Assembly (NCBI GenBank): GCA_035533295.1
Contig: DATLUA010000040.1
Coordinates: forward strand, 559-64,558
DNA length: 64,000 nucleotides
From: Elusimicrobiota bacterium
GTDB taxonomy: Bacteria > Elusimicrobiota > Elusimicrobia > UBA1565 > UBA9628
Direction: 5' to 3'
Within the stretch, counting starts at the first letter, position 1. The number at the start of each line of letters is the position of its first letter. The notes under the pieces were generated by a model. That model ran no database searches and was not told where the DNA came from. It worked only from the letters and a program-made list of their open reading frames with translations. Of this stretch, positions 1 through 64,000 are shown piece after piece. The translations under genes were made by a program, and so were the position numbers.

Positions 1-759
1 GTCCAAGACGTCTCGCTGCGCGTTCATGGCGCCGATGACCACGATGTTGGCCTGGGTGTCCGCGAGGCCGTCCATCTCGACCAGGAGCTGGTTCAAGGTC
101 TGGTTGCCCTCGGAGGAGCCCCCGAAGGCGTCGTGGAACACGCGCGTGCGGCCCAGCACCTCGATCTCATCGACGAAGATGATGCACGCGCCGTAGGCCT
201 GGGAGTACTGCCGGGCCTGCTTGAATAGCTTGCGGACGCGGGAAGCCCCCACGCCCACGAAAATTTCCACGAACTCGGAGCCCGAGGTGGACATGAAGGG
301 CACGCCCGCCTCGCTGGCAATGGCCTTGGCCAGCATGGTCTTGCCGCAGCCGGGGGGCCCTATCATCAGCAGGCCGTGGATGATCTTGCCGCCCACGCGC
401 TTTAGGACCGCGCGGTCCTTGATGAGCTGCACCACTTCCCAGGCTTCCCGCTTGGCCTCGTCCAGGCCCATGACGTCCGAGAAGCGCACCTTGACGGTCT
501 CGGCCGAGACCTTGGATTTATTGAAGCGCGCGAAGCCGCCGCCGCGCTCGACGATGTACAAGAGCCCCACGAAAATGACGGTCTGCAGGATGCCCCACGG
601 AAGCGAGGCGACGTTGATGCCGATGATGTAGCGGCGCACGCTCTCTTCCATGCCCGCCAGATACCAGAGCGGGAGCACGAACGCCACTAGGCCGCCGATG
701 ATGCCGACGACCCAGAGCCAGTAGCGCTGCCAGAAAAGCCTCAGCTTCGCCCAAAACAT
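1..759 (-). CDS. FtsH-family AAA+ ATPase (membrane-anchored), N-terminal portion; gene continues beyond window start
   Basis: Reverse-complement translation from ATG at 759-757 gives MFWAKLRLF... with two TM helices, then an AAA+ core. Walker A is GPPGCGKT; a [12 protein letters not shown] segment and Walker B IIFVDEI are present. The periplasmic loop is very short compared with E. coli FtsH. Missing from the ORF track because it runs off the edge. Confidence 0.7.
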
Positions 760-808
760 AATCCGTATTTTCTCCCCGAAAAACTATACCATTGTTTGGC
801 GCGCCGCG

Positions 809-1489
809 CTAACCGCCGCCCCCGCCCGGTCCGCCGCCGGCCGCCGCGCCCTGCGCGCTGGAGGAGCCGGGCAGAACGAATTGGATGGGCCGGTCGCGGT
901 TGGGCACGTACTTGATGACCTTGAACGTGAGCCCTTGGGACTTGTACATCCAGCCGATCTGCAGGACCGGGCCGGTCTTGACCGTGAGCGTCACTTCCTG
1001 CCAGACCTCGGTGCGCAGGATGTCCAAATTGGCCGAGGCTAGGTTCAAGAAGCCCTTTAACTGCGAGTTGTTGAAGCCCAGGTAGTCCATCACGTCGTTG
1101 CGGATGTCGGTCTGCAGGACGTTGTCGTCGTTGACGTAGGCCACATTGCGGTGGGATTCGAGCTCCCAGCGCGTGGCCGCGTAGTAGGAAGCGATTTCCA
1201 TCTTCTGCACCAGAATCAAGAGCGCGAAAATCTTGGCGAAGGCGAAGAGGAAGAACATGAAAAAGGGCAGGAGAATGACGGTCTCCAAGGTCGCTTGGCC
1301 GCGGGAACGGCGGAGGCGGAAAGAAAAAGAAGGAACGGAAGGGAACGGAGGGAAACGGAAGGGAACGGAGGGAAACGGAAGGGAACGGAAGGGAACGAAG
1401 GAGCGGGATAAAAAAACCGGAAAAAAGCGGAGCGCACGAAATGGGCCGCAGCCATGAGAATTTATTGCTGTCTGCTTCTTCTTTTTCAT
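809..1489 (-). CDS. TadE-like / class III signal-peptide pseudopilin (paralog 1); true start probably internal (~1288-1320) because the 5' part of the ORF reads through a repeat element
   Basis: N-terminal RRSRGQ|ATLETVILLPFFMFFLF... is a G-x4-E prepilin-like hydrophobic segment. The upstream 60 codons translate the GGAACGG repeat (FPSVPFRFPPFP), which is unlikely to be real protein. Confidence 0.45.
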   Translation of the reverse strand: MKKKKQTAINSHGCGPFRALRFFPVFLSRSFVPFRSLPFPSVPFRFPPFPSVPSFSFRLRRSRGQATLETVILLPFFMFFLFAFAKIFALLILVQKMEIASYYAATRWELESHRNVAYVNDDNVLQTDIRNDVMDYLGFNNSQLKGFLNLASANLDILRTEVWQEVTLTVKTGPVLQIGWMYKSQGLTFKVIKYVPNRDRPIQFVLPGSSSAQGAAAGGGPGGGGG

Positions 1490-1530
1490 TCCGTTCTTCC
1501 GTTACTTTCTGTTCTTTCCGTTCCGCCTCA
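1300..1530. repeat. GGAACGG/CCGTTCC inverted-repeat element copy 1 (purine-rich decamer array, ~80-nt core, inverted pyrimidine-rich array)
   Basis: 1331-1409 is seven tandem 10-bp units GGAACGGAAG/GGAACGGAGG/GAAACGGAAG. 1478-1530 carries the inverse CCGTTCTTCCGTTACTTTCTGTTCTTTCCGTTCC. The element is intercistronic between two minus-strand genes. Confidence 0.7.
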
Positions 1531-2913
1531 CGGGTATTCCCTCACCTGGAAGTGCGGCGTGGGGCAGGGCCAAACGCTGGCCGAGCCCGAGGTCTCTCCC
1601 TGGCAGTCGGAACTGCCGCCGGTCATGCCCATCCACAGCGCGATGCGCGAATGCACCTCGGGAAGCCCCGGCCCCATGAGCGCCGGGAAGTTCACGTTGA
1701 AGTAGTTGGACGGCGGCGTCCACGGCACCGTCACCGGCCAGCCGCCGCCGCCGGTCTGGCCCTGCGGGTTGCGGTCGTCCATGGTCTCCAATTCCGACTT
1801 GTCCACGGTGACCAGCTGGAAAAGCCCGTCGCAGTTGGAGATGTTGCTGGTCATGGACTGCACGCCGCAGACGGGTTCGGGCAGGTTGCCGATGAGCTCG
1901 TGCATGAACTTGTTGCCGCAGAAGCCCACTTTCGGAGCGCATTGGAAGTGCACGGAGCTCAAAAAAGATCCCGCGTATTGGTTGAAGGACGTGCTCAGCA
2001 GCTGGGACTCGTTCAAGGCATTGGCGCCGCCGGCGTTAAGCCAGTAGGACTTGGCCAAAAAATCGTGGTTGCCGGCCAGGCGCTGCAAAACCGAATACTG
2101 GGCCGACTCCACCGAGCCCAGCAGCTGGTAGACCTGGGTGTAGAGCCCGTAAATGGTGGAGAAGTCATCGTACTGCACGTCCCAGTAGTCCGCGGCGCGC
2201 AGACGGAACAAAACCAGCGTGTCCGGGCTCCAGGGCGGCGGCGGGCTGCCGCCCGAGGCGTCGTCCGGCGTCGGGCCGGGAATATCCGGATCCGTCACGT
2301 TCTTGCGCGTTCCGATGCCGCCGTAGCCGATGTCCCACGTGCCTTCCTGGTGGCTGTAGTCGGAGGTCTCCTGCTGGGTCGGATAGTAGGTCGGATCGAG
2401 CGAGGAGCTTCCCCCGCTCTCGTGCAGGCTGCGCGGAAAGATGCCCTCCTGGTACAAGACGTCGTACCACGGCGAGGGCCCCGGGCAGGAGCCGCCGTTG
2501 CCGGGCACGCTGCGGCCTTCGCAGGTCACGTCCTGGCCCTGGAACACCTCCTGGAAGATGCGCATGGGAAACGCGCCGTCGACGTAAGCGGAGCGGTTCA
2601 GGAAGTCCGAATAGTTGGTCATCTCGATGAACGCGGCGGCGTCGATGGCGAACTGGTGCCGGATTTTTTCCTGCGAGAGCTTGGCCGTCTCGTAGATGAG
2701 CCAGACAAAGAGCATCAAGGACGGGAAGATGAAGAGCGCAGGGATCAAAATCTGGCCGCGGGAACGTCGGAAACGGAAAGAGAGGGAAAGAGGCGGAGGG
2801 GAACGGAAGGGAACGGAGGGCGCGGCGCCGATAAAAAAACGCCGCGCGCCTATCGCTTCCGGCGCGGCGCTTTGCCCGTTTTTTTCCGTTTGCTTCCGTT
2901 CCATCCGTTGCAT
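1528..2913 (-). CDS. TadE/TadG-like large pseudopilin (paralog 2); start likely ~2760, 5' end of ORF reads through repeat element
   Basis: RFRRSRGQ|ILIPALFIFPSLMLFVWLIY... is a TadE-like N terminus, followed by a ~400-aa extracellular domain of normal composition. The overlapping plus-strand ORF 1441..2937 is R/G/A-rich antisense. Confidence 0.45.
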   Translation of the reverse strand: MQRMERKQTEKNGQSAAPEAIGARRFFIGAAPSVPFRSPPPLSLSFRFRRSRGQILIPALFIFPSLMLFVWLIYETAKLSQEKIRHQFAIDAAAFIEMTNYSDFLNRSAYVDGAFPMRIFQEVFQGQDVTCEGRSVPGNGGSCPGPSPWYDVLYQEGIFPRSLHESGGSSSLDPTYYPTQQETSDYSHQEGTWDIGYGGIGTRKNVTDPDIPGPTPDDASGGSPPPPWSPDTLVLFRLRAADYWDVQYDDFSTIYGLYTQVYQLLGSVESAQYSVLQRLAGNHDFLAKSYWLNAGGANALNESQLLSTSFNQYAGSFLSSVHFQCAPKVGFCGNKFMHELIGNLPEPVCGVQSMTSNISNCDGLFQLVTVDKSELETMDDRNPQGQTGGGGWPVTVPWTPPSNYFNVNFPALMGPGLPEVHSRIALWMGMTGGSSDCQGETSGSASVWPCPTPHFQVREYP

Positions 2914-2930
2914 TGCGTTTCTTCCGTCTT
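2752..2930. repeat. GGAACGG/CCGTTCC inverted-repeat element copy 2
   Basis: Six 10-bp purine units lie at 2761-2820 (gggaacgtcg gaaacggaaa ... ggaacggagg). The GC-rich central palindromes are gcgcggcg...cgccgcgc. The inverse arm tttttttccgtttgcttccgttccatccgtt is at 2879-2910. Its left boundary (tggccgcgggaacg) matches copy 1. Confidence 0.7.
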
Positions 2931-2998
2931 ACTATAGCCCCCCGTCGGCGGCGATGCAAGGTAAAAAATGTTAAAAAACGGCGGAAAAGCCGCGCGCG

Positions 2999-4303
2999 TC
3001 AGTGGTGCAGGTTCCAGTTGACCAGGTAGGCGTATTCGGGAAGTCCGGGCGGTTGATAGGAACGCAAATTCGGATCGTAGGCCGCGCTGAACTTGGGGAA
3101 AGAATCGTTGACTGCCTGATCGCGGGTGCCGTAAAGGCTGAAGCGCTGGCTGCCGAAGCAGCCGCTGCAGTTGTATTTCTCCTGCGAGGCGTTGTAGGTG
3201 CAGCCGCAATTGGCGTTCATGTTGGCCGTCCCGTTCTGCACGAAATAGACCCCGACGACGGTCATCCCGGAATTGGGCGATCCGTAGAAATTGATGCAGT
3301 TGGTGGCCAGGGCGGCGAACGACTCTCCCGAGTTGGCCGAAATCGAGCTGGCTCCCACGTAATACACGCCGCCGTTGACGTTGACGATGCCCGCCGAAGA
3401 CGAGCAGCCGCCATTGGTCGAATCTCCGGCCACCACCGTCACCATGCCGCTGACCGCGCCCGAAACGGTCACATCGGCGTTGTTCGCGAAAATAATGGCG
3501 CCTGCGGCCGGGATGGGGTAGTTGGTCCCACCGATGGTGAAGGTCTTGTCGGAATTTAATTGGACGCTGATCGAGGAGGTCGTGATGTAGGTTGAATAAG
3601 CCTCGTAGTAGGTGAAATCGAGGGTGGGCCAAGTGATCGGCGGGATGAAGTTGTAGGTGTTGCCCTTGACCGTGAATGATCCTTTGCTGGCGCCGGCGTA
3701 GTAGAGGTCCCCATCGATGGTCGCGTTGCCGGAGAGGTTCCCGTTGACCACCACGGGCCCGCCCACGAAGACGGTGCCCGCGGTCTGCAGGGTGAATTTT
3801 CCGTTGACGTAAAAGCCGCCGCTGTAGGTGGTGCCGTTTCCGCCGCTGAGCGTCGTGGCGCTGTTGAACATGCTGCCGTAAAGGGCCAAGGGCGAGACGA
3901 ACTGGATAAGGGCCTCAAGCACGCGCTCATGCGTCCCAGCCGTCGTAGCCGCGCTGCCGGCGACGCCTTCCGCGCGCAGGTAGAGGGTATGGTGCACCGA
4001 ATCCGCGGCGAACGTCACGGTCGAGTAGCCAGCCGAATAGAAATCCTCCGGGCGCTCCAGATCCGCCTCGTCGTAATGGCCGTTGTAGGGATTCTGGGAG
4101 AACTGGCGAAAATAATCGGTGACCACGTCGTTGGCTAGTTCCGAGGCGTTTTTCTGCTCCCTATCGGCGATGGCGGCCTTGACGGTCTCGGCGACGTACC
4201 GGCAGAAATAGAACGCGACGGGAAGAGCCATCAGCATGACGATAAGCGCCATGATCAGCGCCTGCCCGCGTCGTCCGGCGCCCTCCGTTTTACGGGCTCT
4301 CAT
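2999..4303 (-). CDS. PilX-like minor pilin-associated protein with Gly/Asn-rich beta-helix-like domain
   Basis: The RRGQALIMALIVMLMALPVAFYF N terminus resembles the PilX N-terminal domain. The remainder has GNLSGNATIDGDLYYAG-type repeats and a Cys-rich C terminus. Confidence 0.5.
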   Translation of the reverse strand: MRARKTEGAGRRGQALIMALIVMLMALPVAFYFCRYVAETVKAAIADREQKNASELANDVVTDYFRQFSQNPYNGHYDEADLERPEDFYSAGYSTVTFAADSVHHTLYLRAEGVAGSAATTAGTHERVLEALIQFVSPLALYGSMFNSATTLSGGNGTTYSGGFYVNGKFTLQTAGTVFVGGPVVVNGNLSGNATIDGDLYYAGASKGSFTVKGNTYNFIPPITWPTLDFTYYEAYSTYITTSSISVQLNSDKTFTIGGTNYPIPAAGAIIFANNADVTVSGAVSGMVTVVAGDSTNGGCSSSAGIVNVNGGVYYVGASSISANSGESFAALATNCINFYGSPNSGMTVVGVYFVQNGTANMNANCGCTYNASQEKYNCSGCFGSQRFSLYGTRDQAVNDSFPKFSAAYDPNLRSYQPPGLPEYAYLVNWNLHH

Positions 4304-5090
4304 ATTTCAAGGGCAGCAACGGAGGATAGACGTCCGTTTCCGCGTCGTAGGTTTCTCCATGCAGGGTCACGTCCATGCCGATGCTGACGTAGGTGATGTA
4401 GCCCAATTCCTGCGGCGTATCCAGGCTCCCATCGCCGTTTCCCGCCTGGTCCATTTCCTGCTCGCTGATGACGCCGTCGCCGTTGAAGTCTATGTTTTTA
4501 TCGACAGGCAACGCCTTGTCGCCCCAATAAGTGAACGTGAACGTGGAGACGTTCGCGGCGAGCTGCTTCAAGTACCTGCCGCCCCAAGGCGCCTCGTCCA
4601 AGCTCATGTCGAACCAAACGCCGCCGTTGGAATAATAAATCCGCTCCTCCACGTCGATTTTGCCGTCCTTGTCCTCATCGTCGTTCTTGAGATTGTACCC
4701 GACCGTCCACTGCGCCGTGGCGCCGACCAGCAGATTGGCGGTGCAGGCCACGTCCGCGCTCAAGTAATTGGGAATTCCGGAGCAACCCACGGCGTTAGGA
4801 CTGTAATTCGGGCTTTGGTCGATATCCACGATGTATTGGGCGAAGGTGGAGGTCGCGACCACGAATTGGTTCGCGTGGAGCATATACTCCTCCATCTTCA
4901 TCATCGCCTGACGCGCCTGCTCCTGCGCCTCGCTCTCGTTGACCACGGCGTTGTTCGACTTCATGATTCCCGCCAAAAAGCCCGCGAACGCGGCGCAGGC
5001 CACGGCCATGATGGCCATGCCGACCATGAGCTCGGTCAAAGTGTAGCCGCGCGCGCGCCGTTTCATAGCTAGGGGACGGTGAAATTCCAA
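4290..5090 (-). CDS. Type IV pilin-like minor pilin with two EF-hand-like Ca-binding loops
   Basis: RRARG|YTLTELMVGMAIMAV is a class III signal with the +5 Glu. Loops DEDKDGKIDVEE and DFNGDGVISEQE match the 12-residue EF-hand consensus. The ORF overlaps its neighbours at both ends. Confidence 0.6.
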   Translation of the reverse strand: MEFHRPLAMKRRARGYTLTELMVGMAIMAVACAAFAGFLAGIMKSNNAVVNESEAQEQARQAMMKMEEYMLHANQFVVATSTFAQYIVDIDQSPNYSPNAVGCSGIPNYLSADVACTANLLVGATAQWTVGYNLKNDDEDKDGKIDVEERIYYSNGGVWFDMSLDEAPWGGRYLKQLAANVSTFTFTYWGDKALPVDKNIDFNGDGVISEQEMDQAGNGDGSLDTPQELGYITYVSIGMDVTLHGETYDAETDVYPPLLPLKYESP

Positions 5091-6778
5091 GTGTCGTTGT
5101 TGCTCACGTCCGCCGGGGGATTTTGCGCGCAGTGGCTGACGGTCAGGCTCACGGTGTGCATGCTTCCGGAGCCATACGCCGCGGGCGGGGCATAGGACAC
5201 CGTTCCCGCGGACGGATCGTAGGCCGAGCCGATGTTCCCTATTCCGGAGCTCACCACCACCACGCCGTCCACGCTCATTTGAATACTGGACGGAACGATG
5301 CCGCTCTGGTTGTCGAAAATCTTCGCGGAAATGGTCGGATCATCGGAACCCGCGCTGCCGCCGATGGGCGAGGGTTGGGCGATGGAGGGCGCCGAGTTGT
5401 CCGGATCATTAACGGAGGGCGTAAACGTCCACGTTGAGGTCGCCTTGTAGCCCGCGTAGTCCCCCGCCTCGAGATAAACGCTGTAGGTCCCGGAATTTAA
5501 ATCCGGCGCGCTTCCCGTCACGGTGTCGATCCAGACCACGTTGCCGCTGGCCGCGTCGTAGCTGAAATTGACCGTGGATCCGTTGACCTCCATGGTGATG
5601 ACCGAGGGGCAGATGCCGCTGGTCGTGGTCGTGGAAACTCCCGGATCCGAGAGCGTCGCGGCCACGTAGGGCGCGCAGGTGCCGGCCGCGCCCTGGGGCG
5701 TTTCGCCGCTGATGACCGGAGGCGAGACGTCCAAAAGAACGTTCTCTATCGCCAGCGGAGACGTCAGGGTCCCCTTCACGGTTTGGGCCGTGATTTGATT
5801 GCTTCCCTCGACGAGATTTGAGGTCAGGCTGACCGCCGGAAAGGAAAAATCGCCGAAAGAGTCCGCGGCGACGCTGTCGAGAATGCCCGAGCCGCCCACG
5901 TAGAAATTCACCGTTCCGATGGGCTCGGTCTGTCCGACCATCAGCAGAGGCACGTTCGAGTCGGCCTCCATCTGCACGATATTCGCGGGATACGGCTTCA
6001 CTAGGGAAATCGCCAGGGAGGCCTGCTGCTGCGGCGTCAAGGACTGGTAAAGGTACGCGTTGTTCGTGGGAGTGGAAACCAGGAGGCTCAAGATGGACTC
6101 GCTCGAAGGATCGCTGCCGGGCTGGAATTGCTCTAGGGAAATCAGGCTGGTCTGCGAGCAGACGATTTGCCCCTGATCGTAGACGTCCAGGGTCACCTGC
6201 TTGATGTGCGTGTCCGGCTGTTCGGCCACGATACGGCCGTTGGAAACGTAGGTGTCGTAATAGTCCCCGTCGCCGTTCTGATCGTAATACTTGATGTTGG
6301 GGTCGTATGCGTCCACGCCGTGCCCGTCATCCGTGAAAGGAATCAAATCCGAGGTCATGCCGTTATGATTGGCGTCCGTGGTGTCTCGGCGCATGAAAAT
6401 AATGGACACCTTGAACCGGTCGAACCCCGCGGCGGACAGGGACGACTGTATGCCGTTGAGGACGGCGGTGTACGGATAGGCGGTCCACGGGCTTCCCGCT
6501 TTAATGAGGCCGTAAGCCGAGGAACTCGAATCCACGGCGAAAAGGTAGTAAAAGTCCATGTTCTTGAGCTGGTTCATCGAGGATTGCGCGAGCATCCCGC
6601 AGGTCATTTGCCGCCGCGCGGCCAAGGAAGCCTTCCCAAGATTGCCGATAAGGGAAATCAACGCCACCCCCACCATCGTCATGATAAGGGTGGCCAGGAC
6701 GGTTTCTAGAAGTATAGACCCTCTTTTTCGCGTTTTTCGCGGCGGCGCCCGAGATTTCTTTTTTCTGGACACAACCAA
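5069..6778 (-). CDS. Large type IV pilin-like minor pilin (PilW-like?)
   Basis: KRG|SILLETVLATLIMTMVGVAL prepilin-like N terminus. The 569-aa protein has a beta-rich, Ser/Thr/Gly-rich extracellular region. Confidence 0.5.
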   Translation of the reverse strand: MVVSRKKKSRAPPRKTRKRGSILLETVLATLIMTMVGVALISLIGNLGKASLAARRQMTCGMLAQSSMNQLKNMDFYYLFAVDSSSSAYGLIKAGSPWTAYPYTAVLNGIQSSLSAAGFDRFKVSIIFMRRDTTDANHNGMTSDLIPFTDDGHGVDAYDPNIKYYDQNGDGDYYDTYVSNGRIVAEQPDTHIKQVTLDVYDQGQIVCSQTSLISLEQFQPGSDPSSESILSLLVSTPTNNAYLYQSLTPQQQASLAISLVKPYPANIVQMEADSNVPLLMVGQTEPIGTVNFYVGGSGILDSVAADSFGDFSFPAVSLTSNLVEGSNQITAQTVKGTLTSPLAIENVLLDVSPPVISGETPQGAAGTCAPYVAATLSDPGVSTTTTSGICPSVITMEVNGSTVNFSYDAASGNVVWIDTVTGSAPDLNSGTYSVYLEAGDYAGYKATSTWTFTPSVNDPDNSAPSIAQPSPIGGSAGSDDPTISAKIFDNQSGIVPSSIQMSVDGVVVVSSGIGNIGSAYDPSAGTVSYAPPAAYGSGSMHTVSLTVSHCAQNPPADVSNNDTWNFTVP

Positions 6779-6829
6779 AGTTTAGGCCCGAAACCGCCGG
6801 TTTTCAAGGACGAAAAGGGGTGATTTGCG

Positions 6830-8101
6830 TCACGGCAGGCCGGCGGGCCAATTCATGACCTCTTCCTGCCAAGACTGCCTGGCCAACTGGACACCGGTCA
6901 CCATCATATTCTGAGCCGACGCATCGTTGTAGTAAACGGTCACGCCCGAATTCCAAGTCATGGTCGTGGTTCCCACGACGTAGAAGGCTCCGTAAATATT
7001 GCCGTTGCCGCCGCCGCCGCCGCCGTTCAAGATGCCGCCTACGTAGACGAGGCCGTTGAAGGCGATTTTGCTTCCCGGATAGGTTAGGCCGGTCGGGGCG
7101 TAGTTTGAGTCCAGTCCCGGGAACGAGGCCGGGGAGCCCGCGTCGAACGATTGGTAATGACTCCAATCGTTGCAATACTGCTTCCAGCCCAGCGGCGGGA
7201 TATCCATGGTGGGCGAGCCCTTGCCGAAGGTTCCGTTGGGCAGGTTCAAATTGCCGGTGATGATGACGGAGCCCACGATATAGACTCCCGGCGAATTGAT
7301 GCTTAAGCTGTGTCCGTCATCAATGTAATAGGTATCGCCGCTGGTGTCGTTGATATTCTTCCAGGTTTGATCGCTGGTGAAATAGCAGCTGCCGCCGACC
7401 CCGCCCGAAATAGGGCAGGGGACTTCGGCCTCCGCCGAGGACTTGTAGGCCGTGAAGTCAAGGGATGGCGCCGGCGGAATCTCGCTGGAATAGGAATGCC
7501 ACTGGCAGCAGGACGGCGAATCGCAGTTGGGCGGCGCCGGATCCGAATCGAAGGGCGATATGCTCGACGCCGACCAAAACTGGGGGTAGCCGACCGCCGA
7601 GCCAAGCGTGATGGGCTGGGGACTCATGATGCCGCCCCATTCGACGTTGACGCCCCCGCTGATTTCAACGCTGCCGCCACCGTAAAGGGCCGTTCCGGAA
7701 AGGACCGCGTTGGCGTAGACCGCCTTGATGGTCCTCACTTCGCGCTTCAAGTCGTCGCGCCCGACGCTCAATACCGTGACCTCCTGGGTTTGCGGCCCGC
7801 TGGAGATGGAAATCGCGTACTCGCCGCCGCTCAAATCCGCGTAGGCGGCGTCGAATTGATAGCCGCTTAGGAGTTTGCCCTCCTGAAGATTTTCCCAGGT
7901 CTGCGTCGAGACGGTCATGGCCAGATATGCCTTCTCGATGCCCGCCTCGGCCAGATGAAACGCCGTAGTTTTTTCAGCCTGGGATTGGGTCCAGACGGCT
8001 TCCCGGCGGCTGTAAAACACCAGCAGCGGGACAAGAATCGCCGCGATGAGCAGGACCAAAACGGCGCCGACCAGCACCTGGCCCGGCTCGCGCCGCCGCA
8101 T
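6830..8101 (-). CDS. PilX-like protein (paralog of 2999..4303)
   Basis: GQVLVGAVLVLLIAAILVPLLVFYSRREAVWTQSQAEKTTAFHLAEAGIEKA matches the PilX N-terminal pattern. A Gly-rich GGGGGGNGNIYGAFYVVG region resembles the other PilX-like protein. Confidence 0.5.
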   Translation of the reverse strand: MRRREPGQVLVGAVLVLLIAAILVPLLVFYSRREAVWTQSQAEKTTAFHLAEAGIEKAYLAMTVSTQTWENLQEGKLLSGYQFDAAYADLSGGEYAISISSGPQTQEVTVLSVGRDDLKREVRTIKAVYANAVLSGTALYGGGSVEISGGVNVEWGGIMSPQPITLGSAVGYPQFWSASSISPFDSDPAPPNCDSPSCCQWHSYSSEIPPAPSLDFTAYKSSAEAEVPCPISGGVGGSCYFTSDQTWKNINDTSGDTYYIDDGHSLSINSPGVYIVGSVIITGNLNLPNGTFGKGSPTMDIPPLGWKQYCNDWSHYQSFDAGSPASFPGLDSNYAPTGLTYPGSKIAFNGLVYVGGILNGGGGGGNGNIYGAFYVVGTTTMTWNSGVTVYYNDASAQNMMVTGVQLARQSWQEEVMNWPAGLP

Positions 8102-8604
8102 CAGTTCATGACCCTCACTTTCTCAATGGTCAATTCCAGGACTTTTTTCTGGCCGCGCTGGATGGTTTCCCCCATGGTCAAGGAAACGCTCACGATGGTC
8201 GGATTATCCGACTGCGGGAAGGTAAACGCGATGTACGACAGATGCTTGCTCATGACCGTGGTCGTATTGCCTATGACCTGCATCAATTCGTCGCCGCTCT
8301 GATAAAAAGACATACTGCGGCCACCGACCGTGGTGAAATCGATGCGCGAGTACGGTCCGCCGTTGGACGGAGTGCTGATGGTAATGGACAAATCCTGGGC
8401 TTGGCGAATATAGCGATTCATGGTGTCCAAGCATTGCCTGGCGTCGCGCTCTATGTCGTTGTTGGCCTGCGTCAGCTGATAAAAGTCGTTGAGGTGCATA
8501 AGCAGGTACGCGCCGGTGCTGGCAACGATGGCGACGATGGCCACGACGAGCATCATCTCGGCGAGGGTATACCCCAGCATCTTTCCCGTCCGGGCGCGCG
8601 TCAT
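8101..8604 (-). CDS. Type IV pilin-like minor pilin (FimT/GspH-like size)
   Basis: KMLG|YTLAEMMLVVAIVAIVAS prepilin motif. 167 aa. The stop overlaps the next gene's start. Confidence 0.55.
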   Translation of the reverse strand: MTRARTGKMLGYTLAEMMLVVAIVAIVASTGAYLLMHLNDFYQLTQANNDIERDARQCLDTMNRYIRQAQDLSITISTPSNGGPYSRIDFTTVGGRSMSFYQSGDELMQVIGNTTTVMSKHLSYIAFTFPQSDNPTIVSVSLTMGETIQRGQKKVLELTIEKVRVMN

Positions 8605-11174
8605 GGCAGCGAAAGTTCCTCCGTCGTCGTCTGGCTGGGCGTGACGGAAATTCCTGAATAACTTTTCTGGCTTACGGAAACTCCGGGACCGCTTACCGTG
8701 GGGATGTAGACCGCGATGTTGTAGGTGTAGCCGCCGCGAACAGGCAGGCTATAGGTCCCGTCCGACAGGCTGGAGGCCGAATAAATGGGCGTCTGCGCCG
8801 GGGAAGACGAAGCGGAAATCGAGGGCAGCGTGGGAGGAATCGCCACAGTGCTGGCTAAGATAAGAGCTCCCGACGTGACGACCGAGCCGTTATACGTCAC
8901 GCTTCCGGCGATGGTTCCCATCGCGCCCGAAACCGTGAAGGTGCCGATGAACACAGTTTTTCCCTGCGCCGCGGCGGCCGTGATGCTGGTCGGGCTCGAG
9001 CTTTGTCCGGAATCCAGCGTCGGCTCGACCGTATAAGTCCCCGTCGGCAGCGTGATATAGAAGAGACCGGAGGCGCCGGTCGTGCCCGTGCCTCCCTGAT
9101 TTCCCCCGACGTTGGCCGTGACGACCAAGTCCAGAAGCGGCGTGGTTCCCGTCGTAGCGTAGCCCTCCAGGACGCCGCCGGCACTCAACGAAAAGTCCTG
9201 GATTACAAATTCCCCGGCATCGACATAAAGGACATTGACGCCTTGGATGTACCCAGGATTAAAGTTAGGCGAGCTGGCCGGGTTGGCGACCACCGTCACG
9301 GCGCCGGTCGACACGGAGAAAAAATAATCGCCGTTGGCGCCCGTGATCTGCGAAGCCCCGGGCGCTTCAACAGCGATGTCGGACAAAGGATTGCCAAGCG
9401 CGTCAGTGACCTGCCCGGCCACGAAGCCTTCGGCGGAGGTGGAACTCAATATCGCGCTTTCGACGCCGGCCGCGGGCCAAGCCGGGGAAGTCACCGCGCT
9501 TGGGGCTCCCGCGCTTACCCCTTGCGCGACCGCGACCAGGGATATCTGCTGCGTGAAAATCCCGCTAGCGACGACCACCGTCCACGTCCCGGTGCTCACC
9601 CCGGAAAGAGCAAACGGAGCGTAGAGAAGATTGCCGCCGCCCAAATAAGCGGCCGAAGCCTGCACCGAGCTCGAGTTGGGGTCGCTCGCCGCCACGTAGG
9701 CGCCGACCGCGGGAACGCCGGTGATGATCGTAGCCGTGGAGGCCGAGGTTTCCGGCAAAACGGGGATGCCCGAAAAGCTCAACGAGGGATAGAGGAAATC
9801 GTTGGGATTGTCGTTGGAGTCGTAGGCGCGGCCATATTCCTGGACGTCGGCAAGAGAAACGACCGCCTCCGGACTGGACAGGCGCACGATCTCGTCCCCG
9901 ACGGGAAAGCCGCCGCCTTGCTGGATACAGTCGGTTTCGCAGTAGCCGCTGGAGTGGGGGTTATGGCTGCCGTCGGTCCATCCCACCTCGTCCACCGGGT
10001 TCCCGGCCGAATCGGCCAGGATGACGGCGCCGCTGTGCCCGCTCTGCATGACGTTCATCGAAGACGGCGGGGTCCAGCCGGACGGAGTCGCCCCGCAGGC
10101 CGAGAGGATGTTTTGGCTCGGATCGTAGTAGGCATCCGCCACGTAGTTGACGCCTCCCACGGTAAACGTCGTGGTGTTGGCGATGACGTAGTAGCCGTAA
10201 GCCGGGATGGCCGCGGTGGATTCCACTAGGCCGATATCGGCGCAGTCGATGCTGTCGTAGAGGCTGAAAAACCCGAGCTTGAAAGCGGCCATGGGCTGCG
10301 GATATTGCGTCGGATTAAAAAGCTCGACATACTGCAGATCAAAGCCGTCGGCCTGGGGGCTGGAAACGACGACTTGGCTGATGACCACATTCGAACTGAT
10401 CCAGGCGTTGCCGGCCACCGTTCCTGATGAAATAGGAGAGAGCGAAATCGTCGGGACCGTCGTGCCGTAGTTTTCCGGCGGCGCGTAAACGGCGGGCGCC
10501 GTGGCTATCGTATACCCCACGGAAGACGCCTCCACCGTGTAGGAGCCGTGGTAAAGGCTGAACGAATAATGCCCCGTGGAATCTGTTTGTCCCGTCAAAG
10601 CCGGGTTCTCTTCGAGCCGCACGATGGCGTCGGCGAGGCCCGCGCTCGTGACAGAGTCATCGACGTATCCGGAAAGGCTCGAATCCAGGGGGTTCACGTT
10701 GGGATTCTCGTCCAAGTTGCTCAGCGAGAAATGGCGGATGACGCTGCCGGCGTCCTGCCAGACGACGTCGATTACGATTTCCTTCATTCCCGTGTCCGGA
10801 TAGGTGTTGGGAAGCGCCGACACATTGTTGTTGGTGACCTGCGCCATGGTGACGTAAGTGTAGCGCGTGAAGTTCATGCCTCCGATGGAAATCTGCTCCG
10901 GAGGATAGTTCGATGTGTCGTAAGTCATGCCGGCCGGATCCGTCGAAGCCGAGGTTGTAATGAGAAGCTCGTAATAGCTCAAGTTCTTGAGAGATTCGAT
11001 CTTTTCCTGCGCCAAGTTCGTCGCCAGAGTCTGTCCTCTGGAAATATGAAGGGAGCGGCTGATTGCGGAAAAGGCCCCGATGAATCCCAAGGACCCAATG
11101 CCAAGAATCGCCACGGCCACCATGAGCTCGGTCAATGTCACGCCGCGCTCGTTGACGGACCGGTTTAGGAACAT
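8601..11174 (-). CDS. Large PilV-like minor pilin / tip adhesin with carboxypeptidase-regulatory-like beta-sandwich repeats
   Basis: ERG|VTLTELMVAVAILGIGSLG prepilin N terminus. GHYSFSLYHGSYTVEA and GDYFFSVSTGAVTVVA segments are typical of CarbopepD_reg-like domains. 857 aa. Confidence 0.55.
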   Translation of the reverse strand: MFLNRSVNERGVTLTELMVAVAILGIGSLGFIGAFSAISRSLHISRGQTLATNLAQEKIESLKNLSYYELLITTSASTDPAGMTYDTSNYPPEQISIGGMNFTRYTYVTMAQVTNNNVSALPNTYPDTGMKEIVIDVVWQDAGSVIRHFSLSNLDENPNVNPLDSSLSGYVDDSVTSAGLADAIVRLEENPALTGQTDSTGHYSFSLYHGSYTVEASSVGYTIATAPAVYAPPENYGTTVPTISLSPISSGTVAGNAWISSNVVISQVVVSSPQADGFDLQYVELFNPTQYPQPMAAFKLGFFSLYDSIDCADIGLVESTAAIPAYGYYVIANTTTFTVGGVNYVADAYYDPSQNILSACGATPSGWTPPSSMNVMQSGHSGAVILADSAGNPVDEVGWTDGSHNPHSSGYCETDCIQQGGGFPVGDEIVRLSSPEAVVSLADVQEYGRAYDSNDNPNDFLYPSLSFSGIPVLPETSASTATIITGVPAVGAYVAASDPNSSSVQASAAYLGGGNLLYAPFALSGVSTGTWTVVVASGIFTQQISLVAVAQGVSAGAPSAVTSPAWPAAGVESAILSSTSAEGFVAGQVTDALGNPLSDIAVEAPGASQITGANGDYFFSVSTGAVTVVANPASSPNFNPGYIQGVNVLYVDAGEFVIQDFSLSAGGVLEGYATTGTTPLLDLVVTANVGGNQGGTGTTGASGLFYITLPTGTYTVEPTLDSGQSSSPTSITAAAAQGKTVFIGTFTVSGAMGTIAGSVTYNGSVVTSGALILASTVAIPPTLPSISASSSPAQTPIYSASSLSDGTYSLPVRGGYTYNIAVYIPTVSGPGVSVSQKSYSGISVTPSQTTTEELSLP

Positions 11175-11231
11175 GATAAGAGTTTACGCCTAAAACCGCG
11201 CCATTTCAACGCGGGAATGGGGCGACTTTTG

Positions 11232-12308
11232 TCACGCGCGGACCGAGAGAAACTGCTCGGTCTTGGCTCTATCGTAGGCCACGGTCTTGGCGTTGAAATC
11301 GAAAGCGGCCATCACGTGGCTCTTGAGCCCGCCCTCCGCCGTCTTGTGCAGGCGCAGCTGGTAGGTCATGGAGTAAATCTCCCCGCGCACGCTTTCGACC
11401 TCGAGCCAAAGGGCGCGGTCGCCCCACGGCTTCATCGTTTCCGCCATGTCCGCGGCGTAGCGACGGTACTGAACGTCGTCCATGCGCGAGGTCACGGCCA
11501 TGTTGAAAAGCAGGATGCCGGCCTCGTCCTCCGCGGGAATGTTCTTGGCCGCAAAGCGCGGCGCCAGGGCGGGCGCGCACTCCACCATCTGGATGAAGGA
11601 ATCGTCGCCGCTCTGCCGCTGGCGCAGCTTATCGATGGCTTGGTCCAAGGCGCGGATGAGCGGCATCTGATCGGGCAGAAGGGCCGCGGTCAGCCAGCGG
11701 CGATGCGCGATGTCCTCGACGAGGAGCGGTTCGGCGTCAAGCCCCACGCGGGCCAGGACGCGATTGGACGCAAACCCCTTGGGCGGGGCGAAGAGGTCCG
11801 CGGCCAGGTTCAAGCCCGCGCCGGCGTTGACCTCCACCAGGTAATAGGGCAGGCGGCGAGTCTGGAAATACAGCATGGCGGGGCCCAGCCAGAGCCGCGC
11901 GCGCGCCTGGACGAAGCTGCGCCGCTCTCCGGTTCTGAGGCGATCGTAGAAGGAGGCCGGCGCGGCGGACAAGAATCGGCTCAGCGCCAAGCCGGGATCG
12001 GCCTCGTCGGTGCCGCCGCAGGACGGAAAATAGGGAATGAGCGGGCTCTTCGCGTCGCTCAAGACCTCGAAATGCACCGCCGCCAGGAACAGGGACCACG
12101 CCTCGGTCCAGGCCACGAAGCGCCGGCCCTGCCACGCCGCGGCGGTCTCCTTCCACCAGGACGGGTCTCCGGCGCGCAGCTCTTCCGAAAGCCGCCGGAT
12201 CATGGCGGAGCTGACTGGGAGCCCCGGCAGCGCCATGGGCGCCCGCTCCAGCTGCTCCAAGAATTCCTGCTTGGTCATCGCAAGGCCCTTTCCATCCGCC
12301 GCCGTCAC
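11232..12308 (-). CDS. DUF2332-like hypothetical protein
   Basis: LFLAAVHFEVLSDAKSPLIPYFPSCGG resembles the conserved DUF2332 core. No other recognisable motifs. Confidence 0.35.
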   Translation of the reverse strand: MTAADGKGLAMTKQEFLEQLERAPMALPGLPVSSAMIRRLSEELRAGDPSWWKETAAAWQGRRFVAWTEAWSLFLAAVHFEVLSDAKSPLIPYFPSCGGTDEADPGLALSRFLSAAPASFYDRLRTGERRSFVQARARLWLGPAMLYFQTRRLPYYLVEVNAGAGLNLAADLFAPPKGFASNRVLARVGLDAEPLLVEDIAHRRWLTAALLPDQMPLIRALDQAIDKLRQRQSGDDSFIQMVECAPALAPRFAAKNIPAEDEAGILLFNMAVTSRMDDVQYRRYAADMAETMKPWGDRALWLEVESVRGEIYSMTYQLRLHKTAEGGLKSHVMAAFDFNAKTVAYDRAKTEQFLSVRA

Positions 12309-13417
12309 GCCTTGGCGATCGGCAGGGAAAACCGGAACGTCGCGCCCTTGCCCGGCCCCGGACTTTCCACCGTTATGGCGCCGCGGTGGGCCTCCACGAT
12401 TTCCTTGGAAATCGCCAGGCCCAGGCCAAGGCGCCCGCCGTTGCCCGAGCCCTGGTAGAAGCTCTCAAAGATGCGGCTGAGCTCCGCCGGGGCGATGCCC
12501 TCGCCCGTGTCCGTGACCGCGAACGAAATCGCGCCTTTATCCCGGGCCACGCGCACGGTGATTTTGCCGCCGCGGGTGGTGTGGCGGATAGCGTTCTCAA
12601 GGAGATTGGTCAAAACCTGGGCCAGGCGCCTTTTGTCTGCCGAGACGGACGGAAGGCCCTCCTCGGCCTCGAGCGAAAACTCGATGCTCCGAGCCTGGGC
12701 GCGGGCCTGCGGTCCGGCGGAAACCTCCGCGGCCATGGCCGCGACGTCCACGGGCTCGAACTCCAGCCGGAACTTGCCCTGCTCGATGGCGGCCCAGTCC
12801 ACCAAATCCGAGGCCAGGTGGGCGACCTGGTCGATGCTTCCCGAAATGGCGCCGATGCGCTTGGCCTGATCCGCATTGGGCTTCAAGCTTTCCGAAAGCA
12901 GATCGAAATTGGTCCGCAGGCTCATGAGCGCGTTGGCCAAGTCGTGGGAGGACATGGACATGAACTTCGACTTCATGTGGTTCAAATGGCTCAGCTCCTC
13001 GTTGGCTTTCTTCAAGTCGACGATGAGCCGGGCGTTTTCCTGGATGAGCCCCAGGCGCTCGAAGGCCCGGATGATGGAGTGCTTGAGCTTGTCGAACTCG
13101 ACGGGCTTGGGGAAAAAATCGGTGACCGACTCGCGGATGGCCTCCGTCGCGGTGTCGAGAGACGCCTGGGCCGTAAGCATCAAAATCTGGCTCTCCCTGT
13201 TGAGCAGGCGGATTTCGCGGATGGCCTCGATGCCGGTCATGTCGGTCAGGTTGTAGTCCATCAGGATGACGCCGAAGAACTCCCGGCGCACGGCCTCGAT
13301 GGCCGCGCCCCCGCTGGGCGCTTGGCTGACCGCGAAGCCGGCGACGTCCAAATTGTCGCAGAGGCTCTCCCGCATGTTGTCGTCATCGTCAACGATGAGA
13401 ATTTTTCCTCCGCTCAT
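12305..13417 (-). CDS. Hybrid response-regulator receiver + histidine kinase (REC-HisKA-HATPase_c)
   Basis: The N-terminal receiver has ILIVDDDD, D in ILMDYNL, T in MLTAQ and K in PKPV. The H-box is SHDLANAL. The ATPase has the NLLENAIRHT N-box, a DTGEGI G1 box and GLGLGLAISK. Confidence 0.8.
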   Translation of the reverse strand: MSGGKILIVDDDDNMRESLCDNLDVAGFAVSQAPSGGAAIEAVRREFFGVILMDYNLTDMTGIEAIREIRLLNRESQILMLTAQASLDTATEAIRESVTDFFPKPVEFDKLKHSIIRAFERLGLIQENARLIVDLKKANEELSHLNHMKSKFMSMSSHDLANALMSLRTNFDLLSESLKPNADQAKRIGAISGSIDQVAHLASDLVDWAAIEQGKFRLEFEPVDVAAMAAEVSAGPQARAQARSIEFSLEAEEGLPSVSADKRRLAQVLTNLLENAIRHTTRGGKITVRVARDKGAISFAVTDTGEGIAPAELSRIFESFYQGSGNGGRLGLGLAISKEIVEAHRGAITVESPGPGKGATFRFSLPIAKA

Positions 13418-15300
13418 GCCTTGGCGCTCCTGACCGCCGCGGCCACGGGAAGATAAAGCCGGAACACGGTGCCGCGCCCGGCCTCGCTCTCGACCTCCAC
13501 GCGCCCCCGATGCCGGTCCATCACCTTGCGCACGACGGCCAGGCCCAATCCCGTGCCGCGGGCCTTGGTCGTGAAAAACGGCGTGAAAATCTTGTCCAGA
13601 ACGTCGCGCGGCATCCCGGGGCCGCTGTCGGCGAGCTCCAGCAAGACCGCGTCCCTCGCGGACATGGCCGTGCGCACGCGGATGGCGCCGCTGGCGGGCA
13701 TCACCTCGATGGCGTTGCCGATGATGTTGCGGATGGCCTGCTGCATCTCGGTCGTGTCGATGTCGACGGAAGGATTTTCCGCGCAGAAAACCTTGTCGAT
13801 GCGAATGTGCGGCGGAAAAGGATAAACGGACAAGACGTCCTCAATCCAGGTGTTGATGGCCACGCGCTCGGGCTTGAGATCCCGCGAGCGCGAGTAGGTC
13901 AGGATTTCGTTGATGATGCCGTTGGCCTGCTGGATCTCGGATTCGATGATTTTAATATGCTTGGAGAGCTTGGGGTCTCCCTGCAGAACCTGGGCCAGCT
14001 TGGTCTTCAGGAAATAAACCGAGTTGTTGATGACCGCCAAAGGGTTTCTGATTTCGTGCCCAACCACCGAGGCCATCTGCCCCACCGCGGCCAGGCGCTC
14101 CTTCTTGATGAGCTCGTCCTGCGCGGCCTTCAACTCCCGCGTGCGCGCCTCGACGCGGGTCTCCAGGATTTTCGCGGACTTTTCCAGCTCCTGCTTGGCG
14201 TTGACCAGTTCGCCGGTTTTTTCCCGAAGCGACTCGCTCATGGTGGAGAACGTCTGCGCCAAGTCGCCTATTTCGTCGTTGGTCATGAGAATCTGCGGCA
14301 GATCCTCGAACTCGCCGCGGGAGAGCTTCTCCGCGGCCTCGCGCAGGAGCCGCAAAGGGTGCGTGATGTTGCTGGCCAGCGCCAGGGCCAGCAGGACCAC
14401 GATCAAGACCACCCAGATGATGACTTTGAAAACCTGGGTTCTCATCTGCAGGGCGCTCTGGTAGGCGAGGTCCAGCGGCTCCTGGATGTAGACGATCCAG
14501 CCCAGATCCTTGACGTAGGCGTATGCGCCTAAAAGCTTCGTGCCGTCCGAGAGATGGATTTCGCCGCCGCCGGCGCCGTTGGACTGGGTGGAGACGATGC
14601 GCAGCACGTCGTCGGAGAGCCGCGCGTCGGGCTTGTAGACTTCCCTCGGATCGGAGTCGGCGATTAAAAATCCGTCCGGCGCCGCCACGGCCGCGCGCCG
14701 CCGGCCGGCGGACGGAAACTCCATCGCCAGCATGGAGGAAAGCCCGTTTAGGCTGATGGTGCCCGACAAGACGCCGACCGGGGACTGGCCCTGCGTCGGC
14801 ATGATGGCCACGGCCACGCGCACGTCGGGATAGAGGCCCTGGAAGCGCTCCAGGCTCCCAATGTACTCCCCGCGGGACATGGCGGTGAGGAAGAAATCCT
14901 TCTGGCTCAAGTCCCTCTTCTGGGCCTCTCCGCCGGCGTAGCGGCTCAGGCGCAGGGTTTCCTGGCCCTGGGCGCTGGCGACCGAGAGCTCCAGGACCGC
15001 GGGATGGACGGCCAAAATTTTCTGCAAATACTGCCGCTGCTGGGCGGGATTCATGGACGAAAAGTCGCCCAGCGCCGCGGTCTCGGACAAGACTCCTTCG
15101 AAAGTGGAAACGTACTTGGACGCGGTATCGGCGAAGCCCACGGCCATCGAGACCTGCATGGCCAGGGTCTGCTTCTGGAGAGAGGCCTGCGAAATCTTGA
15201 TTAGGTTATAGCAGACGAACCCCAGGGGGACCAGGGACGTGACCAAAAATCCGATGAGGATTTTATAGGCCAGCTTGCCGCGGCGCGCTCTATAAGCCAT
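13414..15300 (-). CDS. Sensor histidine kinase with periplasmic Cache-like domain, HAMP, HisKA and HATPase_c
   Basis: Two TM helices flank a ~250-aa periplasmic domain. A HAMP-like segment follows. The H-box is VGHEIRNPLAVI, with DSGPGMP and GTGLGLAVV G-boxes. 4-nt overlap with the downstream gene. Confidence 0.8.
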   Translation of the reverse strand: MAYRARRGKLAYKILIGFLVTSLVPLGFVCYNLIKISQASLQKQTLAMQVSMAVGFADTASKYVSTFEGVLSETAALGDFSSMNPAQQRQYLQKILAVHPAVLELSVASAQGQETLRLSRYAGGEAQKRDLSQKDFFLTAMSRGEYIGSLERFQGLYPDVRVAVAIMPTQGQSPVGVLSGTISLNGLSSMLAMEFPSAGRRRAAVAAPDGFLIADSDPREVYKPDARLSDDVLRIVSTQSNGAGGGEIHLSDGTKLLGAYAYVKDLGWIVYIQEPLDLAYQSALQMRTQVFKVIIWVVLIVVLLALALASNITHPLRLLREAAEKLSRGEFEDLPQILMTNDEIGDLAQTFSTMSESLREKTGELVNAKQELEKSAKILETRVEARTRELKAAQDELIKKERLAAVGQMASVVGHEIRNPLAVINNSVYFLKTKLAQVLQGDPKLSKHIKIIESEIQQANGIINEILTYSRSRDLKPERVAINTWIEDVLSVYPFPPHIRIDKVFCAENPSVDIDTTEMQQAIRNIIGNAIEVMPASGAIRVRTAMSARDAVLLELADSGPGMPRDVLDKIFTPFFTTKARGTGLGLAVVRKVMDRHRGRVEVESEAGRGTVFRLYLPVAAAVRSAKA

Positions 15301-15334
15301 TGTTCCTCGGACATTGCGACGTCAAACCAAAAAT

Positions 15335-15731
15335 CTAAGCGCGGGACCTTGAAAGCAGCTGCCGGATGCGGATGGAGAGCTCGGCCAAATCGAAGGGTTT
15401 GGTGAGGTACTCGTCGGCCCCCAAATCAAAGCCCTGGCGCTTCTCCTCGGAGGAGAGAAAGCGCCCGGTCATCATGATGAGGACCGTGCCCTTGGGCGCG
15501 CTCTTGCGCAGTTCCTGGCAAATCTGGAACCCGGAGGAATCGGGCAGCTGGATGTCCATGATGACCACCTGCGGGTTGAGTTTCTTGGCGGCGTCCAAGC
15601 CGGACTCGGCCGTGCCGGCTTGGTGGCAATCGAAGCCCTCCAATTCCAGCACCTCGGCGAGGCTTTCCCGCAGGTGCGCGTCGTCGTCGATAATCAAAAG
15701 CTTGGCTGATTCTGCGGCCATGTCACCTCCT
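15335..15731 (-). CDS. Single-domain response regulator (CheY-like receiver)
   Basis: I place the start at ATG 15731 (MAAESAKLLIIDDD) behind a GGAGGTGA Shine-Dalgarno sequence. D in VIMDIQLPD, T in MMTG and K in TKPF are all present. The ORF track's longer form, 15335..15835, adds an implausible N-terminal extension. Confidence 0.75.
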
Positions 15732-16532
15732 GGAGTCCCCGCCCGGCGGGACGAGCTTGTAGCCCACGCACGGGATGGTCGTGATGAACTTCGCGGCACC
15801 GCCCAGCTTCTCCCGCAAGCGCCGGACGTGGACATCCACGGTGCGCGGCGAGCCGAAGTAGTTGTAGCCCCACACGCGCTCGATGAGATAGGGGCGGCTT
15901 AAAACGCGGTTGGCCGAGCTTAGGAAAACGTAAAGAAGGTCGAGTTCCTTCGAAGTCAGGGGGACTTTTTTTCCGGAAACGTGCAACGTATAGCTGGTGA
16001 GATTGAGCTCGATGGGGCCCATCTTGATGAGCTCCTCCGAGGTGGTGTCCTGGGTCCGGCGCAAGACGGATTTGATGCGGGCCACGCATTCGGCGATGTC
16101 CCAGCCCAAGGACAGGCACTCGTCGGCGCCGGCCTGGAAGAAAGCCAGCTTCACGGACGTCTTGTCGGCCGCCGCCGCGGAGCCGGAATTGGCGAAAACG
16201 GGGCGCTTCAAGGGAGCCGGATGGCTGTGCCCAAGAGAAACCTTCACCGGCGCGGGAGCCGCTGCCGGGGCCTCCGCGTGCTCCACGAGGGCCACGATGG
16301 GAATCTGCCGGTTGGGGCCGCGCGCGCGCAGGTTCTTCACGAAGGCCAGGCCGTCCTCGTCCGCCAGCCGCTGGCCGATGAGCAGGAGGTCGCAGCTCGC
16401 GTGCGAGAGTATTCCCTGAACTTCCTTGGCCCGCTGCAAAGTGGTGACCGCCATCCCGTTGGCTGAGAGCGCTTCCAGCAACGCCACCCCGCGGCCGGGT
16501 TCCCGCGAAGCGTAAACGACGTTGACTCTCAT
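15723..16532 (-). CDS. OmpR-family winged-helix regulator with degenerate (non-phosphorylatable) receiver
   Basis: The C-terminal Trans_reg_C region reads LTSKELDLLYVFL...RVWGYNYFGSPRTVDVHVRRLREKL. The receiver lacks the acidic pair and the phospho-acceptor Asp (DLLLIGQRL) and carries a ~40-aa Ala/Pro-rich insertion. Confidence 0.65.
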   Translation of the reverse strand: MRVNVVYASREPGRGVALLEALSANGMAVTTLQRAKEVQGILSHASCDLLLIGQRLADEDGLAFVKNLRARGPNRQIPIVALVEHAEAPAAAPAPVKVSLGHSHPAPLKRPVFANSGSAAAADKTSVKLAFFQAGADECLSLGWDIAECVARIKSVLRRTQDTTSEELIKMGPIELNLTSYTLHVSGKKVPLTSKELDLLYVFLSSANRVLSRPYLIERVWGYNYFGSPRTVDVHVRRLREKLGGAAKFITTIPCVGYKLVPPGGDSRR

Positions 16533-16535
16533 GAA

Positions 16536-16982
16536 CTAGGCTTCGGTTCCCTCCTCGGTGTCCGCGGCCTCTCCCAGCTCCAACGTCAAGCCGGAGAGCC
16601 CGACGGCTCCCGAGAAAAAATTATAGAGAACGCAGACGACCAGAACCAGGGCGTCCATCAAGATCATGTAGAAGGCGGCGAAAAGGACGGCGGACAAAAG
16701 CCGCAGCGGCAGCCCCATGTCGGCGGCTCCGGAGTTGGGAATGATGACGAAGGTCAGAAGCCCGCCCAAAAGCCCCAAGGTCCCCAGCAGGGCGGAAAAA
16801 ACCGGCCGGATGGCGGCGACGAGCGCGGCGCCCGCGATAATGCCGCCGACGATCATGATGACCGACTGTTCCTTGAGGAATCCTACGGCGCCGCAAATCA
16901 CGCCGATGGCCACGGCCGTGGGGATCATGGGATGGATGATCCAATACGGATTCAAGCGTTTGACCTGGTAGTTCATAAGCAC
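16536..16982 (-). CDS. Small polytopic membrane protein, unknown function
   Basis: Four predicted TM helices and an acidic C tail. No recognisable motifs. Confidence 0.4.
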   Translation of the reverse strand: MLMNYQVKRLNPYWIIHPMIPTAVAIGVICGAVGFLKEQSVIMIVGGIIAGAALVAAIRPVFSALLGTLGLLGGLLTFVIIPNSGAADMGLPLRLLSAVLFAAFYMILMDALVLVVCVLYNFFSGAVGLSGLTLELGEAADTEEGTEA

Positions 16983-17114
16983 GCTCCTTGGCCGCTGCAG
17001 TTTCCCGCGGCTACCGTGGAAAGATTAACAGAACTAAGAGCAAAACGCAAGCAGGGCCCAGGCAGCGGCCCTTCGGGTTCGGCACGGATGCGGCTGGGGA
17101 AATTCTGATGGCAT

Positions 17115-18239
17115 CTAGACGCGCATGCCGATGCGCTTGGGATCCAGGATGATGAGGGTGCGCCGGGTTTCCCCCTCGTTTTGAAGGTGGATGGCCTTGA
17201 CGTGGCAGCTTTCGCCCCTGAAAACCGTGTCGCCTTCCACGATGCGGTTGGGCTGCTCCAGGGCGGCGCCCACCATCCGGAGCACCTCCTGCTGCTGGGT
17301 GTCGATGACGTCGAGCAAGTGCAGGCGGCCCGGCCCCGCCGGGGAAACGCTCGGAATGGGGAAGTTGGTGAAGAGCACCGCGTTGTCCTCGTCCACCACG
17401 ATGGCCCGGCTGTCCTTGGAAACGACGGCGGTCAAGATGGCCTGCCACCAGTGGTTTTCCGCCTCGGCGCGCTGCTTGTCGCGAACGGAGCTTTGCGCCA
17501 GTTCGGCCTTGACCCTGGACAAAAACAGCCCCAAGGCCGCGGCCACCTCTCCTATTTCGTCCGGCCGCTGGGAGAACTTGACCTCCAGCGTCCTGAAGGA
17601 AATCGATTCCACGCCGTCGCGCAAATCCCTAAGCGGTGAAATGATGAAATGATGGAGAAAAAAATAGAGGCAAAATCCCAAAACGACCATGACCACCAGG
17701 GCCACGGCGGCGTATTTGCGCATGTCCTCGGAAATCACGGCGAAGGCGCCTTTCTGGTCGACCTGCATGTCCAGCACGCCCAGGACTTCCCCGTTGGCGG
17801 ACAGGGGAATGGCGATGTCGAGCAGCGTTGAATCCGGAACCGGGATTTGCACCGGCTCCTTGGCGACGAGTGCCTCCTGGATGGCGTTGGTCGGCAGGGA
17901 TACCTGCTTGTTGAAATCCCCCCACGTCATGGCGATCTTGGTCGGATCCTTATACCAGCGGACCTCGCCGTATTTATTGAGGTAGAGAAGGTCCGCAATC
18001 CGCTCGTCGTGCGCCATCTTAGTGATGATGTCGAGCTCGCTAAACGATATGGCCTCCTCGTTGCGCGCGAGACCTTTGGTCAGGGTGGGCGCGTAGAGGC
18101 GTGCCATGTCCACCGTGTCCTGGACGAGCTTTTGCTTGAAAATCTGCTGGAAAAGCCCGTAGGCCACGAAGCCGCCCAGAATCGCGGCATAGAGGCTGAT
18201 GCCGGAGAACCACAGAACCCACTTGGAGGTCAGGCGCAT
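17115..18239 (-). CDS. Membrane sensor with periplasmic domain, HAMP and PAS-like domain but no output domain
   Basis: TM1 is followed by a ~150-aa periplasmic region and TM2. A HAMP-like segment (LRDLRDGVESI...) and a ~110-aa PAS-like C terminus follow. No kinase or GGDEF domain. Confidence 0.5.
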   Translation of the reverse strand: MRLTSKWVLWFSGISLYAAILGGFVAYGLFQQIFKQKLVQDTVDMARLYAPTLTKGLARNEEAISFSELDIITKMAHDERIADLLYLNKYGEVRWYKDPTKIAMTWGDFNKQVSLPTNAIQEALVAKEPVQIPVPDSTLLDIAIPLSANGEVLGVLDMQVDQKGAFAVISEDMRKYAAVALVVMVVLGFCLYFFLHHFIISPLRDLRDGVESISFRTLEVKFSQRPDEIGEVAAALGLFLSRVKAELAQSSVRDKQRAEAENHWWQAILTAVVSKDSRAIVVDEDNAVLFTNFPIPSVSPAGPGRLHLLDVIDTQQQEVLRMVGAALEQPNRIVEGDTVFRGESCHVKAIHLQNEGETRRTLIILDPKRIGMRV

Positions 18240-18254
18240 GGCGTCAGCCCGCGG

Positions 18255-19703
18255 TCAAGGCCCGCCGCCGTACATCTGCTGGATGCGCTCCAGGCCCACC
18301 TCGGCGTCCGAATTGTTCGGATCAAGCTCCTTGGCGACGGAGAATTCTTGGCGCGCCTTGTCGTAATTGCCCTCGTTGTAATAAATCATGCCGGAAATGT
18401 AATGCTGCTCCGCGGCGTGCTTGGACTCCGCGGAGACCCCTCCGGGCGCCTGCGGCGCGGCCGCGGCGGCGGGCGAAGCGGAGGCGGCCTGCTGCTGGGC
18501 TTGCTGCTGGGCCTGCTGCTGCTTCTGCTTTTCGGCCGCCGCTTCCTCGGCTTTTTTCTGCGCCGCCTCCTTGGCGCGTTCGACCCTCGCCGCGGCGGCC
18601 TTTTTGGCCTCGACCTTGGCGAGCGCCGCCTGACGGATTCCCTCGCGCGCCCGCTCGATAAGCTGGGAGGCTATCGCCGGATCATAGCCGTAGCTCTCCG
18701 CCTTTTTCCACTCCGCGATGGCATCGTCGTAGCGGCCCGCATCGTAAAGCTGGCGTCCCAAAGACGCGTGCTGCTGGGCCATCTCGGAACGCAGCTCCAT
18801 CATGAGCTTTCGCGCCTTCTCGTCTCCGGGCCCGTACTGCAGCACCTCATCGATCTTTTGCAAAGCTTGCTCCGTCTCGCCCTGGCCGTAGAGTTGAAGG
18901 GCTTCCTCGAGCTTCCCGTTGGCTTCCTGCTCGCGCAGCTGGGACTCGGCCTGGGCGATATCGGCCACCAGTCCGGGGTAGTCGGATTTCAAGACCAAGG
19001 CGGCGTACCATTGGTTCAAGGCGGCCTGCAGCTGCCGCTGCCGGTAGGCTTGCTCCCCGCGAAGGAAATGCTGCCGCGCCAAATCCCCGCGCACGCGGTC
19101 AAGCCAGTAGCGGGCCTTGAAATTCCAAGGGGAAAGCTTGGTCGCCTCGGTCCACGTTTCCTCCGCCTCCGTCAGCCTTCCCTGGCGGTAGAGGGTCATG
19201 CCCTCCTGGAACTTGTCCTGCACGAGCTGCTGCTGGGAAAAAAGCGGGTGGGCGCTTCCCTTGAGCTCGGTCGCCGCTTTCTGCAGCATGAACGCGTCGC
19301 TGTAGTAAGGATCGATGGAAAGAATCTCGCCGGTCAGCGACTGCGCTCCGCCGTAATCCCCCTTCCTGTACAGCCCGTAGGCGTTTTGGTAGACAATCTG
19401 GAGGGCGCTTTGGGTGATGCGGTCTTCTTCCAGCTTGATGGTCTGCAAATAGGCCTTCTTCTCATCATCGGAGCTGATCGTCCCCAGCTGGGTCTTGGAC
19501 AAATCCAGGAACAGGCTGCCCAAGTTATGGGAACTCTCGCCCGCGCCCTGGGCCCGCAGAGGAAAAGAAACGGAATGAACGAAGAGGACAGAAAGCAACG
19601 GAATGAACAAAAAGCGGCGGAATGAACGAAGAGGAACGCAATGATGGGAAAGAAAGACGGCTCTGCCCTCTTCTTCCGTTTCCACCCGTTTTTTCCGTTC
19701 CAT
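18255..19703 (-). CDS. TPR-repeat protein with Gln/Ala low-complexity tract, TadD-like position; 5' end reads through repeat element
   Basis: Multiple TPR-like 34-mers (YYNEGNYDKARQEF, LGRQLYDAGRYDDAIAEW etc.). The tract AAEKQKQQQAQQQAQQQAASAS is low-complexity. It sits immediately downstream of tadC, where Tad loci encode the TPR lipoprotein TadD. Confidence 0.5.
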   Translation of the reverse strand: MERKKRVETEEEGRAVFLSHHCVPLRSFRRFLFIPLLSVLFVHSVSFPLRAQGAGESSHNLGSLFLDLSKTQLGTISSDDEKKAYLQTIKLEEDRITQSALQIVYQNAYGLYRKGDYGGAQSLTGEILSIDPYYSDAFMLQKAATELKGSAHPLFSQQQLVQDKFQEGMTLYRQGRLTEAEETWTEATKLSPWNFKARYWLDRVRGDLARQHFLRGEQAYRQRQLQAALNQWYAALVLKSDYPGLVADIAQAESQLREQEANGKLEEALQLYGQGETEQALQKIDEVLQYGPGDEKARKLMMELRSEMAQQHASLGRQLYDAGRYDDAIAEWKKAESYGYDPAIASQLIERAREGIRQAALAKVEAKKAAAARVERAKEAAQKKAEEAAAEKQKQQQAQQQAQQQAASASPAAAAAPQAPGGVSAESKHAAEQHYISGMIYYNEGNYDKARQEFSVAKELDPNNSDAEVGLERIQQMYGGGP

Positions 19704-19718
19704 TCGCTTTTTCCCGTT
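19560..19718. repeat. GGAACGG/CCGTTCC inverted-repeat element copy 3 (GGAATGAACGAAGAGGA variant)
   Basis: Purine arm with AACGGAATGAAC x3 at 19571-19640. Pyrimidine arm CTCTTCTTCCGTTTCCACCCGTTTTTTCCGTTCCATTCGCTTTTTCCCGTTC at 19669-19720. The TTCCGTTCCAT(C/T)CG core is shared with copies 2 and 4. Confidence 0.65.
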
Positions 19719-20617
19719 CAGAAGCCCAGGCCTCCGCTGATGAGGGACTTAATCATGGGCGAGAGCATCATAATGAAGACCGTCGGAAAAATAAAGATGA
19801 TGAGCGGAATGAGCATCTTCGTCGAGGCCTGCGCGGCCAGCTTCTCGGCGCGGGAGAGGCGCCTAAAGCGCATGTCAGAGGCATAGTTGCGCAGCAAATC
19901 AACCAGGCTCGTTCCCAGCTCGTCCGACTGGATGATGAGGCTCACGAAGGACCGGATTTCCTGGACTCCCGTCCGGCGCGCGAAGCGCGTCAGGGCGTCG
20001 CGCCGCGAGTAGCCCAGCGATACCTCGTCGAGCATGGTGCCTATCTCCATCTCGAGCGGCCCCCTCTTGGCCGAACTCTTGATGATGCGGTCGAACGCCG
20101 TCAGGTAATCAAGGCCCGCCTCGAGCGTCAGGGCGGCCAGGTCCACCAGCGGCGGAAAATCGCCCAAAATTTGGGTTTGCCGCTCCCGGACTTTCCGGTT
20201 GATGAACACGTCCGGAAAAATAAAGCCCAGGGCCACGAGCGCCGCGGAAATCACGACCGAACTGGTCCCAAACCACGCCGCGGCCCCGAACGCGAGCGCG
20301 CAAAGCTCCTTCAAATGGAGAATGTTGAGCGCGGAAGGCTTTTGCGGCCGGCCCAAGAGCAGGTGCATCTCCTCCAGCTTGGTCTCCAAGCTGGGAATTT
20401 TGAGGAGAAGGAAATCCAGCCGATCGACGATGGAGCCCTTGGGGTTGATGCGGCCGAAAACGGTCGAAACGTTGATGTCCTTTTTGGTCAACTGGGTCAA
20501 ATCCGTCGCGGCGGCGTCCGGCTCGGGGCTCAGCCAATTGCGCAGGGCCATGAAAAATCCCCAGGCGCTGACGGCCGCCAAAAGTGTCAAGAAATAGTGG
20601 AACCAGGAGCCGCTCAT
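19718..20617 (-). CDS. tadC: Tad pilus platform protein TadC (GspF/T2SSF family)
   Basis: Start at ATG 20617 (MSGSWFHYF). It overlaps the tadB stop in an ATGA arrangement. T2SSF-like LVDLAALTLEAGLDYLTAF...LGTSLVDLLRNYASDMRFRRLSRAEKLAAQASTKML. The long ORF-track version (to 21073) overlaps tadB in another frame. Confidence 0.7.
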   Translation of the reverse strand: MSGSWFHYFLTLLAAVSAWGFFMALRNWLSPEPDAAATDLTQLTKKDINVSTVFGRINPKGSIVDRLDFLLLKIPSLETKLEEMHLLLGRPQKPSALNILHLKELCALAFGAAAWFGTSSVVISAALVALGFIFPDVFINRKVRERQTQILGDFPPLVDLAALTLEAGLDYLTAFDRIIKSSAKRGPLEMEIGTMLDEVSLGYSRRDALTRFARRTGVQEIRSFVSLIIQSDELGTSLVDLLRNYASDMRFRRLSRAEKLAAQASTKMLIPLIIFIFPTVFIMMLSPMIKSLISGGLGF

Positions 20618-22224
20618 ATCTTGATGTCTCCCAGGCTGTTGATGATCTTCATCCCGATGCCGATCCAGACGGTGCAGAAAAGCAGGACGCCCACGCCCAG
20701 CGGCCTGAAGTAGAAGCTCTCCATGGGTCCGGGCTGGAACAGGAACATGATGATGAGCATGACCCAGGGCATGACGCCTACGATGATGCCCTGGATGCGC
20801 TGCTGGGCCGTCATGGCCGCGGTTTTTTCGACGAGCTTGGACTCCTCGCGGATAATCTCCACGATGCGGTCGAAAATCTTGGTCAGGTTTCCGCCCACCG
20901 AGCGCTGGATGACCACGGATTTGATGAGGTAGGACAAAAGGTAGCTCGGCACGCGCTCCTGGATGCCTTCCAGAGCTTTTTCCAGCGGCGTGCCCAACTG
21001 ATAATTCTTGAGGCATAAGCCGAATTCCTCGGAGATGGGCGGCTGCATGTCCTTCTGGACCAGCTCCAGGCACTGCACCAAATCGATGCCGGACTTAAGG
21101 CCGTTGGACATCAAGATAATGGTGTCCATGAGCTGCTTCTCGCATTTGCTCGCCCGGCGAAAGCGCAGGTTGCGCAGAAGCCAGCCGGGCAGCGAAAGCC
21201 CGGCGTAAATCCCGAAGCCGGTGAAAATCATGAAGCCCCAGACATTGAAGGTCAGAAGCCCGATGAGGGCGCCAAACGCGATGGGCCCGCCCACCAAGTA
21301 GTTGACCTTGATGATCAGGAACTGCCTTTCGTATTCCCGCGTCCAATCCTTTGCCTTGGCCTTGTATTTCGCGATCCACTCGTCCAAGGCCTTCTCATTC
21401 ATCGCTCCGGCCAGATATCCGGCCGCGAACATCATCAGAATGCCCAGGACCGAAAGCAAATAGGGGAGCGCGTTGTTCGCGGGAGCCGGCTTTCCTTCCA
21501 GCGCCAGGGCGGAAAATCCGCGCGGCGGCTCGTGCAGTATCTTGTAGGCGTCGTTGCTCAAGGCGCCGATGGCCATGACGCTCTGCCGGTAGCGCAGGAG
21601 TTGCGGCGGCAGGGCGGCCACGGCGGCGGTCTTGCCTTCCGCGGCCATCTTCGACAAGTCCACGGCCACGGGCGGATTCGGCGCCGAGGCCAGGGAGTCG
21701 AGCATGGCCCCCATTTCGGAATCGATGAGCCGCAGATCGGCCAGCAGCGGGCGGCCGCGGCCCTCCAAGGAATCATCGAGGTGGGCGCGGTAGAGCCGGT
21801 CGATGGCCATCTCCATGCGGATATGCTCGTCCGAATAGTCGCCGAGGAGCGCGGTCGGAGAGAGCATTTCCCCGCCGTCGGAAGGCGGCAGGGCCTTTCG
21901 CGTCGTCTCGTAAAAAGTGTAGAGCACGGCCACCGGCGCCTGCCACAAGTCCGCCTCGTTGAGGATGCCCTGCTCGGGATCGTTCCAGACCGGATGGTTG
22001 AGCATGGCGGAGAGAATCCGGTCTATCCACGCGGGCGTCTGCAGGGCTGGATCGCGGTTGGCGCTGAAGTAGTGGTAGAACTCCTGCATGTGCAGCTCGG
22101 CGCCGTTTTGCTGGCCGACCAGGTACTTGATGTCCGCGCGGCTAAAAATCTCCTGGGCCCCGCACAGCGCGGGAGCGAGCAGGAAGAAGAAGCCGGCGGC
22201 CAGAGCCGTGGCGCGCGCTCTCAC
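20614..22224 (-). CDS. tadB: Tad pilus platform protein TadB (T2SSF family) with ~250-aa N-terminal signal-peptide/periplasmic extension
   Basis: The C-terminal 280 aa carry T2SSF motifs (GGNLTKIFDRIVEIIREESKLVEKTAAMTAQQRIQGIIVGVMP). The N terminus has a signal peptide (AAGFFFLLAPALCGAQE) and a ~220-aa domain before the first TM. Confidence 0.7.
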   Translation of the reverse strand: MRARATALAAGFFFLLAPALCGAQEIFSRADIKYLVGQQNGAELHMQEFYHYFSANRDPALQTPAWIDRILSAMLNHPVWNDPEQGILNEADLWQAPVAVLYTFYETTRKALPPSDGGEMLSPTALLGDYSDEHIRMEMAIDRLYRAHLDDSLEGRGRPLLADLRLIDSEMGAMLDSLASAPNPPVAVDLSKMAAEGKTAAVAALPPQLLRYRQSVMAIGALSNDAYKILHEPPRGFSALALEGKPAPANNALPYLLSVLGILMMFAAGYLAGAMNEKALDEWIAKYKAKAKDWTREYERQFLIIKVNYLVGGPIAFGALIGLLTFNVWGFMIFTGFGIYAGLSLPGWLLRNLRFRRASKCEKQLMDTIILMSNGLKSGIDLVQCLELVQKDMQPPISEEFGLCLKNYQLGTPLEKALEGIQERVPSYLLSYLIKSVVIQRSVGGNLTKIFDRIVEIIREESKLVEKTAAMTAQQRIQGIIVGVMPWVMLIIMFLFQPGPMESFYFRPLGVGVLLFCTVWIGIGMKIINSLGDIKI

Positions 22225-24503
22225 GTCAGCAAGCCTCCCCCCTTGGGCCCGCCGACGCCCGCCGCCGGCGGCGCCTTGCCGGAAACTCCGGGCTTGGTCT
22301 CCCGGTAGACCGAGAGCGGAACCTCCAGCCCCTTAAGCTTGAACTCCTCCTGGAAAGTCGGGATGTAGCCGCAGCCCGAAAAATAGCCGATGCTCTGGCC
22401 CTGCTCGTTGACCGTGGTCTGGTGGAAGCGGAAAATGTCCCGCATGTTGATCTGCATTCCCTCGCGACCCGTGACCTCGGTGATGTAGGTGACCCGCCGT
22501 TTGCCGTCCGAAAAGCGCGTGAGCTGGATGAAGATGTTGACGGCGCTGGAAATCATCTCCACCAAGACGGACATGGGCAGCTCGGAGCCCGCCATCAAGC
22601 ACATGGCCGAGAGGCGGGAGATGGCGTCCGAGGGCGAATTGGCGTGAAGCGTGGTGAGACTGCCTTCGTGGCCCGTGTTCATGGCCTGAAGCATGTCCAG
22701 CGCCTCGCCGCCGCGGCACTCGCCGACCACGATGCGGTCCGGGCGCATGCGCAGGCAGTTCTTGACCAAATCGCGGATGCTCACCTCACCCTTGCCCTCG
22801 ATGTTGGCCGGGCGGCCCTCAAGTCGCACCCAGTGCTTTTTAGCCAGCCGCAGCTCGGCGGTGTCCTCGACCGTGATGATGCGCTCGCCGTCCGGGATGT
22901 AGTTGGAGAGCATATTAAGGAAGGTGGTTTTTCCGGTGCCGGTGCCGCCGGAAATAATGACGTTTTTACGCAATAAAACGCATTTTTCCAGGAAATCAAT
23001 CATTTCCTGGGTGCATGAGCCGAAGGTAACGAGCTGGTTGGGCGTGTAGGGCTTGGCGGAAAAGCGCCGGATGGTCAAGGTCGGGCCCGAGACCGCCAAG
23101 GGCGCGATGATGGCGTTGACGCGGGAGCCGTCCTTCAAGCGCGCGTCGACCAACGGGACCGATTCGTCGATGCGCCGGCCAACGGGCGCCACGATGCGCT
23201 TGATGACCTGGATGACCTGCTCGTCGTTCCTAAAGCGCATGGGCAGAAGCACCAGCTGCCCTTGGCGCTCGATATAAATCTTGTCGGCCGCGATGACCAT
23301 GATTTCATTCACGCTGGGGTCGCGCAGCAGGGACTGCAGGGGGCCTAGGCCCAGGATTTCATCCACCAACTCGCCGATGAACTGCTCCCGCTGCGCGCGA
23401 GACAGCGCCAGATTGCGCTCCTTTTGCATGAGCGCCTCGATGATCCCCGCGACCTTGGTCCGGTTCTCCTCGTTCTGGGTCTGATCGTCGGAAATGCGCA
23501 CGTGCTCCGTTTCCATCGCCGCGACCACGCTTTTATGCATCTTGCCCTTAAGCTCATCCCAAAAAGCGGGGACGGCGCCGGAGACGGGAAGGCTAGCGGA
23601 AGGCTTGGCGGGCGCCGCCGATTCTCCGGCCGCCGGCGCCGCCGCGGACTTCCAGAGAAAATCCGCGGCTTGGCCGAACTCCTGGCCGGAAACCGCGGAG
23701 TCCCAGCTTTTGAGCCCGGGTTGGACCTGCAAGGTGCGGCCCAGGACCAGGCGCAGCTGCTTGACCCATTCACTCTGCAGCGATTCCACGACCAGGATTT
23801 TCTGGGTGTTCGCGCACTCCGGCAGGAGATCGTCCCAAGGCATGTACGCCAGCACGCGCTTGTTCATCGTGCTGAAAAACCGATCGACCTCCTTGGGCGA
23901 GAGCGCGCCCGGCAGATTGGCCTGATTGATGATGATCTCGAAGCGCTCCAAGGGGAAATGCAGGTTCTTGAACTCCCCGAACAGGGAATACGTCGCCTCG
24001 AAATGGGAGCGCTGCGGCAGGCAGGTCCAGAACACGAGGTCGGCCACGTCGAAGGCGAAAACCTGCATGGGGAGATACGGATCGACGTCCATGAACAAGT
24101 CGTACTCCTCGGACAAGGCGCCCAGGATATGCGCCGCGGCCTGTGGGGACAGCGCCATGATTTCCTGGCGCTTTTTCGCCAGCGGGAGCAGGCCCACTCC
24201 CCATTTGGTCATGGGAATGCGGCCGCGCAAGAGCCGGCCCACGCCGCCAGTGGAATTTTCCCCGATGATCGGCACGAGGCTCGCCAAGGACGGCGGCTCA
24301 AGAGCCATCTGGAAGCTCAGGTCGTCCCGGCAAAGAGGATCCATGTGCACGATGAGGACTTTCCGGTTCTGGCTGCCGGCCCAGGCCAAAGCGAGATTAA
24401 GGGCTAAAGTGCTCTTGCCCACGCCTTCGCGGGGTCCCGAGAACACTACGACGCGGCCCGGTCCCGCCTTGGGAGCCGCCGCGGTGCCGCCGAGTTCTGC
24501 CAT
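22221..24503 (-). CDS. cpaF: Fused TadZ/CpaE-like (ParA/MinD-type) domain + TadA/CpaF secretion ATPase
   Basis: N-terminal VVVFSGPREGVGKSTLALNLA is a deviant Walker A of CpaE/MinD type. The C terminus carries the VirB11/CpaF signature: Walker A GGTGTGKTTFLN, ITVEDTAELRL, VVGECRGGEALDMLQAMNTGHEGSLTTLHAN. One 760-aa ORF. Confidence 0.8.
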   Translation of the reverse strand: MAELGGTAAAPKAGPGRVVVFSGPREGVGKSTLALNLALAWAGSQNRKVLIVHMDPLCRDDLSFQMALEPPSLASLVPIIGENSTGGVGRLLRGRIPMTKWGVGLLPLAKKRQEIMALSPQAAAHILGALSEEYDLFMDVDPYLPMQVFAFDVADLVFWTCLPQRSHFEATYSLFGEFKNLHFPLERFEIIINQANLPGALSPKEVDRFFSTMNKRVLAYMPWDDLLPECANTQKILVVESLQSEWVKQLRLVLGRTLQVQPGLKSWDSAVSGQEFGQAADFLWKSAAAPAAGESAAPAKPSASLPVSGAVPAFWDELKGKMHKSVVAAMETEHVRISDDQTQNEENRTKVAGIIEALMQKERNLALSRAQREQFIGELVDEILGLGPLQSLLRDPSVNEIMVIAADKIYIERQGQLVLLPMRFRNDEQVIQVIKRIVAPVGRRIDESVPLVDARLKDGSRVNAIIAPLAVSGPTLTIRRFSAKPYTPNQLVTFGSCTQEMIDFLEKCVLLRKNVIISGGTGTGKTTFLNMLSNYIPDGERIITVEDTAELRLAKKHWVRLEGRPANIEGKGEVSIRDLVKNCLRMRPDRIVVGECRGGEALDMLQAMNTGHEGSLTTLHANSPSDAISRLSAMCLMAGSELPMSVLVEMISSAVNIFIQLTRFSDGKRRVTYITEVTGREGMQINMRDIFRFHQTTVNEQGQSIGYFSGCGYIPTFQEEFKLKGLEVPLSVYRETKPGVSGKAPPAAGVGGPKGGGLLT

Positions 24504-24510
24504 AAAATCC

Positions 24511-25272
24511 CTACTTCACGATTTTCATGGTGATGAAAAGATAAAGGGAGTCCTCCGAATCGATGACGCTTTTATGGGTGAAAAGCCAGCCCAAAATCGG
24601 GATGCGCCCCAGGAAAGGAACGCGGGACGTTGAAACGTTCTTGGAGCTCGACTTCAAGCCGCCGATGACGATGGTGTCCCCGCTCTTGACCTCGACCGTG
24701 GACTTGATTTCCCGGTCGGTCACCGAGGGCACGGAGGTGTTGCCCACTTGGACCGTGTGGGAAAAGTCCGGCGCCTGATTGGTGACGTAGATAGCCGCCA
24801 CGATGTCGCCCTTTTTATTCGGATCCAAAATCGGCTTGACGTCGAGCATGGTCACGACTTCCTTCAAATCCACGCCGACGCTTCCCGTCGCTCCGACCAC
24901 CGGATAAGGAATTTTGCTGCCCACCTTGAAATCGGCCTGGCTTCCGGCCTGCACCACGACGCTCGGATTGGACAGCGTCTGCGCCTTGCCCTCGGTCGTC
25001 AGCATCGACAACGACGCCTGCAGCGCGGTCTGCCGGGCGAAATCGCCGATGGCGAAGATGCCGGTCGGAATCGCTTTTTCCGCGAAATTAATCCCGCTTC
25101 CAAACGGCGGCCAGGTCACGCCCATTTCGTTGTCCACCGATCCGGAAATTTCCACGAGATCCGCCGATATCTCGATAAGCGGCGTGGTATCCGGCTGGGC
25201 CTGCGCCCAAAGCCGGGCCGGGCGCCATAAAGCCAGCGCCAGCGCCGTCGCCGCGATCAGTTGTCGTCTCAT
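24511..25272 (-). CDS. cpaC: Minimal secretin (CpaC/RcpA-like)
   Basis: The C-terminal secretin signature GDTIVIGGLKSSSKNVSTSRVPFLGRIPILGWLFTHKSVIDSEDSLYLFITMKIV is present. A signal peptide is present. Only 253 aa, against ~450-500 for typical CpaC. Confidence 0.75.
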   Translation of the reverse strand: MRRQLIAATALALALWRPARLWAQAQPDTTPLIEISADLVEISGSVDNEMGVTWPPFGSGINFAEKAIPTGIFAIGDFARQTALQASLSMLTTEGKAQTLSNPSVVVQAGSQADFKVGSKIPYPVVGATGSVGVDLKEVVTMLDVKPILDPNKKGDIVAAIYVTNQAPDFSHTVQVGNTSVPSVTDREIKSTVEVKSGDTIVIGGLKSSSKNVSTSRVPFLGRIPILGWLFTHKSVIDSEDSLYLFITMKIVK

Positions 25273-25315
25273 GATGTCGCCCTGTTGCCGAAAAGTTCTA
25301 ACGTCTTACGCTAAA

Positions 25316-26074
25316 TCAATGCGAAAAAAGCTGCCGGAAGCTCGCCATTTGCATCGGGTGAAGCTCCACGTCTCCTTGGCCGCGCAAAATGACGGTCGTG
25401 TTTCCTTCCTTGCGGGAAAGCGCCAAATACTGGGCCTCGTCGGGATTAAGCGCCAAGCCGATGACGGCCTTTTGCGCCAGGACGCTGCCTTGCGCCTCGC
25501 TTCCGGACATCTTCTTGAACTGCGCCGCGTTCATGCCCTGGCCCATGTTGTCGCCCACGGAAAGGACCAGGATATCCTGCAAAATCGTCGCGGTCACCTG
25601 CTGCTCGCTGCCGTCCGCCATCTTCGCGTTGAAAGTCACCAGCACGTCCACGCGGTCGCCGGGCTTGATGAGCGGCTCCAATTCCGGATCGATGGGCAAA
25701 ATGGCGCCGCGGTACCCCGGCGGGATCTTCACGGAAAGCCCCGCGTCCGGGGACATGACGCTCAGCTCCGACTGGGTGATTTGATCGCCCATGGGAATGC
25801 GCACGCGGGTGACTAGGTTGTCGATCATCTTGAGGTCCGCCGGGCTCTTGACCTCGAACGCGTCTTGGGCCATGTACTTGCGGGGAATCTCTATGGTGTC
25901 GACCATGCTTTCCTGCAGGACGGTCCGCTGCGGGATGTCGTAGCGCGCGACGATGACCTCGGCCATGGAGTACGCGTTGCTCAGCGCCCGCTCCTTGCTG
26001 GTCAGCACGATGAAGTAGATGAGCCCCGCGGCCATGGCGATGATGAACGGCAGCAAGACGTTTTTCTTATCCAT
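25316..26074 (-). CDS. cpaB: Flp pilus assembly protein CpaB/RcpC-like
   Basis: An N-terminal TM anchor is followed by a SAF/beta-clip-like domain. The gene sits in the cpaB position between tadE and the secretin. Confidence 0.55.
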   Translation of the reverse strand: MDKKNVLLPFIIAMAAGLIYFIVLTSKERALSNAYSMAEVIVARYDIPQRTVLQESMVDTIEIPRKYMAQDAFEVKSPADLKMIDNLVTRVRIPMGDQITQSELSVMSPDAGLSVKIPPGYRGAILPIDPELEPLIKPGDRVDVLVTFNAKMADGSEQQVTATILQDILVLSVGDNMGQGMNAAQFKKMSGSEAQGSVLAQKAVIGLALNPDEAQYLALSRKEGNTTVILRGQGDVELHPMQMASFRQLFSH

Positions 26075-26077
26075 AGT

Positions 26078-26545
26078 TTATTGCGGCAAAGGCTGCTCGA
26101 TGGGCATACGCACGGTCGTGCTGATGGTCCGGTGGCCGCTCCCAATGGGCGTGGCCAGCAGAATGCTGCTGATCGGAAAAACCAGCGGAACCTCATAGGT
26201 TCCCGTCACCAGAAGATCGTAATTCTGGACCTGCGCCTGGTTGTCCTCGAGGGTCGCGAGGTCCTGCGACGCCACCGTCGCGCCCTTGATCATCCGGGAC
26301 ATGAAGGTCTGCAGCGTCGGCGTCACGTCCTGCGGCTGCCCCCCGTTGGGGCCTTCCGCGATCATGGCTCCGATGCGCGCGCACTCGTACGTCGCATGGT
26401 TAAGCATGATGACCCAGAACGCCAGATAGCCCATTTCCATGATGGTAAAGACGATGGTCAGGAAGACCGGGAGAATGAGGAGCACCTCCACCATCGCTTG
26501 CCCCCCATTGTCCCGACCCGACCCGCGCCTGCGTCTGTGCGTCAC
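26078..26545 (-). CDS. tadE: TadE-like pseudopilin
   Basis: GTG start. NGG|QAMVEVLLILPVFLTIVFTIMEMGYLAF...ATYECARIGA is a classic TadE/TadF N terminus with the +5 Glu. Confidence 0.7.
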   Translation of the reverse strand: MTHRRRRGSGRDNGGQAMVEVLLILPVFLTIVFTIMEMGYLAFWVIMLNHATYECARIGAMIAEGPNGGQPQDVTPTLQTFMSRMIKGATVASQDLATLEDNQAQVQNYDLLVTGTYEVPLVFPISSILLATPIGSGHRTISTTVRMPIEQPLPQ

Positions 26546-26563
26546 GGACCAAGCGCCGGCGCG

Positions 26564-26782
26564 TCATCCGCCGTTGGGATTGGCCAGATTGCCCGCCGCG
26601 CCGCTGATGGACTGGGATATCTGATTGAAGAGATTGGGCAGATACTTCTTGATCGCCACGCCGACGATCAAGGCTCCCGCGACGATGACGGACAGCAAAA
26701 GCAGATATTCGACCGTATTCTGCCCTTTTTCCCCGCGCGCCCGAGACAGCGCCCGCGTCAGCCTCAGCTTCATTTCGATCAT
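26564..26782 (-). CDS. flp: Flp-family type IVb pilin 1
   Basis: EKG|QNTVEYLLLLSVIVAGALIVGV carries the Flp motif G/xxxxEY. 72 aa. A strong AGGAGGAGG Shine-Dalgarno sequence lies upstream. Confidence 0.8.
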   Translation of the reverse strand: MIEMKLRLTRALSRARGEKGQNTVEYLLLLSVIVAGALIVGVAIKKYLPNLFNQISQSISGAAGNLANPNGG

Positions 26783-26815
26783 GCCTCCTCCTAATTTGAT
26801 GTTTTTTAACGCCGT

Positions 26816-26980
26816 TCAATAATAGGACGTCAAAATCTTGACTCCAGCGGCCTTGAAGAGCGTCCCCAACTGGCCCTGTAGGAAGCGGAACATGCCCGCG
26901 AAAAACAGAACCAGGGCCATGCTGATCAACAAATATTCCACTGTTGACTGTCCGCGCTCTTTTTTCCCGCGAATCTCCAT
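26816..26980 (-). CDS. flp: Flp-family type IVb pilin 2 (not in the ORF track; 54 aa)
   Basis: Reverse-complement translation gives MEIRGKKERG|QSTVEYLLISMALVLFFAGMFRFLQGQLGTLFKAAGVKILTSYY*. A GAGGG Shine-Dalgarno sequence lies 8 nt upstream, and the gene has its own promoter. Confidence 0.7.
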   Translation of the reverse strand: MEIRGKKERGQSTVEYLLISMALVLFFAGMFRFLQGQLGTLFKAAGVKILTSYY

Positions 26981-26997
26981 GTCGCCATCCCTCTGGC

Positions 26998-27026
26998 AGT
27001 GTAACAGCGCCGTTTCTCATTGTCAA
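26998..27026 (-). promoter_or_regulatory. Sigma70-type promoter of flp2 (TTGACA-17-TGtTACACT)
   Basis: On the coding strand: cTTGACAatgagaaacggcgcTGtTACACTgccagagggatggcgacATG. It has a perfect -35, a 17-bp spacer and an extended -10. Confidence 0.5.
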
Positions 27027-27048
27027 GATGTTCATGATTAAAAAACCA

Positions 27049-28029
27049 TTAAAACTTAACGGTCATTGAAATTTGCTCGACCACTCCCAGAGCGCCGAAC
27101 GGGACAAACGCGTAGTCTATTCCGAGTCCGTAGCCGAACGCCTCGGACGTGTACATCCCCAGCCCGAACGTAAAACCCGAGGTTTCGTTGAGGTGCAGGG
27201 TCTGCAGCGCCCCGTTGAAGCTTTGCCCCATGTTGTTGAGATTGGACCAGCCGGCGCGCAAGGTCAGTTGGGCCACTTCCAGGTACTGCTCCGGAATCTG
27301 GAATTCCGCGCCGATGCCCACGTGAGTATTATCATCGGCCGGCTTATTGACCTCGCAGCTCAGGGTCAAAAAATCGTTGAGCCGCCAACCCACGCCGCCG
27401 CGGACAATCGAGGACACGTCCGACATCCGCGCGCCCAAGTTCTGCGCGGCGAAGCCAAGAGAGAGCCGCTGGTTGGGCTGAAAAATGGCGCCCAAATCGC
27501 CCACCAAGCTGTCATGAACGGCCCCGGCGTTGTCCTCATGGACTTCCCGCAGCGTCGCTCCCAGAAAAAGACGCTCGTACCAGAATGACCGCGCGACCGC
27601 CACGCTGCCGAAACCGTCGTGGACCTGGACCGTGGAATTAGGCTGGGGAATGCCGTTTTGATCCCGGACGTCGAAATTACTATCGCTGATATAGGAGAAA
27701 TTTCCGCCGACCACGGTGCGGCCGAAAGGCTGGACGTAAGCCATGTACACCGGCGTGTCAAGGCCTTGAACGTAGCTGAGATAAGAATACTGCAGTTCCC
27801 GCTCCTCGGCGCGCGCGATGCCGGCCGGGTTCCAAATCATGGCGTCGGCGCCCTCGGCGACGGCCACGAAGGCGTTGCCCAAGGCCATGGCGCGGGCCGA
27901 GCCTTGATTCAGATAAAGGAAGGCCGCGCCGCCCGTGCCCGCGGCGGGATTAATGGCATTCGCCCAAAGAGCTTTGCGCCCCCGAACAAGGAGCAGGCCC
28001 GCCGCGAAAAGCAAAGCTCGCCGTTTCAT
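27049..28029 (-). CDS. FadL/PorV-family outer-membrane beta-barrel protein
   Basis: The N-terminal motif GGAAFLYLNQGSARAMALGNAFVAVAEGADAMIWNPAGIA is shared by FadL/TodX and PorV/PorQ-type barrels. Alternating beta-strand pattern, C-terminal Phe. 4-nt overlap with the upstream giant protein gene. Confidence 0.55.
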   Translation of the reverse strand: MKRRALLFAAGLLLVRGRKALWANAINPAAGTGGAAFLYLNQGSARAMALGNAFVAVAEGADAMIWNPAGIARAEERELQYSYLSYVQGLDTPVYMAYVQPFGRTVVGGNFSYISDSNFDVRDQNGIPQPNSTVQVHDGFGSVAVARSFWYERLFLGATLREVHEDNAGAVHDSLVGDLGAIFQPNQRLSLGFAAQNLGARMSDVSSIVRGGVGWRLNDFLTLSCEVNKPADDNTHVGIGAEFQIPEQYLEVAQLTLRAGWSNLNNMGQSFNGALQTLHLNETSGFTFGLGMYTSEAFGYGLGIDYAFVPFGALGVVEQISMTVKF

Positions 28030-31000
28030 TGCAGGAGTATTTTCTTGACGGTCTGATAGACTTCCGCTCCGCCCAACGTCCCCTCTTCACGGATGACCGC
28101 GTAGTAGATGCCGCGCGCCACGGTCCGGCCGGCCTGGTTGGCCTTGTTCCAAACGAACGTCACCGGCCCGGCGTTATAGCTGGGCGCGGTATTGGGAAAG
28201 TCATGCGTGTAGACAAGCTCCCCGGCGATGTTGTAAATCCGCAAATGCGCGACGGCCTGCACCGGGAAGTATATCTGGAACGTCGCGGTCGGATAGTTGC
28301 CGGGCACGGGGTTGGGATAGACGAAGGTGTTCCCCTCGAAATCTCCCTGGGGATCGGCCGATGCGCCGCGCGTGACCGGAATCTCGCCGAAAGATTGGAA
28401 ATCGTTGGCCAGAGCGCTCGGCACGAGGACGTTCCCCGTGATGTCGTCGATGGCGTTCATATCGGTCGAAGCCGAAATGGTGAATTCATAGTTGCCGTCG
28501 GGAACCTTGGAATAAGTCATATCCGTTCCATTCCAAACGGTCTGCGCCTGCGTCCGCGCCGGCTCGACGCCGACGATAAGCTTGATCAGGGAAATCGACG
28601 CGGGAGGCGTCGGGTTGCCGAAGGGATCAAAAGTTGTCCCCGGTTTGTAAATCTTGATGGCCACCTTCATCGGCTGGGAGACCTGATAGAAAATGGTGCC
28701 GCTGGGATGCGCCGCGTCCATGATGGTGGCGGCCTCGTCGTAGACCTGCAGAGGCTGATAGGCGACGGTGGCCTCGGCCGTGGACAAAGACAATTGGGAA
28801 TTCTCGGAGGCAATGTCCTGCGCCAAGACCTCGACCGTGTAGAATCCGGGAGCGAGGTAATGGCCGCTGTCGTCCAAACCGTCCCAGACGTCGCTGATGG
28901 AAATGCCTCCGTCCCGTTCCTGGCCGGCAATCACGGTCCGAACGACGTTAAAAGGCGCGTTGGTGTTCAGAACCCGAATGGTCACCGAAGAGACGCGCGT
29001 CAGCGAGTAGTCGATGGTGTAGGGAGGCAGCTGCACCGTGGCCGCGGCGCTGGAGTTGAAGAGCTGCGGAATGGTGGGGTTGACGGCGAAGGTCGGGAAG
29101 CCCACGTATCCTCTTTGCACCGCCACCGTCCCCTCGATTTTATCCGTCGCGTACATAGCCGGCGTGGAGGTGGACTGCGCCACGAAATCGTAAACATAAT
29201 CCCCATCAGGCACGGTCAGGCCGTTGATGTCCCGGCCGTTCCAATTCTCCGTCACGTGGAAGCGCCCCGCTCGGAAACCGTAGATGCTTATAATTGGAGC
29301 GACCTCGGCTCCGCCCGGGCCCACGACGTCCGCGCAGTTGCCGCCGACCAACTGCCCGCACGGCGGCCAATCGGTGCTCTGGTTTTTGAATATTGTGCCC
29401 GGAGGGTAGATGTTCCAAGCGACGTTCATGTTGTTGGAAAGCTGATACGTCAAGGACGCGACGTCTCCCGTGGTGCCGACCAGGAGCGGCTGCACTTGGA
29501 CGTCGGTGATGCGGAACAAGTCCACGGGGAACATGACCGTCGTCGTCGTGACCTGCGCAGGGACGAAAGGATCGGAGGCCGCCAACTGCGCGATGTACAC
29601 GCCTGAACTCACCACCTGGCCGTTGTCGCCCACGCCGTCCGACCAGGTTTCGGAAATTCCCGTGTTTCCCGGACGGATCTCGTTGTTGACCAAGGTTTTG
29701 ACCACTTGGCCCAAGGAATTGATAATCACGAAATTCACGTTGGCCTCGCGCGACAAGGAGTAGTCGAACGTGAAGGGATCAATCCCGGTCACGGGCGGAC
29801 TGGATCCCACGACCGTGGTAATCGGCGTGATTTGGCTGACTCCCACGTAGCCGCGCGAGATGGGAATAAAGCCGGTCTTGGCCACGGAAGTCCAGATGCG
29901 ATCATCGCCCGGGCTTCCCGAAGTGCACGCCCCGCTTTGGCAGAATGGGAAGCCTTCCTGGGACGGCAAATCGGCGTACATGACGAAGACATAATCGCCG
30001 TCCGGCATGACCTGCTCGGAGTTGTTCAGGCCGTCCCAAAAGGTGACCACGGGCGTCCGGGAAATCTGCTGCGTCACGAAATGCTTGATGGGCGCGACCA
30101 AACTAACCGCATTGCCTCCGCTGCAGCCGCCGCTGGAGGGTTCGAAATCTTTGGGCGTCCCGATTCCGCCGACAGCGGGCTGCGAGTCCAAGGACACGCT
30201 GTTGACGTTGTTCAAGGATGAGCAGAACGTCGTCCCGGGCGGGTAAACGTCGACGTAGACCGTGGCCGGCTCGGTCAGCGTGTAGGTCAGCACGGCCAGG
30301 GAGGTGGAGCCCCCCAAAAGCGGCTGGACCTGGATGTCGGTGATTTGAAGAGGATCGAGGCTGATTTGAGATGTGGTCGCGTAGGAAAGATCCTGCCCGT
30401 ATTGATCCACCGAATTGGACTGCAACGTCGCCAAATAGTTGCCGGGCGGCATTATCTGGCCGTTGTTGTCCCGTCCATCCCAGGCATCCCCGTCAGTCAA
30501 AGATCCATTGGGGACGCCTTCGCCGGGCTCCGGCAAGCCCGGAACAACGGATCGAATAATAGAGGCACTGGGCGGCTCCGAGATGTCAAGATAAAAAGAC
30601 GCATCCTGAGATAGTCGGTAAGTGATGTTATATGGTTCCGCAGCTACGCCCGTAATTTTTCCAACAATCGTCGGAGTCGACTGGATCGCATGCACATCGT
30701 TCGCGTTAACCACAATCGGCTGTTGCGAAACGATATTATCCGTCTGCCCAGGTTGCTCTGAGTTGGCATCATAGGTGGAGCCCTGCGGATAAGCGCTTTG
30801 CGCGCTAACTTGGATGTTGCCTTGAGTTCCGACTTGGTTTGTCGTTACAGTCGCTCGGACGCCGTACTCTCCATCGGATCGTCCGAATCCACCCTGAATG
30901 TTGATGCTTCCATCCCAAATCACGCAGTAAGGCCCGAGAGGGCCCGTGCAGGCGGGATTCGTTTGCACCTGCGTTGAGTTAGTGGTCGTATCATAATAGT

Positions 31001-31835
31001 TAACGAAACCGACTTCGTTGCTGTTGCAGCCGCCGCCAGGGATAGTCCCAGGCGAGTTGATAAAAAACGTCCTAACCGGAGGGGTCGAGCTTGGGTCTAG
31101 GGGGTTTGAACCGTTTTGGTACTTAAAAATTTCAAATTCCAGTTGATCTATGCCGACTGGAGTGCTTTGCAGTCCGCTGTCGCTGTTGTTGTATCCGATG
31201 GACGCGCAAACAAAAACTTCGTTATTGCAAATATTGCTGGAACTAACGCCCACATTGAAAGGACCGCCGCCTGCTAAAGTGCTGCCATAGGTCGTCCCGC
31301 ATTGTTGGGCATAGGAAGGCTGAGCGAATTGTATTTCCGGATCGTTAGAAATGTTCCCGAAGCCGCGTGAACCGCTGGTAAATGTATAACTGCTTACGTA
31401 TGCGCCCGAACTAGTGCCAATGGTAATAGAAGACACGATGGTCGCATTGGCGTTTTCGATCGGGTCCTGGCTCGGTGGACCGATAAAATCGTCAGCATTA
31501 AAAAAAACGTTATTAACGGTAACGCCATTGCAAACGGACTGCGTCGTTCCGTTAATATCGGCATTAAAGCATGCTTGACATGCCGGAGGAGCTGCGGCTT
31601 GCCCGCCCGGGACATTGCAGCATGTCTGACAATTCAACGGCGGACAATAGAAATAAAGATTTCCGCTGGAATCAATCTGAGAAATGCAGTTTTTATTTAC
31701 CTGATGCACGTACATCTGGTCGACATAGAGCTGGAACGCCGAGGCGGTGCGCGCGCAAATAATGAAGACGGCGCAGACGAGCGTCGCGCCGGAAAGATTG
31801 AAAAACTTCGTGAAACCCTGTTGTCGAGAGCTCAT
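28026..31835 (-). CDS. Giant secreted Ig-repeat surface protein with FlgD-Ig-like repeats and T9SS-like C-terminal sorting domain
   Basis: Signal peptide, then a Cys-rich N-terminal module. At least six repeats carry the W-x-G-x-D-x-x-G-x-x-V/M-P-D-G-x-Y signature (TFWDGLNNSEQVMPDGDYVF, WNGRDINGLTVPDGDYVY, WDGLDDSGHYLAPGFYTV ...). The C-terminal ~90 aa (YPNPVPGNYPTATFQIYFPV...HLRIYNIAGELV...VTFVWNKANQAGRTVARGIYYAVI...KKILLQ) resemble the Por secretion tail domain. Confidence 0.6.
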   Translation of the reverse strand: MSSRQQGFTKFFNLSGATLVCAVFIICARTASAFQLYVDQMYVHQVNKNCISQIDSSGNLYFYCPPLNCQTCCNVPGGQAAAPPACQACFNADINGTTQSVCNGVTVNNVFFNADDFIGPPSQDPIENANATIVSSITIGTSSGAYVSSYTFTSGSRGFGNISNDPEIQFAQPSYAQQCGTTYGSTLAGGGPFNVGVSSSNICNNEVFVCASIGYNNSDSGLQSTPVGIDQLEFEIFKYQNGSNPLDPSSTPPVRTFFINSPGTIPGGGCNSNEVGFVNYYDTTTNSTQVQTNPACTGPLGPYCVIWDGSINIQGGFGRSDGEYGVRATVTTNQVGTQGNIQVSAQSAYPQGSTYDANSEQPGQTDNIVSQQPIVVNANDVHAIQSTPTIVGKITGVAAEPYNITYRLSQDASFYLDISEPPSASIIRSVVPGLPEPGEGVPNGSLTDGDAWDGRDNNGQIMPPGNYLATLQSNSVDQYGQDLSYATTSQISLDPLQITDIQVQPLLGGSTSLAVLTYTLTEPATVYVDVYPPGTTFCSSLNNVNSVSLDSQPAVGGIGTPKDFEPSSGGCSGGNAVSLVAPIKHFVTQQISRTPVVTFWDGLNNSEQVMPDGDYVFVMYADLPSQEGFPFCQSGACTSGSPGDDRIWTSVAKTGFIPISRGYVGVSQITPITTVVGSSPPVTGIDPFTFDYSLSREANVNFVIINSLGQVVKTLVNNEIRPGNTGISETWSDGVGDNGQVVSSGVYIAQLAASDPFVPAQVTTTTVMFPVDLFRITDVQVQPLLVGTTGDVASLTYQLSNNMNVAWNIYPPGTIFKNQSTDWPPCGQLVGGNCADVVGPGGAEVAPIISIYGFRAGRFHVTENWNGRDINGLTVPDGDYVYDFVAQSTSTPAMYATDKIEGTVAVQRGYVGFPTFAVNPTIPQLFNSSAAATVQLPPYTIDYSLTRVSSVTIRVLNTNAPFNVVRTVIAGQERDGGISISDVWDGLDDSGHYLAPGFYTVEVLAQDIASENSQLSLSTAEATVAYQPLQVYDEAATIMDAAHPSGTIFYQVSQPMKVAIKIYKPGTTFDPFGNPTPPASISLIKLIVGVEPARTQAQTVWNGTDMTYSKVPDGNYEFTISASTDMNAIDDITGNVLVPSALANDFQSFGEIPVTRGASADPQGDFEGNTFVYPNPVPGNYPTATFQIYFPVQAVAHLRIYNIAGELVYTHDFPNTAPSYNAGPVTFVWNKANQAGRTVARGIYYAVIREEGTLGGAEVYQTVKKILLQ

Positions 31836-31940
31836 GTAAGCCTAAACCGTTGTCTTCCGGGCGATACTATACCCGAAATTCCGTTGCGCTTTTATTAACT
31901 GGCTATTAAAGGATTGTAAATTCCGCGGCGGGCAAACGCT
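31836..31940 (-). promoter_or_regulatory. AT-rich upstream region of the ~32-kb minus-strand gene array; candidate promoter(s)
   Basis: This is the only sizeable AT-rich non-coding gap at the head of the co-directional array. TATAGT and TTTACA-like hexamers sit upstream of the ATG at 31835. Confidence 0.3.
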
Positions 31941-33709
31941 TAATAGCGGAACTTCACGAAGCTGGGGGACGTCCGGCTTCCGGCCGGCGCGGCCAAAATC
32001 CAGAGCTGCCGCTGCCCGCCCATTTTCACCGCGGTCATGCCGATGACGTTTTCTCCCAAGTCATAGGACGCCCGCAGCGAAAAGGATCCGTCCTTGAAAT
32101 CGTAAACGCCGAGCCTGCGGGTCTTGGAGTCGAAGTCCCATAGGCTGCCGGAAACCCACAGCAGGGACGTCGGAACCGCGCCGCCAAGCCCAAAGGATTG
32201 GACGCGCCCGTCCGCGCCGTAGCGATCCAGGGACCGGTTGGCCGCGTCATAGCACCAGATGGCCTTGCCGTCGTAAGCCATGGCCGTGGGCGCGGGACCC
32301 TCCGCGGGCAGCGTCGCGGCCACCACGCCCGGGTCCGAGGCCGCGACGCGAACGAGCCTGGCTTGGGCCGCGTCCGCGGTCCAGAGAGAATCGCCGGCGG
32401 AAACAATCGAGACCGGATGATAAGGAGGCTTGACGTTGGGCGCGAGAGTCGTCGGCGCCGCCTGCAAATCGAGCGGATTAAAGGCGTCCAACTCCCCGTT
32501 CCATTGCGAGACCCAAATTTTCGTGCCGTCGTAGGCCATCCCGGTGGGATTGGCCAGCGACGTCGGAACTTCCGCGACGGGCTGAAAATGAAAGGCCGAG
32601 TAGTATTTCCAAACCGGAATGGACGCCGCGGCGAGAACGGCCGCGGTCGCCAGGCCCGCCCAGATCCGCCGCGAGATCCGCCGTTTCTCTTGCGGCAGGC
32701 CCAGCAGCGCGACCGCGCGCAAAACGTTCTGGATTTTGGACGTGGTCTCGGTGGATTGGCGCAAGGTCTCCGCCATCTGGGACGCGAAGCGCAGATGATC
32801 TTCCTCTTTGGCCTTCAACTCCGCGTGCCAGCTCTGGCGCTCGCGACGCAGCTTGTCCTCCCAGGCGGAAAACTCGGTGCGCTGCGTCTCCCAGGTCGAG
32901 CGCTCCCGGTCCCAGAGCTCGCGCCACTGCGCCCGCTCTTCCTCCCAAATCTTGGAGAGCTCCTCGAAATGCCGCTGCGCCTCGTCCACTTTCTTCAACG
33001 CCTCGGAGCGCTCTTTTTCGGTTCCCTCGCGGACTTGCCGCTCGCGCAAAAGCTCGGCCAAAGTTTTTTCCAGCGCGTTTTTCGCTTCCTTGAGGCTTTG
33101 CGACAATTTTTCCACGTCGCTTTGCGTCCGCGCGGCGTCGTCTTGGCGCGTTTGCGCCAGGGATTCCATCGACTGCATCTGCGCCAAGTATTTTTCTTCT
33201 TTCTTTTCCCAACTTTTGCGCTCTTTCTTCCAGATGTCGGCCTCGCCCATCAGGCGATGCCGGGTCTGCTCCAAAAGGGCGCGCAGGCGCTTCTCGTCTT
33301 CCTCGTGGCGCTGCCGCTCTTCCTTGAGGCTCGACAGCGCGGCTTCAAGCCGGGCCTGGACGTCCAGGTAGCCTTCCAGGGAGCTTTCCTCGGCGCTCCG
33401 AACCTGCCGGCGCAAACCGGCGATTTCGTTTTCCAGAAGGCGCTGGCGTTCGCGCAGGGCCGAGACTTGCTTCTCCTTGGCCTCAAGCATCTCGGACCAG
33501 GCCAACGCCTCGCTGCGGTGCTTGCTGCGCAAAAGGGAAACGGTTTCCCACGCCGCGCTGGGAGCTTCGGGAAGGGCGGTCATCGAGGGGATATCGGAAA
33601 CATCGGCGCCGGGAGATTGCGGCGCGCTCCGGGACACCTTGGCCCAGAGCCGCTCAATTTCCCCGCGCCACTCCGGCTGGGAGGACTCCTGCGGCGTTTC
33701 GCTCGCCAT
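31940..33709 (-). CDS. Bitopic membrane protein: long N-terminal coiled coil, TM helix, periplasmic beta-propeller-like domain
   Basis: About 350 aa of heptad-rich E/R/K/L/Q sequence. The TM helix is IWAGLATAAVLAAASIPVW. C-terminal repeats with W/Y-D motifs follow (GMAYDGTKIWVSQWNG..., AMAYDGKAIWCYD...). Probably a leaderless or very short-leader mRNA. Confidence 0.5.
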   Translation of the reverse strand: MASETPQESSQPEWRGEIERLWAKVSRSAPQSPGADVSDIPSMTALPEAPSAAWETVSLLRSKHRSEALAWSEMLEAKEKQVSALRERQRLLENEIAGLRRQVRSAEESSLEGYLDVQARLEAALSSLKEERQRHEEDEKRLRALLEQTRHRLMGEADIWKKERKSWEKKEEKYLAQMQSMESLAQTRQDDAARTQSDVEKLSQSLKEAKNALEKTLAELLRERQVREGTEKERSEALKKVDEAQRHFEELSKIWEEERAQWRELWDRERSTWETQRTEFSAWEDKLRRERQSWHAELKAKEEDHLRFASQMAETLRQSTETTSKIQNVLRAVALLGLPQEKRRISRRIWAGLATAAVLAAASIPVWKYYSAFHFQPVAEVPTSLANPTGMAYDGTKIWVSQWNGELDAFNPLDLQAAPTTLAPNVKPPYHPVSIVSAGDSLWTADAAQARLVRVAASDPGVVAATLPAEGPAPTAMAYDGKAIWCYDAANRSLDRYGADGRVQSFGLGGAVPTSLLWVSGSLWDFDSKTRRLGVYDFKDGSFSLRASYDLGENVIGMTAVKMGGQRQLWILAAPAGSRTSPSFVKFRY

Positions 33710-33779
33710 GAACCTTGGCAGTGTAACAGGAATTTCGCCCGGCGCAATGGCGAAAATGTTACAGCGGAGCTACCGGTTT

Positions 33780-33849
33780 TGCAGCAGCCGCACCAACTCC
33801 TGGTTGGCTTGGCTCAAATCCACGCCGGTTCCCTGGTATTGGCGGAGGA
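33780..33849. repeat. 70-bp direct repeat copy A (69/70 identical to 35797..35866); encodes a decayed duplicate of the last ~30 codons of gene 35787..37154
   Basis: tgcagcagccgcaccaactcctggttggcttggct(c/t)aaatccacgccggttccctggtattggcggagga occurs twice. On the minus strand, copy A reads ...VLKSLLRQYQGTGVDLSQANQELVRLLQNR* with a stop at 33770-33772. Confidence 0.8.
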
Positions 33850-33855
33850 GGCTCT

Positions 33856-34552
<697 letters not shown>

Positions 34553-34563
<11 letters not shown>

Positions 34564-35776
34564 GATTTCTCTTCGCGGCGGGAATACGCGCGGCAGTGGC
34601 GGCGGTTGACGCCGGGCGGCGGAAGCCCTTGTCCTGCATGTAGAGCGTCATGACCGCCATGGCGTCCTGCGCGCGCCCGCTGGTGTTGTTATAAACCGCG
34701 ACCAGCTCGTAGTCGTGGCTCTTGTATAAGGGAAGGCCCGACTCGCTGGAGTAGGAGCCAACTTCGGACAAGCCTATCGCATCGGCCCGCTCTTTCGCCC
34801 TCGCCGTCCAGAGCGTCTTGCCCGCGGTCAGGTCGCGCAGGGCCAGGCTCACCGCGAAAGGATGCAGATGCGCCTCGATGTAATGGACGCGCGTGTCAAA
34901 GGGCAGGTTCAGGAGATGGGTCGCCAAGGTGCGGTAGACGTGCCGGCCCGGCGGCACGGCGAAGTGTCCGGAGTAGCGCCGCCCCTGCGCGTCGGTGTAG
35001 ACGCTGCCCATCATGGCGTTGGGCGCGTTTTGGCCGGGCGCGCAGGCCGCCGCGGCCTGGGCGGGAGTGGGGCGCGCCGCGCCGAAGACCTCCGGCCGCC
35101 CGTCGAGGCTCACCATGACGAAAGGGGAATCGGCGAAAAGGGGCTTCATCGGCCGCCCCGCGCCCTTGTCCGGCGCGAACTCGATGGTGATTTTGTGGCG
35201 GACGCGATAAGAGCCGGGATGGTTGAAGTTGAGCACCTGGGTCGCCACCGACAAGGGCTCGTCGGACATCAACGGCATGCCGTAACCGGGCGGAAAGCGC
35301 ACGCTCAACTGCCCCTGCGAGAGGGTCGCGATGCGGATGCTGACGTTTTTCTTCCAGCCGAAGAGCGCGCGGTGGCGCGCCATGTCGGCGAAATCCAGGT
35401 TGGCATGGCACATGAAGTCCGCGGGCCTGGGCCTTTTGCCCCGCGGGCCCACCATTTCGGTTTTGAAGCCCGTAATCCAAAGGAGCCCCGGCGGCTTTTC
35501 CGCGTCGAGAACGACATCCCGGACGCTCGACGGGCCTTCCATGGACTTATAGAACCGATCGACGAGATAATCCCGGGACAAGACCACCTTGGTCGCCGCG
35601 CGGCCGAAGACGGCCGAAGACAGGGCGGCAAAAGCGAGGGCGCACGAAAAAAGGCCGCGACGGAAATGCCGCTTGGTCATCTTTTGCCTATGGCGCAGAC
35701 AAAGTTTACCCCCCCCCGCCGCGAAAGTCAAGTAAAAAACCAGTAAACCAGCGAATGCCGGGAAATGCGTCGGCAT
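34553..35776 (-). CDS. Hypothetical secreted protein (likely start at ATG 35680, MTKRHFRRGLFSCALAFAALSSAVFG signal peptide)
   Basis: Normal amino-acid composition and a predicted signal peptide. No recognisable motif. 11-nt overlap with the polyPro pilin gene. Confidence 0.45.
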
Positions 35777-35786
35777 CAGAGGCGGA

Positions 35787-37154
35787 CTATCTGTTCTGCA
35801 GCAGCCGCACCAACTCCTGGTTGGCTTGGCTTAAATCCACGCCGGTTCCCTGGTATTGGCGGAGGATGCTTTTCAAGTCCTCGATGAGCGCGGAATCGGC
35901 CGCGCCCTGGCTCTTCATCTGCTGGTAGGCGCTCCAGTCCTTCTCGAAAAGAATCTGCGGGGTGTTTTTCTCGGCCGCGGATTTCTCCCGCAGGCGCTTC
36001 TCCTTATCCTGGATGCTTTGGAATTTTTGCAGGGAATCCTGATACTGCTGCTGCAGATCGCCCAGCCGCTTGCGCGCCTCGGCCTCGGAAATGGTCCGGT
36101 TCAGAAGCTGATTATCCAAGACCTTTATCTCGTCGCGCAGGGCATTAAGCTGCTGGGAGAGCTGCCACTGCTTGTTCTCCGCGGCTTCGAGCTCCCGCAG
36201 GAGAATGCCGCGGTAGTCCGTTTCATCCTTAAGCATGCGCTCGAACTCGGCCTCGGGGTCGGAGGCGCCGAAGCGCCAGGAGACAGACAGGGCGTTGCCC
36301 AGGCGCGCCGCGCCCTTCAAGGGAATGGTGAGCGCGTAATCCGCCTCGCCGCCCATGATTTTCCAGCCCAGACCCATGCTCCAGGTCTGATCCCTATCGC
36401 CGGCGCGAAGCCCGAGACGCGCGGCCACGGCGCCATGCCGCACGGTTTCCCACCAGCGCTCCAAGCCCGCGCCGGCGCTGGTTTCCTCGCGGTAGAGCCC
36501 CGAGGGGCCCTCGTGGGCGACGTCGAAAACGAAAGTCATGTCCCGGACCGATTCGGACACGCCGGCGCGCAAGTCCACCGGCGGCTTGACGCCCCCGACC
36601 CGGCCGCCGCTCAGGTTTAAAATCGAGACCCCAGCGGCATACTTGTCATGAAAGCGCTCAACGGCTCCCATGTCCAAGGCCACGGTCATATCCGAAGCCC
36701 CCCCGGTGGCGGCAGCCGCGTCCAAAAACTTGAGATTCCCGCCCGCCTCGAGATCATCCCCCGGCGCCTGCCACAGCCCCTGGGTCGCGTAGCTAAACTG
36801 GGTGGTCCGCTCCGAGGAATAATTGAGCGGGGCGTCGTAGATTTCCGAAAGTCCCAGCACGCCGACGCTCACCGGCGCGACGGCGACCAAATTGGCTTGG
36901 CTTTGATCCGTAAAGCCGGCCGGAAGGTTGAATTGCCGCAAGGCGTTCAAGGAAAGCGAAACGTGCCTGGCAAACGCGATGCCCGCGGGGTTGTAGAACA
37001 CGGCGGCCGGATCGCCGGTCATCGCAGTGAAAGCGCCGCCCATGGCCACGGCTCGCGCGCTGAAGCCCTCGTCCTCGAAAGAAGCGTAAAGCGGAGATGC
37101 TAAGCCCAAAAAAAGCGCGGCTACGACGGCGGGGCGAATCATAGGAAGCCTCAC
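35787..37154 (-). CDS. FadL/PorV-like beta-barrel N-domain fused to C-terminal coiled-coil domain
   Basis: Signal peptide, then FSARAVAMGGAFTAMTGDPAAVFYNPAGIA (the same family motif as 27049..28029) and ~290 aa of beta-rich sequence. The C-terminal ~150 aa are heptad coiled coil (QLNALRDEIKVLDNQLLNRT...). Confidence 0.5.
   Translation of the reverse strand: MRLPMIRPAVVAALFLGLASPLYASFEDEGFSARAVAMGGAFTAMTGDPAAVFYNPAGIAFARHVSLSLNALRQFNLPAGFTDQSQANLVAVAPVSVGVLGLSEIYDAPLNYSSERTTQFSYATQGLWQAPGDDLEAGGNLKFLDAAAATGGASDMTVALDMGAVERFHDKYAAGVSILNLSGGRVGGVKPPVDLRAGVSESVRDMTFVFDVAHEGPSGLYREETSAGAGLERWWETVRHGAVAARLGLRAGDRDQTWSMGLGWKIMGGEADYALTIPLKGAARLGNALSVSWRFGASDPEAEFERMLKDETDYRGILLRELEAAENKQWQLSQQLNALRDEIKVLDNQLLNRTISEAEARKRLGDLQQQYQDSLQKFQSIQDKEKRLREKSAAEKNTPQILFEKDWSAYQQMKSQGAADSALIEDLKSILRQYQGTGVDLSQANQELVRLLQNR
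35797..35866. repeat. 70-bp direct repeat copy B (functional 3' end of gene 35787..37154)
   Basis: See copy A. It encodes the authentic C terminus ...GTGVDLSQANQELVRLLQNR*. Confidence 0.8.
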
Positions 37155-37157
37155 GGA

Positions 37158-38876
37158 TTATAAACTTTTGCCGGAGGAAAGCACAATGCGGTATTCGCCG
37201 GGGTCGGCGGCGAAGGCGGCCTCATACTGCGCCGAGGCCGCGGCAGGATCGAGGGATTGCGACAACCGCGCGGACAAATAGTGGGCGAAGCCGTAGCTGA
37301 GCCGGACGTCATGAACATAGGGATCGCGAAAGCCGCCAGGAGCGAAGCGCTGAACCGAGAAAACCCAAAAGGGATTTCTTCGCGCCGGGGATATGGCGCG
37401 CGCCGGCGCCGCGGGCGAACGCTCGACTTCCTGGCAGAGCCCCTCCGGCCGAAGAAAAAACGGATTTCCCATCAAGCCCAGCTCGGCGAGGCGGTCCTCG
37501 GAGAGGCCCGCGACGTAGACGGGGCGGTTTTTCATCCAGTCCGCGATTTCCGGCGCCAAATTTTGCTCCGTCGCATCGATGAAAATCCGGCCGCTTGAAT
37601 CCGGGGAAGCCAACTCCAGATAATGCAGCCCGAACAAAGCCGTGTCTCCCCCCACCACGGCCGCGGAGCCGGGCGGCACGTCGCGGCGCAAATCCCTGGC
37701 GTAATCATAGGCCGAAAAATCGTTTCGATGAATGGCCGCGGCGGCGTTGGCGGCCAGAGGCCACGCGGCCAACAAGAGCGCGGCGGGCCAAACCGCGAAA
37801 GGCGCCCGCCGGCCCAGGCGTTCAAGGCCATAAGCGCAAAAGGCGCACAAGAATAGGCTGGGCGCGATAAAATCCGGAGCGAGCACGCCGCGGACCGTCC
37901 ACTGGGAAAGATTAAAGCGCGTGGCCAGAAAATAAAGCGGCCCGAAAAATAGAAACCCCAGCGCCAAGCCCCGGAACCATTTCTTGTCGGCGCGCCATGA
38001 CATCCAAACGCCGACCGAAGCCAGCAGCACCGCGGGCAGGCCGTTTTTACACAGGCCCTTGGCCAGATAGGCGATCAAATTTCCAGCCGCGGCCGGAGTC
38101 AGGGCAACGCTGTAGGGGCCGAAAAGCGTCAGCGTTCCATAAGAGGCCCGGCGCAGGACATCCCACGCCAAGCCCGCGTCATGAAGGCGAATCCAAAGAA
38201 AAAATTCCAAGCTCAACCCGAGGCCGCAAAAGGCGCAAAACCGCCCGAAATCGGGAAGCGCCGATCCGCCGAGGCTTCGGCGCTCTTCGCGCCAGAGCCA
38301 GAAAAGCGCCGGGGCAAAAAGCGCGAGGCTTTGGTGATTGACCAGACCCAGGCCGAAAAGAAGGCCGCTCAAGGATAACCGCTTGAGATGGGATTTTTCC
38401 TCGCCCTCGCAGAGCAGCAGCAAAAGCGTCAAAAGCAGCGCCTGGGCCGCGTACATCTCCTCGAGCAGACAGAATTTCCAAAAAAAAGCGCCGGAACCGA
38501 AGGCCAAGGACGCGCCCAAGGCCGCCGCGGTCGAGGCCGCTTGGCCCGTGCGTCGGCGCAAAAAAATAAAAAAACACGCCACCGCGCCGGCGCCGCAAAG
38601 CGCGGAGAGAACATTCAATCGGTAGGCCGGGTTGCCCAATGGAAAAGCTTCCAGCCAGGCCCGGCCCAAAACGGCGTAGAGCGGATAGCCCGGCGGATGC
38701 GCCACGGTCAAGCCCAAGGCCGCCGAGGCCAAGTCGGCGCTGTCCCGGGGCGCGATGGAGGGGTAGGCGCAAAACAAGTACAGCGCGAAGGCCCCAAAAA
38801 ACAAGGAAACGGAAGGAACGGATGAGGCCGAAAAACGACGGAAAACTCCCGTTTCCTTCCATTCTTTCCGTTCCAT
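37158..38876 (-). CDS. DUF2723/TMEM260-like polytopic membrane protein (putative GT-C glycosyltransferase); 5' end overlaps repeat/terminator element
   Basis: AYPSIAPRDSADLASAALGLTVAHPPGYPLYAVLG resembles the DUF2723 N-terminal signature. More than 10 TM helices. The first ~25 codons of the ORF lie inside the inverted-repeat element. Confidence 0.5.
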   Translation of the reverse strand: MERKEWKETGVFRRFSASSVPSVSLFFGAFALYLFCAYPSIAPRDSADLASAALGLTVAHPPGYPLYAVLGRAWLEAFPLGNPAYRLNVLSALCGAGAVACFFIFLRRRTGQAASTAAALGASLAFGSGAFFWKFCLLEEMYAAQALLLTLLLLLCEGEEKSHLKRLSLSGLLFGLGLVNHQSLALFAPALFWLWREERRSLGGSALPDFGRFCAFCGLGLSLEFFLWIRLHDAGLAWDVLRRASYGTLTLFGPYSVALTPAAAGNLIAYLAKGLCKNGLPAVLLASVGVWMSWRADKKWFRGLALGFLFFGPLYFLATRFNLSQWTVRGVLAPDFIAPSLFLCAFCAYGLERLGRRAPFAVWPAALLLAAWPLAANAAAAIHRNDFSAYDYARDLRRDVPPGSAAVVGGDTALFGLHYLELASPDSSGRIFIDATEQNLAPEIADWMKNRPVYVAGLSEDRLAELGLMGNPFFLRPEGLCQEVERSPAAPARAISPARRNPFWVFSVQRFAPGGFRDPYVHDVRLSYGFAHYLSARLSQSLDPAAASAQYEAAFAADPGEYRIVLSSGKSL

Positions 38877-38900
38877 CCGTTTTTTCCGTTCCCTTCCGTC
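38792..38900 (-). terminator. GGAACGG/CCGTTCC inverted-repeat element copy 4 acting as intrinsic terminator/attenuator after tsaD
   Basis: Minus-strand RNA directly after the tsaD stop forms a long hairpin. The 5' arm is GGAAGGGAACGGAAAAAACGGAUGGAACGGAAAGAAUGGAAGG. The 3' arm is CCGUUCCUUCCGUUUCC followed by UUGUUUUUUGGGG. Confidence 0.55.
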
Positions 38901-39903
38901 AGCGCCGCGTCCAGGAGCGCACGGGCAGGCCCGGATCGCTCCGGGTGCGTCGCTCCACGGCGCCGGCCTTGAGCCGGTGCCACCCGACGCGCGCGATCAT
39001 CGCGCCGTTGTCCGTGCACAGCCGCGGGCTCGGCATGGCCACCGTCAAGCCGTATTCCTTCCCGCGGAGAACGGAAAGTTCGCGCAGGCGGCTGTTCGCC
39101 GCGACGCCGCCGCCGATGACCACGGAGCGGACGCGGAACCTCCGGGCCGCGGCCATGGCCTTCGAGGCCAGCGTGTCCGCGACGGCTTCCTGGAACGACG
39201 CGCACACGTCGGCGATTTCGTCGGCGCTAAGCTTTTTCGATCCGCGGTCCCTCAGGCAATAAAGCACGGCGGTCTTCAAGCCCGCGAACGAAAAATCCCA
39301 CGTGTCCGGCATGTAGGGCCTGGGCAGGCTCACGGCATCGGGATTTCCCTGCCGCGCCGCGCGATCGACCACGGGCCCGCCGGGATAGCCCAGGCCCAGC
39401 AGGCGGGCCACCTTGTCGTAAGCCTCGCCCGCCGCGTCATCCCGCGTGCGCCCCAAAACCCGGTAGCGCCCGGGGGCGCGGCACAAAAGCAAATCGGTAT
39501 GCCCGCCGGAAACGATGAGCGCGATCAAGGGAAATTCCAGCCGGTTCTCGAACTCGGCGGCGAAGACGTGGGCTTCCAGGTGATTGACCGGAACCAGGGG
39601 AATGCCCTCCATAATCGAAATCGCCTGAGCCGCGACTTTGCCCACCAAAAGAGGTCCCAGCAGCCCCGGCCCGCGCGTGTAGGCCACGGCGTGAATTTTT
39701 TTGCCGCCGGCCTGGCGGCGCGCGGCGTCGATGACCGGATATATTCTCTGCAGATGGGCGCGGGCCGCGAGCTCCGGAACCACGCCGTTGAACTCCCGGT
39801 GCAGGGCGATTTGCGACGACACGACGTTTGAGAGCAGGCGGCCGTCTTCGAGAACCGCCGCCGCGGTCTCGTCGCAGGAAGTCTCGATTCCTAGAACGCG
39901 CAT
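38899..39903 (-). CDS. tsaD: tRNA N6-adenosine threonylcarbamoyltransferase TsaD (Kae1/Gcp)
   Basis: MRVLGIETSCDETAAAVL... and the HLEAHV and SGGHT metal-binding motifs are typical of TsaD. 334 aa. Confidence 0.85.
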   Translation of the reverse strand: MRVLGIETSCDETAAAVLEDGRLLSNVVSSQIALHREFNGVVPELAARAHLQRIYPVIDAARRQAGGKKIHAVAYTRGPGLLGPLLVGKVAAQAISIMEGIPLVPVNHLEAHVFAAEFENRLEFPLIALIVSGGHTDLLLCRAPGRYRVLGRTRDDAAGEAYDKVARLLGLGYPGGPVVDRAARQGNPDAVSLPRPYMPDTWDFSFAGLKTAVLYCLRDRGSKKLSADEIADVCASFQEAVADTLASKAMAAARRFRVRSVVIGGGVAANSRLRELSVLRGKEYGLTVAMPSPRLCTDNGAMIARVGWHRLKAGAVERRTRSDPGLPVRSWTRR

Positions 39904-39909
39904 CGGCCC

Positions 39910-41199
39910 CTAGTTCCCCGCGGGCGCCGACAAGATTTGGTCGGCCTTGAGGATTTCCACCGCGCGATTAAGAGTCTCGTCTTGAACCATGTCCTTCCGG
40001 CTCACGTCGGGACGCGGCTTTTTGTCCTTGGCGTAAATCATATCCCACTGCGCGTAGAGCTCGGACTCGACGTCCTTGGGCACCGGCACGACGATGTCGG
40101 GGATAAGTCCGCCGCGGATGCCCTTGCCCTCGTCGCGCATCAAAGAGCGGCCCAACGGCGTGTAGTAGTGCGCCACCGTCAGGCGCAGGGCCGAGCCGTC
40201 GGCCAGCGGGATGACGGACTGCACGCTGAATTTCCCGTAGGTCCGCTCGCCCACGATGACGGCGCGATGGTAGTCCTGCAGCGCGCCGGAGACGATCTCG
40301 GCGGCGGACGCCGTGCCGCCGTTGACCAGGACGACCATCGGCAGCGCGGGAAAAGGCGCCGCGGTCTGGCTGCGGAAATCCTCGCGGCTTTGGGGATCCC
40401 GGCCCTGGGTGTAGACGATGAGGCGGCTGCCGCCGATGAACTCCGAGGCGACGTCGACGCCGGCGTCCAGGAGCCCGCCGGGGTTGTTGCGTAAATCGAG
40501 TACGAGACTCGTCATCCCCTGTTTTTTCAAGCCTTGCAGGGCTGAGAGCAAGTCCGGCCCGGTTTCCGCGCTAAATTCCGTAATCCGGGCGTAGCCGATG
40601 CTCTTATCCAGCATCCGGGGCTCTACGCTGCGAATTTTTACGATTTCGCGCGTCAATGGATAGTCCTTGGTCGTCCACGGCCCCTTCTCGTCCTCATCGG
40701 CCGAGCGCGCGATGCTCAAGGTCACCTTCGTGCCCGGATCGCCGCGCAGCTGCTTGAAGGCGCCATCGAACGTGATGTCCTTCGTGCTTTTCCCGTTGAT
40801 GGCCGTGATGCGATCCCCGGGCAGAATTCCGGCCCGGTAGGCCGGCGTGCCCGGCAGCGGCGTCATGACGGTCAGCCAGTCGTCCTTCATGTAGATTCTG
40901 ATTCCCACGCCGCCGAACTGCCCCTCGGTCTCGCTTTTCATGTCCTGGCTGGCTTCCGGATCCAGGAACTCGGAAAAGGGATCCAAGGTATCGACCATGC
41001 CTTCGGCCGCCCCGTAAATGAGTTTTTTTGCGTCCTGCGGCCGCACGTATTGAGATTGGACATACCCCAGCATGTCCACCAAAACTTTCAGCTCTTTGTA
41101 GGTCTCATCCTGCGGGGAAGACGCCGAAGCGGCGGGAACGGCCCCCGCCGCGGACGCCGTTAGAGCCAAAGCGGCGGCGATTATCCATGTCTTGCGCAT
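39910..41199 (-). CDS. ctpA: Carboxy-terminal processing (S41) peptidase with PDZ domain
   Basis: Signal peptide, a PDZ-like region and S41 catalytic-region motifs (GGTASAAEIVSGALQD, RAVIVGERTYGKFSVQ). Confidence 0.8.
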   Translation of the reverse strand: MRKTWIIAAALALTASAAGAVPAASASSPQDETYKELKVLVDMLGYVQSQYVRPQDAKKLIYGAAEGMVDTLDPFSEFLDPEASQDMKSETEGQFGGVGIRIYMKDDWLTVMTPLPGTPAYRAGILPGDRITAINGKSTKDITFDGAFKQLRGDPGTKVTLSIARSADEDEKGPWTTKDYPLTREIVKIRSVEPRMLDKSIGYARITEFSAETGPDLLSALQGLKKQGMTSLVLDLRNNPGGLLDAGVDVASEFIGGSRLIVYTQGRDPQSREDFRSQTAAPFPALPMVVLVNGGTASAAEIVSGALQDYHRAVIVGERTYGKFSVQSVIPLADGSALRLTVAHYYTPLGRSLMRDEGKGIRGGLIPDIVVPVPKDVESELYAQWDMIYAKDKKPRPDVSRKDMVQDETLNRAVEILKADQILSAPAGN

Positions 41200-41222
41200 G
41201 CTCCCTCCTTATATAAGCTTAA

Positions 41223-42374
41223 TCAAGGCTTCTCAAGCCAATCAAGCGGGTTAAGCGCCTGCGTTCCCTGCCGGATCTCAAGATAAACGCTCCCAAGGCT
41301 GCCGCCGTCCAATGAACCGGCCCGGGCGATGACGTCTCCCGTTTTTACGGACTGCCCCTGGGATGCAAGCAACTGGCCCAGGTGGCCGTAGATGCTGAAG
41401 AAATTCCCGCCGTGATCCAAAATCAAGACCCGTCCGTAAGAACGAAAGCTTCCGGCATAAATGACCTGGGCGTCGCCCACAGCCGCGACCGGAACGTCCG
41501 GCTGCGTGGCGATAAGAATGCCGCGGCTGAGCATCCAAACCCCGGTCGCCGGATCGCGCCGGCGGCCGAACGCCTCCATAACGTGCCCCGCAGCCGGCCA
41601 GGGCAGCGAGTTTTTGGTGACGCTCCAGACCGATGGCAGCGCCCGCGGAAGGCGCTGGCTTTGCCGCAAGCGCCGAATCAAGCGGGTCAGGGCTTTAGCC
41701 GAAGCCTCAAGAGCTTTTTCCCGGGCCAAGGCCGCCGCTTTCTTCTGCTGCGTCGTCGCGATTTGGGCCAGCGTGTCTTGATATTGCGCGTCGGTTTTGC
41801 GGGCGCGCGCTTGAACCTGCTGCCTTTGGGTCAGGATGCGGCCTTCCTCCCGCTGCTTCTGCTTCTTGCCGAGCGCCTCGGCTTTATCAAGGCCGTTGAG
41901 CCGCTTCAAGACGGCGGCCTGCTCCATGACGGCGCGCTGGAGCAGAAGCTCCCGCCAAATGCCCAGCGATCCAAAGCGGCTGTTTTGATCCCATAAATCA
42001 TCGGAGTAAGTCCGAAGCTCCGACCGCATTTCAGGCCGCCACAGGCCGGAAGCGCGGCCCACGGCCTGCAGGCGGCCTTCCAACAGCCGCCGATTGGCCC
42101 GAGCGGTGCGCAATTCGCGCTTGAGCCGGCCCATTTCATCGTTAATCTTGGCCCGGCTGTCTTCCAGGCTTTGGGTCTGGCGCGTCAAGGATTCCTCCAT
42201 TTGCTGGTAAAGGACGATTTGCGCGCGGGCGGCTTTGAGCTCGCTTTGAATCTCATCAAGCTTGCGCTTCTTCGCGTCGAACCACGCGGAGGCCGGAGTC
42301 GGGAAGCTCCAAGCGGCCAGCAAGACCGCCGGCAACGCCGCCCCGCTCAGGAAGTTTCCGCGCACAGGGACCAC
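41223..42374 (-). CDS. envC: EnvC-like murein hydrolase activator (coiled coil + C-terminal M23/LytM domain)
   Basis: I propose a GTG start at 42374 giving signal peptide MVPVRGNFLSGAALPAVLLAAWSFPTPASA. A coiled-coil region follows. The C-terminal LytM segment is VIYAGSFRSYGRVLILDHGGNFFSIYGHL. The ORF-track N-terminal extension overlaps ftsX in another frame. Confidence 0.65.
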   Translation of the reverse strand: MVPVRGNFLSGAALPAVLLAAWSFPTPASAWFDAKKRKLDEIQSELKAARAQIVLYQQMEESLTRQTQSLEDSRAKINDEMGRLKRELRTARANRRLLEGRLQAVGRASGLWRPEMRSELRTYSDDLWDQNSRFGSLGIWRELLLQRAVMEQAAVLKRLNGLDKAEALGKKQKQREEGRILTQRQQVQARARKTDAQYQDTLAQIATTQQKKAAALAREKALEASAKALTRLIRRLRQSQRLPRALPSVWSVTKNSLPWPAAGHVMEAFGRRRDPATGVWMLSRGILIATQPDVPVAAVGDAQVIYAGSFRSYGRVLILDHGGNFFSIYGHLGQLLASQGQSVKTGDVIARAGSLDGGSLGSVYLEIRQGTQALNPLDWLEKP

Positions 42375-43087
42375 CCCGCCAGCGCCAGGACCAGGACCAG
42401 TCCCGCTTGGCTTGCCCAGGAGGGCCACGACCACCAGGGGGCGATAAGCCTCAAGGGAGAAGCCGTCACCAGGGTCAAAATCGCCCCGCAAACGCAGCCC
42501 GCGGCGGCCACCAGGGCCGGAGCGACGGTGTGGAGCCTTTTTTCCAGATGATGCGGCGAAATCCAAAGAACGCAAAACGCCATCAAGACCACGAACGCCG
42601 CGCCGAATCCGAAGATCATGTCGATCCAATAGCCGTAAAATTGGGTTTGGAGAATCGCCTTGACCTCGCCGCTCTTATACCGGATGTCGGACCAATCCGA
42701 AATGGAGGACGCCGAGGAAATCCAGTCCGTGATCCGGCCGAACCCCTGCGGCGACAGGCGGACCTCGAACGCGGAGGGCAGGGGATTTTCTCCCAGCCAG
42801 GCGATTGAATCGACGAGTTGGGGGTCCTTCCTCTGCAAGCGGTCAAGCGCCTCTTTCTTGGAAACGTAGCGCACGTCCTCGACGTCCGGCAAGGCCAGGA
42901 TATTGTCTTCCAGCGTTTTTTGGGCGTCAGCATCGACGTCCTGCGGCGGCACCAGAAGAACGACGAAGTCCGAGCGCAGCGAAGCCTCTATCTGCCCGCA
43001 TTGGCCGCGCAGGAGAATCAAGGCTTCTCCACCCAGGCCTCCGGCCAAGCCGAGAAGAAACGCCAGCAGAAAGGACAACTTTTTCAT
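42347..43087 (-). CDS. ftsX: FtsX-like permease, compact form lacking the cytoplasmic N-terminal domain
   Basis: The periplasmic domain carries the FtsX-ECD-like LGENPLPSAFEVRL segment. Three C-terminal TM helices. Lies immediately upstream of the envC-like gene. No ftsE in the window. Confidence 0.5.
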   Translation of the reverse strand: MKKLSFLLAFLLGLAGGLGGEALILLRGQCGQIEASLRSDFVVLLVPPQDVDADAQKTLEDNILALPDVEDVRYVSKKEALDRLQRKDPQLVDSIAWLGENPLPSAFEVRLSPQGFGRITDWISSASSISDWSDIRYKSGEVKAILQTQFYGYWIDMIFGFGAAFVVLMAFCVLWISPHHLEKRLHTVAPALVAAAGCVCGAILTLVTASPLRLIAPWWSWPSWASQAGLVLVLALAGWSLCAETS

Positions 43088-43142
43088 GGTTTTCTTCCTA
43101 TATCCTTAGGAGTCAAACCGTTTCCGTTGGTCATGGTTCCGG

Positions 43143-44624
43143 CTAAAAGCCGGCTAAAGAGAACACGAGAGCGAGCGCCGTCAGGCCAAAAAGCCCGGGC
43201 GAGCGCGCCGCGGCGTAAGAAAGAAATCCAGATATTCCGGGAGAGCGTCCCGCGGAGGCGCGGGAAATTGCCGGAGGCGGAACGGGAGTTACGCTCAGGA
43301 CGTCCGCATCTCCCATCGCGACGGAGAGGCCGCGCAAGGGCAGGTCGCCCGAAACCATCAGCTCTTTATCTTTGGAACCCCGAACTGTCCGGTAGCCGAT
43401 GGTCCGTCCGTAGGAAAATCCGCTTTCCATGCGCAGCCGCGGCAAGTCCGCCGCGATCACCCGGGCCGGATCCGCGCCCGCAGGAATGCGCAGCCCCACG
43501 ATCATCCGGGCCGACGCCCCTGGAATCTTCAATAAGTCCGTCGCGGAAGACGGGCCGGGATTCCAGTCCACCCGGACGCGCGCGACGGAAGGGACGGAAA
43601 ACAAATGCGGCACCTCGTTTCTCGGCAGCCATCCGACCACGGCGATTTTTCCGTTCATGCCGGCTCCCGGGACGCCCGCGGCGAATCCCGGCGCGGGTTT
43701 AAAACGAGCCGTGCTCGACAGGCTGGCCAACGCGTCGCGAAATTCTCCGGGATGCTTCTTCAAATCCAGGCTCAACGCCACCATCACCTGATTGGGGTGC
43801 GGATCGGCAGCCGGGGAAGGCGCGCCCGCGGCTTTCGGCGGAACGGATGCGGGGAGTCGACGGGCCCACAGGCCGCCGCCGTTTTCCGCGCTGCCCGAAG
43901 CGGACGACGGCGCCCCCCCTAAAATATGGGAGTCGTAATCCGCGCGGCCCATTTGCGCGGCCTGCCCCGTCGAAGCCGCCGCGGCCTTGCCCGCCGGCAG
44001 CTCCAGCGGCGAGAGCAGCCTTTGCAGCAACGACTTGCCTTCTTTTCCCGAAGAGGGCTGATTGCCCGTGCGCGCCGGATGGAAACCCGGGGTCGCGCTC
44101 GCCGCTTGGCCGTTTTGCGCGTTGACCAGGAAATCCTCAAGACTGCCGGCGGGCAGCGGCGGAGGCCCCGCCGGAGAAATGCCCTCCGCCTGCGCGGGAG
44201 CCCCCGCCGCAACGGGTTCGGCGGGAGCCGTCATGACCGAGGCCGGCACCGCCGCCGGAACTTCCGGCAGAGCCTGCGGCGCGGAGGGCGCCGCGGCGGC
44301 GGGCGGCGTTTTCGGCGAAGCCGCGAAGGACGGCAAAAATTTCGGCGCGAATGAACGGCGCATGGAGGCTCCGGGCAGAATTCGCGGCGCGGAGCTCTCC
44401 ATGAAGTCGCCGATATCCGGAGAAAGTCCGGCTCCCGCGCCGCCGGGAACCAGAGCCTCGTTGGCGGCCGGAGAATTCGTCAAGACCGAGCCGGCTTCGG
44501 GGGCCTCCGCCGCCTCTTCCTGCGCGAAAACGCGCGGCGCGGCCGCGGCGAAAACAACAGCCGCGAGCGCGAAAAGGAGCGTCATTCGGCCCGTTTTCAT
44601 GTCCAGTATGCTTTTCAAATTCAT
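43143..44624 (-). CDS. Pro/Ala-rich secreted protein with C-terminal hydrophobic anchor, unknown function
   Basis: Signal peptide, long low-complexity A/P/G/S region, C-terminal TM-like GLFGLTALALVFSLAGF. Confidence 0.4.
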   Translation of the reverse strand: MNLKSILDMKTGRMTLLFALAAVVFAAAAPRVFAQEEAAEAPEAGSVLTNSPAANEALVPGGAGAGLSPDIGDFMESSAPRILPGASMRRSFAPKFLPSFAASPKTPPAAAAPSAPQALPEVPAAVPASVMTAPAEPVAAGAPAQAEGISPAGPPPLPAGSLEDFLVNAQNGQAASATPGFHPARTGNQPSSGKEGKSLLQRLLSPLELPAGKAAAASTGQAAQMGRADYDSHILGGAPSSASGSAENGGGLWARRLPASVPPKAAGAPSPAADPHPNQVMVALSLDLKKHPGEFRDALASLSSTARFKPAPGFAAGVPGAGMNGKIAVVGWLPRNEVPHLFSVPSVARVRVDWNPGPSSATDLLKIPGASARMIVGLRIPAGADPARVIAADLPRLRMESGFSYGRTIGYRTVRGSKDKELMVSGDLPLRGLSVAMGDADVLSVTPVPPPAISRASAGRSPGISGFLSYAAARSPGLFGLTALALVFSLAGF

Positions 44625-44709
44625 GATAGCAAATTGAAATTAATTTGAGCCCCGTACGTAAAAAGGATTGGACCGATTCTTTCAAAATCAGAAGCATCGT
44701 TTCTTGATG

Positions 44710-44718
44710 TGCTATAAT
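44710..44718 (+). promoter_or_regulatory. Extended -10 promoter (TGcTATAAT) for pnt operon
   Basis: gTGcTATAAT at 44710-44718 sits in the AT-rich divergent intergenic region. It overlaps the ATG at 44717, so the real pntAA start is likely the in-frame GTG at 44738. Confidence 0.45.
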
Positions 44719-45874
44719 GAAAAAACAAGGCGATTTTGTGGGCATCATCGTAGCGATTCCAAAAGAAACGGCGGCCGGAGAACATCGCGTAGCCCTTGTC
44801 CCGGAAGTCGCCGGCGCCCTGGTCAAAAAAGGCATCGCGGTTCTGGTGGAAGCCGGCGCGGGGGCTTCGTCCTACTATCCCGACGCCCTTTATTCCGCGG
44901 CCAAAGCCGAAATCGTCTCCTCCAGGCGGGCGCTCCTTGAGAAATCCTCGATTGTTCTCAAGGTCCAGCCCCCGACTCAAGAGGAAATCGCCTGGATGCG
45001 GCCCGGGACCGTGGTCGTCTCCTTCATCAACCCGAGCCGCAATTCCGAGATTGTCCGGCGCATGCGCGACGCCCAGATCACGGCTTTCGCCATGGAACTC
45101 ATTCCCCGCATCACCCGGGCGCAGAGCATGGACGCGCTCTCCTCCCAGGCGACCGCGGCCGGATACAAGGCGGCGCTTTTAGCGGCCGAGCATTCCCCCA
45201 AATTTTTTCCCATGCTCACGACCGCGGCGGGGACCGTCCGCCCGGCCAAGGTTCTGGTCTTGGGCGCAGGCGTGGCCGGCCTCATGGCCATCGCGACCGC
45301 GCGCAGACTGGGCGCCGTGGTGGAGGCCTACGACGTGCGGCGCGCGGCCGGCGAGCACGTGCGCGCCTTGGGGGCGAAATTTCTCGAGCTCGCGCTTAAC
45401 GCCGAGGCTTCAGGCGGCTATGCTCGGGATCTCACCGCCGAGGAGAAAGCCCAGGAGAGGGCGATGGTCGCCGAGGCCGTCGCTCGCGCGGACGCCGTCA
45501 TCACCACCGCCAACATCCCCGGCCGCAAGGCGCCGAGGCTCATCGATCGCGAAATGGCTTCGCGCATGCAGCCGGGCTCGGTCATCGTGGATTTAGCCGC
45601 GGAGTCGGGCGGCAACTGCGAGCTCACCCAGCCCGGAAAAACCGCGATCGTGGGCGGCGTCATCGTGCTGGGGCCGGAAAACATCCCTTCCCAAATTCCT
45701 TTTCATTCCAGCCGGCTCTACGCTAAAAACCAGCAGGCGTTCCTTGAGCTTCTCATCGGCAAGGACGGCGCTCTCAACGAAAATTTCAGCGACGAGATTC
45801 TCGCCGCGGCGCTGCTCGTTCACCAAGGCCGTGTCGCACACGAACCTACGCGGGAATTAGTGGAAACGGCATGA
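44717..45874 (+). CDS. pntAA: NAD(P) transhydrogenase subunit alpha part 1 (PntAA); start possibly GTG 44738
   Basis: The alanine-dehydrogenase/PNT fold GxGxxG segment is VLVLGAGVAGLMAIATARRLGA. An NAD-binding domain follows. A separate small membrane subunit gene follows. Confidence 0.8.
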   Translation: MKKQGDFVGIIVAIPKETAAGEHRVALVPEVAGALVKKGIAVLVEAGAGASSYYPDALYSAAKAEIVSSRRALLEKSSIVLKVQPPTQEEIAWMRPGTVVVSFINPSRNSEIVRRMRDAQITAFAMELIPRITRAQSMDALSSQATAAGYKAALLAAEHSPKFFPMLTTAAGTVRPAKVLVLGAGVAGLMAIATARRLGAVVEAYDVRRAAGEHVRALGAKFLELALNAEASGGYARDLTAEEKAQERAMVAEAVARADAVITTANIPGRKAPRLIDREMASRMQPGSVIVDLAAESGGNCELTQPGKTAIVGGVIVLGPENIPSQIPFHSSRLYAKNQQAFLELLIGKDGALNENFSDEILAAALLVHQGRVAHEPTRELVETA

Positions 45875-46158
45875 TTACCGGGATGTGGGCATCTTTAACC
45901 ATCGTCATCTTGGCCGCTTTCACCGGCTACGAGGTCATCAGTCGCGTGCCGGTCATGCTCCACACGCCGCTCATGAGCGGATCCAATTTTATCCACGGCA
46001 TCGTGCTGGTGGGCGCCATGATCGCCCTTGGACACGCTCGCACGCCGCTGGAGCAGGCGGTGGGATTTGTCGCCGTGGCCCTGGCCGCGGCCAACGTCGC
46101 TGGAGGATACGTCGTCACCGATAGGATTCTGCGCATGTTCTGCAAGGCCAAGGAGTAG
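45871..46158 (+). CDS. pntAB: NAD(P) transhydrogenase subunit alpha part 2 (PntAB, membrane)
   Basis: 95 aa with three TM helices, in the conserved position. 4-nt overlap with pntAA. Confidence 0.75.
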   Translation: MITGMWASLTIVILAAFTGYEVISRVPVMLHTPLMSGSNFIHGIVLVGAMIALGHARTPLEQAVGFVAVALAAANVAGGYVVTDRILRMFCKAKE

Positions 46159-46164
46159 AGCCCG

Positions 46165-47523
46165 GTGTCCGCCTCTATCCTCATCGAACCCGTTTACCTC
46201 TTAGCCTGCGTTTCCTTCATCCTGGCGCTAAAACGAATGAGCCGGCCGCAAACTGCGGCCAGCGGCATGGTCTTCGCCGGCCTGGCGATGGCCGCCGCCA
46301 TCGCCGTCACCTTCGCCATTCCGGGAATGCGGAACTTCGCGCTCATGGCCGTCGCCATGGCCCTGGGCGGCGGCGCGGCCTATTACGCGGCGAAAAAAGT
46401 CGCCATGACGGGAATGCCCCAAATGGTCGCCATCTACAACGGCATGGGCGGCGGCGCCGCCGGAGCCATCGGCGCCCTGGAACTCCTGCGCGGCGCGACC
46501 GGAGTCGCGGGGGCGTTTTCGGCCGCGGGCGGCATCATCGGCGCCGTTTCCATTTCAGGGAGCGTCATCGCGTTTCTGAAGCTGCAGGGCTGGATGCGCG
46601 AGAAGGCCATCGTCTACCCCCTGCAAAAGGCCTCCAATTTGGTTCTTCTGGCGGCGGCCGTGGCCGCGGGCGCCTTCTGCGCGATTCATCCCTCCCGCGA
46701 AATTTTGACCGTCTTCTTCCTGCTCTCGACCGCCTTTGGGTTCCTCATGACTGTCCCCATCGGGGGCGCGGACATGCCCGTGGTCATTTCCTTATATAAC
46801 GCGCTGACCGGCGTGGCCGTGGCCATGGACGGGTTCGCCATAGGCAACTTCGCCATGATGATAGCCGGAACTTTGGTCGGAGCGGCGGGCTCGCTCCTGA
46901 CCCTGCTCATGGCCAAGGCCATGAACCGCTCCATTCCCAGCATTCTTTTCGGCGGCTTCGGCGCGACGGAGCAGGACTCGGGCGACATCGCGGGAAGCCT
47001 CAAGTCCATCGAGCCGTCCGACGCGGCCTTGATGCTGGGCTACGCCGGAAAAGTCATCGTCATCCCCGGCTATGGCCTGGCCGTGGCGCAGGCCCAGCAG
47101 AAGGTCAAGGAACTCATGGACGCGCTGGAGGCCAAGGGCGTCACGGTCAAGTTCGGCATCCACCCCGTCGCCGGGCGCATGCCGGGGCACATGGACGTCC
47201 TCTTGGCCGAGGCCAAGGTTCCCTACGACCATCTTTTCGACCGCGATGAGATCAACGCGGAATTTTCCAACGCTGACGTGGCCCTGGTCATCGGCGCCAA
47301 CGACGTCGTCAATCCTTCCGCGCACCGCGCCGGCAGCCCGCTCTACGGGATGCCCATACTGGACGCCGAGCAGGCCAAGAACGTCATCGTCCTGAAGCGC
47401 GGAAAGGGCAGGGGCTTCGCCGGCATCGAGAACGAGCTCTTCTACAAGGACAACACCCGGATGCTCTACGGCGACGCCCAGGAAAGCGTCTCCAAGCTCA
47501 TCCAGGCGCTCAAAGACGTTTAA
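46165..47523 (+). CDS. pntB: NAD(P) transhydrogenase subunit beta (PntB)
   Basis: Polytopic membrane N-terminal half. The C-terminal NADP(H)-binding dIII domain shows GYGLAVAQAQ, HPVAGRMPGHM and VIGANDVVNP motifs. Confidence 0.85.
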   Translation: MSASILIEPVYLLACVSFILALKRMSRPQTAASGMVFAGLAMAAAIAVTFAIPGMRNFALMAVAMALGGGAAYYAAKKVAMTGMPQMVAIYNGMGGGAAGAIGALELLRGATGVAGAFSAAGGIIGAVSISGSVIAFLKLQGWMREKAIVYPLQKASNLVLLAAAVAAGAFCAIHPSREILTVFFLLSTAFGFLMTVPIGGADMPVVISLYNALTGVAVAMDGFAIGNFAMMIAGTLVGAAGSLLTLLMAKAMNRSIPSILFGGFGATEQDSGDIAGSLKSIEPSDAALMLGYAGKVIVIPGYGLAVAQAQQKVKELMDALEAKGVTVKFGIHPVAGRMPGHMDVLLAEAKVPYDHLFDRDEINAEFSNADVALVIGANDVVNPSAHRAGSPLYGMPILDAEQAKNVIVLKRGKGRGFAGIENELFYKDNTRMLYGDAQESVSKLIQALKDV

Positions 47524-47568
47524 CCTGCCGCCCCGCGATAAAAATTCAGGCCTTGCTTTTTTTAGGTA

Positions 47569-50500
47569 TTGGGGGCAAACTTCATTGGCATGCCGCTGAG
47601 AAAATCGCGCCGATCGGCCGCGTGGTTCGTTTTGTTTGCGCTCCTGGCGCAAGCCCCCTCCCGGCGAAGCGCGGCGGACGAAGTCGAGGACGCCCAAATG
47701 CAGGCGGCCTTCGCGCAGGCGGCCGCGGCCTACCGCGCCTCGGCCGCGGACCCCGATGCCGCGGCGCAGGCTTTCCAAAATTTCATCTCCAATTATCCGC
47801 GCGGCGCCAGGACCGCCGACGCCTATTTTGCCATCGGGGAAAGCCTCTTTGAGTCCGCCCTTGACGAGGCCCGGCAGGAGCAGTCCCCGCTGGCCGGCGG
47901 CCCTGCCTTCGAAAGCCTGCCCGACTCAAGCATCCGGAACCTTAACGCCGCGAAAAAAAATTATTCCAAGGCGCTCGACAAAGCGCCGGATGACGCCCTG
48001 CGCGCCAGCGCGGCGTACCGCCTGGGAGAAATCGCCTACGATTTGCAGGATTGGAAAGAGGCGGAAAAAAGATTCTCGGACGTGACGGATCAGTGGCCCC
48101 GAAGCTACGCCGCGCCGTTGGCGTTCCTGGGCCTGGCCGACGCGGATTTGGCCCAGCAGGATTTCGCCGGCGCGGCCAAGGCCGTGGAAGGCATCGCGGA
48201 AGCCGCGCCGAGCTTCATGGACAACCAGGGCGTTTCCTTCGTCCAAGGAATCCTGGCCCTGCACGCGGGAGACTACGCTCGGGCCGAGAAACTGCTTTCG
48301 AAAAATCAGGATCCGCGGGCCCGCTACTATCTCGGCCGCACCTATCTGCTTTGGAAAAAACCTCTTTTGGCCGCGCGGATTTTTGAGGATATCTCGCGGA
48401 ACTCCGCGAACGCGAGCCTGCGGGAGGCCGCCTCGTTCTACCTGGGCGACTCATTCTTCGTCTCCGGCGATTACGACGGCGCCATCGTGAAGTACCAGGA
48501 TTTCGTGCAAAAATATCCTTTCTCGCGGTTCAAGACGGCCGCCCTTTACCGCATCGGCGGCGCGGCCTTCGAGAAAGGGGATTACGGGCAGGCGCGTCTT
48601 TCCTTCGGTTCCCTGATTTCCCAGAATCCGGATGATTTCTACGCGGCCTACGCCCGGTATTTCATCGGCGAGTCCTACCTCGCCGACGGAGACTTCCGCC
48701 AGGCGCTTTTCGCTTATTCCGATCTTTATTCCAGCCGCGGGAATCTGCTCAAGCCCGAGGCCCTCTACCGTCTGGCCTGGACCGAGCAGTCCCTGGGAGA
48801 CCACAGCCGGGCGGCGCAAAGCGGCCAAGATTTCGTCACGCTCTATTCCACCAATCCGCTGGCCAACAATATTTCCATGATTGAGGCCCAGAGCCTGGTT
48901 GAGCTTAAGCGCTATCCTGACGCGTTGGCGGCCTATCAACGCGTCGTGGACTCCGCGCCGGGCTCTGATGTCGCCGAGGAAGCGCTTTTCTTGATGCTGA
49001 AGCTCCAGTACGACCGGAAAGATTACGGCTCCATCGTGACTTCCTACCAGTTCCTCCTCGATCAACTCCCCCAGTCAAGCTCCGACTGGAGAAGTCTCTC
49101 GCGCCTCATCGTGGCGGAGGCCTATCTCCGCCAAGGCCGGCTCGACGAGGCGCGCAGCCGCTACGCCATGATCGTCAAGGTCTACCCGAACAGCCCCGCG
49201 GCGGTCTACGCGCAGGACGGTTTGGCGTGGTGCGACGAGCTTTCAGGACGCGAGGAGCAGGCCGTCGCGGACAGGCGGCAGCTCCAGAGCATGCTCAGTT
49301 CCTCGACGTCCACCTTGGCCGCGGTGAACAACCTGGGCATCGCGGACAGCCTCTACGCTCAAAAAGATTACAACGACGCCGTCAATCTCTACCAGGGCTT
49401 CGCCTCCGCGCACCCGAATTCGCCCGCTCTGCCCGAGGCGCTTTACCGGGCCGGCATTTCCCTCTACCACCTGGGCTATTACAGCGACGCCGTTAAAACT
49501 TGGCAGCAGCTCTTGAGCCAGGCGCCCGATTCGCCCGAGGCCAAAAAGGCGTCCCTCAATCTGGCGGACACTCTTTTTCGGGCCCAGAAATATCCGGACG
49601 CCCAAAAGGCCTATCAGGATATTCTCGGCCGCTGGCCCGCGGACTCCTCGGCCGGCCTTTGCTACCTGAGGCTGGCCCAAATCGCCTACCAAACCGGAGA
49701 CGACGACGGCGCGCTCGCCCAGGCGAAGGCCCTTTTGACCAACGCGCCGCAATCCGGCCAAATCTCGCAAGCCCTGGACCTGGCCGAAGCGGTCTTCGAC
49801 CGCGACGCGAAAGAGAACTTCCGCGATTTTTACGCCGGGCTTCTTCAGAACAACCCGCAAAGCCCGGCCGCCGCGGCCGTGGATTTTCGCCTGGCCAGCC
49901 GCCTTTACGCGGCCAAGGATTACGCGGACGCCGCCAAGGAATTCGAGAATTTCAGCGTGAACTACACGGACGATTCCCGGCTACCCAAGGCGCAAATCTT
50001 CCTGGGCGAGTGCTATTTCAACCTGGGAAACTACGCGGACGCCGCATCGGCCTACGAGCGCTTCGCCCAAAACTTTCCCCAGGACAAGGACGCCCCGCTC
50101 GCGCTGTTCAAAGCGGGGATATCCCACTACAATCTAAAGGAATACAATAAAGCGGCCGCGGCCTATGAAAAACTATTGTCCGCTTTCCCCTCTGCTCCAT
50201 ACGCGAAATCGGCCCTCTACAACTTGGCGCTGGCCTACAAGGACGCCGGCAACGCCGACCGCGCGGAGGAAATCTACGCGGAATACCTCAAATCCTCTCC
50301 CGGAACGGCGCAAAGCCAGCAGGCGCTCTGGGACGTTTTCTCGATTGAGAAGAACCGCAAAAATTACCCCGCCGCGCTTAAAACTTTGCAGGAAATTACC
50401 GCCGCGTCCGCGCCCGGAAGCGACGCCCTCATCGAGGCTTCCTACCGCATCGGCTCTGTTAAGGAAAAGATGGGCGACGAGGCCGGCGCGCAGCAGGCTT

Positions 50501-50733
50501 GGGAAGCCATGCTCCCGCTGCGGCCCGCCTCCTCTCCCTACAGGCTCCAGGCCCTCATCAATCTCTCGAAAATTTACGAGAAAAGCTCGGATTGGGCCCA
50601 TGCCCTCTCGATCTATCGGGATTTGGCGCAGAACGCCGATTCCCCGGCCGTGATTCAAGCGGCGAAGCAGCGAATCGAACAAATACAATCCATGAACGAT
50701 TCCGCCTCATCGAAACCAGGAAAGACCCCATGA
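47569..50733 (+). CDS. Large secreted TPR-repeat protein (1054 aa)
   Basis: Signal peptide, then more than 20 TPR-like 34-residue repeats rich in A/Y/L with W/Y-x-x-A patterns. The stop overlaps the next start (ATGA). Confidence 0.6.
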   Translation: MGANFIGMPLRKSRRSAAWFVLFALLAQAPSRRSAADEVEDAQMQAAFAQAAAAYRASAADPDAAAQAFQNFISNYPRGARTADAYFAIGESLFESALDEARQEQSPLAGGPAFESLPDSSIRNLNAAKKNYSKALDKAPDDALRASAAYRLGEIAYDLQDWKEAEKRFSDVTDQWPRSYAAPLAFLGLADADLAQQDFAGAAKAVEGIAEAAPSFMDNQGVSFVQGILALHAGDYARAEKLLSKNQDPRARYYLGRTYLLWKKPLLAARIFEDISRNSANASLREAASFYLGDSFFVSGDYDGAIVKYQDFVQKYPFSRFKTAALYRIGGAAFEKGDYGQARLSFGSLISQNPDDFYAAYARYFIGESYLADGDFRQALFAYSDLYSSRGNLLKPEALYRLAWTEQSLGDHSRAAQSGQDFVTLYSTNPLANNISMIEAQSLVELKRYPDALAAYQRVVDSAPGSDVAEEALFLMLKLQYDRKDYGSIVTSYQFLLDQLPQSSSDWRSLSRLIVAEAYLRQGRLDEARSRYAMIVKVYPNSPAAVYAQDGLAWCDELSGREEQAVADRRQLQSMLSSSTSTLAAVNNLGIADSLYAQKDYNDAVNLYQGFASAHPNSPALPEALYRAGISLYHLGYYSDAVKTWQQLLSQAPDSPEAKKASLNLADTLFRAQKYPDAQKAYQDILGRWPADSSAGLCYLRLAQIAYQTGDDDGALAQAKALLTNAPQSGQISQALDLAEAVFDRDAKENFRDFYAGLLQNNPQSPAAAAVDFRLASRLYAAKDYADAAKEFENFSVNYTDDSRLPKAQIFLGECYFNLGNYADAASAYERFAQNFPQDKDAPLALFKAGISHYNLKEYNKAAAAYEKLLSAFPSAPYAKSALYNLALAYKDAGNADRAEEIYAEYLKSSPGTAQSQQALWDVFSIEKNRKNYPAALKTLQEITAASAPGSDALIEASYRIGSVKEKMGDEAGAQQAWEAMLPLRPASSPYRLQALINLSKIYEKSSDWAHALSIYRDLAQNADSPAVIQAAKQRIEQIQSMNDSASSKPGKTP

Positions 50734-53700
50734 AAAAACTATTCTCCGTCGCGCTTTCAGCTATCATCGTCGCGGCGCCCGCGTTCGCGGCGCCCCATAA
50801 TTCCCAAGGCAGCGCCCCGCTGGCCATCAAAGCCGCGCCCGACGCGGTCTACTTCTCCCCCAACGGCGACGGCATCCTGGACACCGCCATTTTCCACCTG
50901 GCCGTCTCGGCCCCGCAAAACGTCTCGCAATGGAGCTTCACCATCACCGACGCGCTCGGGCAGGAGATTAAAAAATTTTCCGGCCAAGGCGCGCCGCCCT
51001 CGGTGCTGGAGTGGGCCGGCAAGGACGAGAACAACGAGATTATCGCCGACGGCATCTACTTCTACACTCTGAGCGTCACGACGCTGGCTGGAGAAAATGT
51101 CGTGATGCCGGCCAAGCAGGTCATCTGCAGCCGCCAGCCTCCGTTCGCCCAGGTCCGGGTCGAGCCGGATATTTTTTCGCCGGAGGAAGGCAGCGCCAAG
51201 CCGGTCGCCCATTTCAATCTCCAGGCCAGCGATCCCTACGGGATGAACAGCTGGCTGCTGCGCATTATTGGAAACTCAGCGATTAAATCCTTCTTCGGCA
51301 AGGGCATGCCGCCGGCTAAAATAGACTGGCACGGCCTCACCGACACCGGAGACCCGGCGCCCAACGGCCCATACTCCTTCACCTTGGCCGTGCGCGACTT
51401 GGCGGGCAACACCACCATCACCTCCCCGCAAACCGTGACCATCGACCGCACCGAGCCGACCATGCAAATCACGGCTAATCCCTCCATTTTTTCGCCGGGC
51501 GGCAGCGGCGCCAGCGCGTCCGTCGCTTTCGATATTCAGCCGCCGCCGGGCCACAAGATCATCGAAACCTGGAAACTTTCCATTAAGAATAAGGAGGGGC
51601 AGATTGTCCGAACCTTCGCGGGCGCGGGCGAGCCGCCCCTGCAGATTCCCTGGGACGGCAGCGGCGCGGACGGTAAAATACTTCCGGACGGAGCCTATAC
51701 CTATTCCCTTCTGAGCTCCGACCAAGCCGGCAACAGCGCCCTGACCATTCCCAAGACCGCCATCATCGACACCAAGCCGCCGCAGGTTTCCATCGCCTTG
51801 AAGCCCTGGCTTATCTCGCCTAATGGAGACGGGTTCAACGACAGCGGCGTCTTTGCCGTTTCGGCGAAGGACGAAAACGGCGTCGCCGGCTACGCTCTGG
51901 AAATCCGCGATGACGCCGGAAACTTAAAGCGCGCCTTCCGCGGCCAAGGAACGCCGCCTCACGAGATTGAGTGGGCCGGGCAGGACGATTCCGGAAACCA
52001 GCTTCCCGACGCAAAATACACCTACACCTTGACCGCCGTCGACGCCGCGGGCAACAAAGCCGTCACCGCGCCTCAGACCGCGCAAATAGACACCACGCCG
52101 CCGGTCGTGCAAATCGCGGTCTCCCCGACATTGATTTCACCCAGCGGCGATCAAAAGCAGGCCAACTTCCAAATCGGCGAGCAGGACGCCTCGGACGTGG
52201 ATGCATGGACGCTGACCATCAGCGATTCCAAGGGCAAGGCGGTGCGGAAATTCTCGGGCCAGGGCGCTTTAAACGGCGAACTGGGATGGGATGGGACCTC
52301 CGATTCCGGCGCGATGGTTCCGGACGGAGACTACTCCTGCGTTTTCTGGACCCAGGACGTGGCCCATAACGCGATAACGCTCTCCCCCAAGATGGTCACG
52401 GTCGGCGCGGGGCTGCCGCAGGTTTCCGCGCAGCCGAGCCTTCCCGATTTCTCGCCCAATGCCGACGGGATCATGGACGCCGTATCTTTCGCGCTCGGCG
52501 CTCATTCCTTCAATAAAATCTCGAGCTGGACCCTGGACATCGTGGACGCCAGCGACATTCGCATCCGCGAATTCTCCGGCCAGGGGCAGCCCCCGGCGTC
52601 CCTGCTTTGGGGCGGAGAGCGGGATGATAAAAGCGTCGCTTCAGACGGGATATACCGGTATGTCTTCGGCGTCGTGGACTTGGCCGGCAACCGCAACTCC
52701 ACCGCGCCCGAGCCCATTCAAGTCGACAACACGCCGCCCGAAATCAACGCAAAGGCCGCGCCCATTCTTTTCGCCCCCAAAGGCACGATTAATCAAACGA
52801 ACTTCGCCCTTTCCTACAAGGACGCGAGTCCGGTCGGAACCTGGACGCTCAATATCAAGAACGACAAGGGACGCGTCGTCCGCGCGTTTTCCGGCAGCGG
52901 CTCCATCCCCGCGCAACTGCCCTGGCGCGGGAAAGACACCGCGGGGAAAATCGTGCCCGACGGCTCGTACACCTACAACTTGAGCGTGGCGGACTCGGTC
53001 GGAAATAAATCCGTCCTGCCCGATCAAATCGTGCGGGTCGTGGACGCGCCTCCCCAGCTCACGCTTTCCGTCCAGCCCGCCATTTTCGCCCCCAACGCAG
53101 ACACGTCCAACGACCGGGCGTTCTTCAGCGACACGGCCCGCTCCGCGGCCAATATCGCATCCTGGGGGCTCTCCGTCGCCGACGCGGAAAACAATAGCGT
53201 GGTCTGGAAAACTTCCGGGCAGGGATACCCGCCGGCGCAAATCATCTGGGATGGAACCAACGGCAAGCACGCGCCATTCCCGGACGGCAAATACAACGCG
53301 ACGTTTTCGGCGACCGATGAAGTGGGAAATGAAGGGCTGAGCCCCGCGGCTTCCGTCATCATCAACAGCGCCAAGCCGCAGCTTGTCGTTTCGGCCGAGG
53401 AGGAAACGGTTCCGAGCCTCATGCCCGAAATCCAGACCGAGGAAACTTCCCGCGGCATCGTCATTCCTCTGGCCGCGGAGGTGCTTTTTGAAACCGGCAA
53501 GGCGCAGCTTAAACCCGAAGCCTACGCGACCCTGGACGAAGCGGCCGCGGTCCTCCGAAAATATGACGGGCGGCGCATCCTCATCGAGGGTTACACCGAC
53601 AACGTGCCGATTCACAACCAGCAGTTCCCCTCCAATTTAAGCCTTTCTCGGGCCCGGGCCAAGGCCGTTCGCGATTATTTCGTGGACAAAGCCCGCTTAA

Positions 53701-53861
53701 ACGGCTCGCGCATGTCCTCGGCGGGCTACGGAGACGCGCGACCTGTCGCGTCCAACGACACCGCCGACGGCCGCCGCCAAAACCGGCGGGTCGAAATCAT
53801 CATCGCCAAGGAAGGGGCGGCGGACGCGACGGCGCCGGAGGCCGACGGCAATGGCCGATAA
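50730..53861 (+). CDS. Secreted protein with ~9 tandem FlgD-Ig-like repeats and C-terminal OmpA/MotB-like peptidoglycan-binding domain
   Basis: Start ATG 50730 (MKKLFSVALSAIIVAAPAFA). Repeats carry W-x-G-x-D-x-x-G-x-x-x-P-D-G-x-Y and ...D-x-AGN signatures. The C-terminal OmpA-like segment is FETGKAQLKPEA...ILIEGYTDNVP...NLSLSRARAKAVRDYF...NRRVEIII. Confidence 0.65.
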   Translation: MKKLFSVALSAIIVAAPAFAAPHNSQGSAPLAIKAAPDAVYFSPNGDGILDTAIFHLAVSAPQNVSQWSFTITDALGQEIKKFSGQGAPPSVLEWAGKDENNEIIADGIYFYTLSVTTLAGENVVMPAKQVICSRQPPFAQVRVEPDIFSPEEGSAKPVAHFNLQASDPYGMNSWLLRIIGNSAIKSFFGKGMPPAKIDWHGLTDTGDPAPNGPYSFTLAVRDLAGNTTITSPQTVTIDRTEPTMQITANPSIFSPGGSGASASVAFDIQPPPGHKIIETWKLSIKNKEGQIVRTFAGAGEPPLQIPWDGSGADGKILPDGAYTYSLLSSDQAGNSALTIPKTAIIDTKPPQVSIALKPWLISPNGDGFNDSGVFAVSAKDENGVAGYALEIRDDAGNLKRAFRGQGTPPHEIEWAGQDDSGNQLPDAKYTYTLTAVDAAGNKAVTAPQTAQIDTTPPVVQIAVSPTLISPSGDQKQANFQIGEQDASDVDAWTLTISDSKGKAVRKFSGQGALNGELGWDGTSDSGAMVPDGDYSCVFWTQDVAHNAITLSPKMVTVGAGLPQVSAQPSLPDFSPNADGIMDAVSFALGAHSFNKISSWTLDIVDASDIRIREFSGQGQPPASLLWGGERDDKSVASDGIYRYVFGVVDLAGNRNSTAPEPIQVDNTPPEINAKAAPILFAPKGTINQTNFALSYKDASPVGTWTLNIKNDKGRVVRAFSGSGSIPAQLPWRGKDTAGKIVPDGSYTYNLSVADSVGNKSVLPDQIVRVVDAPPQLTLSVQPAIFAPNADTSNDRAFFSDTARSAANIASWGLSVADAENNSVVWKTSGQGYPPAQIIWDGTNGKHAPFPDGKYNATFSATDEVGNEGLSPAASVIINSAKPQLVVSAEEETVPSLMPEIQTEETSRGIVIPLAAEVLFETGKAQLKPEAYATLDEAAAVLRKYDGRRILIEGYTDNVPIHNQQFPSNLSLSRARAKAVRDYFVDKARLNGSRMSSAGYGDARPVASNDTADGRRQNRRVEIIIAKEGAADATAPEADGNGR

Positions 53862-54807
53862 TCCGGGCGGGAAGATGTGCGGCGCCGCCATGGCCGCCGC
53901 GGCCCTGCTGGTTATGGCCGCGGGCGCGCGGGCGCAAGACTCCGGAACCGCCGCCGCCGTGAGCGCTTCAAGCGGGGTGCTCCAGAACGTCGTCATCAAG
54001 GGAAACGAGCAGCAGAAACCCAGCTTGGCGAAGCCTCCCCTGACGCTTCAGGCCGACCCCTATGCCGCCATCCAAAAATCCCTCAAGCCCGACGAGTCCA
54101 TGCTTCTGACCGATTCGCCGCAAATCCAAAGCTGGAATCAAGCCCGGCCCGACATGCTTCACGCCCAGGGCCTTATCGCGCCTTGGAACGACGTCCTCAA
54201 GGAACTGCCCGCCATCGTGATTCCAGCGCGCGCCGATTTGACCGCGACCATCGCGCAATCCAACGCGGGCAAAAAGGCGCGCGGATGGTCTTGGAGCTTG
54301 GATATCGTTGACGAGCAGGGAAAATCAATCAGGAGTTTTGGGGATCGCGGCATTCCTCCGAATAACTTGATCTGGGACGGCCGCGGCATGGACGGCTCCT
54401 GGATTGAAGCGGGACACTCCTATTCGCTTCTCTACCATTGGACAAACGGCGCCAAAATCCTGACCGCGGTCGGCCGCACCATCGAGTTTCCCGGCGTCGT
54501 TCATCCGGACGCGGACGGGTATTCCGTGAGCCTGGACTTCTCACAGCTTTTCGGGGACCAAGGGCAGGACGACGCTCTTGCCGATTCAGGAAAACCGTTG
54601 CTAAGCGCCGCGGCTGATTGGTTCAGGCGCGCCAGCTACGGAAAAAGCGCCGCGATTTCCGTTTATGGAGGCGATGCGGCCCAAGCTCAGGCGCTCCGCG
54701 CCGCCCTCGCCGCGGATATTTCCCTGCCTCGGGACGCCATCACGATGGAATCTTCTCCTTCCTCCGAATCCGGCCAGCGCGTCGTCATCCGCTTCGGCGG
54801 CCGTTAG
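53851..54807 (+). CDS. Secreted protein with one FlgD-Ig-like repeat and degenerate OmpA-like C terminus
   Basis: Signal peptide MCGAAMAAAALLVMAAGARAQ. It contains a WSWSLDIVDEQGKSIRSFGDRGIPPNNLIWDGRGMDGSWIEAGHSY repeat. 11-nt overlap with the previous gene. Confidence 0.45.
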   Translation: MADNPGGKMCGAAMAAAALLVMAAGARAQDSGTAAAVSASSGVLQNVVIKGNEQQKPSLAKPPLTLQADPYAAIQKSLKPDESMLLTDSPQIQSWNQARPDMLHAQGLIAPWNDVLKELPAIVIPARADLTATIAQSNAGKKARGWSWSLDIVDEQGKSIRSFGDRGIPPNNLIWDGRGMDGSWIEAGHSYSLLYHWTNGAKILTAVGRTIEFPGVVHPDADGYSVSLDFSQLFGDQGQDDALADSGKPLLSAAADWFRRASYGKSAAISVYGGDAAQAQALRAALAADISLPRDAITMESSPSSESGQRVVIRFGGR

Positions 54808-54847
54808 CCGGAAAAGAAATAACCGTGAAAACGCCTTGCCAGTTCGC

Positions 54848-54853
54848 TATAAT
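54848..54853 (+). promoter_or_regulatory. Consensus -10 box TATAAT preceding a structured leader
   Basis: cagttcgcTATAATtcaagaaCTGGAAAGG. A weak -35 GTGAAA sits 17 bp upstream. Confidence 0.4.
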
Positions 54854-54862
54854 TCAAGAACT

Positions 54863-54952
54863 GGAAAGGTGCGTGAGCGGTTGAAACGGCACGCCTGGAA
54901 AGCGTGTAGGGTGTAACAGCCCTCGGGGGTTCGAATCCCCCCCTTTCCGCGG
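54863..54952 (+). other. tRNA-like structured element (T-arm GGGGG-TTCGAAT-CCCCC plus acceptor-like helix GGAAAGG/CCTTTCC); not a canonical tRNA
   Basis: It has a perfect T-loop consensus and a 7-bp acceptor-like pairing, and U8-like and A14/G18G19-like residues. However, the D-loop would be 14 nt and no 5-bp/7-nt anticodon arm fits. The CTGGAAAG sequence is duplicated at 54861 and 54895. Confidence 0.35.
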
Positions 54953-54961
54953 TTCTCGACC

Positions 54962-56398
54962 TTGAGCCTCCCCAATAAACTCCGTTCTTTCCCCGCTTGG
55001 CCCTTGCTCTCGGCGGCCAGTTTGGCCGTCCTGGCCAGCGCTCCGGCGCAATATCTCGGCCGCCAGCAAGACGACTTGATTTATTTCATCGCGGCCCGCG
55101 CCTTGACCCTGGGCCACTATTACCTCCTAACCTGCCCCTTGCGCCTGCCGTTGACCATGGCCAACCCGGGATTTCCGGCGCTGCTGGCCCCATTGATCCT
55201 TATTTTCGGCGAGAACGCCGGAATCTGCCAGTGTTTCTGCGCCTTGCTCCTCGCGGCCGTCCCTTGGGTCTTGTGGCTTTGGCTTCGAAAGCGGCGAGGC
55301 GACTGGACCGCCCTTCTCATCGCCTTGCTTTTCGGCTTAAACCCTATCGTTTTGTCGCAGGCCGGAACGCTGATGAGCGAAGCTCCCTTTCTTCTTTTTA
55401 CCATCCTTCTTCTTATTTCTTTGGATAAACCAGAATCCGGAACGCGTTCCGGATTCCTGCTTTTCGCCGTCACCCAAATACGCTCCTCCGGACTGGCGTT
55501 TTTCCCAGGAGCCCTCGCCGAGTCTTTTCGCGCGAAAAATTGGAGAAAGTCTCTTTGGATCGCCGCGCCGGCCCTGGCCGGCTTTTTCTTGTGGTCTCTA
55601 TGGTCTTGGCGCGCGGCGGGCGCCCTGCAAAAAACGCAGGAGCTCTCCCTTTCCTACGGCGGACGATTTTGGAGCCTCTGGCCAGGAGTCGCCTGGGAAA
55701 ACGCCCGTTATTACCTAAGCGCTTGGGGTTCTTCGTACCTGCCGCGAATGTGGGCGAAACCGGCAGGAACCCTTTTGGGAGCGGGTCTCTGCATTTTAGC
55801 TTCCTTTGGCGCGGCCCGCACCTTGCGTCGGCGCCCGACCGACGCGGCCGTTTGGATTTTAGCGGGCTTTATCGCTCTCCATCTCATCTGGCCTTGGCGC
55901 TATGATCGTTATCTGCTCGTGCCCCTGCCCTTTCTTCTGGACTCCGCGGCGGCGGCGCTCAAACGCCGCTGGGCGGCGCCTCTCCTGCTTGCGCTTCTGG
56001 CGGGCCAAGCCGCTTTTCAATCGCCGCGCTGGATCGAAGGCACCTCCTGGTCCGAAGTCGAGTTGGCGCAAACGTACGGCTGGCTGCGCGCGCACAGCCG
56101 TCCGCAAGACGTCGTCGCAAGCGCGCTCTATGTCCGAGACGGTTTCTATGCGCGCCGCCCGAGTCTGCCTCTCCCCGGACGGGTCTCCGCCGCCGAGCTG
56201 GCCGGAGATATGAAAAAATACCGCATCCGGTTCATCCTTTGGCAGGACGGACTCGACCTTGGATTGACAATGGGTCAAACAGCCGCCGTCCGGGAAACTC
56301 TCGGAGGCATCCGGCGAGATTTAAATGACAGAACGATGTTTCGCGTGATCTACAGCAATCCAGTCGAGCATAGCCGCATCTATGTTCTTCGATCATGA
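54962..56398 (+). CDS. Polytopic membrane glycosyltransferase-like protein (GT-C fold, ArnT/PMT-like)
   Basis: TTG start per the ORF track. More than 10 TM helices. An early extracytoplasmic loop has the acidic DD motif (RQQDDLIYFIAARAL), as in GT-C enzymes. 4-nt overlap with the next gene. Confidence 0.45.
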   Translation: MSLPNKLRSFPAWPLLSAASLAVLASAPAQYLGRQQDDLIYFIAARALTLGHYYLLTCPLRLPLTMANPGFPALLAPLILIFGENAGICQCFCALLLAAVPWVLWLWLRKRRGDWTALLIALLFGLNPIVLSQAGTLMSEAPFLLFTILLLISLDKPESGTRSGFLLFAVTQIRSSGLAFFPGALAESFRAKNWRKSLWIAAPALAGFFLWSLWSWRAAGALQKTQELSLSYGGRFWSLWPGVAWENARYYLSAWGSSYLPRMWAKPAGTLLGAGLCILASFGAARTLRRRPTDAAVWILAGFIALHLIWPWRYDRYLLVPLPFLLDSAAAALKRRWAAPLLLALLAGQAAFQSPRWIEGTSWSEVELAQTYGWLRAHSRPQDVVASALYVRDGFYARRPSLPLPGRVSAAELAGDMKKYRIRFILWQDGLDLGLTMGQTAAVRETLGGIRRDLNDRTMFRVIYSNPVEHSRIYVLRS

Positions 56399-58149
56399 CC
56401 GCGTTATTTGAGCGGTCCCAACTGCGCGCGCTGGCCATTCTGGCCTTGGCCGTCTTCGCGGCTTACGGCTCCTCGCTAAAAAGCAATGCTTTCGTCTATG
56501 ATGACCGGTACCTCATCGCGGACAACCCCTTCCTGCACGAGGGATCGGCGGGAATTGCCCATCTTTTGTCCACGGGCTACTGGCAGGCAATCGACGGCGA
56601 CGACGCCAAAGTGCAGGAATACCGGCCGGTATTGATGTTGAGTTTTCTGGCTCAGACTTTTATCACCGGATTTTCCGCCCGGGCCATGCGCCTGGGAAAC
56701 ATCCTGCTCCATCTTTTAGTCTGCCTGCTTCTCTGGGAAATTCTAAGGCGAAAAATGGGGCCCGACGCGGCCCTGGCCGGCGCGCTTGTCTATGCCGTCA
56801 TGCCCATTCACGCCGAGGCCGTCGGGCTCCTGGTGGGACGCTCGGAAGTGCTTTCCGCGGTTTTTCTTCTCTCGGCCTGGCTTGCCTTGGAAGAGGAGGC
56901 CGAACGAGGCCTGGCCTTGGGGCTTGCGCTCTACGCCGCCGCCGTTCTGACCAAAGAATCCTCCGTCATGTTCCCGCTCTTCATGGTCGCCAACGATTGG
57001 GTTTTCTTCCATCGAAAGCCATGGGAGAAAGGAAGCCGGGCCAGTCAAAGCGGTCTCTGGCTCATGACGGCCATGGCCCTGACGCCGCGGATGATGGTCC
57101 TTCCCGCCCCATTCCACGGCGGCACGCCTTATTTTCAGGATGGACGGCTGATCGCGGCGCTGACTTTCGCACGGTTCAGCCTCACGCATTATCTTTGGCC
57201 CAGTCTGACAGGGACGGGCCTGTGCACGGATTATTCGCGCCCACTCATTCCCGATTCAAGCCCCGCATCTATTGTCGCTTGGCCTATCCTGCTTTCAGTC
57301 GCCGCTCTTTTCGCCGCCGCGGCATGGGGAATCGTTAAAAAAAGAAGCTCTTTAGGTTTCTGGCTTCTGGCGCCCTGCCTTTTTCTTCTGCCGACCTCGA
57401 ATCTTATCCTGCCCCTCGACACCCTGGGAGCCGAGCGATTTCTATACTGGCCCACCATCGGTCTCGCCGCGGGATGGGGCTTCCTTTATTGGAAAACTAA
57501 AAAAATAGCGCCTCGGCTCTCTCATGCCGGGCTTATTTGCCTTTGCGCGGTCTACGCGCTCTTGCTCTCAGAGCGGAATCGCGTATGGGGCTCCCCTCTC
57601 AGCTTTGATCGCGCGGCCGTTGCCTGCAATCCCGTATCCGCTCCAGCCTGGGATGGATTGGGGAGCGATTTAACCTCGGAAGGCCAGTCCGCTCAGGGCG
57701 CCGCCGATTTGGAGCGCGCGTCCTCCCTCAATCCGAATTTAGCCGATCCCTACTACAATATGGCGCGGCTGGAGTTTTCCCGCGGAGAAACGACGAAAGC
57801 CAGGGGCTTGCTGCGCGAGTCGCTGCGCCGCGATCCGCAATCCTCCGATGCCTGGGTTCTCCTGGGATTATGCGATGAAAAGAAGAATCGCGGCGCAAAG
57901 GCGGCGTTGTCGGATTTTGAAACGGGGGCCCGACTCAATCCCGCCGACGCTTTGGCGCAATTCGATGCCGGCCGCCTTTGCCTGATCACCTCGAATTTCG
58001 ACTGCGTCCGCAGCTACTGGAAACGATACCTGCGGCTGGCGCCGGAAAATCCGCAGGCGCCCGCCGTGCGCGCCTGGCTTTACCGATTGAACTCAGGCCC
58101 CCGCCCTCAGCCCGGCCTAGCGCAGGAAAGGAAAGCCCCAGGGCAGTAG
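56395..58149 (+). CDS. TMTC/DUF1736-like membrane protein with C-terminal TPR repeats (putative protein O-glycosyl/mannosyl-transferase)
   Basis: AFVYDDRYLIADNPFL resembles the DUF1736/TMTC hallmark. Nine or more TM helices. The C terminus has TPR repeats (YYNMARLEFSRGETTKARGLLRESLRRDPQSSDAW...). Confidence 0.5.
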   Translation: MTALFERSQLRALAILALAVFAAYGSSLKSNAFVYDDRYLIADNPFLHEGSAGIAHLLSTGYWQAIDGDDAKVQEYRPVLMLSFLAQTFITGFSARAMRLGNILLHLLVCLLLWEILRRKMGPDAALAGALVYAVMPIHAEAVGLLVGRSEVLSAVFLLSAWLALEEEAERGLALGLALYAAAVLTKESSVMFPLFMVANDWVFFHRKPWEKGSRASQSGLWLMTAMALTPRMMVLPAPFHGGTPYFQDGRLIAALTFARFSLTHYLWPSLTGTGLCTDYSRPLIPDSSPASIVAWPILLSVAALFAAAAWGIVKKRSSLGFWLLAPCLFLLPTSNLILPLDTLGAERFLYWPTIGLAAGWGFLYWKTKKIAPRLSHAGLICLCAVYALLLSERNRVWGSPLSFDRAAVACNPVSAPAWDGLGSDLTSEGQSAQGAADLERASSLNPNLADPYYNMARLEFSRGETTKARGLLRESLRRDPQSSDAWVLLGLCDEKKNRGAKAALSDFETGARLNPADALAQFDAGRLCLITSNFDCVRSYWKRYLRLAPENPQAPAVRAWLYRLNSGPRPQPGLAQERKAPGQ

Positions 58150-58893
58150 ATAAAAGAAATTAGCGATCGCGCCCAAAGCGAGAAAGGGGGCGAAGGGAAT
58201 CGGTTCGTCCCGTTTAAGCTTTCTCCGGGCCATCAGCGTCCCGCCGTAGAGAACGCCGGCAAAGGACGCGATCAGGACGCAGTCAAACACGCCCAGGACG
58301 CCGCTCCACGCGCCGATGGCCGCCAAAAGCTTGATGTCGCCCCCGCCCATGGCTTCTTTTTTGAACAGGCGCTCGCCTAAGGCCGCGATGCCCCAGCATA
58401 GGGCGAAGCCGAAGGCCGCCCCGCCGGCGCTTGCGGCGGCCCGCCAGGGCCAGGACTCTTGGGCCAGGAGCGGATTAACGCCGGAAATCCCAATTCCAAG
58501 GGCGCACAAGCCCAGAGAAAGCTCATCGGGGATGAGGAAAGTGTCTCCATCAATAAAAGCAACGGCCGTGAGCCCGGCCGCAGCCAGGCTGGCCGAGAAA
58601 ACCCAGGGGCCGTTTCCCCAGCGCAGCCACAACGACAGGCACAACCCCGCCATCAAAAGCTCGACCGCCGGATAGCGCGCTGAAATTTTTCCGCGGCACG
58701 AGCGGCAGCGGCCGCGCAGAAAAATCCAGCTCAAAATCGGGACATTATCGTAAAAAGAGATGAGGACGCCGCATCCCGGACAATGCGAGCGCGGCCGGAC
58801 CACGGACTCGTCTTTGGGGAGCCGGCAGATGACGACGTTGAGGAAGCTTCCCAGGCAGGCGCCCAGCCAAAAAACCGCCGCGTCAATAAGCAT
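58117..58893 (-). CDS. pilD: Prepilin peptidase / N-methyltransferase PilD (A24 family)
   Basis: Zn-binding CPGCG...CRSCRGKI and the second catalytic Asp context AMGGGDIKLLAAIGAW. Eight TM helices. The ATG overlaps the last 11 nt of pilA1. Confidence 0.85.
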   Translation of the reverse strand: MLIDAAVFWLGACLGSFLNVVICRLPKDESVVRPRSHCPGCGVLISFYDNVPILSWIFLRGRCRSCRGKISARYPAVELLMAGLCLSLWLRWGNGPWVFSASLAAAGLTAVAFIDGDTFLIPDELSLGLCALGIGISGVNPLLAQESWPWRAAASAGGAAFGFALCWGIAALGERLFKKEAMGGGDIKLLAAIGAWSGVLGVFDCVLIASFAGVLYGGTLMARRKLKRDEPIPFAPFLALGAIANFFYLLPWGFPFLR

Positions 58894-59305
58894 TCCAGGA
58901 GTTTCCCGCGCTGTCCGTGTGCGTGCAGTCGACCAGCACCGTCCCGTAGTTTTGATCGCCGGGTCCGTTGTCGAAAAACCAGCCGCCGGAGTCCCCGATG
59001 GAGGAGGCGTCGTTCTCGGCCGACGAATTGTCGTGATAATAAGGGGTTTTCGCCGTGGGCACGAGAGACAGATATTTTCCGTTGGCGGTTAAATCCGCTA
59101 TCCGACGCGGATAATTCCCCTGCGAATCGCCGTAATATACCGTCATCGCCGATCGGATGGACCCCAAATTGCCTTTCGTCGCGCCCTCGTTGGAGCGGCG
59201 CACCAAGTCCGCGAATTTGGGGATGGCGATGGCCGCCAAGAGGGCGATGATGAAAACCACGATCATCAACTCCATGATCGTGAAGCCCGGCTCTTGGCGC
59301 GTCAT
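58883..59305 (-). CDS. pilA: Type IVa major pilin PilA paralog 1
   Basis: MTRQEPG|FTIMELMIVVFIIALLAAIAIPKF is a canonical 7-aa leader. The sequence is ~65-70% identical to paralog 2. Confidence 0.85.
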   Translation of the reverse strand: MTRQEPGFTIMELMIVVFIIALLAAIAIPKFADLVRRSNEGATKGNLGSIRSAMTVYYGDSQGNYPRRIADLTANGKYLSLVPTAKTPYYHDNSSAENDASSIGDSGGWFFDNGPGDQNYGTVLVDCTHTDSAGNSWNAY

Positions 59306-59362
59306 TTATTTTTTATAAAAACAGCAAGGGCTCCCCCCGAACCGCCGGGGAAGCCCCTGCTT
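59306..59362 (-). terminator. Rho-independent terminator/attenuator between pilA2 and pilA1
   Basis: The minus-strand RNA forms stem AGCAGGGGCUUCCCC/GGGGGGAGCCCUUGCU (one mismatch) followed by GUUUUUAUAAAAAAUAA. The pilA1 ATG follows directly, with no obvious Shine-Dalgarno sequence. Confidence 0.55.
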
Positions 59363-59387
59363 TATTGCTTGTTAGGACCGCCTAGAA

Positions 59388-59825
59388 TTAATAGGTGGAC
59401 CAGGTGTTGCCGACCGTGTCGGTGTGCGTGCAGTCCACCAGCACGGTTCCGTAGTTGGTGTCGCCCGAGCCGTTGTCGAAGAACCACTCGCCGGTGTCGG
59501 TCACAGCCGATGCGTCCACCTCGGTCGATGCAGTCGCGTGATACGGCGGCGTCTGAGCGCTCGGAATCGCGGTCAGATACTTGCCGTTCTCCGTCAGCGA
59601 GCTGATCGCCGTCGGATAGACTCCCTGCTGATCGCCGTAGTAGATGCTCATGGCCGACCTGATGGAGCCGAGGTTGCCCTTGGTGGCGCCTTCCTTGGAC
59701 TCCCGGATGAGGTCCGCGAACTTCGGGATGGCGATGGCCGCCAAGATGCCGATGATGGCCACCACGATCATCAACTCGATGAGCGTGAAGCCCGCGGTTC
59801 CGGTTTTTTTCATTTCCTTTGTCAT
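59388..59825 (-). CDS. pilA: Type IVa major pilin PilA paralog 2
   Basis: MTKEMKKTGTAG|FTLIELMIVVAIIGILAAIAIPKF. An AAGGGGG Shine-Dalgarno sequence lies 6 nt upstream. Confidence 0.85.
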   Translation of the reverse strand: MTKEMKKTGTAGFTLIELMIVVAIIGILAAIAIPKFADLIRESKEGATKGNLGSIRSAMSIYYGDQQGVYPTAISSLTENGKYLTAIPSAQTPPYHATASTEVDASAVTDTGEWFFDNGSGDTNYGTVLVDCTHTDTVGNTWSTY

Positions 59826-59913
59826 GCTATACCCCCTTTGCCGCTCTATTTATGGATGAATGATATTTAAGGGAAAAACACTATATCGAGCGGCGTATGG
59901 TATAGCGCAAAGG

Positions 59914-59942
59914 AGTATACCCCAAAACCCCCGGCCTGTCAA
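59914..59942 (-). promoter_or_regulatory. Sigma70-type promoter of pilA2 (TTGACA-17-TATACT)
   Basis: Coding strand: cTTGACAggccgggggttttggggTATACTcctttgcgc, about 90 nt upstream of the pilA2 ATG. Confidence 0.5.
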
Positions 59943-59947
59943 GAAAA

Positions 59948-60022
59948 AGGGCCTAGGTCTTTAGGCCTAGAACACCATAGGACCTTTGGTCCTAATCAAA
60001 TTGGGTCCTTAGACCCCTTGCG
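59948..60022. promoter_or_regulatory. Cluster of short GGNCC-type palindromes upstream of the pilA2 promoter (candidate regulator binding sites)
   Basis: CCTAGG, AGGCCT, TAGGACC-ttt-GGTCCTA and GGGTC-ctta-GACCC all occur within 75 bp, just upstream of the -35. Confidence 0.4.
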
Positions 60023-60066
60023 CAAACCGCCTTTCCCGGCCATACTTAGCGCGGAGAGCGGCGGCA

Positions 60067-60630
60067 ATGAACCTCAAAATCGCGGCGGCAACGGTCTTCA
60101 CCTTGTCCTTAAGCGCTTCCACCGTTTGGTGCGGCGCGCTTGCCGGCCAAGACCTCTCGAATGGATCGCCTTCCGTGGAAGATTTTTTGATGGCTATCGC
60201 AGGCCAAGGCGGCGCCGATCCCTGCGCCGCCGCTAGCGCCGCGAACCCGGGCGGCCAGGGCGGCGAACAAGTCCCCGCCTCGTGCCAAGCGGCGCGAACG
60301 CAGGCCGCGAAGAAAGCCGCCGGAAACCAGGCAACGGCGGGAACAACGGCGGACGACAGTTCCCTGCAAAACGCGGACGCCTTGGGGGACGCCCTCGGAA
60401 GCACCGTTTCCGATTTTTCTCCGACCGAACAGGGCGCGCGCTCCGCCGCCCAGGCCGACTCCAAAGCCCAAGCCAACGCACGAAGAGTCGCGGCCGCCAG
60501 CGCCTTGAAAAAACAAGCCGCCACGATTCCCGCGCCCTCGGGCCACTACGGTCCGGCGGGGCTTAATCAAACTGTTCCAGCGGCATTCAAAGCCGCGGAA
60601 CAGGCCGCGAACGGCCTAAACCAGCAGTAG
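60067..60630 (+). CDS. Secreted low-complexity Ala/Gln/Gly-rich protein, unknown function
   Basis: Signal peptide MNLKIAAATVFTLSLSASTVWCGA. The opposite-strand ORF 60009..60524 is less protein-like. Confidence 0.4.
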   Translation: MNLKIAAATVFTLSLSASTVWCGALAGQDLSNGSPSVEDFLMAIAGQGGADPCAAASAANPGGQGGEQVPASCQAARTQAAKKAAGNQATAGTTADDSSLQNADALGDALGSTVSDFSPTEQGARSAAQADSKAQANARRVAAASALKKQAATIPAPSGHYGPAGLNQTVPAAFKAAEQAANGLNQQ

Positions 60631-60676
60631 TAGCCAGCAGCACCCCGCCGAACCCTCGCCGCGCGCGTGGCCCGCC

Positions 60677-60919
60677 TTAGTAACGACGCGAGGGGCGCTT
60701 GACTCTGATGCGGACGGCGGGGATAAAGCCCACGTCCGTCTGGGTGGTTGGCACCGAGGAATCAAGCTCGGTTTTGGAGCCGCCAAGCCCGGTAAAAACC
60801 GAGAAATCCGGCGGCCAAGAAAGTCTCTTCCGGTTGGCGATGAGCCCGCCCGCCGCGAAAGCCAAGAATAGCAGGGCCACCCACAGCAGCCATTCCCTGC
60901 TCCCGTCCTGCTCCGCCAT
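60677..60919 (-). CDS. Small single-pass membrane protein, unknown
   Basis: 80 aa with one TM (LLWVALLFLAFAAGGLIA). Lies downstream of rpoD. Confidence 0.3.
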   Translation of the reverse strand: MAEQDGSREWLLWVALLFLAFAAGGLIANRKRLSWPPDFSVFTGLGGSKTELDSSVPTTQTDVGFIPAVRIRVKRPSRRY

Positions 60920-60927
60920 AGGGGAGC

Positions 60928-62640
60928 CTAGTCGAGGTAGTCCCGCAGCGGCTTGCTGCGCGACGGGTGCCTGAGCTTGCGAATCGCCTTGGCCTCGATT
61001 TGCCTAACGCGCTCCCGGGTCACGCGGAAAAGACGCCCGACTTCCTCCAGGGTCCGGGGATAGCCCGAATCAAGCCCGAAGCGGAGCTTGACGATTTTCG
61101 CCTCGCGATCGGTCAAGGTCGAAAGCACCTTCTCGACCTCTTTGCGCCGCAAATAGTCGGTCGCCGAATAAGACGGCGCCTGGCCGCCCTTGTCCTCGAT
61201 GAAGTCCTCGAGATAGGAGTCCTCGTCCTCGCCCACCGGCGTGGCCAAGGACACGGGCTCCTGCATGATCTTGAGCACGTTCTTGACCTTGTCCATGGAG
61301 ATGTGAAGCGACCGGCTGTACTCGTCCACCATGGGGTCGCGCCCGTATTCCTGCCGGTACTTGCGCGTGACCTTGGAGAGCTTGGAAATAAGCTCCTTCA
61401 TGTGGACCGGGATGCGGATGGTCCGCGCCTGATCCGCGATGGCGCGGTTGATGGACTGGCGGATCCACCACGTGGCGTAGGTGGAGAACTTGAAGCCCCT
61501 CTTATACTCGAACTTCTCGACCGCTTTCATGAGGCCCAGCCCCCCCTCCTGAATCAGGTCGGAGAGCTCCAAGTTCGAGTTGACGTGCTTCTTGGCGATG
61601 GAGACGACCAGCCTCAGGTTGGCCTTGATAAGCTTGAGCTTGTCGCCCAGAATCGTCTCCTCCAAAGCCACGATCTTGTCGTCGAGCTCCAGAAAACGGT
61701 CCAAGGCAATGGGCAGGTTGTTCTGGAAATGCTCCAGCCGCTCCGCGATGCCCCGCATGTTCTCCAAGGCCGCTTCCACGGCCGACGGCGCGTAGCCGGT
61801 CTTGGTCCTAAACGCCTCGGATTTCATGCGGCCCTTTTTCACCGCGGCATAATAACGGGCTAATTCCTCGTACGAGGTTCCATAACGGACTTCGTAACGC
61901 TTGAGCTCGTCCCGGCACTGCCGGATTTTGGCCGCGTAATTCTTGATGCGGTTGGTCAGGCGTTTGATCTTTTCCTGGTTCAAGTTGAGGCTGATGATTT
62001 TGGCGATGACCGATTTGTTGATTTTCTCCATCGACTTATTGAGCTTCAAGTGCGCGGCCGGGGAAAGCTTCTGGTTCTTAAGTTTCTCGCGAATCCGCTG
62101 CATCGCTTTTTCGGCCTTGGCGATGAACTGGGCCACGATCTTCATGCGCCGGCGCATGCCGGAAAGCTCGGAAGCGGTCTTGCGGCCGCGCGGCATGAGC
62201 TCCTTGGGCGTCATCTCCTGCTGCTCGATGAGGGTCTCCCAGTTGCGGATTTCCCGCATCGTGATGGGCGATTCCAAAACCAGGAACCGCAGCTCCTTTT
62301 CGCGCTCGCGCACGTTGCGCGCCAGCGTCACCTCTTCCTCGCGGTTCAAGAGGGGCACGCGCCCCATCTCGGAAAGATACATTCGGATGGAGTTGGATAC
62401 GTCGGAGACGGAGCTCCATTCCTCCGAAAAACGCTCGCGTCCGGAAGAGGGCGCCGCGGGCTTCTTTCTATCAACGACCTCGATGCCCAAATCCTCGAGG
62501 GTGGACATGAGATCGTCGACTTCCTCGGATTTCATGTTCGCCATGGATAAGGAACGGCTAATCTGCTCCAAAGTGAGATAGCCGTGCTCCTTCCCTAAAT
62601 CGACTAGATTGCGCATCGCTTGACTTGATGGTATGGCCAT
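60928..62640 (-). CDS. rpoD: RNA polymerase primary sigma factor RpoD
   Basis: Region 2 [27 protein letters not shown]. Region 4 [15 protein letters not shown]...[33 protein letters not shown]. 570 aa. Confidence 0.9.
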
Positions 62641-62670
62641 ATGTGGATGAATCCTTTCCTATCCTAAGCT

Positions 62671-64000
62671 CTAATTCCCGCGCCTTTTCGTCGCCGAGTG
62701 AAGGCGCGAATACTCTTCCTGCAGGGCCGCGTCCTTGGGGCGCTTCCCATCTCCCATCTCGCGGATTTGCGGCTCGATTTCCCGCAAGCGCCTGAGCGCC
62801 CGCCGCCGCGCCAGCAGGACTTCCAGCGCCTTGCCGGAATCGGCGCTCTTTTTATCCTCCACCAACAGCCCGGAAGCGCACGACCGCTCGGCTTCTTCCA
62901 GGGATTCCAAAAGCCGCGCCGGCCAAGACGGCTCGCTTCTCACCCGCTCGAACGCCCGCCAAATGCTGCGGCCGGCGTCGGAGACAAAATCGTTCTCGGC
63001 CAGCGCCGGCGCCGACGGCCCGACGTTCTCGAAAACCAGCCGAAGAAGCTGCGCGTCCTCCAAGGGGAAAAAAGCGGCCGCAACGGCCTTGGGCTCCGCC
63101 GCGGGCGCTTTTTCCTGACTGCGACCGCCCATTTTGGCCAGTCCCCCGGGCCGGATCATTTCCCTGAACAGCACGTCCTTGGAAATATCAAGCGCCTGGG
63201 CCAAGCGCTCAATCCATTCACTCTTTAAAATCTCGTCCGGGACCTTGGCGATCAAGGCCAGGACCTCTTTGGCGATGGATGATTTTTTCTCGCGTGAAAT
63301 CGGCTTACCAGCCGTAGCCAAAAGCCTGTGCAGCAGAAATTGATCCGGACTCTCAGATTTGGCCAAGCATTCGTCCTTGAAAGCCTTGCCGCCGAATTCA
63401 TTGAGAAACTCGTCCGGGTCCTTGCCTGTGGGCACCATGGCCATACGCACAGAAAGTCCCTTGGACAATAACATCACGGTAGAGCCGCGCACGGCAGCAG
63501 CCTGTCCGGCCTTGTCTGAATCGAAAACTAGAGCCACGGTAGGGACGTAACGCCGGAGCAGGGCAGCCTGCTCCGGCGTCAGGGCCGTCCCCAGGGGCGC
63601 GCAGGCGATGGGAAAGCCGTGCTGATGAGCGGCGATGACGTCCATGTAGCCTTCCATTAAAATCGCCTTGCGCACTTTTCGAACGACATTCAATCCCTCC
63701 CATAAGCCGTAAAGCACCCGGCTTTTGCTGAACACGGGCGATTCGGGCGAGTTCAAGTACTTTGGCTCGCCGTCGCCCAAAGTCCGCGCCCCAAAGCCCA
63801 CCGTCGCGCCCCGCGCGTCACGGATGGGGAACATCACCCGATCGAAAAAATAATCCCGCGGCCGCCCGTCTTTGACTGCGACGAGACCGGCCGTGGCCAG
63901 AACCTCCCGCGCCAAGCCCTTCTTCTCCGCCGCGGCCCAAAACTCGCTGCCGCCCGGCGCGTAGCCCAGCCGGAACGCTTCGGAGGCTTGCTCCGAAACC
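62671..64000 (-). CDS. dnaG: DNA primase DnaG (C-terminal ~440 codons; N-terminal zinc-finger part lies beyond window end)
   Basis: TOPRIM-domain motifs (ILMEGYMDVIAAHQHG, VALVFDSDKAGQAAAVR). The reading frame stays open to position 64000 (...LGYAPGGSEFWAAAEKKGLAREVL...). The ORF track's 63915 'start' is a TTG inside the gene. Sits upstream of rpoD, as in classic dnaG-rpoD operons. Confidence 0.85.
   Translation of the reverse strand, partial: VSEQASEAFRLGYAPGGSEFWAAAEKKGLAREVLATAGLVAVKDGRPRDYFFDRVMFPIRDARGATVGFGARTLGDGEPKYLNSPESPVFSKSRVLYGLWEGLNVVRKVRKAILMEGYMDVIAAHQHGFPIACAPLGTALTPEQAALLRRYVPTVALVFDSDKAGQAAAVRGSTVMLLSKGLSVRMAMVPTGKDPDEFLNEFGGKAFKDECLAKSESPDQFLLHRLLATAGKPISREKKSSIAKEVLALIAKVPDEILKSEWIERLAQALDISKDVLFREMIRPGGLAKMGGRSQEKAPAAEPKAVAAAFFPLEDAQLLRLVFENVGPSAPALAENDFVSDAGRSIWRAFERVRSEPSWPARLLESLEEAERSCASGLLVEDKKSADSGKALEVLLARRRALRRLREIEPQIREMGDGKRPKDAALQEEYSRLHSATKRRGN

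Follow-up and report, generated by a model that had tools for sequence, protein, structure and literature searches.

Four palindromic loci punctuate the 64,000-nt window analysed here (the whole stretch of DNA, from an Elusimicrobiota bacterium), and each lies between co-directional minus-strand genes, as a first-pass annotation had already remarked (4/4). The question is whether such elements are spacers between genes or belong to the genes that follow them. Exactly four related elements, of 110-235 bp, are present in the window (1297-1530, 2752-2932, 19559-19720 and 38792-38902). They and their parts are as follows.

1297..1530, minus strand: copy 1, located between the gene 2 stop (GTGA, 1528-1531) and gene 1's RGQATLETV codons; the mRNA runs from a purine arm (1529-1471; ATG at 1489) through the core (1470-1409; second ATG at 1455, T-runs) into the pyrimidine decamer array (1408-1297)
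1332..1401: array 1, period 10, 7.1 copies, 85% matches, consensus GGAACGGAAG on the plus strand (Tandem Repeats Finder score 105)
2752..2932, minus strand: copy 2, beginning just 3' of gene 2's conserved promoter; the mRNA runs from a purine arm (2932-2876; two ATGs, 2913 and 2904) through the core (2875-2832) into the pyrimidine arm (2831-2768), followed by ...FRFRRSRG/QILIPAL
2837..2870, minus strand: terminator-like GC hairpin with T7, within the core of copy 2
2931..2959, minus strand: promoter-like TTGCAT-17 nt-TATAGT of gene 2, found by eye (a stricter consensus scan gave no call)
19559..19720, minus strand: copy 3, right after the stop of tadC (T2SSF; TGA, 19718-19720), ATG at 19703
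38792..38902, minus strand: copy 4, right after the tsaD stop (38899-38901), ATG at 38876

Each copy is laid out as a purine-rich arm, a core and a pyrimidine-rich arm, an order which reads the same on either strand, and all four agree in this three-part architecture and in orientation. Both arms are composed of ACGGA/TCCGT units about 10 bp apart (about one helical turn) and form inverted repeats of 16-33 nt with 73-94% complementarity. With at most one mismatch, GGAACGGAAG occurs 23 times in the window, mostly within the four loci, against 7.4 +/- 3.1 occurrences in shuffled sequences, none of 100 shuffles reaching 23. Tandem Repeats Finder detects arrays of 9-10 or 19 bp, shorter than array 1, in every other arm. 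When each copy was used as a query, nhmmer recovered the other three (E about 1e-10 to 1e-3), with no fifth copy in the window and none in the relatives' loci L004, L244 and L247. The shared inverted-repeat decamer architecture, initially noticed by reading the sequence, is thus confirmed by tandem-repeat detection, arm complementarity and cross-matching. The cores of the four copies are unrelated to each other. Strings of 16-22 nt are common to copies at unrelated genes, for instance AACGGATGGAACGGAA in copies 2 and 4, and copies 1 and 2 have CGTTCCCGCGGCCA in common across their RSRGQ codons. The Rfam gathering search, applied to the window and to 11 related or foreign loci, returned no family, and the decamer strings matched no paper in the literature searched; the family, which had not been recognised at first pass either, is apparently undescribed.

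On the mRNA strand, the long decamer array is the pyrimidine (CUUCCGUUCC) arm. The SD-like GGAGG arms described in the first-pass annotation do exist, but on the antisense strand. Reverse-complemented, the shared "TTCCGTTCCATYCGTT core" reads AACGRATGGAACGGAA, i.e. a start codon followed by Glu-Arg-Lys codons. Copies 1, 3 and 4 start at the native stop of the upstream gene or 1 nt after it, copy 2 starts just past the promoter of gene 2, and the end of every element coincides exactly with the start of the downstream protein's conserved N-terminal feature. The genes concerned are listed below.

809..1489, minus strand: gene 1, TadE-like pseudopilin, with a 62-residue element-encoded leader
1528..2913, minus strand: gene 2, TadE/TadG-family pilus assembly protein, whose N-terminus is extended by about 40 residues from copy 2 (start in the NCBI record: MERKQTEKNG, 2904)
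18255..19703, minus strand: gene 3, tad-locus TPR protein, with element-encoded n- and h-regions of the signal peptide
37158..38876, minus strand: gene 4, TMEM260-like / PMT_2 membrane glycosyltransferase-like protein, whose N-terminal tail is encoded by the element

The conserved N-terminal features are the prepilin RG/Q site in genes 1 and 2, the signal-peptidase site PLRA/QG in gene 3 (the slash marks the cleavage site) and the first transmembrane segment (TM1) in gene 4. All in-frame ATG, GTG and TTG codons located 5' of these features are inside the elements in the four genes, so that the pyrimidine arm at least must be translated. An ATG is found in the actual frame in 4/4 copies, the fraction of frames that hold one being 2/3, 1/3, 1/3 and 2/3 (product about 0.05). 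The SD-like sequences ahead of these ATGs are weak.

The encoded N-termini match those of homologues. Gene 2 has about 229 homologues, and the 10 N-termini read (10/10) all consist of a basic leader of 5-25 residues followed by RGQI(L/V)IPA. Genes 1 and 2 fit the class III prepilin leader, as ...RRSRG/QATLETVILLPFF and ...RRSRG/QILIPALFIF match their homologues, and a prepilin-peptidase-like ORF was noted by eye at 58117..58893; their leaders contain much P and R and, at 52-62 residues, are atypically long for prepilins. The N-terminus of gene 3 (RSFRR, then FLFIPLLSVLFVHSVSF, then PLRA/QG) aligns with PARA/QD of P0121 and, judged by this alignment, would fit a Sec signal peptide with its basic n-region, h-region and small residues at -3/-1. 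Copy 4 provides the codons for the first ~22 residues of gene 4, MERKEWKETGVFRRFSASSVPS; homologues align from query residue ~20-26 to their own residue 3-15, and the Pfam TMEM260-like domain begins at residue 45. The first-pass annotation had considered the element-encoded peptides as artefacts which mis-set four gene starts. We have to reverse this view: the features of the homologues begin directly 3' of the pyrimidine arm and all starts are element-internal, and on the evidence of reading frames and alignments the peptides are almost certainly genuine N-termini. Intact ORFs could also fit recent insertions accompanied by four crippled, non-functional genes.

Related genomes carry empty versions of these sites. 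Copy 1 is missing from L004 (71% identity), where genes 2 and 1 overlap at GTGA and the leader is MKIIGGRCKRGQATLETV. Copy 2 is absent from L003 (84% identity) and L004, which have the same promoter at a conserved position (TTGCAT/TATATT in L003, TTGAAT/TATATA in L004) and, 3' of it, a UTR of 20-25 nt and short leaders. L244-L247 (83-89% identity) have no element at site 3; there, tadC and the TPR gene overlap at TGATG and the signal peptides are normal, e.g. MTNSRRNRLRMLAAAAILAAAGFPARA/QDAG versus ...RRFLFIPLLSVLFVHSVSFPLRA/QGAG in the window, with homology resuming at ..RAQGAG. Filled and empty sites differ by replacement: at site 1, about 225 nt stand in place of 23 nt, and at site 3 about 165 nt in place of about 75 nt. 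The term "intercistronic", used at first pass, has therefore to be abandoned, since the relatives have no intercistronic DNA at sites 1 and 3 and the element replaced the 5' coding end of the downstream gene.

These data bear directly on the initial proposal that the elements are non-coding intercistronic REP-like hairpins, acting as attenuators or mRNA stabilisers, with true starts further downstream and ORF extensions as artefacts. Stop-free arms do let ORFs extend automatically, the elements have hairpin potential (copy 2 even has a terminator-like hairpin with T7), and the AACGGAW palindromes of other phyla discussed below mostly lie between genes. However, this proposal leaves genes 1 and 2 without any start codon between the array and the RGQ site, would cost gene 3 its signal peptide and gene 4 part of TM1, and has no counterpart in the spacer-free sites 1 and 3 of the relatives; we consider it very unlikely.

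L003 carries its own copy at site 1, which is also in frame, from a GTG: MARRRFPFAPFRSLPFLSVPLRFRRSRGQ. A 23S-rRNA-IVP gene is nested in that copy, and a tie between such genes and the elements was discarded because tblastn found no other instance in all fetched loci. A Pro/Ser-rich stretch of L002 (18441-18489), considered as a possible arm, turned out to be an internal SAPSVP linker without inverted partner. The metagenome contig L145, from the same sample series and probably from this organism, contains a pyrimidine array that matches copy 1 exactly over 22 nt and has no purine arm; this array encodes the lipoprotein signal peptide MKGPFRFLPFLLFLSVLSSC. The 65-residue element-encoded leader, used as a protein query for other element-bearing genes, yielded no candidates, low complexity being probably to blame.

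As for the origin of the elements, several traits are those of MITEs, namely a size of about 100-250 bp with terminal inverted repeats, dispersed copies (4 in 64 kb) and filled versus empty orthologous sites. Target-site duplication and clean boundaries are lacking, as no direct repeat flanks the filled sites, and neither a transposase nor a full-length parent element was found in the ~79 kb of this genome reached. It may then be asked whether a mobile element is needed at all: pyrimidine tracts could grow in situ by replication slippage in poorly constrained leader codons, purine tracts evolve or be copied upstream, and similarity arise from convergence and gene conversion. Slippage is directly seen in array 1 (7 vs 5 units), the signal-peptide array of L145 stands without purine arm, the cores are unrelated, clean insertion and target-site duplication are wanting, and the CGTTCCCGCGGCCA string of copies 1 and 2 is expected from recombination between paralogous leaders. 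We nevertheless regard in-situ growth as unlikely, given the 16-22-nt strings common to copies at unrelated genes, the constant architecture and orientation, the presence or absence of the whole element among relatives at 83-89% protein identity and the analogous arm-conserved multi-copy palindromes of other genomes.

The explanation that we favour, with a probability of roughly 60%, is that of a lineage-specific palindromic repeat located at the 5' ends of genes whose products are exported or lie in the membrane; it would be co-transcribed and co-translated with these genes and would supply their start codon and leader or signal peptide; family size and site preference are here extrapolated from 4-6 copies in ~79 kb of this genome. 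Repeat copies would have colonised 5' gene ends, perhaps by transposition or by recombination among leader regions, replacing the short leader or signal-peptide stretch seen in relatives. Initiation at the ATG in the purine arm of the mRNA would give a charged MERK/MKKKK-type n-region, and translation would continue through the core and the pyrimidine arm, whose pyrimidine-rich codons specify F, L, S, V, P and R. In gene 3, the pyrimidine-arm residues would form the hydrophobic core of the Sec signal peptide; in genes 1 and 2, they would belong to a long prepilin leader removed by prepilin peptidase at RG/Q; in gene 4, the element-encoded residues would constitute a cytoplasmic tail ahead of TM1. 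T is absent from the purine arm and A from the pyrimidine arm, so that no stop codon is possible in either arm in any frame, which makes the element tolerable within a reading frame and tolerant of decamer slippage.

RNA folding adds a possible regulatory side to this translated-leader explanation. The minus-strand RNAs are predicted to form long imperfect hairpins (z = -2.9, -2.4, -1.3 and -3.3 against dinucleotide shuffles, which is modest), in agreement with the first-pass annotation, although not its statement that these hairpins end in U-runs: on the mRNA, the T/U runs precede the pyrimidine arm, within the core that separates the two arms, and do not form the hairpin's 3' end. A terminator-like stem followed by a U-run is convincing only in copy 2 (site 2851..2837 plus TTTTTTT), inside the element; the other cores have short stems and interrupted T-runs. 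Downstream of that hairpin, the segment CGGCGCCGCGCC can pair alternatively with its 3' half, and the minimum free energy fold of copy 2 is an alternative hairpin with the U-run in its loop. Unpaired probabilities at the start site are 0.21, 0.12 and 0.20 for copies 1, 3 and 4, compared with 0.43 on average in 23 other genes; copy 2 does not sequester its start. The hairpin of copies 1, 3 and 4 would thereby bury the start site, and the foot of its stem adjoins the stop codon of the upstream gene, so that a ribosome terminating on the upstream gene would open the stem. Such opening would keep the translational coupling that relatives get from overlapping stop and start codons. In copy 2, the internal terminator/anti-terminator-like arrangement could be overridden by translation of the leader. 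A REP-like or attenuator-like RNA role of the elements is possible, as a secondary one.

The period of the arrays raises another possibility, namely that they are phased targets of a DNA-binding protein which controls transcription of the pilus genes, be it the OmpR-type regulator encoded nearby, a LytTR/AlgR-like protein or some other factor. The spacing of 9-10 bp is compatible with the tandem OmpR-type sites evoked at first pass, and the CCGTTC motif is similar to CCGTTCGTC, the AlgR site through which minor-pilin genes are controlled in Pseudomonas (PMC4064291). AACGGAW-decamer palindromes are found in many other phyla as well, and other genomes carry analogous multi-copy palindromes with conserved arms; across those phyla the AACGGAW core stays constant but the spacers do not, and the spacers of the two arms lack complementarity, which points to a recognised motif over mere pairing. 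In the window, the phasing stands but the positions do not suit such a role: copy 2 lies 3' of the -35/-10 elements, and copies 1, 3 and 4 lie within operons at former stop/start overlaps. Moreover, the arrays are coding sequence, the OmpR-type gene is kept in relatives without elements, no LytTR gene was noted in the window and copy 4 accompanies tsaD and a glycosyltransferase-like gene, unrelated to pili. Control of pilus transcription through these arrays seems to us quite improbable.

Genome contigs were scanned with the pattern TCCGTTN{3,4}TCCGTTN{3,4}TCCGTT (at least 120 stretches) and metagenome contigs with the pattern GRAACGGARGGRAACGGARG (at least 119 stretches). Among the matches listed in both searches, no locus is recognisably from this organism except probably L145. 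Foreign-phylum palindromes are mostly intergenic or just past gene ends and are not N-terminal fusions, so the translated state is not general in this class. One locus, L007, with arms 1.3 kb apart, was considered as an autonomous element and rejected, the enclosed ORF being an ordinary L,D-transpeptidase-like gene and not a transposase.

Array 1 exists in two lengths. It is 20 bp shorter (5 vs 7 units) in two other assemblies of the same organism, and this gap is the only indel in 12.9 kb at 99.8% identity. In the 5-unit allele the second ATG (1455) is in frame, and gene callers give a 208-aa protein MAAAHF...RRSRGQ. A contingency (phase-variation) switch, in which the pseudopilin would pass from in-frame (ON) to start-less (OFF) and back as 10-bp units are gained or lost, would suit a tract of the 5' coding region whose unit length is not a multiple of three and whose copy number varies among assemblies. 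Indeed, modelling predicts that 7 and 5 units are ON, via two different ATGs, and that 6 units are OFF. However, both alleles observed are ON, the natural slippage unit is 20 bp and copies 2 and 4 show no variation among the other assemblies compared (copy 3 lies beyond the ends of those contigs), which makes a switch highly improbable.

If the N-termini are functional, these loci would be a clear example from nature of conserved genes whose export signals have been replaced by selfish or repeat sequence, the genes being those of the tad pilus TPR protein, two pseudopilins and a membrane glycosyltransferase-like protein, and signal peptides and prepilin leaders would be entry points of repeat DNA into coding sequence. 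For annotation, cutting such ORFs back to a downstream start would remove the export signal. The purine/pyrimidine asymmetry of the arms offers a simple rule for the in-frame tolerance of some palindromes, and the AACGGAW-decamer palindromes across phyla suggest an unrecognised repeat class with a putative binding factor. More speculatively, and in our view rather improbably, the repeat might be a portable "leader cassette" encoding, on either strand and in any frame, a charged then hydrophobic stop-free stretch; it would arrive at a gene start together with a start codon of its own, take the part of signal peptide or prepilin leader and restore translational coupling by means of its hairpin, and would be the Elusimicrobiota branch of a wider undescribed class of AACGGAW-array palindromes (at least 8 phyla), with arms recognised by a putative protein.

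Several known systems resemble these elements in part. Simple-sequence contingency loci also have a tandem tract in the 5' coding region, with a unit not divisible by three and a copy number variable in populations; their units are usually of 1-7 bp and act as an ON/OFF switch, whereas here two frames have starts, no stops can be created and the system looks buffered. REP/BIME sequences are likewise palindromes between co-directional genes, and some are attenuators or mRNA stabilisers. Unlike our elements, which have decamer-array arms, overlap coding sequence and show no GTAG-type head, REPs are RAYT-linked, untranslated units of 20-40 bp with such a head and no decamer periodicity. Correia/NEMIS elements of Neisseria (100-160 bp) are similar in having inverted ends, co-transcription, RNA-level hairpins and strain-variable presence, but possess 26-bp TIRs, TA duplication, IHF sites and promoters, none of which was found here.

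MITE sequences fused in frame are known, including a YPAL-derived signal peptide and Rickettsia palindromic elements (RPEs) (PMC2229807). The enterobacterial YPAL/RU-2 and ERIC elements (Delihas 2007/2008, PMC2229807) share with ours the in-frame fusion of MITE-derived sequence, predicted in the YPAL fusion YPO1552 to give part of a signal peptide, and RNA hairpins which influence expression of neighbouring operon genes; their fusions are mostly hypothetical new ORFs, whereas here the element stands in place of the signal peptide or prepilin leader native to conserved genes with ordinary ones in their orthologues, there is no TA target duplication and the arms are periodic arrays. RPEs (Ogata et al. 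2000, reviewed in PMC2229807) are also small palindromic repeats with a long stem-loop, in frame and stop-free in conserved genes, where the added peptide segment does not destroy function. The same description would apply to our repeats as predicted, in frame and stop-free within ORFs of genes conserved elsewhere without them. Apart from a different host phylum, a lack of sequence relationship and the decamer-array arms with their purine/pyrimidine asymmetry, the difference is one of position: RPEs occupy internal surface-exposed sites, whereas the present elements occupy the extreme 5' end, supply the start codon and replace the leader or signal peptide.

The four loci that the first-pass annotation had described as inverted-repeat elements are all present and go beyond chance in sequence, repeat and shuffle checks. 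Each has two arms of ACGGA/TCCGT units spaced about 10 bp apart around a core, and each is followed by a minus-strand gene. In our reading, the elements are copies of a palindromic repeat that is specific to the lineage and is translated together with the downstream gene, whose leader or signal peptide it encodes; secondarily, it probably also serves translational coupling (probability of about 0.6). The earlier observation is confirmed and its interpretation supported in part.

Elements, downstream genes, predicted N-termini and in-frame start codons (slash, junction in the predicted N-terminus)
Copy 1, 1297-1530; gene 1, 809..1489 (-), TadE-like pseudopilin; MKKKKQ...FPSVPFRFPPFPSVPSFSFRLRRSRG/QATLETV; ATG 1489 only
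Copy 2, 2752-2932; gene 2, 1528..2913 (-), TadE/TadG-family pilus assembly protein; MQRMERKQTEKNG...SFRFRRSRG/QILIPAL; ATG 2913, 2904
Copy 3, 19559-19720; gene 3, 18255..19703 (-), tad-locus TPR protein; MERKKRVETEEEG...RRFLFIPLLSVLFVHSVSFPLRA/QGAG (predicted mature N-terminus QGAGESSHNLGSLF); ATG 19703, GTG 19685, TTG 19610, 19598
Copy 4, 38792-38902; gene 4, 37158..38876 (-), TMEM260-like membrane protein; MERKEWKETGVFRRFSASSVPSVSLFFGAF...; ATG 38876

Tandem Repeats Finder (TRF) detected a period-10 array of 7.1 copies with the consensus GGAACGGAAG at 1332-1401 in copy 1 (array 1) and, in all the other arms, shorter arrays with a period of 9, 10 or 19 bp. The window contains 23 decamers with at most one mismatch, against 7.4 +/- 3.1 in shuffles, and the arms of the inverted repeats are 73-94% complementary. 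In RNA folding, the minus-strand RNAs were more stable than shuffles, by a modest margin (z = -2.9, -2.4, -1.3 and -3.3). With each copy as query, nhmmer recovered the other three (E about 1e-10 to 1e-3) and no fifth copy in the window, and an Rfam search of the window returned no family at the elements. Same-orientation matches scored above opposite-orientation ones in most nhmmer comparisons, so the copies appear to have one common orientation relative to transcription. On the minus strand the order is a purine arm with an ATG, a core and a pyrimidine array running in frame into the downstream gene, and the core sequence TTCCGTTCCATYCGTT first noted as shared gives, as its reverse complement AACGRATGGAACGGAA, a start codon followed by ERK. 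The cores of different copies are unrelated in sequence. A string common to copies 1 and 2, CGTTCCCGCGGCCA, spans the RSRGQ codons and hints at recombination between leader regions.

T is missing from the purine arm and A from the pyrimidine arm (T-free runs of 112 and 64 nt), which makes a stop codon impossible in either arm in any frame. The purine-rich codons specify K, E, R, G, N and T and the pyrimidine-rich ones F, L, S, P, V and R. Since a purine-then-pyrimidine palindrome has the identical arm order on both strands, a charged and then a hydrophobic stretch would be specified, as in export signals.

The long N-termini had been regarded as artefact peptides of ORF callers, a claim contradicted by comparison with homologues and by a scan of every in-frame ATG, GTG and TTG upstream of the conserved motifs of genes 1-4. 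All the start codons scanned fall within the elements; on these sequence grounds, the pyrimidine arm, at minimum, would be translated in genes 1-3 whichever start serves. NCBI annotates the start of gene 2 at MERKQTEKNG. An ATG lies in the actual frame in 4/4 copies, against 2/3, 1/3, 1/3 and 2/3 of frames (product about 0.05), and at site 1 an 84%-identity relative (L003) carries a copy of its own, likewise in frame, with a GTG start (MARRRFPFAPFRSLPFLSVPLRFRRSRGQ).

Among about 229 homologues of gene 2, all 10 whose N-termini were read carry a basic leader of 5-25 residues directly before RGQI(L/V)IPA, for example MSSKRGVRLGRRGQILIPAL in P0002 (84% identity) and MRLSRGQILIPALL in P0020. In a 71%-identity relative (L004), genes 2 and 1 overlap at GTGA and gene 1 begins MKIIGGRCKRGQATLETV; the window has the same GTGA, then about 225 nt of element, then CGC GGC CAA GCG ACC. 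The homologues of gene 3 have ordinary Sec signal peptides, such as MTNSRRNRLRMLAAAAILAAAGFPARA/QDAGKGSHNLGSLF in P0121 (89% identity), and in contigs of four relatives the tadC stop and TPR start overlap (TGATG) with no spacer. In the window about 165 nt of element come after the tadC TGA and homology picks up only at ...RAQGAG, which indicates that the stretch coding for the signal peptide was replaced. Homologues of gene 4 align from their residue 3-15 to query residue ~20-26 onward and the Pfam TMEM260-like domain starts at residue 45; hence the protein has a conserved TM1 and ~20 additional residues at its N-terminus.

Copy 2 is absent from L003 and L004, which both keep the same promoter-like TTGCAT/TTGAAT-17-TATAxx followed by a 20-25-nt UTR; copy 1 is absent from L004, and copy 3 from the four contigs with the TGATG overlap (L244-L247), one of them from the same sample as the strain of the window. 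Searching with the element copies, nhmmer found no copy in L004, L244 or L247. These absences from relatives indicate a recent, lineage-specific family. Compared with the empty sites of relatives, the filled sites are replacements rather than clean insertions and show no target duplication; given also the unrelated cores, transposition is only a possible origin. Three short-read Logan contigs of a neighbouring gene (L248-L250, compared with window 16492-19526) share an end at window 16492; at the other end they begin within gene 3 and none reaches element 3, the nearest (L248) being ~30 nt short. An assembly break at the repeat would fit these ends.

Two further assemblies of this organism match the window at 99.8% identity over 12.9 kb, where the only indel is a loss of 20 bp (two decamers) from array 1 (window 1334-1353; L001 11560, L002 11551). 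In this short allele the frame is shifted and a second ATG (window 1455) is brought into frame, and the gene calls give a 208-aa protein, MAAAHF...RRSRGQ. In modelled arrays, both 7 and 5 units give an ON state, and a start is lacking with 6. Copies 2 and 4, the other two compared, are unchanged in the other assemblies available. Another assembly (L251) is 99.3% identical to the window over 7 kb with 48/48 mismatches in one 500-bp patch (35907-36408, inside gene 35787..37154), a pattern that suggests a segment recombined between strains.

Start-site accessibility (-15..+6) is 0.21, 0.12 and 0.20 in copies 1, 3 and 4 and 0.51 in copy 2; for 23 other gene starts the mean is 0.43 (range 0.21-0.61). 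The base of the stem adjoins the upstream stop codon in copies 1, 3 and 4, where a ribosome terminating on the upstream gene would open the hairpin, keeping the coupling that relatives obtain through overlapping stop and start codons. In copy 2, which directly follows the promoter, there is a GC hairpin with T7, and the 3' half of the hairpin is predicted to pair alternatively with a downstream segment; speculatively, leader translation could block termination there. The arrays had also been proposed as sites of the OmpR-type regulator encoded nearby at 15723..16532. Their 10-bp phasing is real, but the regulator is conserved in relatives without elements, the arrays lie downstream of the promoter or within operons, and one copy is at tsaD and a glycosyltransferase-like gene, so that this reading finds no support.

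A protein that NCBI assigns to an Elusimicrobiota MAG has 100% identity with the product of gene 2, and the surroundings form a tad/type IV-pilus-like region with N_methyl-type pseudopilins, T2SSE/T2SSF, a secretin and the TPR protein, the OmpR-type regulator lying nearby. Five more pseudopilin-like genes lie in a row on the minus strand (2999..4303, 4290..5090, 5069..6778, 6830..8101 and 8601..11174) with short leaders of the usual kind, such as MRARKTEGAGRRG/QALIMAL and MKRRARG/YTLTELMV; just two genes of the pseudopilin cluster have an element. A type IV pilin-like protein (MKMRRLRGFTLTELLVVLVIIG...; gene 33856..34563 (-)) contains 43 uninterrupted prolines coded by a (GGC/GGT) tract at 33957-34106 (TRF period 9/18, up to 13.7 copies).

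Genomes of 185,579 species were scanned for three TCCGTT units at 9-10-bp spacing. Among the matches listed from this and a metagenome scan, at least 37 arrays have an inverse array within 350 bp, 33 of the 37 pairs in purine-then-pyrimidine order; the hosts of the listed pairs are Bacteroidota, Chloroflexota, Gemmatimonadota, Acidobacteriota, Alpha- and Gammaproteobacteria, Cyanobacteria, a Heliobacteriaceae MAG and a Kuenenia MAG. These foreign palindromes (L005, L052, L061, L067, L070, L072, L075, L083, L091, L102, L104, L123, L124 and others) have arms of 3-4 AACGGAW units at 9-10-bp spacing and are mostly intergenic or just past gene ends. Within one genome the arms are conserved and the cores different, the AACGGAW core being invariant and the spacers variable and non-complementary. 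They matched no Rfam family and no paper in the literature searched, and may be either MITE ends or binding arrays.

Other forms were seen elsewhere. In L003 (GCA_028870215.1, JAGWQA010000436.1, 2078-2660), the site-1 element encloses, on the opposite strand, a gene for a 120-aa 23S-rRNA-intervening-sequence protein (PF05635). The gene is flanked by a complete purine-core-pyrimidine hairpin on one side and a second pyrimidine array on the other, and an arm encodes its C-terminal tail, RKRKERGRNGMERTGTE. Here the element may have taken a cargo-carrying form; among the loci retrieved, no further enclosed PF05635 gene was found. In a metagenomic locus, L145 (Ga0307374_10013902, 8805-8880 (-)), an ankyrin-repeat protein has a predicted lipoprotein-type signal peptide, MKGPFRFLPFLLFLSVLSSC, encoded by a pyrimidine array, 22 nt of which (TTCCGTTCCTTCTTTTTCTTTCCG) match copy 1 exactly; the locus has no purine arm, and a terminator-like hairpin lies ~20 nt upstream of the ATG.

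The closest known kinds are the Rickettsia RPEs and translated YPAL/ERIC MITEs, one of which is predicted to supply part of a signal peptide (PMC2229807). The target duplication of MITEs is missing from the present family, which does not correspond to REPs either. It differs from RPEs and YPAL/ERIC MITEs in (i) its decamer-array arms, (ii) its purine/pyrimidine asymmetry, (iii) its location at the very 5' end of genes, whose start codon it provides, and (iv) the way it takes the place of export signals native to conserved genes.

Follow-up and report, generated by a model that had tools for sequence, protein, structure and literature searches.

A giant Ig-repeat protein and a PorV/PorQ-like barrel as a candidate cargo-anchor pair in the Tad locus of Elusimicrobiota

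Described cargo-barrel pairs and the locus analysed

Type IX secretion (T9SS) is regarded as a speciality of Bacteroidota, and the origin of its C-terminal sorting domains (CTDs) and PorV-family barrels is an open question. T9SS genes are typically scattered over the genome; in the known systems PorZ needs the Sov/SprA translocon for reaching PorQ, and to our knowledge porQ and porZ are not adjacent genes. Type A sorting domains carry (Y/F)PNP near their start, G-x-Y in the penultimate strand and a K-x-hydrophobic pattern in the C-terminal strand. In Porphyromonas gingivalis, a FadL-fold barrel holds one protein via its uncleaved C-terminal beta-sandwich at 1:1, with PorQ anchoring PorZ and PorV anchoring PorU (PMC5562754, PMC10947112, PMC10202324), and "cognate PorV-like barrels" have been proposed as holders of specific CTD proteins (PMC10202324). 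PorP/SprF barrels are bound by type B CTD proteins, and in the SprB-SprF and PG1035-PorP pairs each large surface adhesin has a dedicated barrel, encoded together with it and binding it for surface anchorage, one per cargo (PMC9143113). In Flavobacterium johnsoniae, represented by the SprA-PorV-RemA CTD structures (PDB 8gl6/6h3i), one PorV serves dozens of cargos at the SprA translocon.

We analysed a window of 64,000 nucleotides from an Elusimicrobiota MAG, in which a giant gene and a barrel gene, both on the minus strand, adjoin a Tad (Flp) pilus locus. The pair resembles PorQ-PorZ in that the best equivalog-level match of the barrel is PorQ and the best match of the giant's tail is the PorZ CTD. 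However, porQ and porZ are part of a T9SS of ~20 components, whereas the host phylum here is not known to have a T9SS; PorZ is a beta-propeller LPS carrier, whereas its counterpart here is a putative Ig-repeat fibre; and the present pair lies within a Tad locus and appears to be translationally coupled. The likeness to the type B pairs lies in the dedicated barrel of a large protein, but the barrel is of the PorV/PorQ and not the PorP/SprF family, and the tail is type A/PorZ-like. Unlike the shared PorV of F. johnsoniae, each cargo here seems to have a barrel of its own. Literature searches covering Elusimicrobia with T9SS, PorV with Tad and PorV-like proteins returned no account of this arrangement.

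The giant protein, its tail and the coupled barrel

The open reading frame of the giant (28026..31835, minus strand) translates into 1269 aa, laid out as a signal peptide, a variable N-terminal third rich in Cys, Asn, Ser and Thr, seven FlgD-Ig-like domains and a C-terminal sorting/anchor domain. A Sec signal peptide is predicted by reading the sequence at residues 1-33 (...CARTASA/FQ; 31737..31835, minus strand), where a basic n-region, a hydrophobic core and an AxA site are discernible. The FlgD-Ig-like repeats of the original prediction were recovered: for the whole protein Pfam FlgD_ig reaches 117 bits, the model matches each dissected segment, and eight W-x-G...G-x-Y motifs are present, seven internal and one in the tail. 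Among 52 orthologues, residues 300-1269 retain ~50-60% identity, the level of the pilus machinery, and residues 1-300 are variable with indels; such conservation is unusual in an adhesin and could hint at a structural role in the Tad apparatus. A 33-bit match of the whole giant to CHU_C (type B) was set aside, as it sums weak Ig-repeat matches and is no type B evidence; the model also matches internal Ig domains of a different window protein.

The C-terminal domain (residues 1153-1269; 28029..28379, minus strand) is predicted by NCBIfam, Pfam, our own HMMs and AF2 to be a T9SS-CTD-like beta-sandwich. Its pattern, YPNP...IYNIAGELV...WNK.N..GR.VARGIYYAVIRE...QTVKKILLQ, contains all type A motifs, with YPNP at 1173-1176, RGIYYAV at 1241-1247 (GIYYAVIRE) and VKKILLQ at 1263-1269, and so shares YPNP, GxY and the K-x-hydrophobic C-terminus with the type A cargo of F. 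johnsoniae. At family level the tail is matched best by the NCBIfam PorZ C-terminal region (37.4 bits, E = 1e-9), with a score far under the PorZ equivalog cut-off (37 vs 260 bits). That the tail is of the Por type, as had been claimed, held in part: the PorZ match supports it, some orthologues of the giant carry PF18962 and some pass type A models, and one at the same locus position (P0177) is named by NCBI "T9SS type A sorting domain-containing protein", but the window copy misses the cut-offs of both TIGR04183 (19.6 bits, E = 6.5e-4; type A cut-off 23) and PF18962 (15.5 bits; cut-off 27). Pfam FlgD_ig scores 27.9 bits on the tail. A type B sorting domain (CHU_C PF13585/TIGR04131) was not found, the tail alone scoring 19.3 bits with CHU_C against a cut-off of 27, and there is no PorP/SprF partner, the PorP/SprF model TIGR03519 giving no match to the barrel. 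An HMM built from orthologue tails matched the window tail at E = 7e-50 and the giant's internal repeats at just i-E 5.7-10, so that the tail forms a domain of its own rather than simply ending the repeat series; an HMM of paralogue type A tails also matched it (i-E = 1e-15). The AF2 model of residues 1020-1269 (pLDDT 92) contains two beta-sandwiches, and the fold search with this two-domain model retrieved generic tandem beta-sandwiches, with C5a peptidase Fn domains first and PorU at 6-7; since the tail fold is a generic beta-sandwich, this search does not discriminate.

The barrel gene (27049..28029, minus strand) overlaps that of the giant, sharing ATGA at 28026..28029 on the same strand (...CTG CAA TGA / ATG AAA CGG), the 4-nt overlap that had been described. 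We take this overlap as a sign of translational coupling. Of 45 distinct orthologous loci, 39 retain an ATGA, GTGA or TTGA overlap, in most cases with a start codon other than ATG, and no SD-like sequence precedes the barrel start in the window copy. Together with the enriched CTD-barrel pairing in paralogous loci (below), the retained overlap points to more than chance. A seeming giant-barrel fusion in one locus (L059) proved to be read-through only, the barrel keeping its own start codon and signal peptide, and was discarded as a Rosetta-stone fusion.

The 326-aa product has a signal peptide, an N-terminal in-barrel segment with NPA, 14 strands and a C-terminal Phe, and PorV_fam, AF2 and Foldseek agree in suggesting a PorV/PorQ-family outer-membrane barrel. 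PorV_fam (NF033709) aligns with residues 3-326 of 326 at 87.4 bits (E = 1.3e-24), 2.6 bits short of the curated cut-off of 90, and orthologues of the barrel are named PorV/PorQ family by NCBI. Equivalog scores are 50.7 bits for PorQ (NF033711) and 25 bits for PorV (NF033710), far under the cut-offs of 220 and 250 bits, so that the barrel appears to be an orthologue of neither. The window tail and the window barrel each lie just under curated family cut-offs, a caveat for reading them as cargo and anchor. PorV_fam matches every one of the 100 nearest non-orthologous cluster representatives (best E = 5e-67), and their best PorQ-model E-value is better than their best PorV-model E-value. The AF2 model (pLDDT 77) has 14 strands and retrieved Flavobacterium PorV first in Foldseek (8gl6_F, E = 6e-10, TM 0.63), which is thus the closest solved structure; Flavobacterium PorV is also the sole PDB sequence match (E = 1e-5, 18% identity). 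As had been noted, the N-terminal motif is common with PorV: GSARAMALGNAFVAVAEGADAMIWNPAG aligns with the corresponding stretch of F. johnsoniae PorV, and WNPAG is invariant among 32 homologues.

These data also bear on a plain FadL-type role for the barrel, the transport of hydrophobic compounds, with its adjacency to the giant functionally meaningless. The FadL fold of the PorV/PorQ family, 14 strands with an N-terminal NPA segment, is present in the AF2 model and in the Foldseek matches, FadL/TodX channels share it, and FadL, TodX and TbuX are significant structural matches (FadL/TodX at TM 0.55-0.59). However, the NPA motif is common to PorV and FadL and therefore does not discriminate between them; no FadL sequence appears among the PDB sequence matches at E <= 1; and Pfam Toluene_X (PF03349) matches weakly at 20.5 bits, below its cut-off of 29.7 and over model positions 13-112 of 421 only, whereas PorV_fam covers the full length. 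In the genome the barrel is partnered by a secreted protein and not by a catabolic operon, and its coupling to a CTD protein through the 4-nt overlap is conserved. With the cassette enrichment given below, we consider a plain FadL transporter very improbable, and sequence models place the barrel with PorV/PorQ. The claim of a PorV/PorQ-like rather than fatty-acid barrel stands in this sense, short of the PorV_fam cut-off. The outcome named beforehand as speaking against the pair, a tail failing Por models together with a barrel scoring as plain FadL, was seen in part: the tail just misses both type A cut-offs and the barrel that of PorV_fam, but the E-values are significant, and orthologues and paralogues reach the cut-offs. 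Several barrel turns predicted as periplasmic are nearly invariant, so periplasmic-side docking of a tail is conceivable; as loop and turn conservation is high on both predicted faces of the inferred topology, the tail-binding side is not indicated.

A conserved place in the Tad locus

The flp genes, two in number, follow the barrel gene directly, in agreement with the original prediction, and a complete Tad locus continues from them, all on the minus strand. Flp-type pilin 1 (26816..26980, 54 aa) carries the cleavage motif G/QSTVEY and has orthologues in all loci; pilin 2 (26564..26782, 72 aa) carries G/QNTVEY and scores 19.9 bits with Pfam Flp1_like, missing the cut-off of 33.5. They are followed by a TadE-like pseudopilin (26078..26545; Pfam TadE, 41.8 bits), CpaB/RcpC (25316..26074; TIGR03177, 106 bits, exceeding the cut-off of 71), a short secretin of 253 aa (24511..25272; Pfam Secretin, 138.7 bits), a 760-aa fusion of a CpaE-like ParA domain to the CpaF/TadA ATPase (22221..24503; T2SSE 211, CbiA 33 and TIGR03819 318 bits), TadB-like (20614..22224; T2SSF, 67.7 bits) and TadC-like (longest ORF 19718..21073; T2SSF, 68.7 bits) platform proteins, and a TPR protein of conserved position, a candidate TadD-like pilotin (18255..19703; Amuc_1098 N-terminal TPR region, 42.8 bits). 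The true start of the TadC-like gene probably lies near 20617, giving ~300 aa and matching orthologues of 298-305 aa. None of the genes of the Tad locus was identified as a prepilin peptidase. The Flp cleavage motifs, TadE, CpaB/RcpC, secretin, CpaF/TadA ATPase and TadB/TadC characterise a Tad (Flp) pilus, and the set, with CpaE and the TadD-like TPR protein, follows the usual order of Aggregatibacter tad and Caulobacter cpa. It differs from these in the very short secretin, the CpaE-CpaF fusion, and the PorV-like barrel with its giant CTD protein; among the Tad systems described so far, our literature search found none with either of the latter two.

The order giant-barrel-flp-Tad was found in all ~45 distinct orthologous loci, so the pair is not a recent insertion. 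The arrangement appears ancestral to a large part of Elusimicrobiota, with the pair an ancestral, fixed component of the Tad locus and one of several cassettes per genome. We therefore abandoned the earlier proposal of a cargo-shuttle pair inserted into a Tad operon, which is also at odds with the 1:1 pairing of barrels with cargo genes. Upstream of the giant, u589 (31940..33709, minus strand), which combines a coiled coil at the N terminus with one TM helix and a propeller-like domain at the C terminus, adjoins it in orthologous loci too, and u455 (35787..37154, minus strand) encodes another PorV/PorQ-like barrel, extended at its C terminus by a coiled coil of ~150 aa (PorV_fam 43.8 bits, E = 2e-11), is matched by our own barrel HMM (E = 5e-15) and is conserved in position.

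Such conservation raises the question of whether giant and barrel, instead of making up an independent adhesin, belong structurally to the Elusimicrobiota Tad machine, for example as a fibre associated with the pilus, or as a collar or outer-membrane accessory of the secretin, which is unusually short. In every orthologous locus the pair sits immediately ahead of flp, conservation is like that of CpaB and the secretin (the latter just ~250 aa), and u455 and u589 add two more conserved envelope proteins to the same block. Against this, barrel and CTD-protein cassettes recur many times without Tad genes, a TadD-like TPR protein is already encoded in the locus, and a candidate sigma-70-like promoter (TTGACA-17-TACACT with TG; 26998..27026, minus strand), a consensus match only, lies in the 68-nt gap between barrel and flp1. 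Such components are also foreign to the described Tad systems. We regard a structural role in the Tad machine as quite improbable, and the earlier idea of the barrel as a Tad outer-membrane accessory is weakened by the first two of these points.

Paralogous cassettes and the proposed anchoring

Barrel paralogues with 27-33% identity occur in Elusimicrobiota, Firestonebacteria and Desantisbacteria, where the gene immediately upstream of them encodes another large protein. A CTD HMM built only from Tad-linked giants, with the tails under test excluded, matched the C-terminus of 16 of 19 barrel-paired large proteins compared to 1 of 84 others (Fisher P = 7e-15). Among the ten paralogue-cassette tails tested, eight pass TIGR04183 and all are matched by the PorZ CTD, which is the best or second-best match in nine. 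These cassettes are without Tad genes, and a search for a third conserved partner around them found none, the other neighbours being housekeeping genes. Gene order across these loci suggests that each barrel belongs to a single cargo gene, at 1:1, and that the barrels do not act as a common shuttle.

Pairing of this kind bears on the possibility that a canonical T9SS, with its SprA/Sov translocon and its GldKLMN motor and ring, is encoded at another site of the genome and has giant and barrel as a normal client, the barrel taking the giant from the translocon as proposed for PorQ taking PorZ. The type A/PorZ-like tail and PorV/PorQ-like barrel would be expected of such a client, T9SS genes are usually scattered, and among related proteins of Elusimicrobiota the names "T9SS type A sorting domain-containing" and "PorV/PorQ family" are already in use by PGAP. 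However, the ~57 window proteins scanned, in line with the original prediction, and nine large neighbours of paralogue cassettes gave no match to T9SS core families, and one barrel per cargo is unlike the shared PorV of Bacteroidota. In the literature, a systematic survey found T9SS confined to Bacteroidetes (PMC4793230), and no open-access paper ties Elusimicrobia to T9SS. We thus consider a canonical T9SS client unlikely.

Among the three alternatives originally put forward, the barrel as a dedicated anchoring partner of the adhesin fits best, and we favour, with a probability of roughly 0.55, the reading of giant and barrel as a cognate cargo-anchor pair of the PorZ-PorQ/PorU-PorV kind, with a retained, docked tail and a surface fibre. 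Domain and family assignments, the gene overlap, phylum-wide synteny and the recurrence of the cassette are its directly established elements. The giant would leave the cytoplasm by Sec, and its C-terminal beta-sandwich probably stays uncleaved; the retained tail would dock 1:1 on the 14-strand PorV/PorQ-like barrel, itself presumably made by translational re-initiation at the overlapping ATGA. Docking would keep the ~1200-residue Ig-like chain with its variable tip at the outer membrane, where the giant is most likely displayed on the cell surface as an adhesin-like fibre; the giant may have an adhesive function, and a functional link of the pair to the pilus is conceivable. We know of no translocon in Elusimicrobiota, so surface exposure of the giant is an assumption.

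More tentatively, the CTD and PorV/PorQ-like-barrel cassette might be a self-sufficient surface-display module without a T9SS translocon or motor, widespread in Elusimicrobiota and neighbouring candidate phyla, a possibility that we consider doubtful. If true, the cargo-recognition half of T9SS would exist, and may have arisen, independently of SprA/GldKLMN, and the Tad-locus copy would cross the outer membrane by another route, candidates being the Tad secretin acting in a T2SS-like manner and BAM-assisted passage through or alongside its own barrel.

As annotated at present, these genes bear misleading names ("flagellar hook assembly protein FlgD", "hypothetical protein"). The same two parts that characterise T9SS cargo handling are found here, outside Bacteroidota, as apparently translationally coupled one-cargo-one-barrel cassettes, one of which is hard-wired into the Tad locus across the phylum. 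If SprA and GldKLMN are absent, CTD-barrel docking can serve as a stand-alone anchoring (or export) device, and the pair would offer a simple two-gene system for studying such docking. If a T9SS is present, its host range would be widened, and the "cognate barrel" anchoring of PorZ-PorQ would be the common mode and not an exception.

Layout and conservation of the giant-barrel locus

The giant Ig-repeat protein (1269 aa, 28026-31835) and the PorV/PorQ-like barrel (326 aa, 27049-28029), both minus-strand ORFs, share four bases, the giant ending in CTG CAA TGA and the next frame opening with ATG AAA. After a gap of 68 nt, and on the same strand, follow two Flp-type pilin genes, flp1 (26816-26980) and flp2 (26564-26782), each with the cleavage motif G/Q(S/N)TVEY, then a TadE-like gene, CpaB (TIGR03177, 106 bits), a short Tad secretin of 253 aa with a secretin core and little N-terminal region, a CpaE-like ParA/MinD domain fused to the CpaF/TadA ATPase in one 760-aa protein (secretin and fusion both within 22221-25272), TadB and TadC, and a TadD-like TPR protein similar to secretin-associated pilotins. 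The original prediction had described this anatomy correctly, with the giant, the 4-base overlap, the barrel and the flp genes of a Tad pilus operon. A strong match to a sigma-70-like promoter (TTGACA-17-TACACT, extended TG; 26998-27026, minus strand) lies between the barrel stop and flp1, and no terminator-like site was found in this gap; the pilins may be transcribed apart from the giant-barrel pair. At 4290-11174 (minus strand) lies a separate cluster of prepilin-type (N_methyl) proteins, one of which (857 aa) has CarboxypepD_reg and lamin-tail domains; they form a T2SS/T4P-like set of pseudopilins that is not related to the Tad locus.

A hypothetical protein from an Elusimicrobiota MAG shares 100% identity with the barrel, and hundreds of homologues are 54-65% identical to it, all of them from Elusimicrobia where a name is given. 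Scanning one genome per species yielded 441 relatives; the best 80 loci were examined, and a locus was taken as orthologous when its barrel was at least 40% identical. The orthologous loci share the order u589, giant, barrel, flp1, flp2, tadE, cpaB, secretin, cpaEF, tadB, tadC, preceded by tsaD, a TMEM260-like glycosyltransferase (many loci) and u455 (nearly all loci), with the short secretin and the CpaE-CpaF fusion both retained. The 4-base overlap recurs in 39 of 45 distinct loci, where the overlapping barrel starts are mostly GTG or TTG, and no Shine-Dalgarno-like sequence precedes the window barrel, while flp1 and flp2 each have one; the conserved overlap together with this missing sequence is a hallmark of translational coupling by re-initiation. 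Because the same order is found in every orthologous locus and the overlap is conserved, the pair goes back to the ancestor of this branch of the phylum, and its proposed insertion into a Tad operon was not borne out. In one low-GC Elusimicrobia MAG (locus L059, 3610-7734), a single 1374-aa ORF runs from the giant into the barrel gene, and other sequence takes the place of the tail's last strand. The barrel there still has a Met and a signal peptide of its own; a true fusion was rejected, and the read-through probably reflects the loss of a stop codon or faulty assembly.

Two conserved genes upstream belong to the same block. The first, u589 (31940-33709, minus strand), always stands immediately upstream of the giant; its product has an extended coiled coil at the N-terminus, a single TM helix and, at the C-terminus, a propeller-like domain with a weak Vgb_lyase match. 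The second, u455 (35787-37154, minus strand), which nearly all orthologous loci keep as the second gene before the giant, encodes another PorV/PorQ-like barrel (NCBIfam family model PorV_fam, 43.8 bits, E 2e-11; no match in a Pfam scan) with the N-terminal motif of the first barrel (G..A.GGAF.A...D..A...NPAG) and a C-terminal coiled coil of ~150 residues. These two proteins may form an envelope-spanning unit. In the window they are separated by genes at 33856-35776 (minus strand) for a 235-aa prepilin-type protein with ~50 consecutive prolines and a 407-aa unknown protein; this stretch looks like a local insertion, since L005, the closest of the relatives examined (its barrel is 92% identical), lacks these genes at that place, as do most other loci showing both u455 and u589; a few loci carry other material there. 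The upstream edge of the block is formed, in many orthologous loci as in the window, by the gene for a TMEM260-like (PMT_2) protein O-mannosyltransferase (37158-38876, minus strand). Human TMEM260 mannosylates Ig-like IPT domains, and by analogy this enzyme could act on the Ig repeats of the giant or on the pilins.

Family relationships of the barrel and the tail

PorV_fam covered the barrel over its full length with 87.4 bits (cut-off 90), and the equivalog models scored 50.7 bits (PorQ) and 25 bits (PorV). A profile of 32 barrel homologues had a sole match among all PDB sequences, Flavobacterium johnsoniae PorV (E 1e-5). The AF2 model (pLDDT 77) shows 14 strands after an N-terminal segment holding an invariant WNPAG, and its top Foldseek hit was PorV of the substrate-bound translocon complex (8gl6_F, E 6e-10, TM 0.63), followed at lower identity by FadL, TodX and TbuX (TM 0.55-0.59). 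A plain FadL transporter is very unlikely: Pfam Toluene_X (FadL) reached 20.5 bits (cut-off 29.7) over the N-terminal part only, and the "hatch" does not tell FadL from PorV because the NPA motif is common to both. Searched against a representative library of 1.84 billion proteins, the barrel profile retrieved 8689 clusters at E <= 1e-3, a number that dropped to 28 at E <= 1e-30; PorV_fam matched every one of the 100 nearest non-orthologous representatives, with the best E among them stronger for the PorQ model (5.5e-50) than for the PorV model (3.7e-34). These family-model, PDB, Foldseek and library results place the barrel, at the level of sequence and predicted fold, in the PorV/PorQ family in the broad sense, as an orthologue of neither PorV nor PorQ. 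The PorV-like character originally claimed for it was upheld by the full-length family match and by PorV being both the top structural and the only PDB sequence match.

The N-terminus of the giant reads, by eye, as a plausible Sec signal peptide; behind it come a Cys/Asn/Ser/Thr-rich third without any family match and seven domains that each match Pfam FlgD_ig and bear the W-x-G...G-x-Y motif. Its last ~117 residues, containing YPNP, GIYYAVIRE and a terminal VKKILLQ, form a separate domain, to which an HMM of orthologue tails responded with E 7e-50, the internal repeats barely registering. Taken alone, this tail scored 19.6 bits against TIGR04183 (cut-off 23, E 6.5e-4) and 15.5 bits against PF18962 (cut-off 27), both type A models, 19.3 bits against the type B model CHU_C (cut-off 27), 27.9 bits against FlgD_ig (cut-off 27), and 37.4 bits (E 1e-9) against the C-terminal ~80 positions of the PorZ model, whose whole-model equivalog cut-off is 260. 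From the TIGR04183, PF18962 and PorZ scores, the tail formally fails the type A models, yet its relationship to T9SS tails is clear. For residues 1020-1269, a confident AF2 model (pLDDT 92) consists of two beta-sandwiches. Their PDB matches are generic, PorU ranking only 6-7 among them, and the fold is therefore not diagnostic of a T9SS relationship. A type B assignment was rejected because the whole-giant CHU_C score (33 bits) is a sum across Ig repeats and the model cross-reacts with such repeats, also matching internal domains of an unrelated window protein at 106 bits. That protein (1120 aa, 50499-53861, plus strand; FlgD_ig x6, Big_13, Lsa66-like) is another large FlgD-Ig repeat protein and ends in an OmpA-type peptidoglycan-binding domain, not a T9SS-like C-terminal domain (CTD).

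Across 52 orthologues, residues 300-1269 of the giant are ~50-60% identical, comparable to the barrel, whereas the first 300 are variable, poorly conserved and indel-rich; G+C falls to 53.5% at 30001-32000, against about 60-64% around, over this variable N-terminal part. In the NCBI record the giant is annotated at no more than 824 aa (HVA66500.1, "FlgD immunoglobulin-like domain containing protein"), and JGI names the orthologues "flagellar hook assembly protein FlgD"; each of these calls leaves out the signal peptide, the N-terminal third or what kind of protein it is.

Paralogous cassettes and the Tad block

Paralogous barrels (27-33% identity) occur in the same genomes, as well as in a few MAGs that are Firestonebacteria, Desantisbacteria or unclassified. 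Their genes come right after those of other large proteins (517-1871 aa), sometimes with the same 4-nt overlap. A CTD HMM built from Tad-linked giants only matched the C-terminus of 16 among the 19 large proteins encoded just before a paralogous barrel, but of only 1 among the 84 remaining large proteins of these loci (Fisher P = 7e-15). The tails in these cassettes (CTD protein gene plus barrel gene) resemble textbook type A domains (for example ...IFNVAGELI...WNAKN..G..IASGVYIY......KKGKLAIIR), with 8/10 passing TIGR04183 and 10/10 matching the PorZ C-terminal domain (20.7-65 bits), which was the best or second-best match for 9/10. No third gene recurs with the paralogue cassettes, whose neighbours are housekeeping genes (ligA, alaS, recB-like). 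One orthologous locus (L062, 8-3963) carries an extra cassette, a CTD protein (898 aa) with a barrel (309 aa), in the usual place of u455 just upstream of u589, which suggests, at the level of gene order, that cassettes can be gained beside the Tad block.

These observations bear on whether the giant and barrel are structural parts of the Tad machine. Their invariant position and high conservation, the very short secretin, and the two further conserved envelope proteins, of which u455 is another PorV-like barrel that ends in a coiled coil, would fit such a role. Against it stand the many Tad-free cassettes, the TPR protein of TadD type that the locus already has, and the promoter-like site separating barrel and flp1, and we consider this role unlikely.

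A proposed cargo-anchor cassette

In the Porphyromonas gingivalis attachment complex, PorQ anchors PorZ and PorV anchors PorU, the PorV-family barrel binding one specific protein 1:1 via an uncleaved C-terminal domain (PMC5562754, PMC10947112), and a review extends such anchoring to "cognate PorV-like barrels" (PMC10202324). Type B cargos are associated with PorP/SprF barrels (PMC9143113). The PorZ-PorQ and PorU-PorV anchoring is the closest known arrangement to the window pair, and type B cargo with PorP/SprF is the nearest precedent for a barrel dedicated to a single large surface adhesin. By analogy with these precedents, we read the window pair as a cognate cargo-anchor cassette.

Neither among the about 57 window proteins nor beside the paralogue cassettes were T9SS core families found. 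In Bacteroidota, even PorZ requires the Sov/SprA translocon. A canonical T9SS encoded elsewhere in the genome is fairly improbable, a systematic survey having reported T9SS only from Bacteroidetes (PMC4793230). CTD-barrel display independent of T9SS, possibly via the Tad secretin, is a tentative proposal that we hold with low confidence.

The component parts are of known kinds, some relatives bearing the NCBI labels "PorV/PorQ family" and "T9SS type A sorting domain-containing". We found no description in the literature of a translationally coupled one-cargo-one-barrel cassette outside Bacteroidota, of the recurrence of such cassettes, or of a copy fixed at the head of a Tad pilus locus, and each appears undescribed. 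In the proposed cargo-anchor cassette, translational coupling would provide giant and barrel in matched amounts; we infer that the tail would be kept uncleaved and dock on the barrel, with the giant exposed at the surface and acting in adhesion, so that the barrel would tether to the outer membrane a long fibre of Ig domains whose tip is variable.
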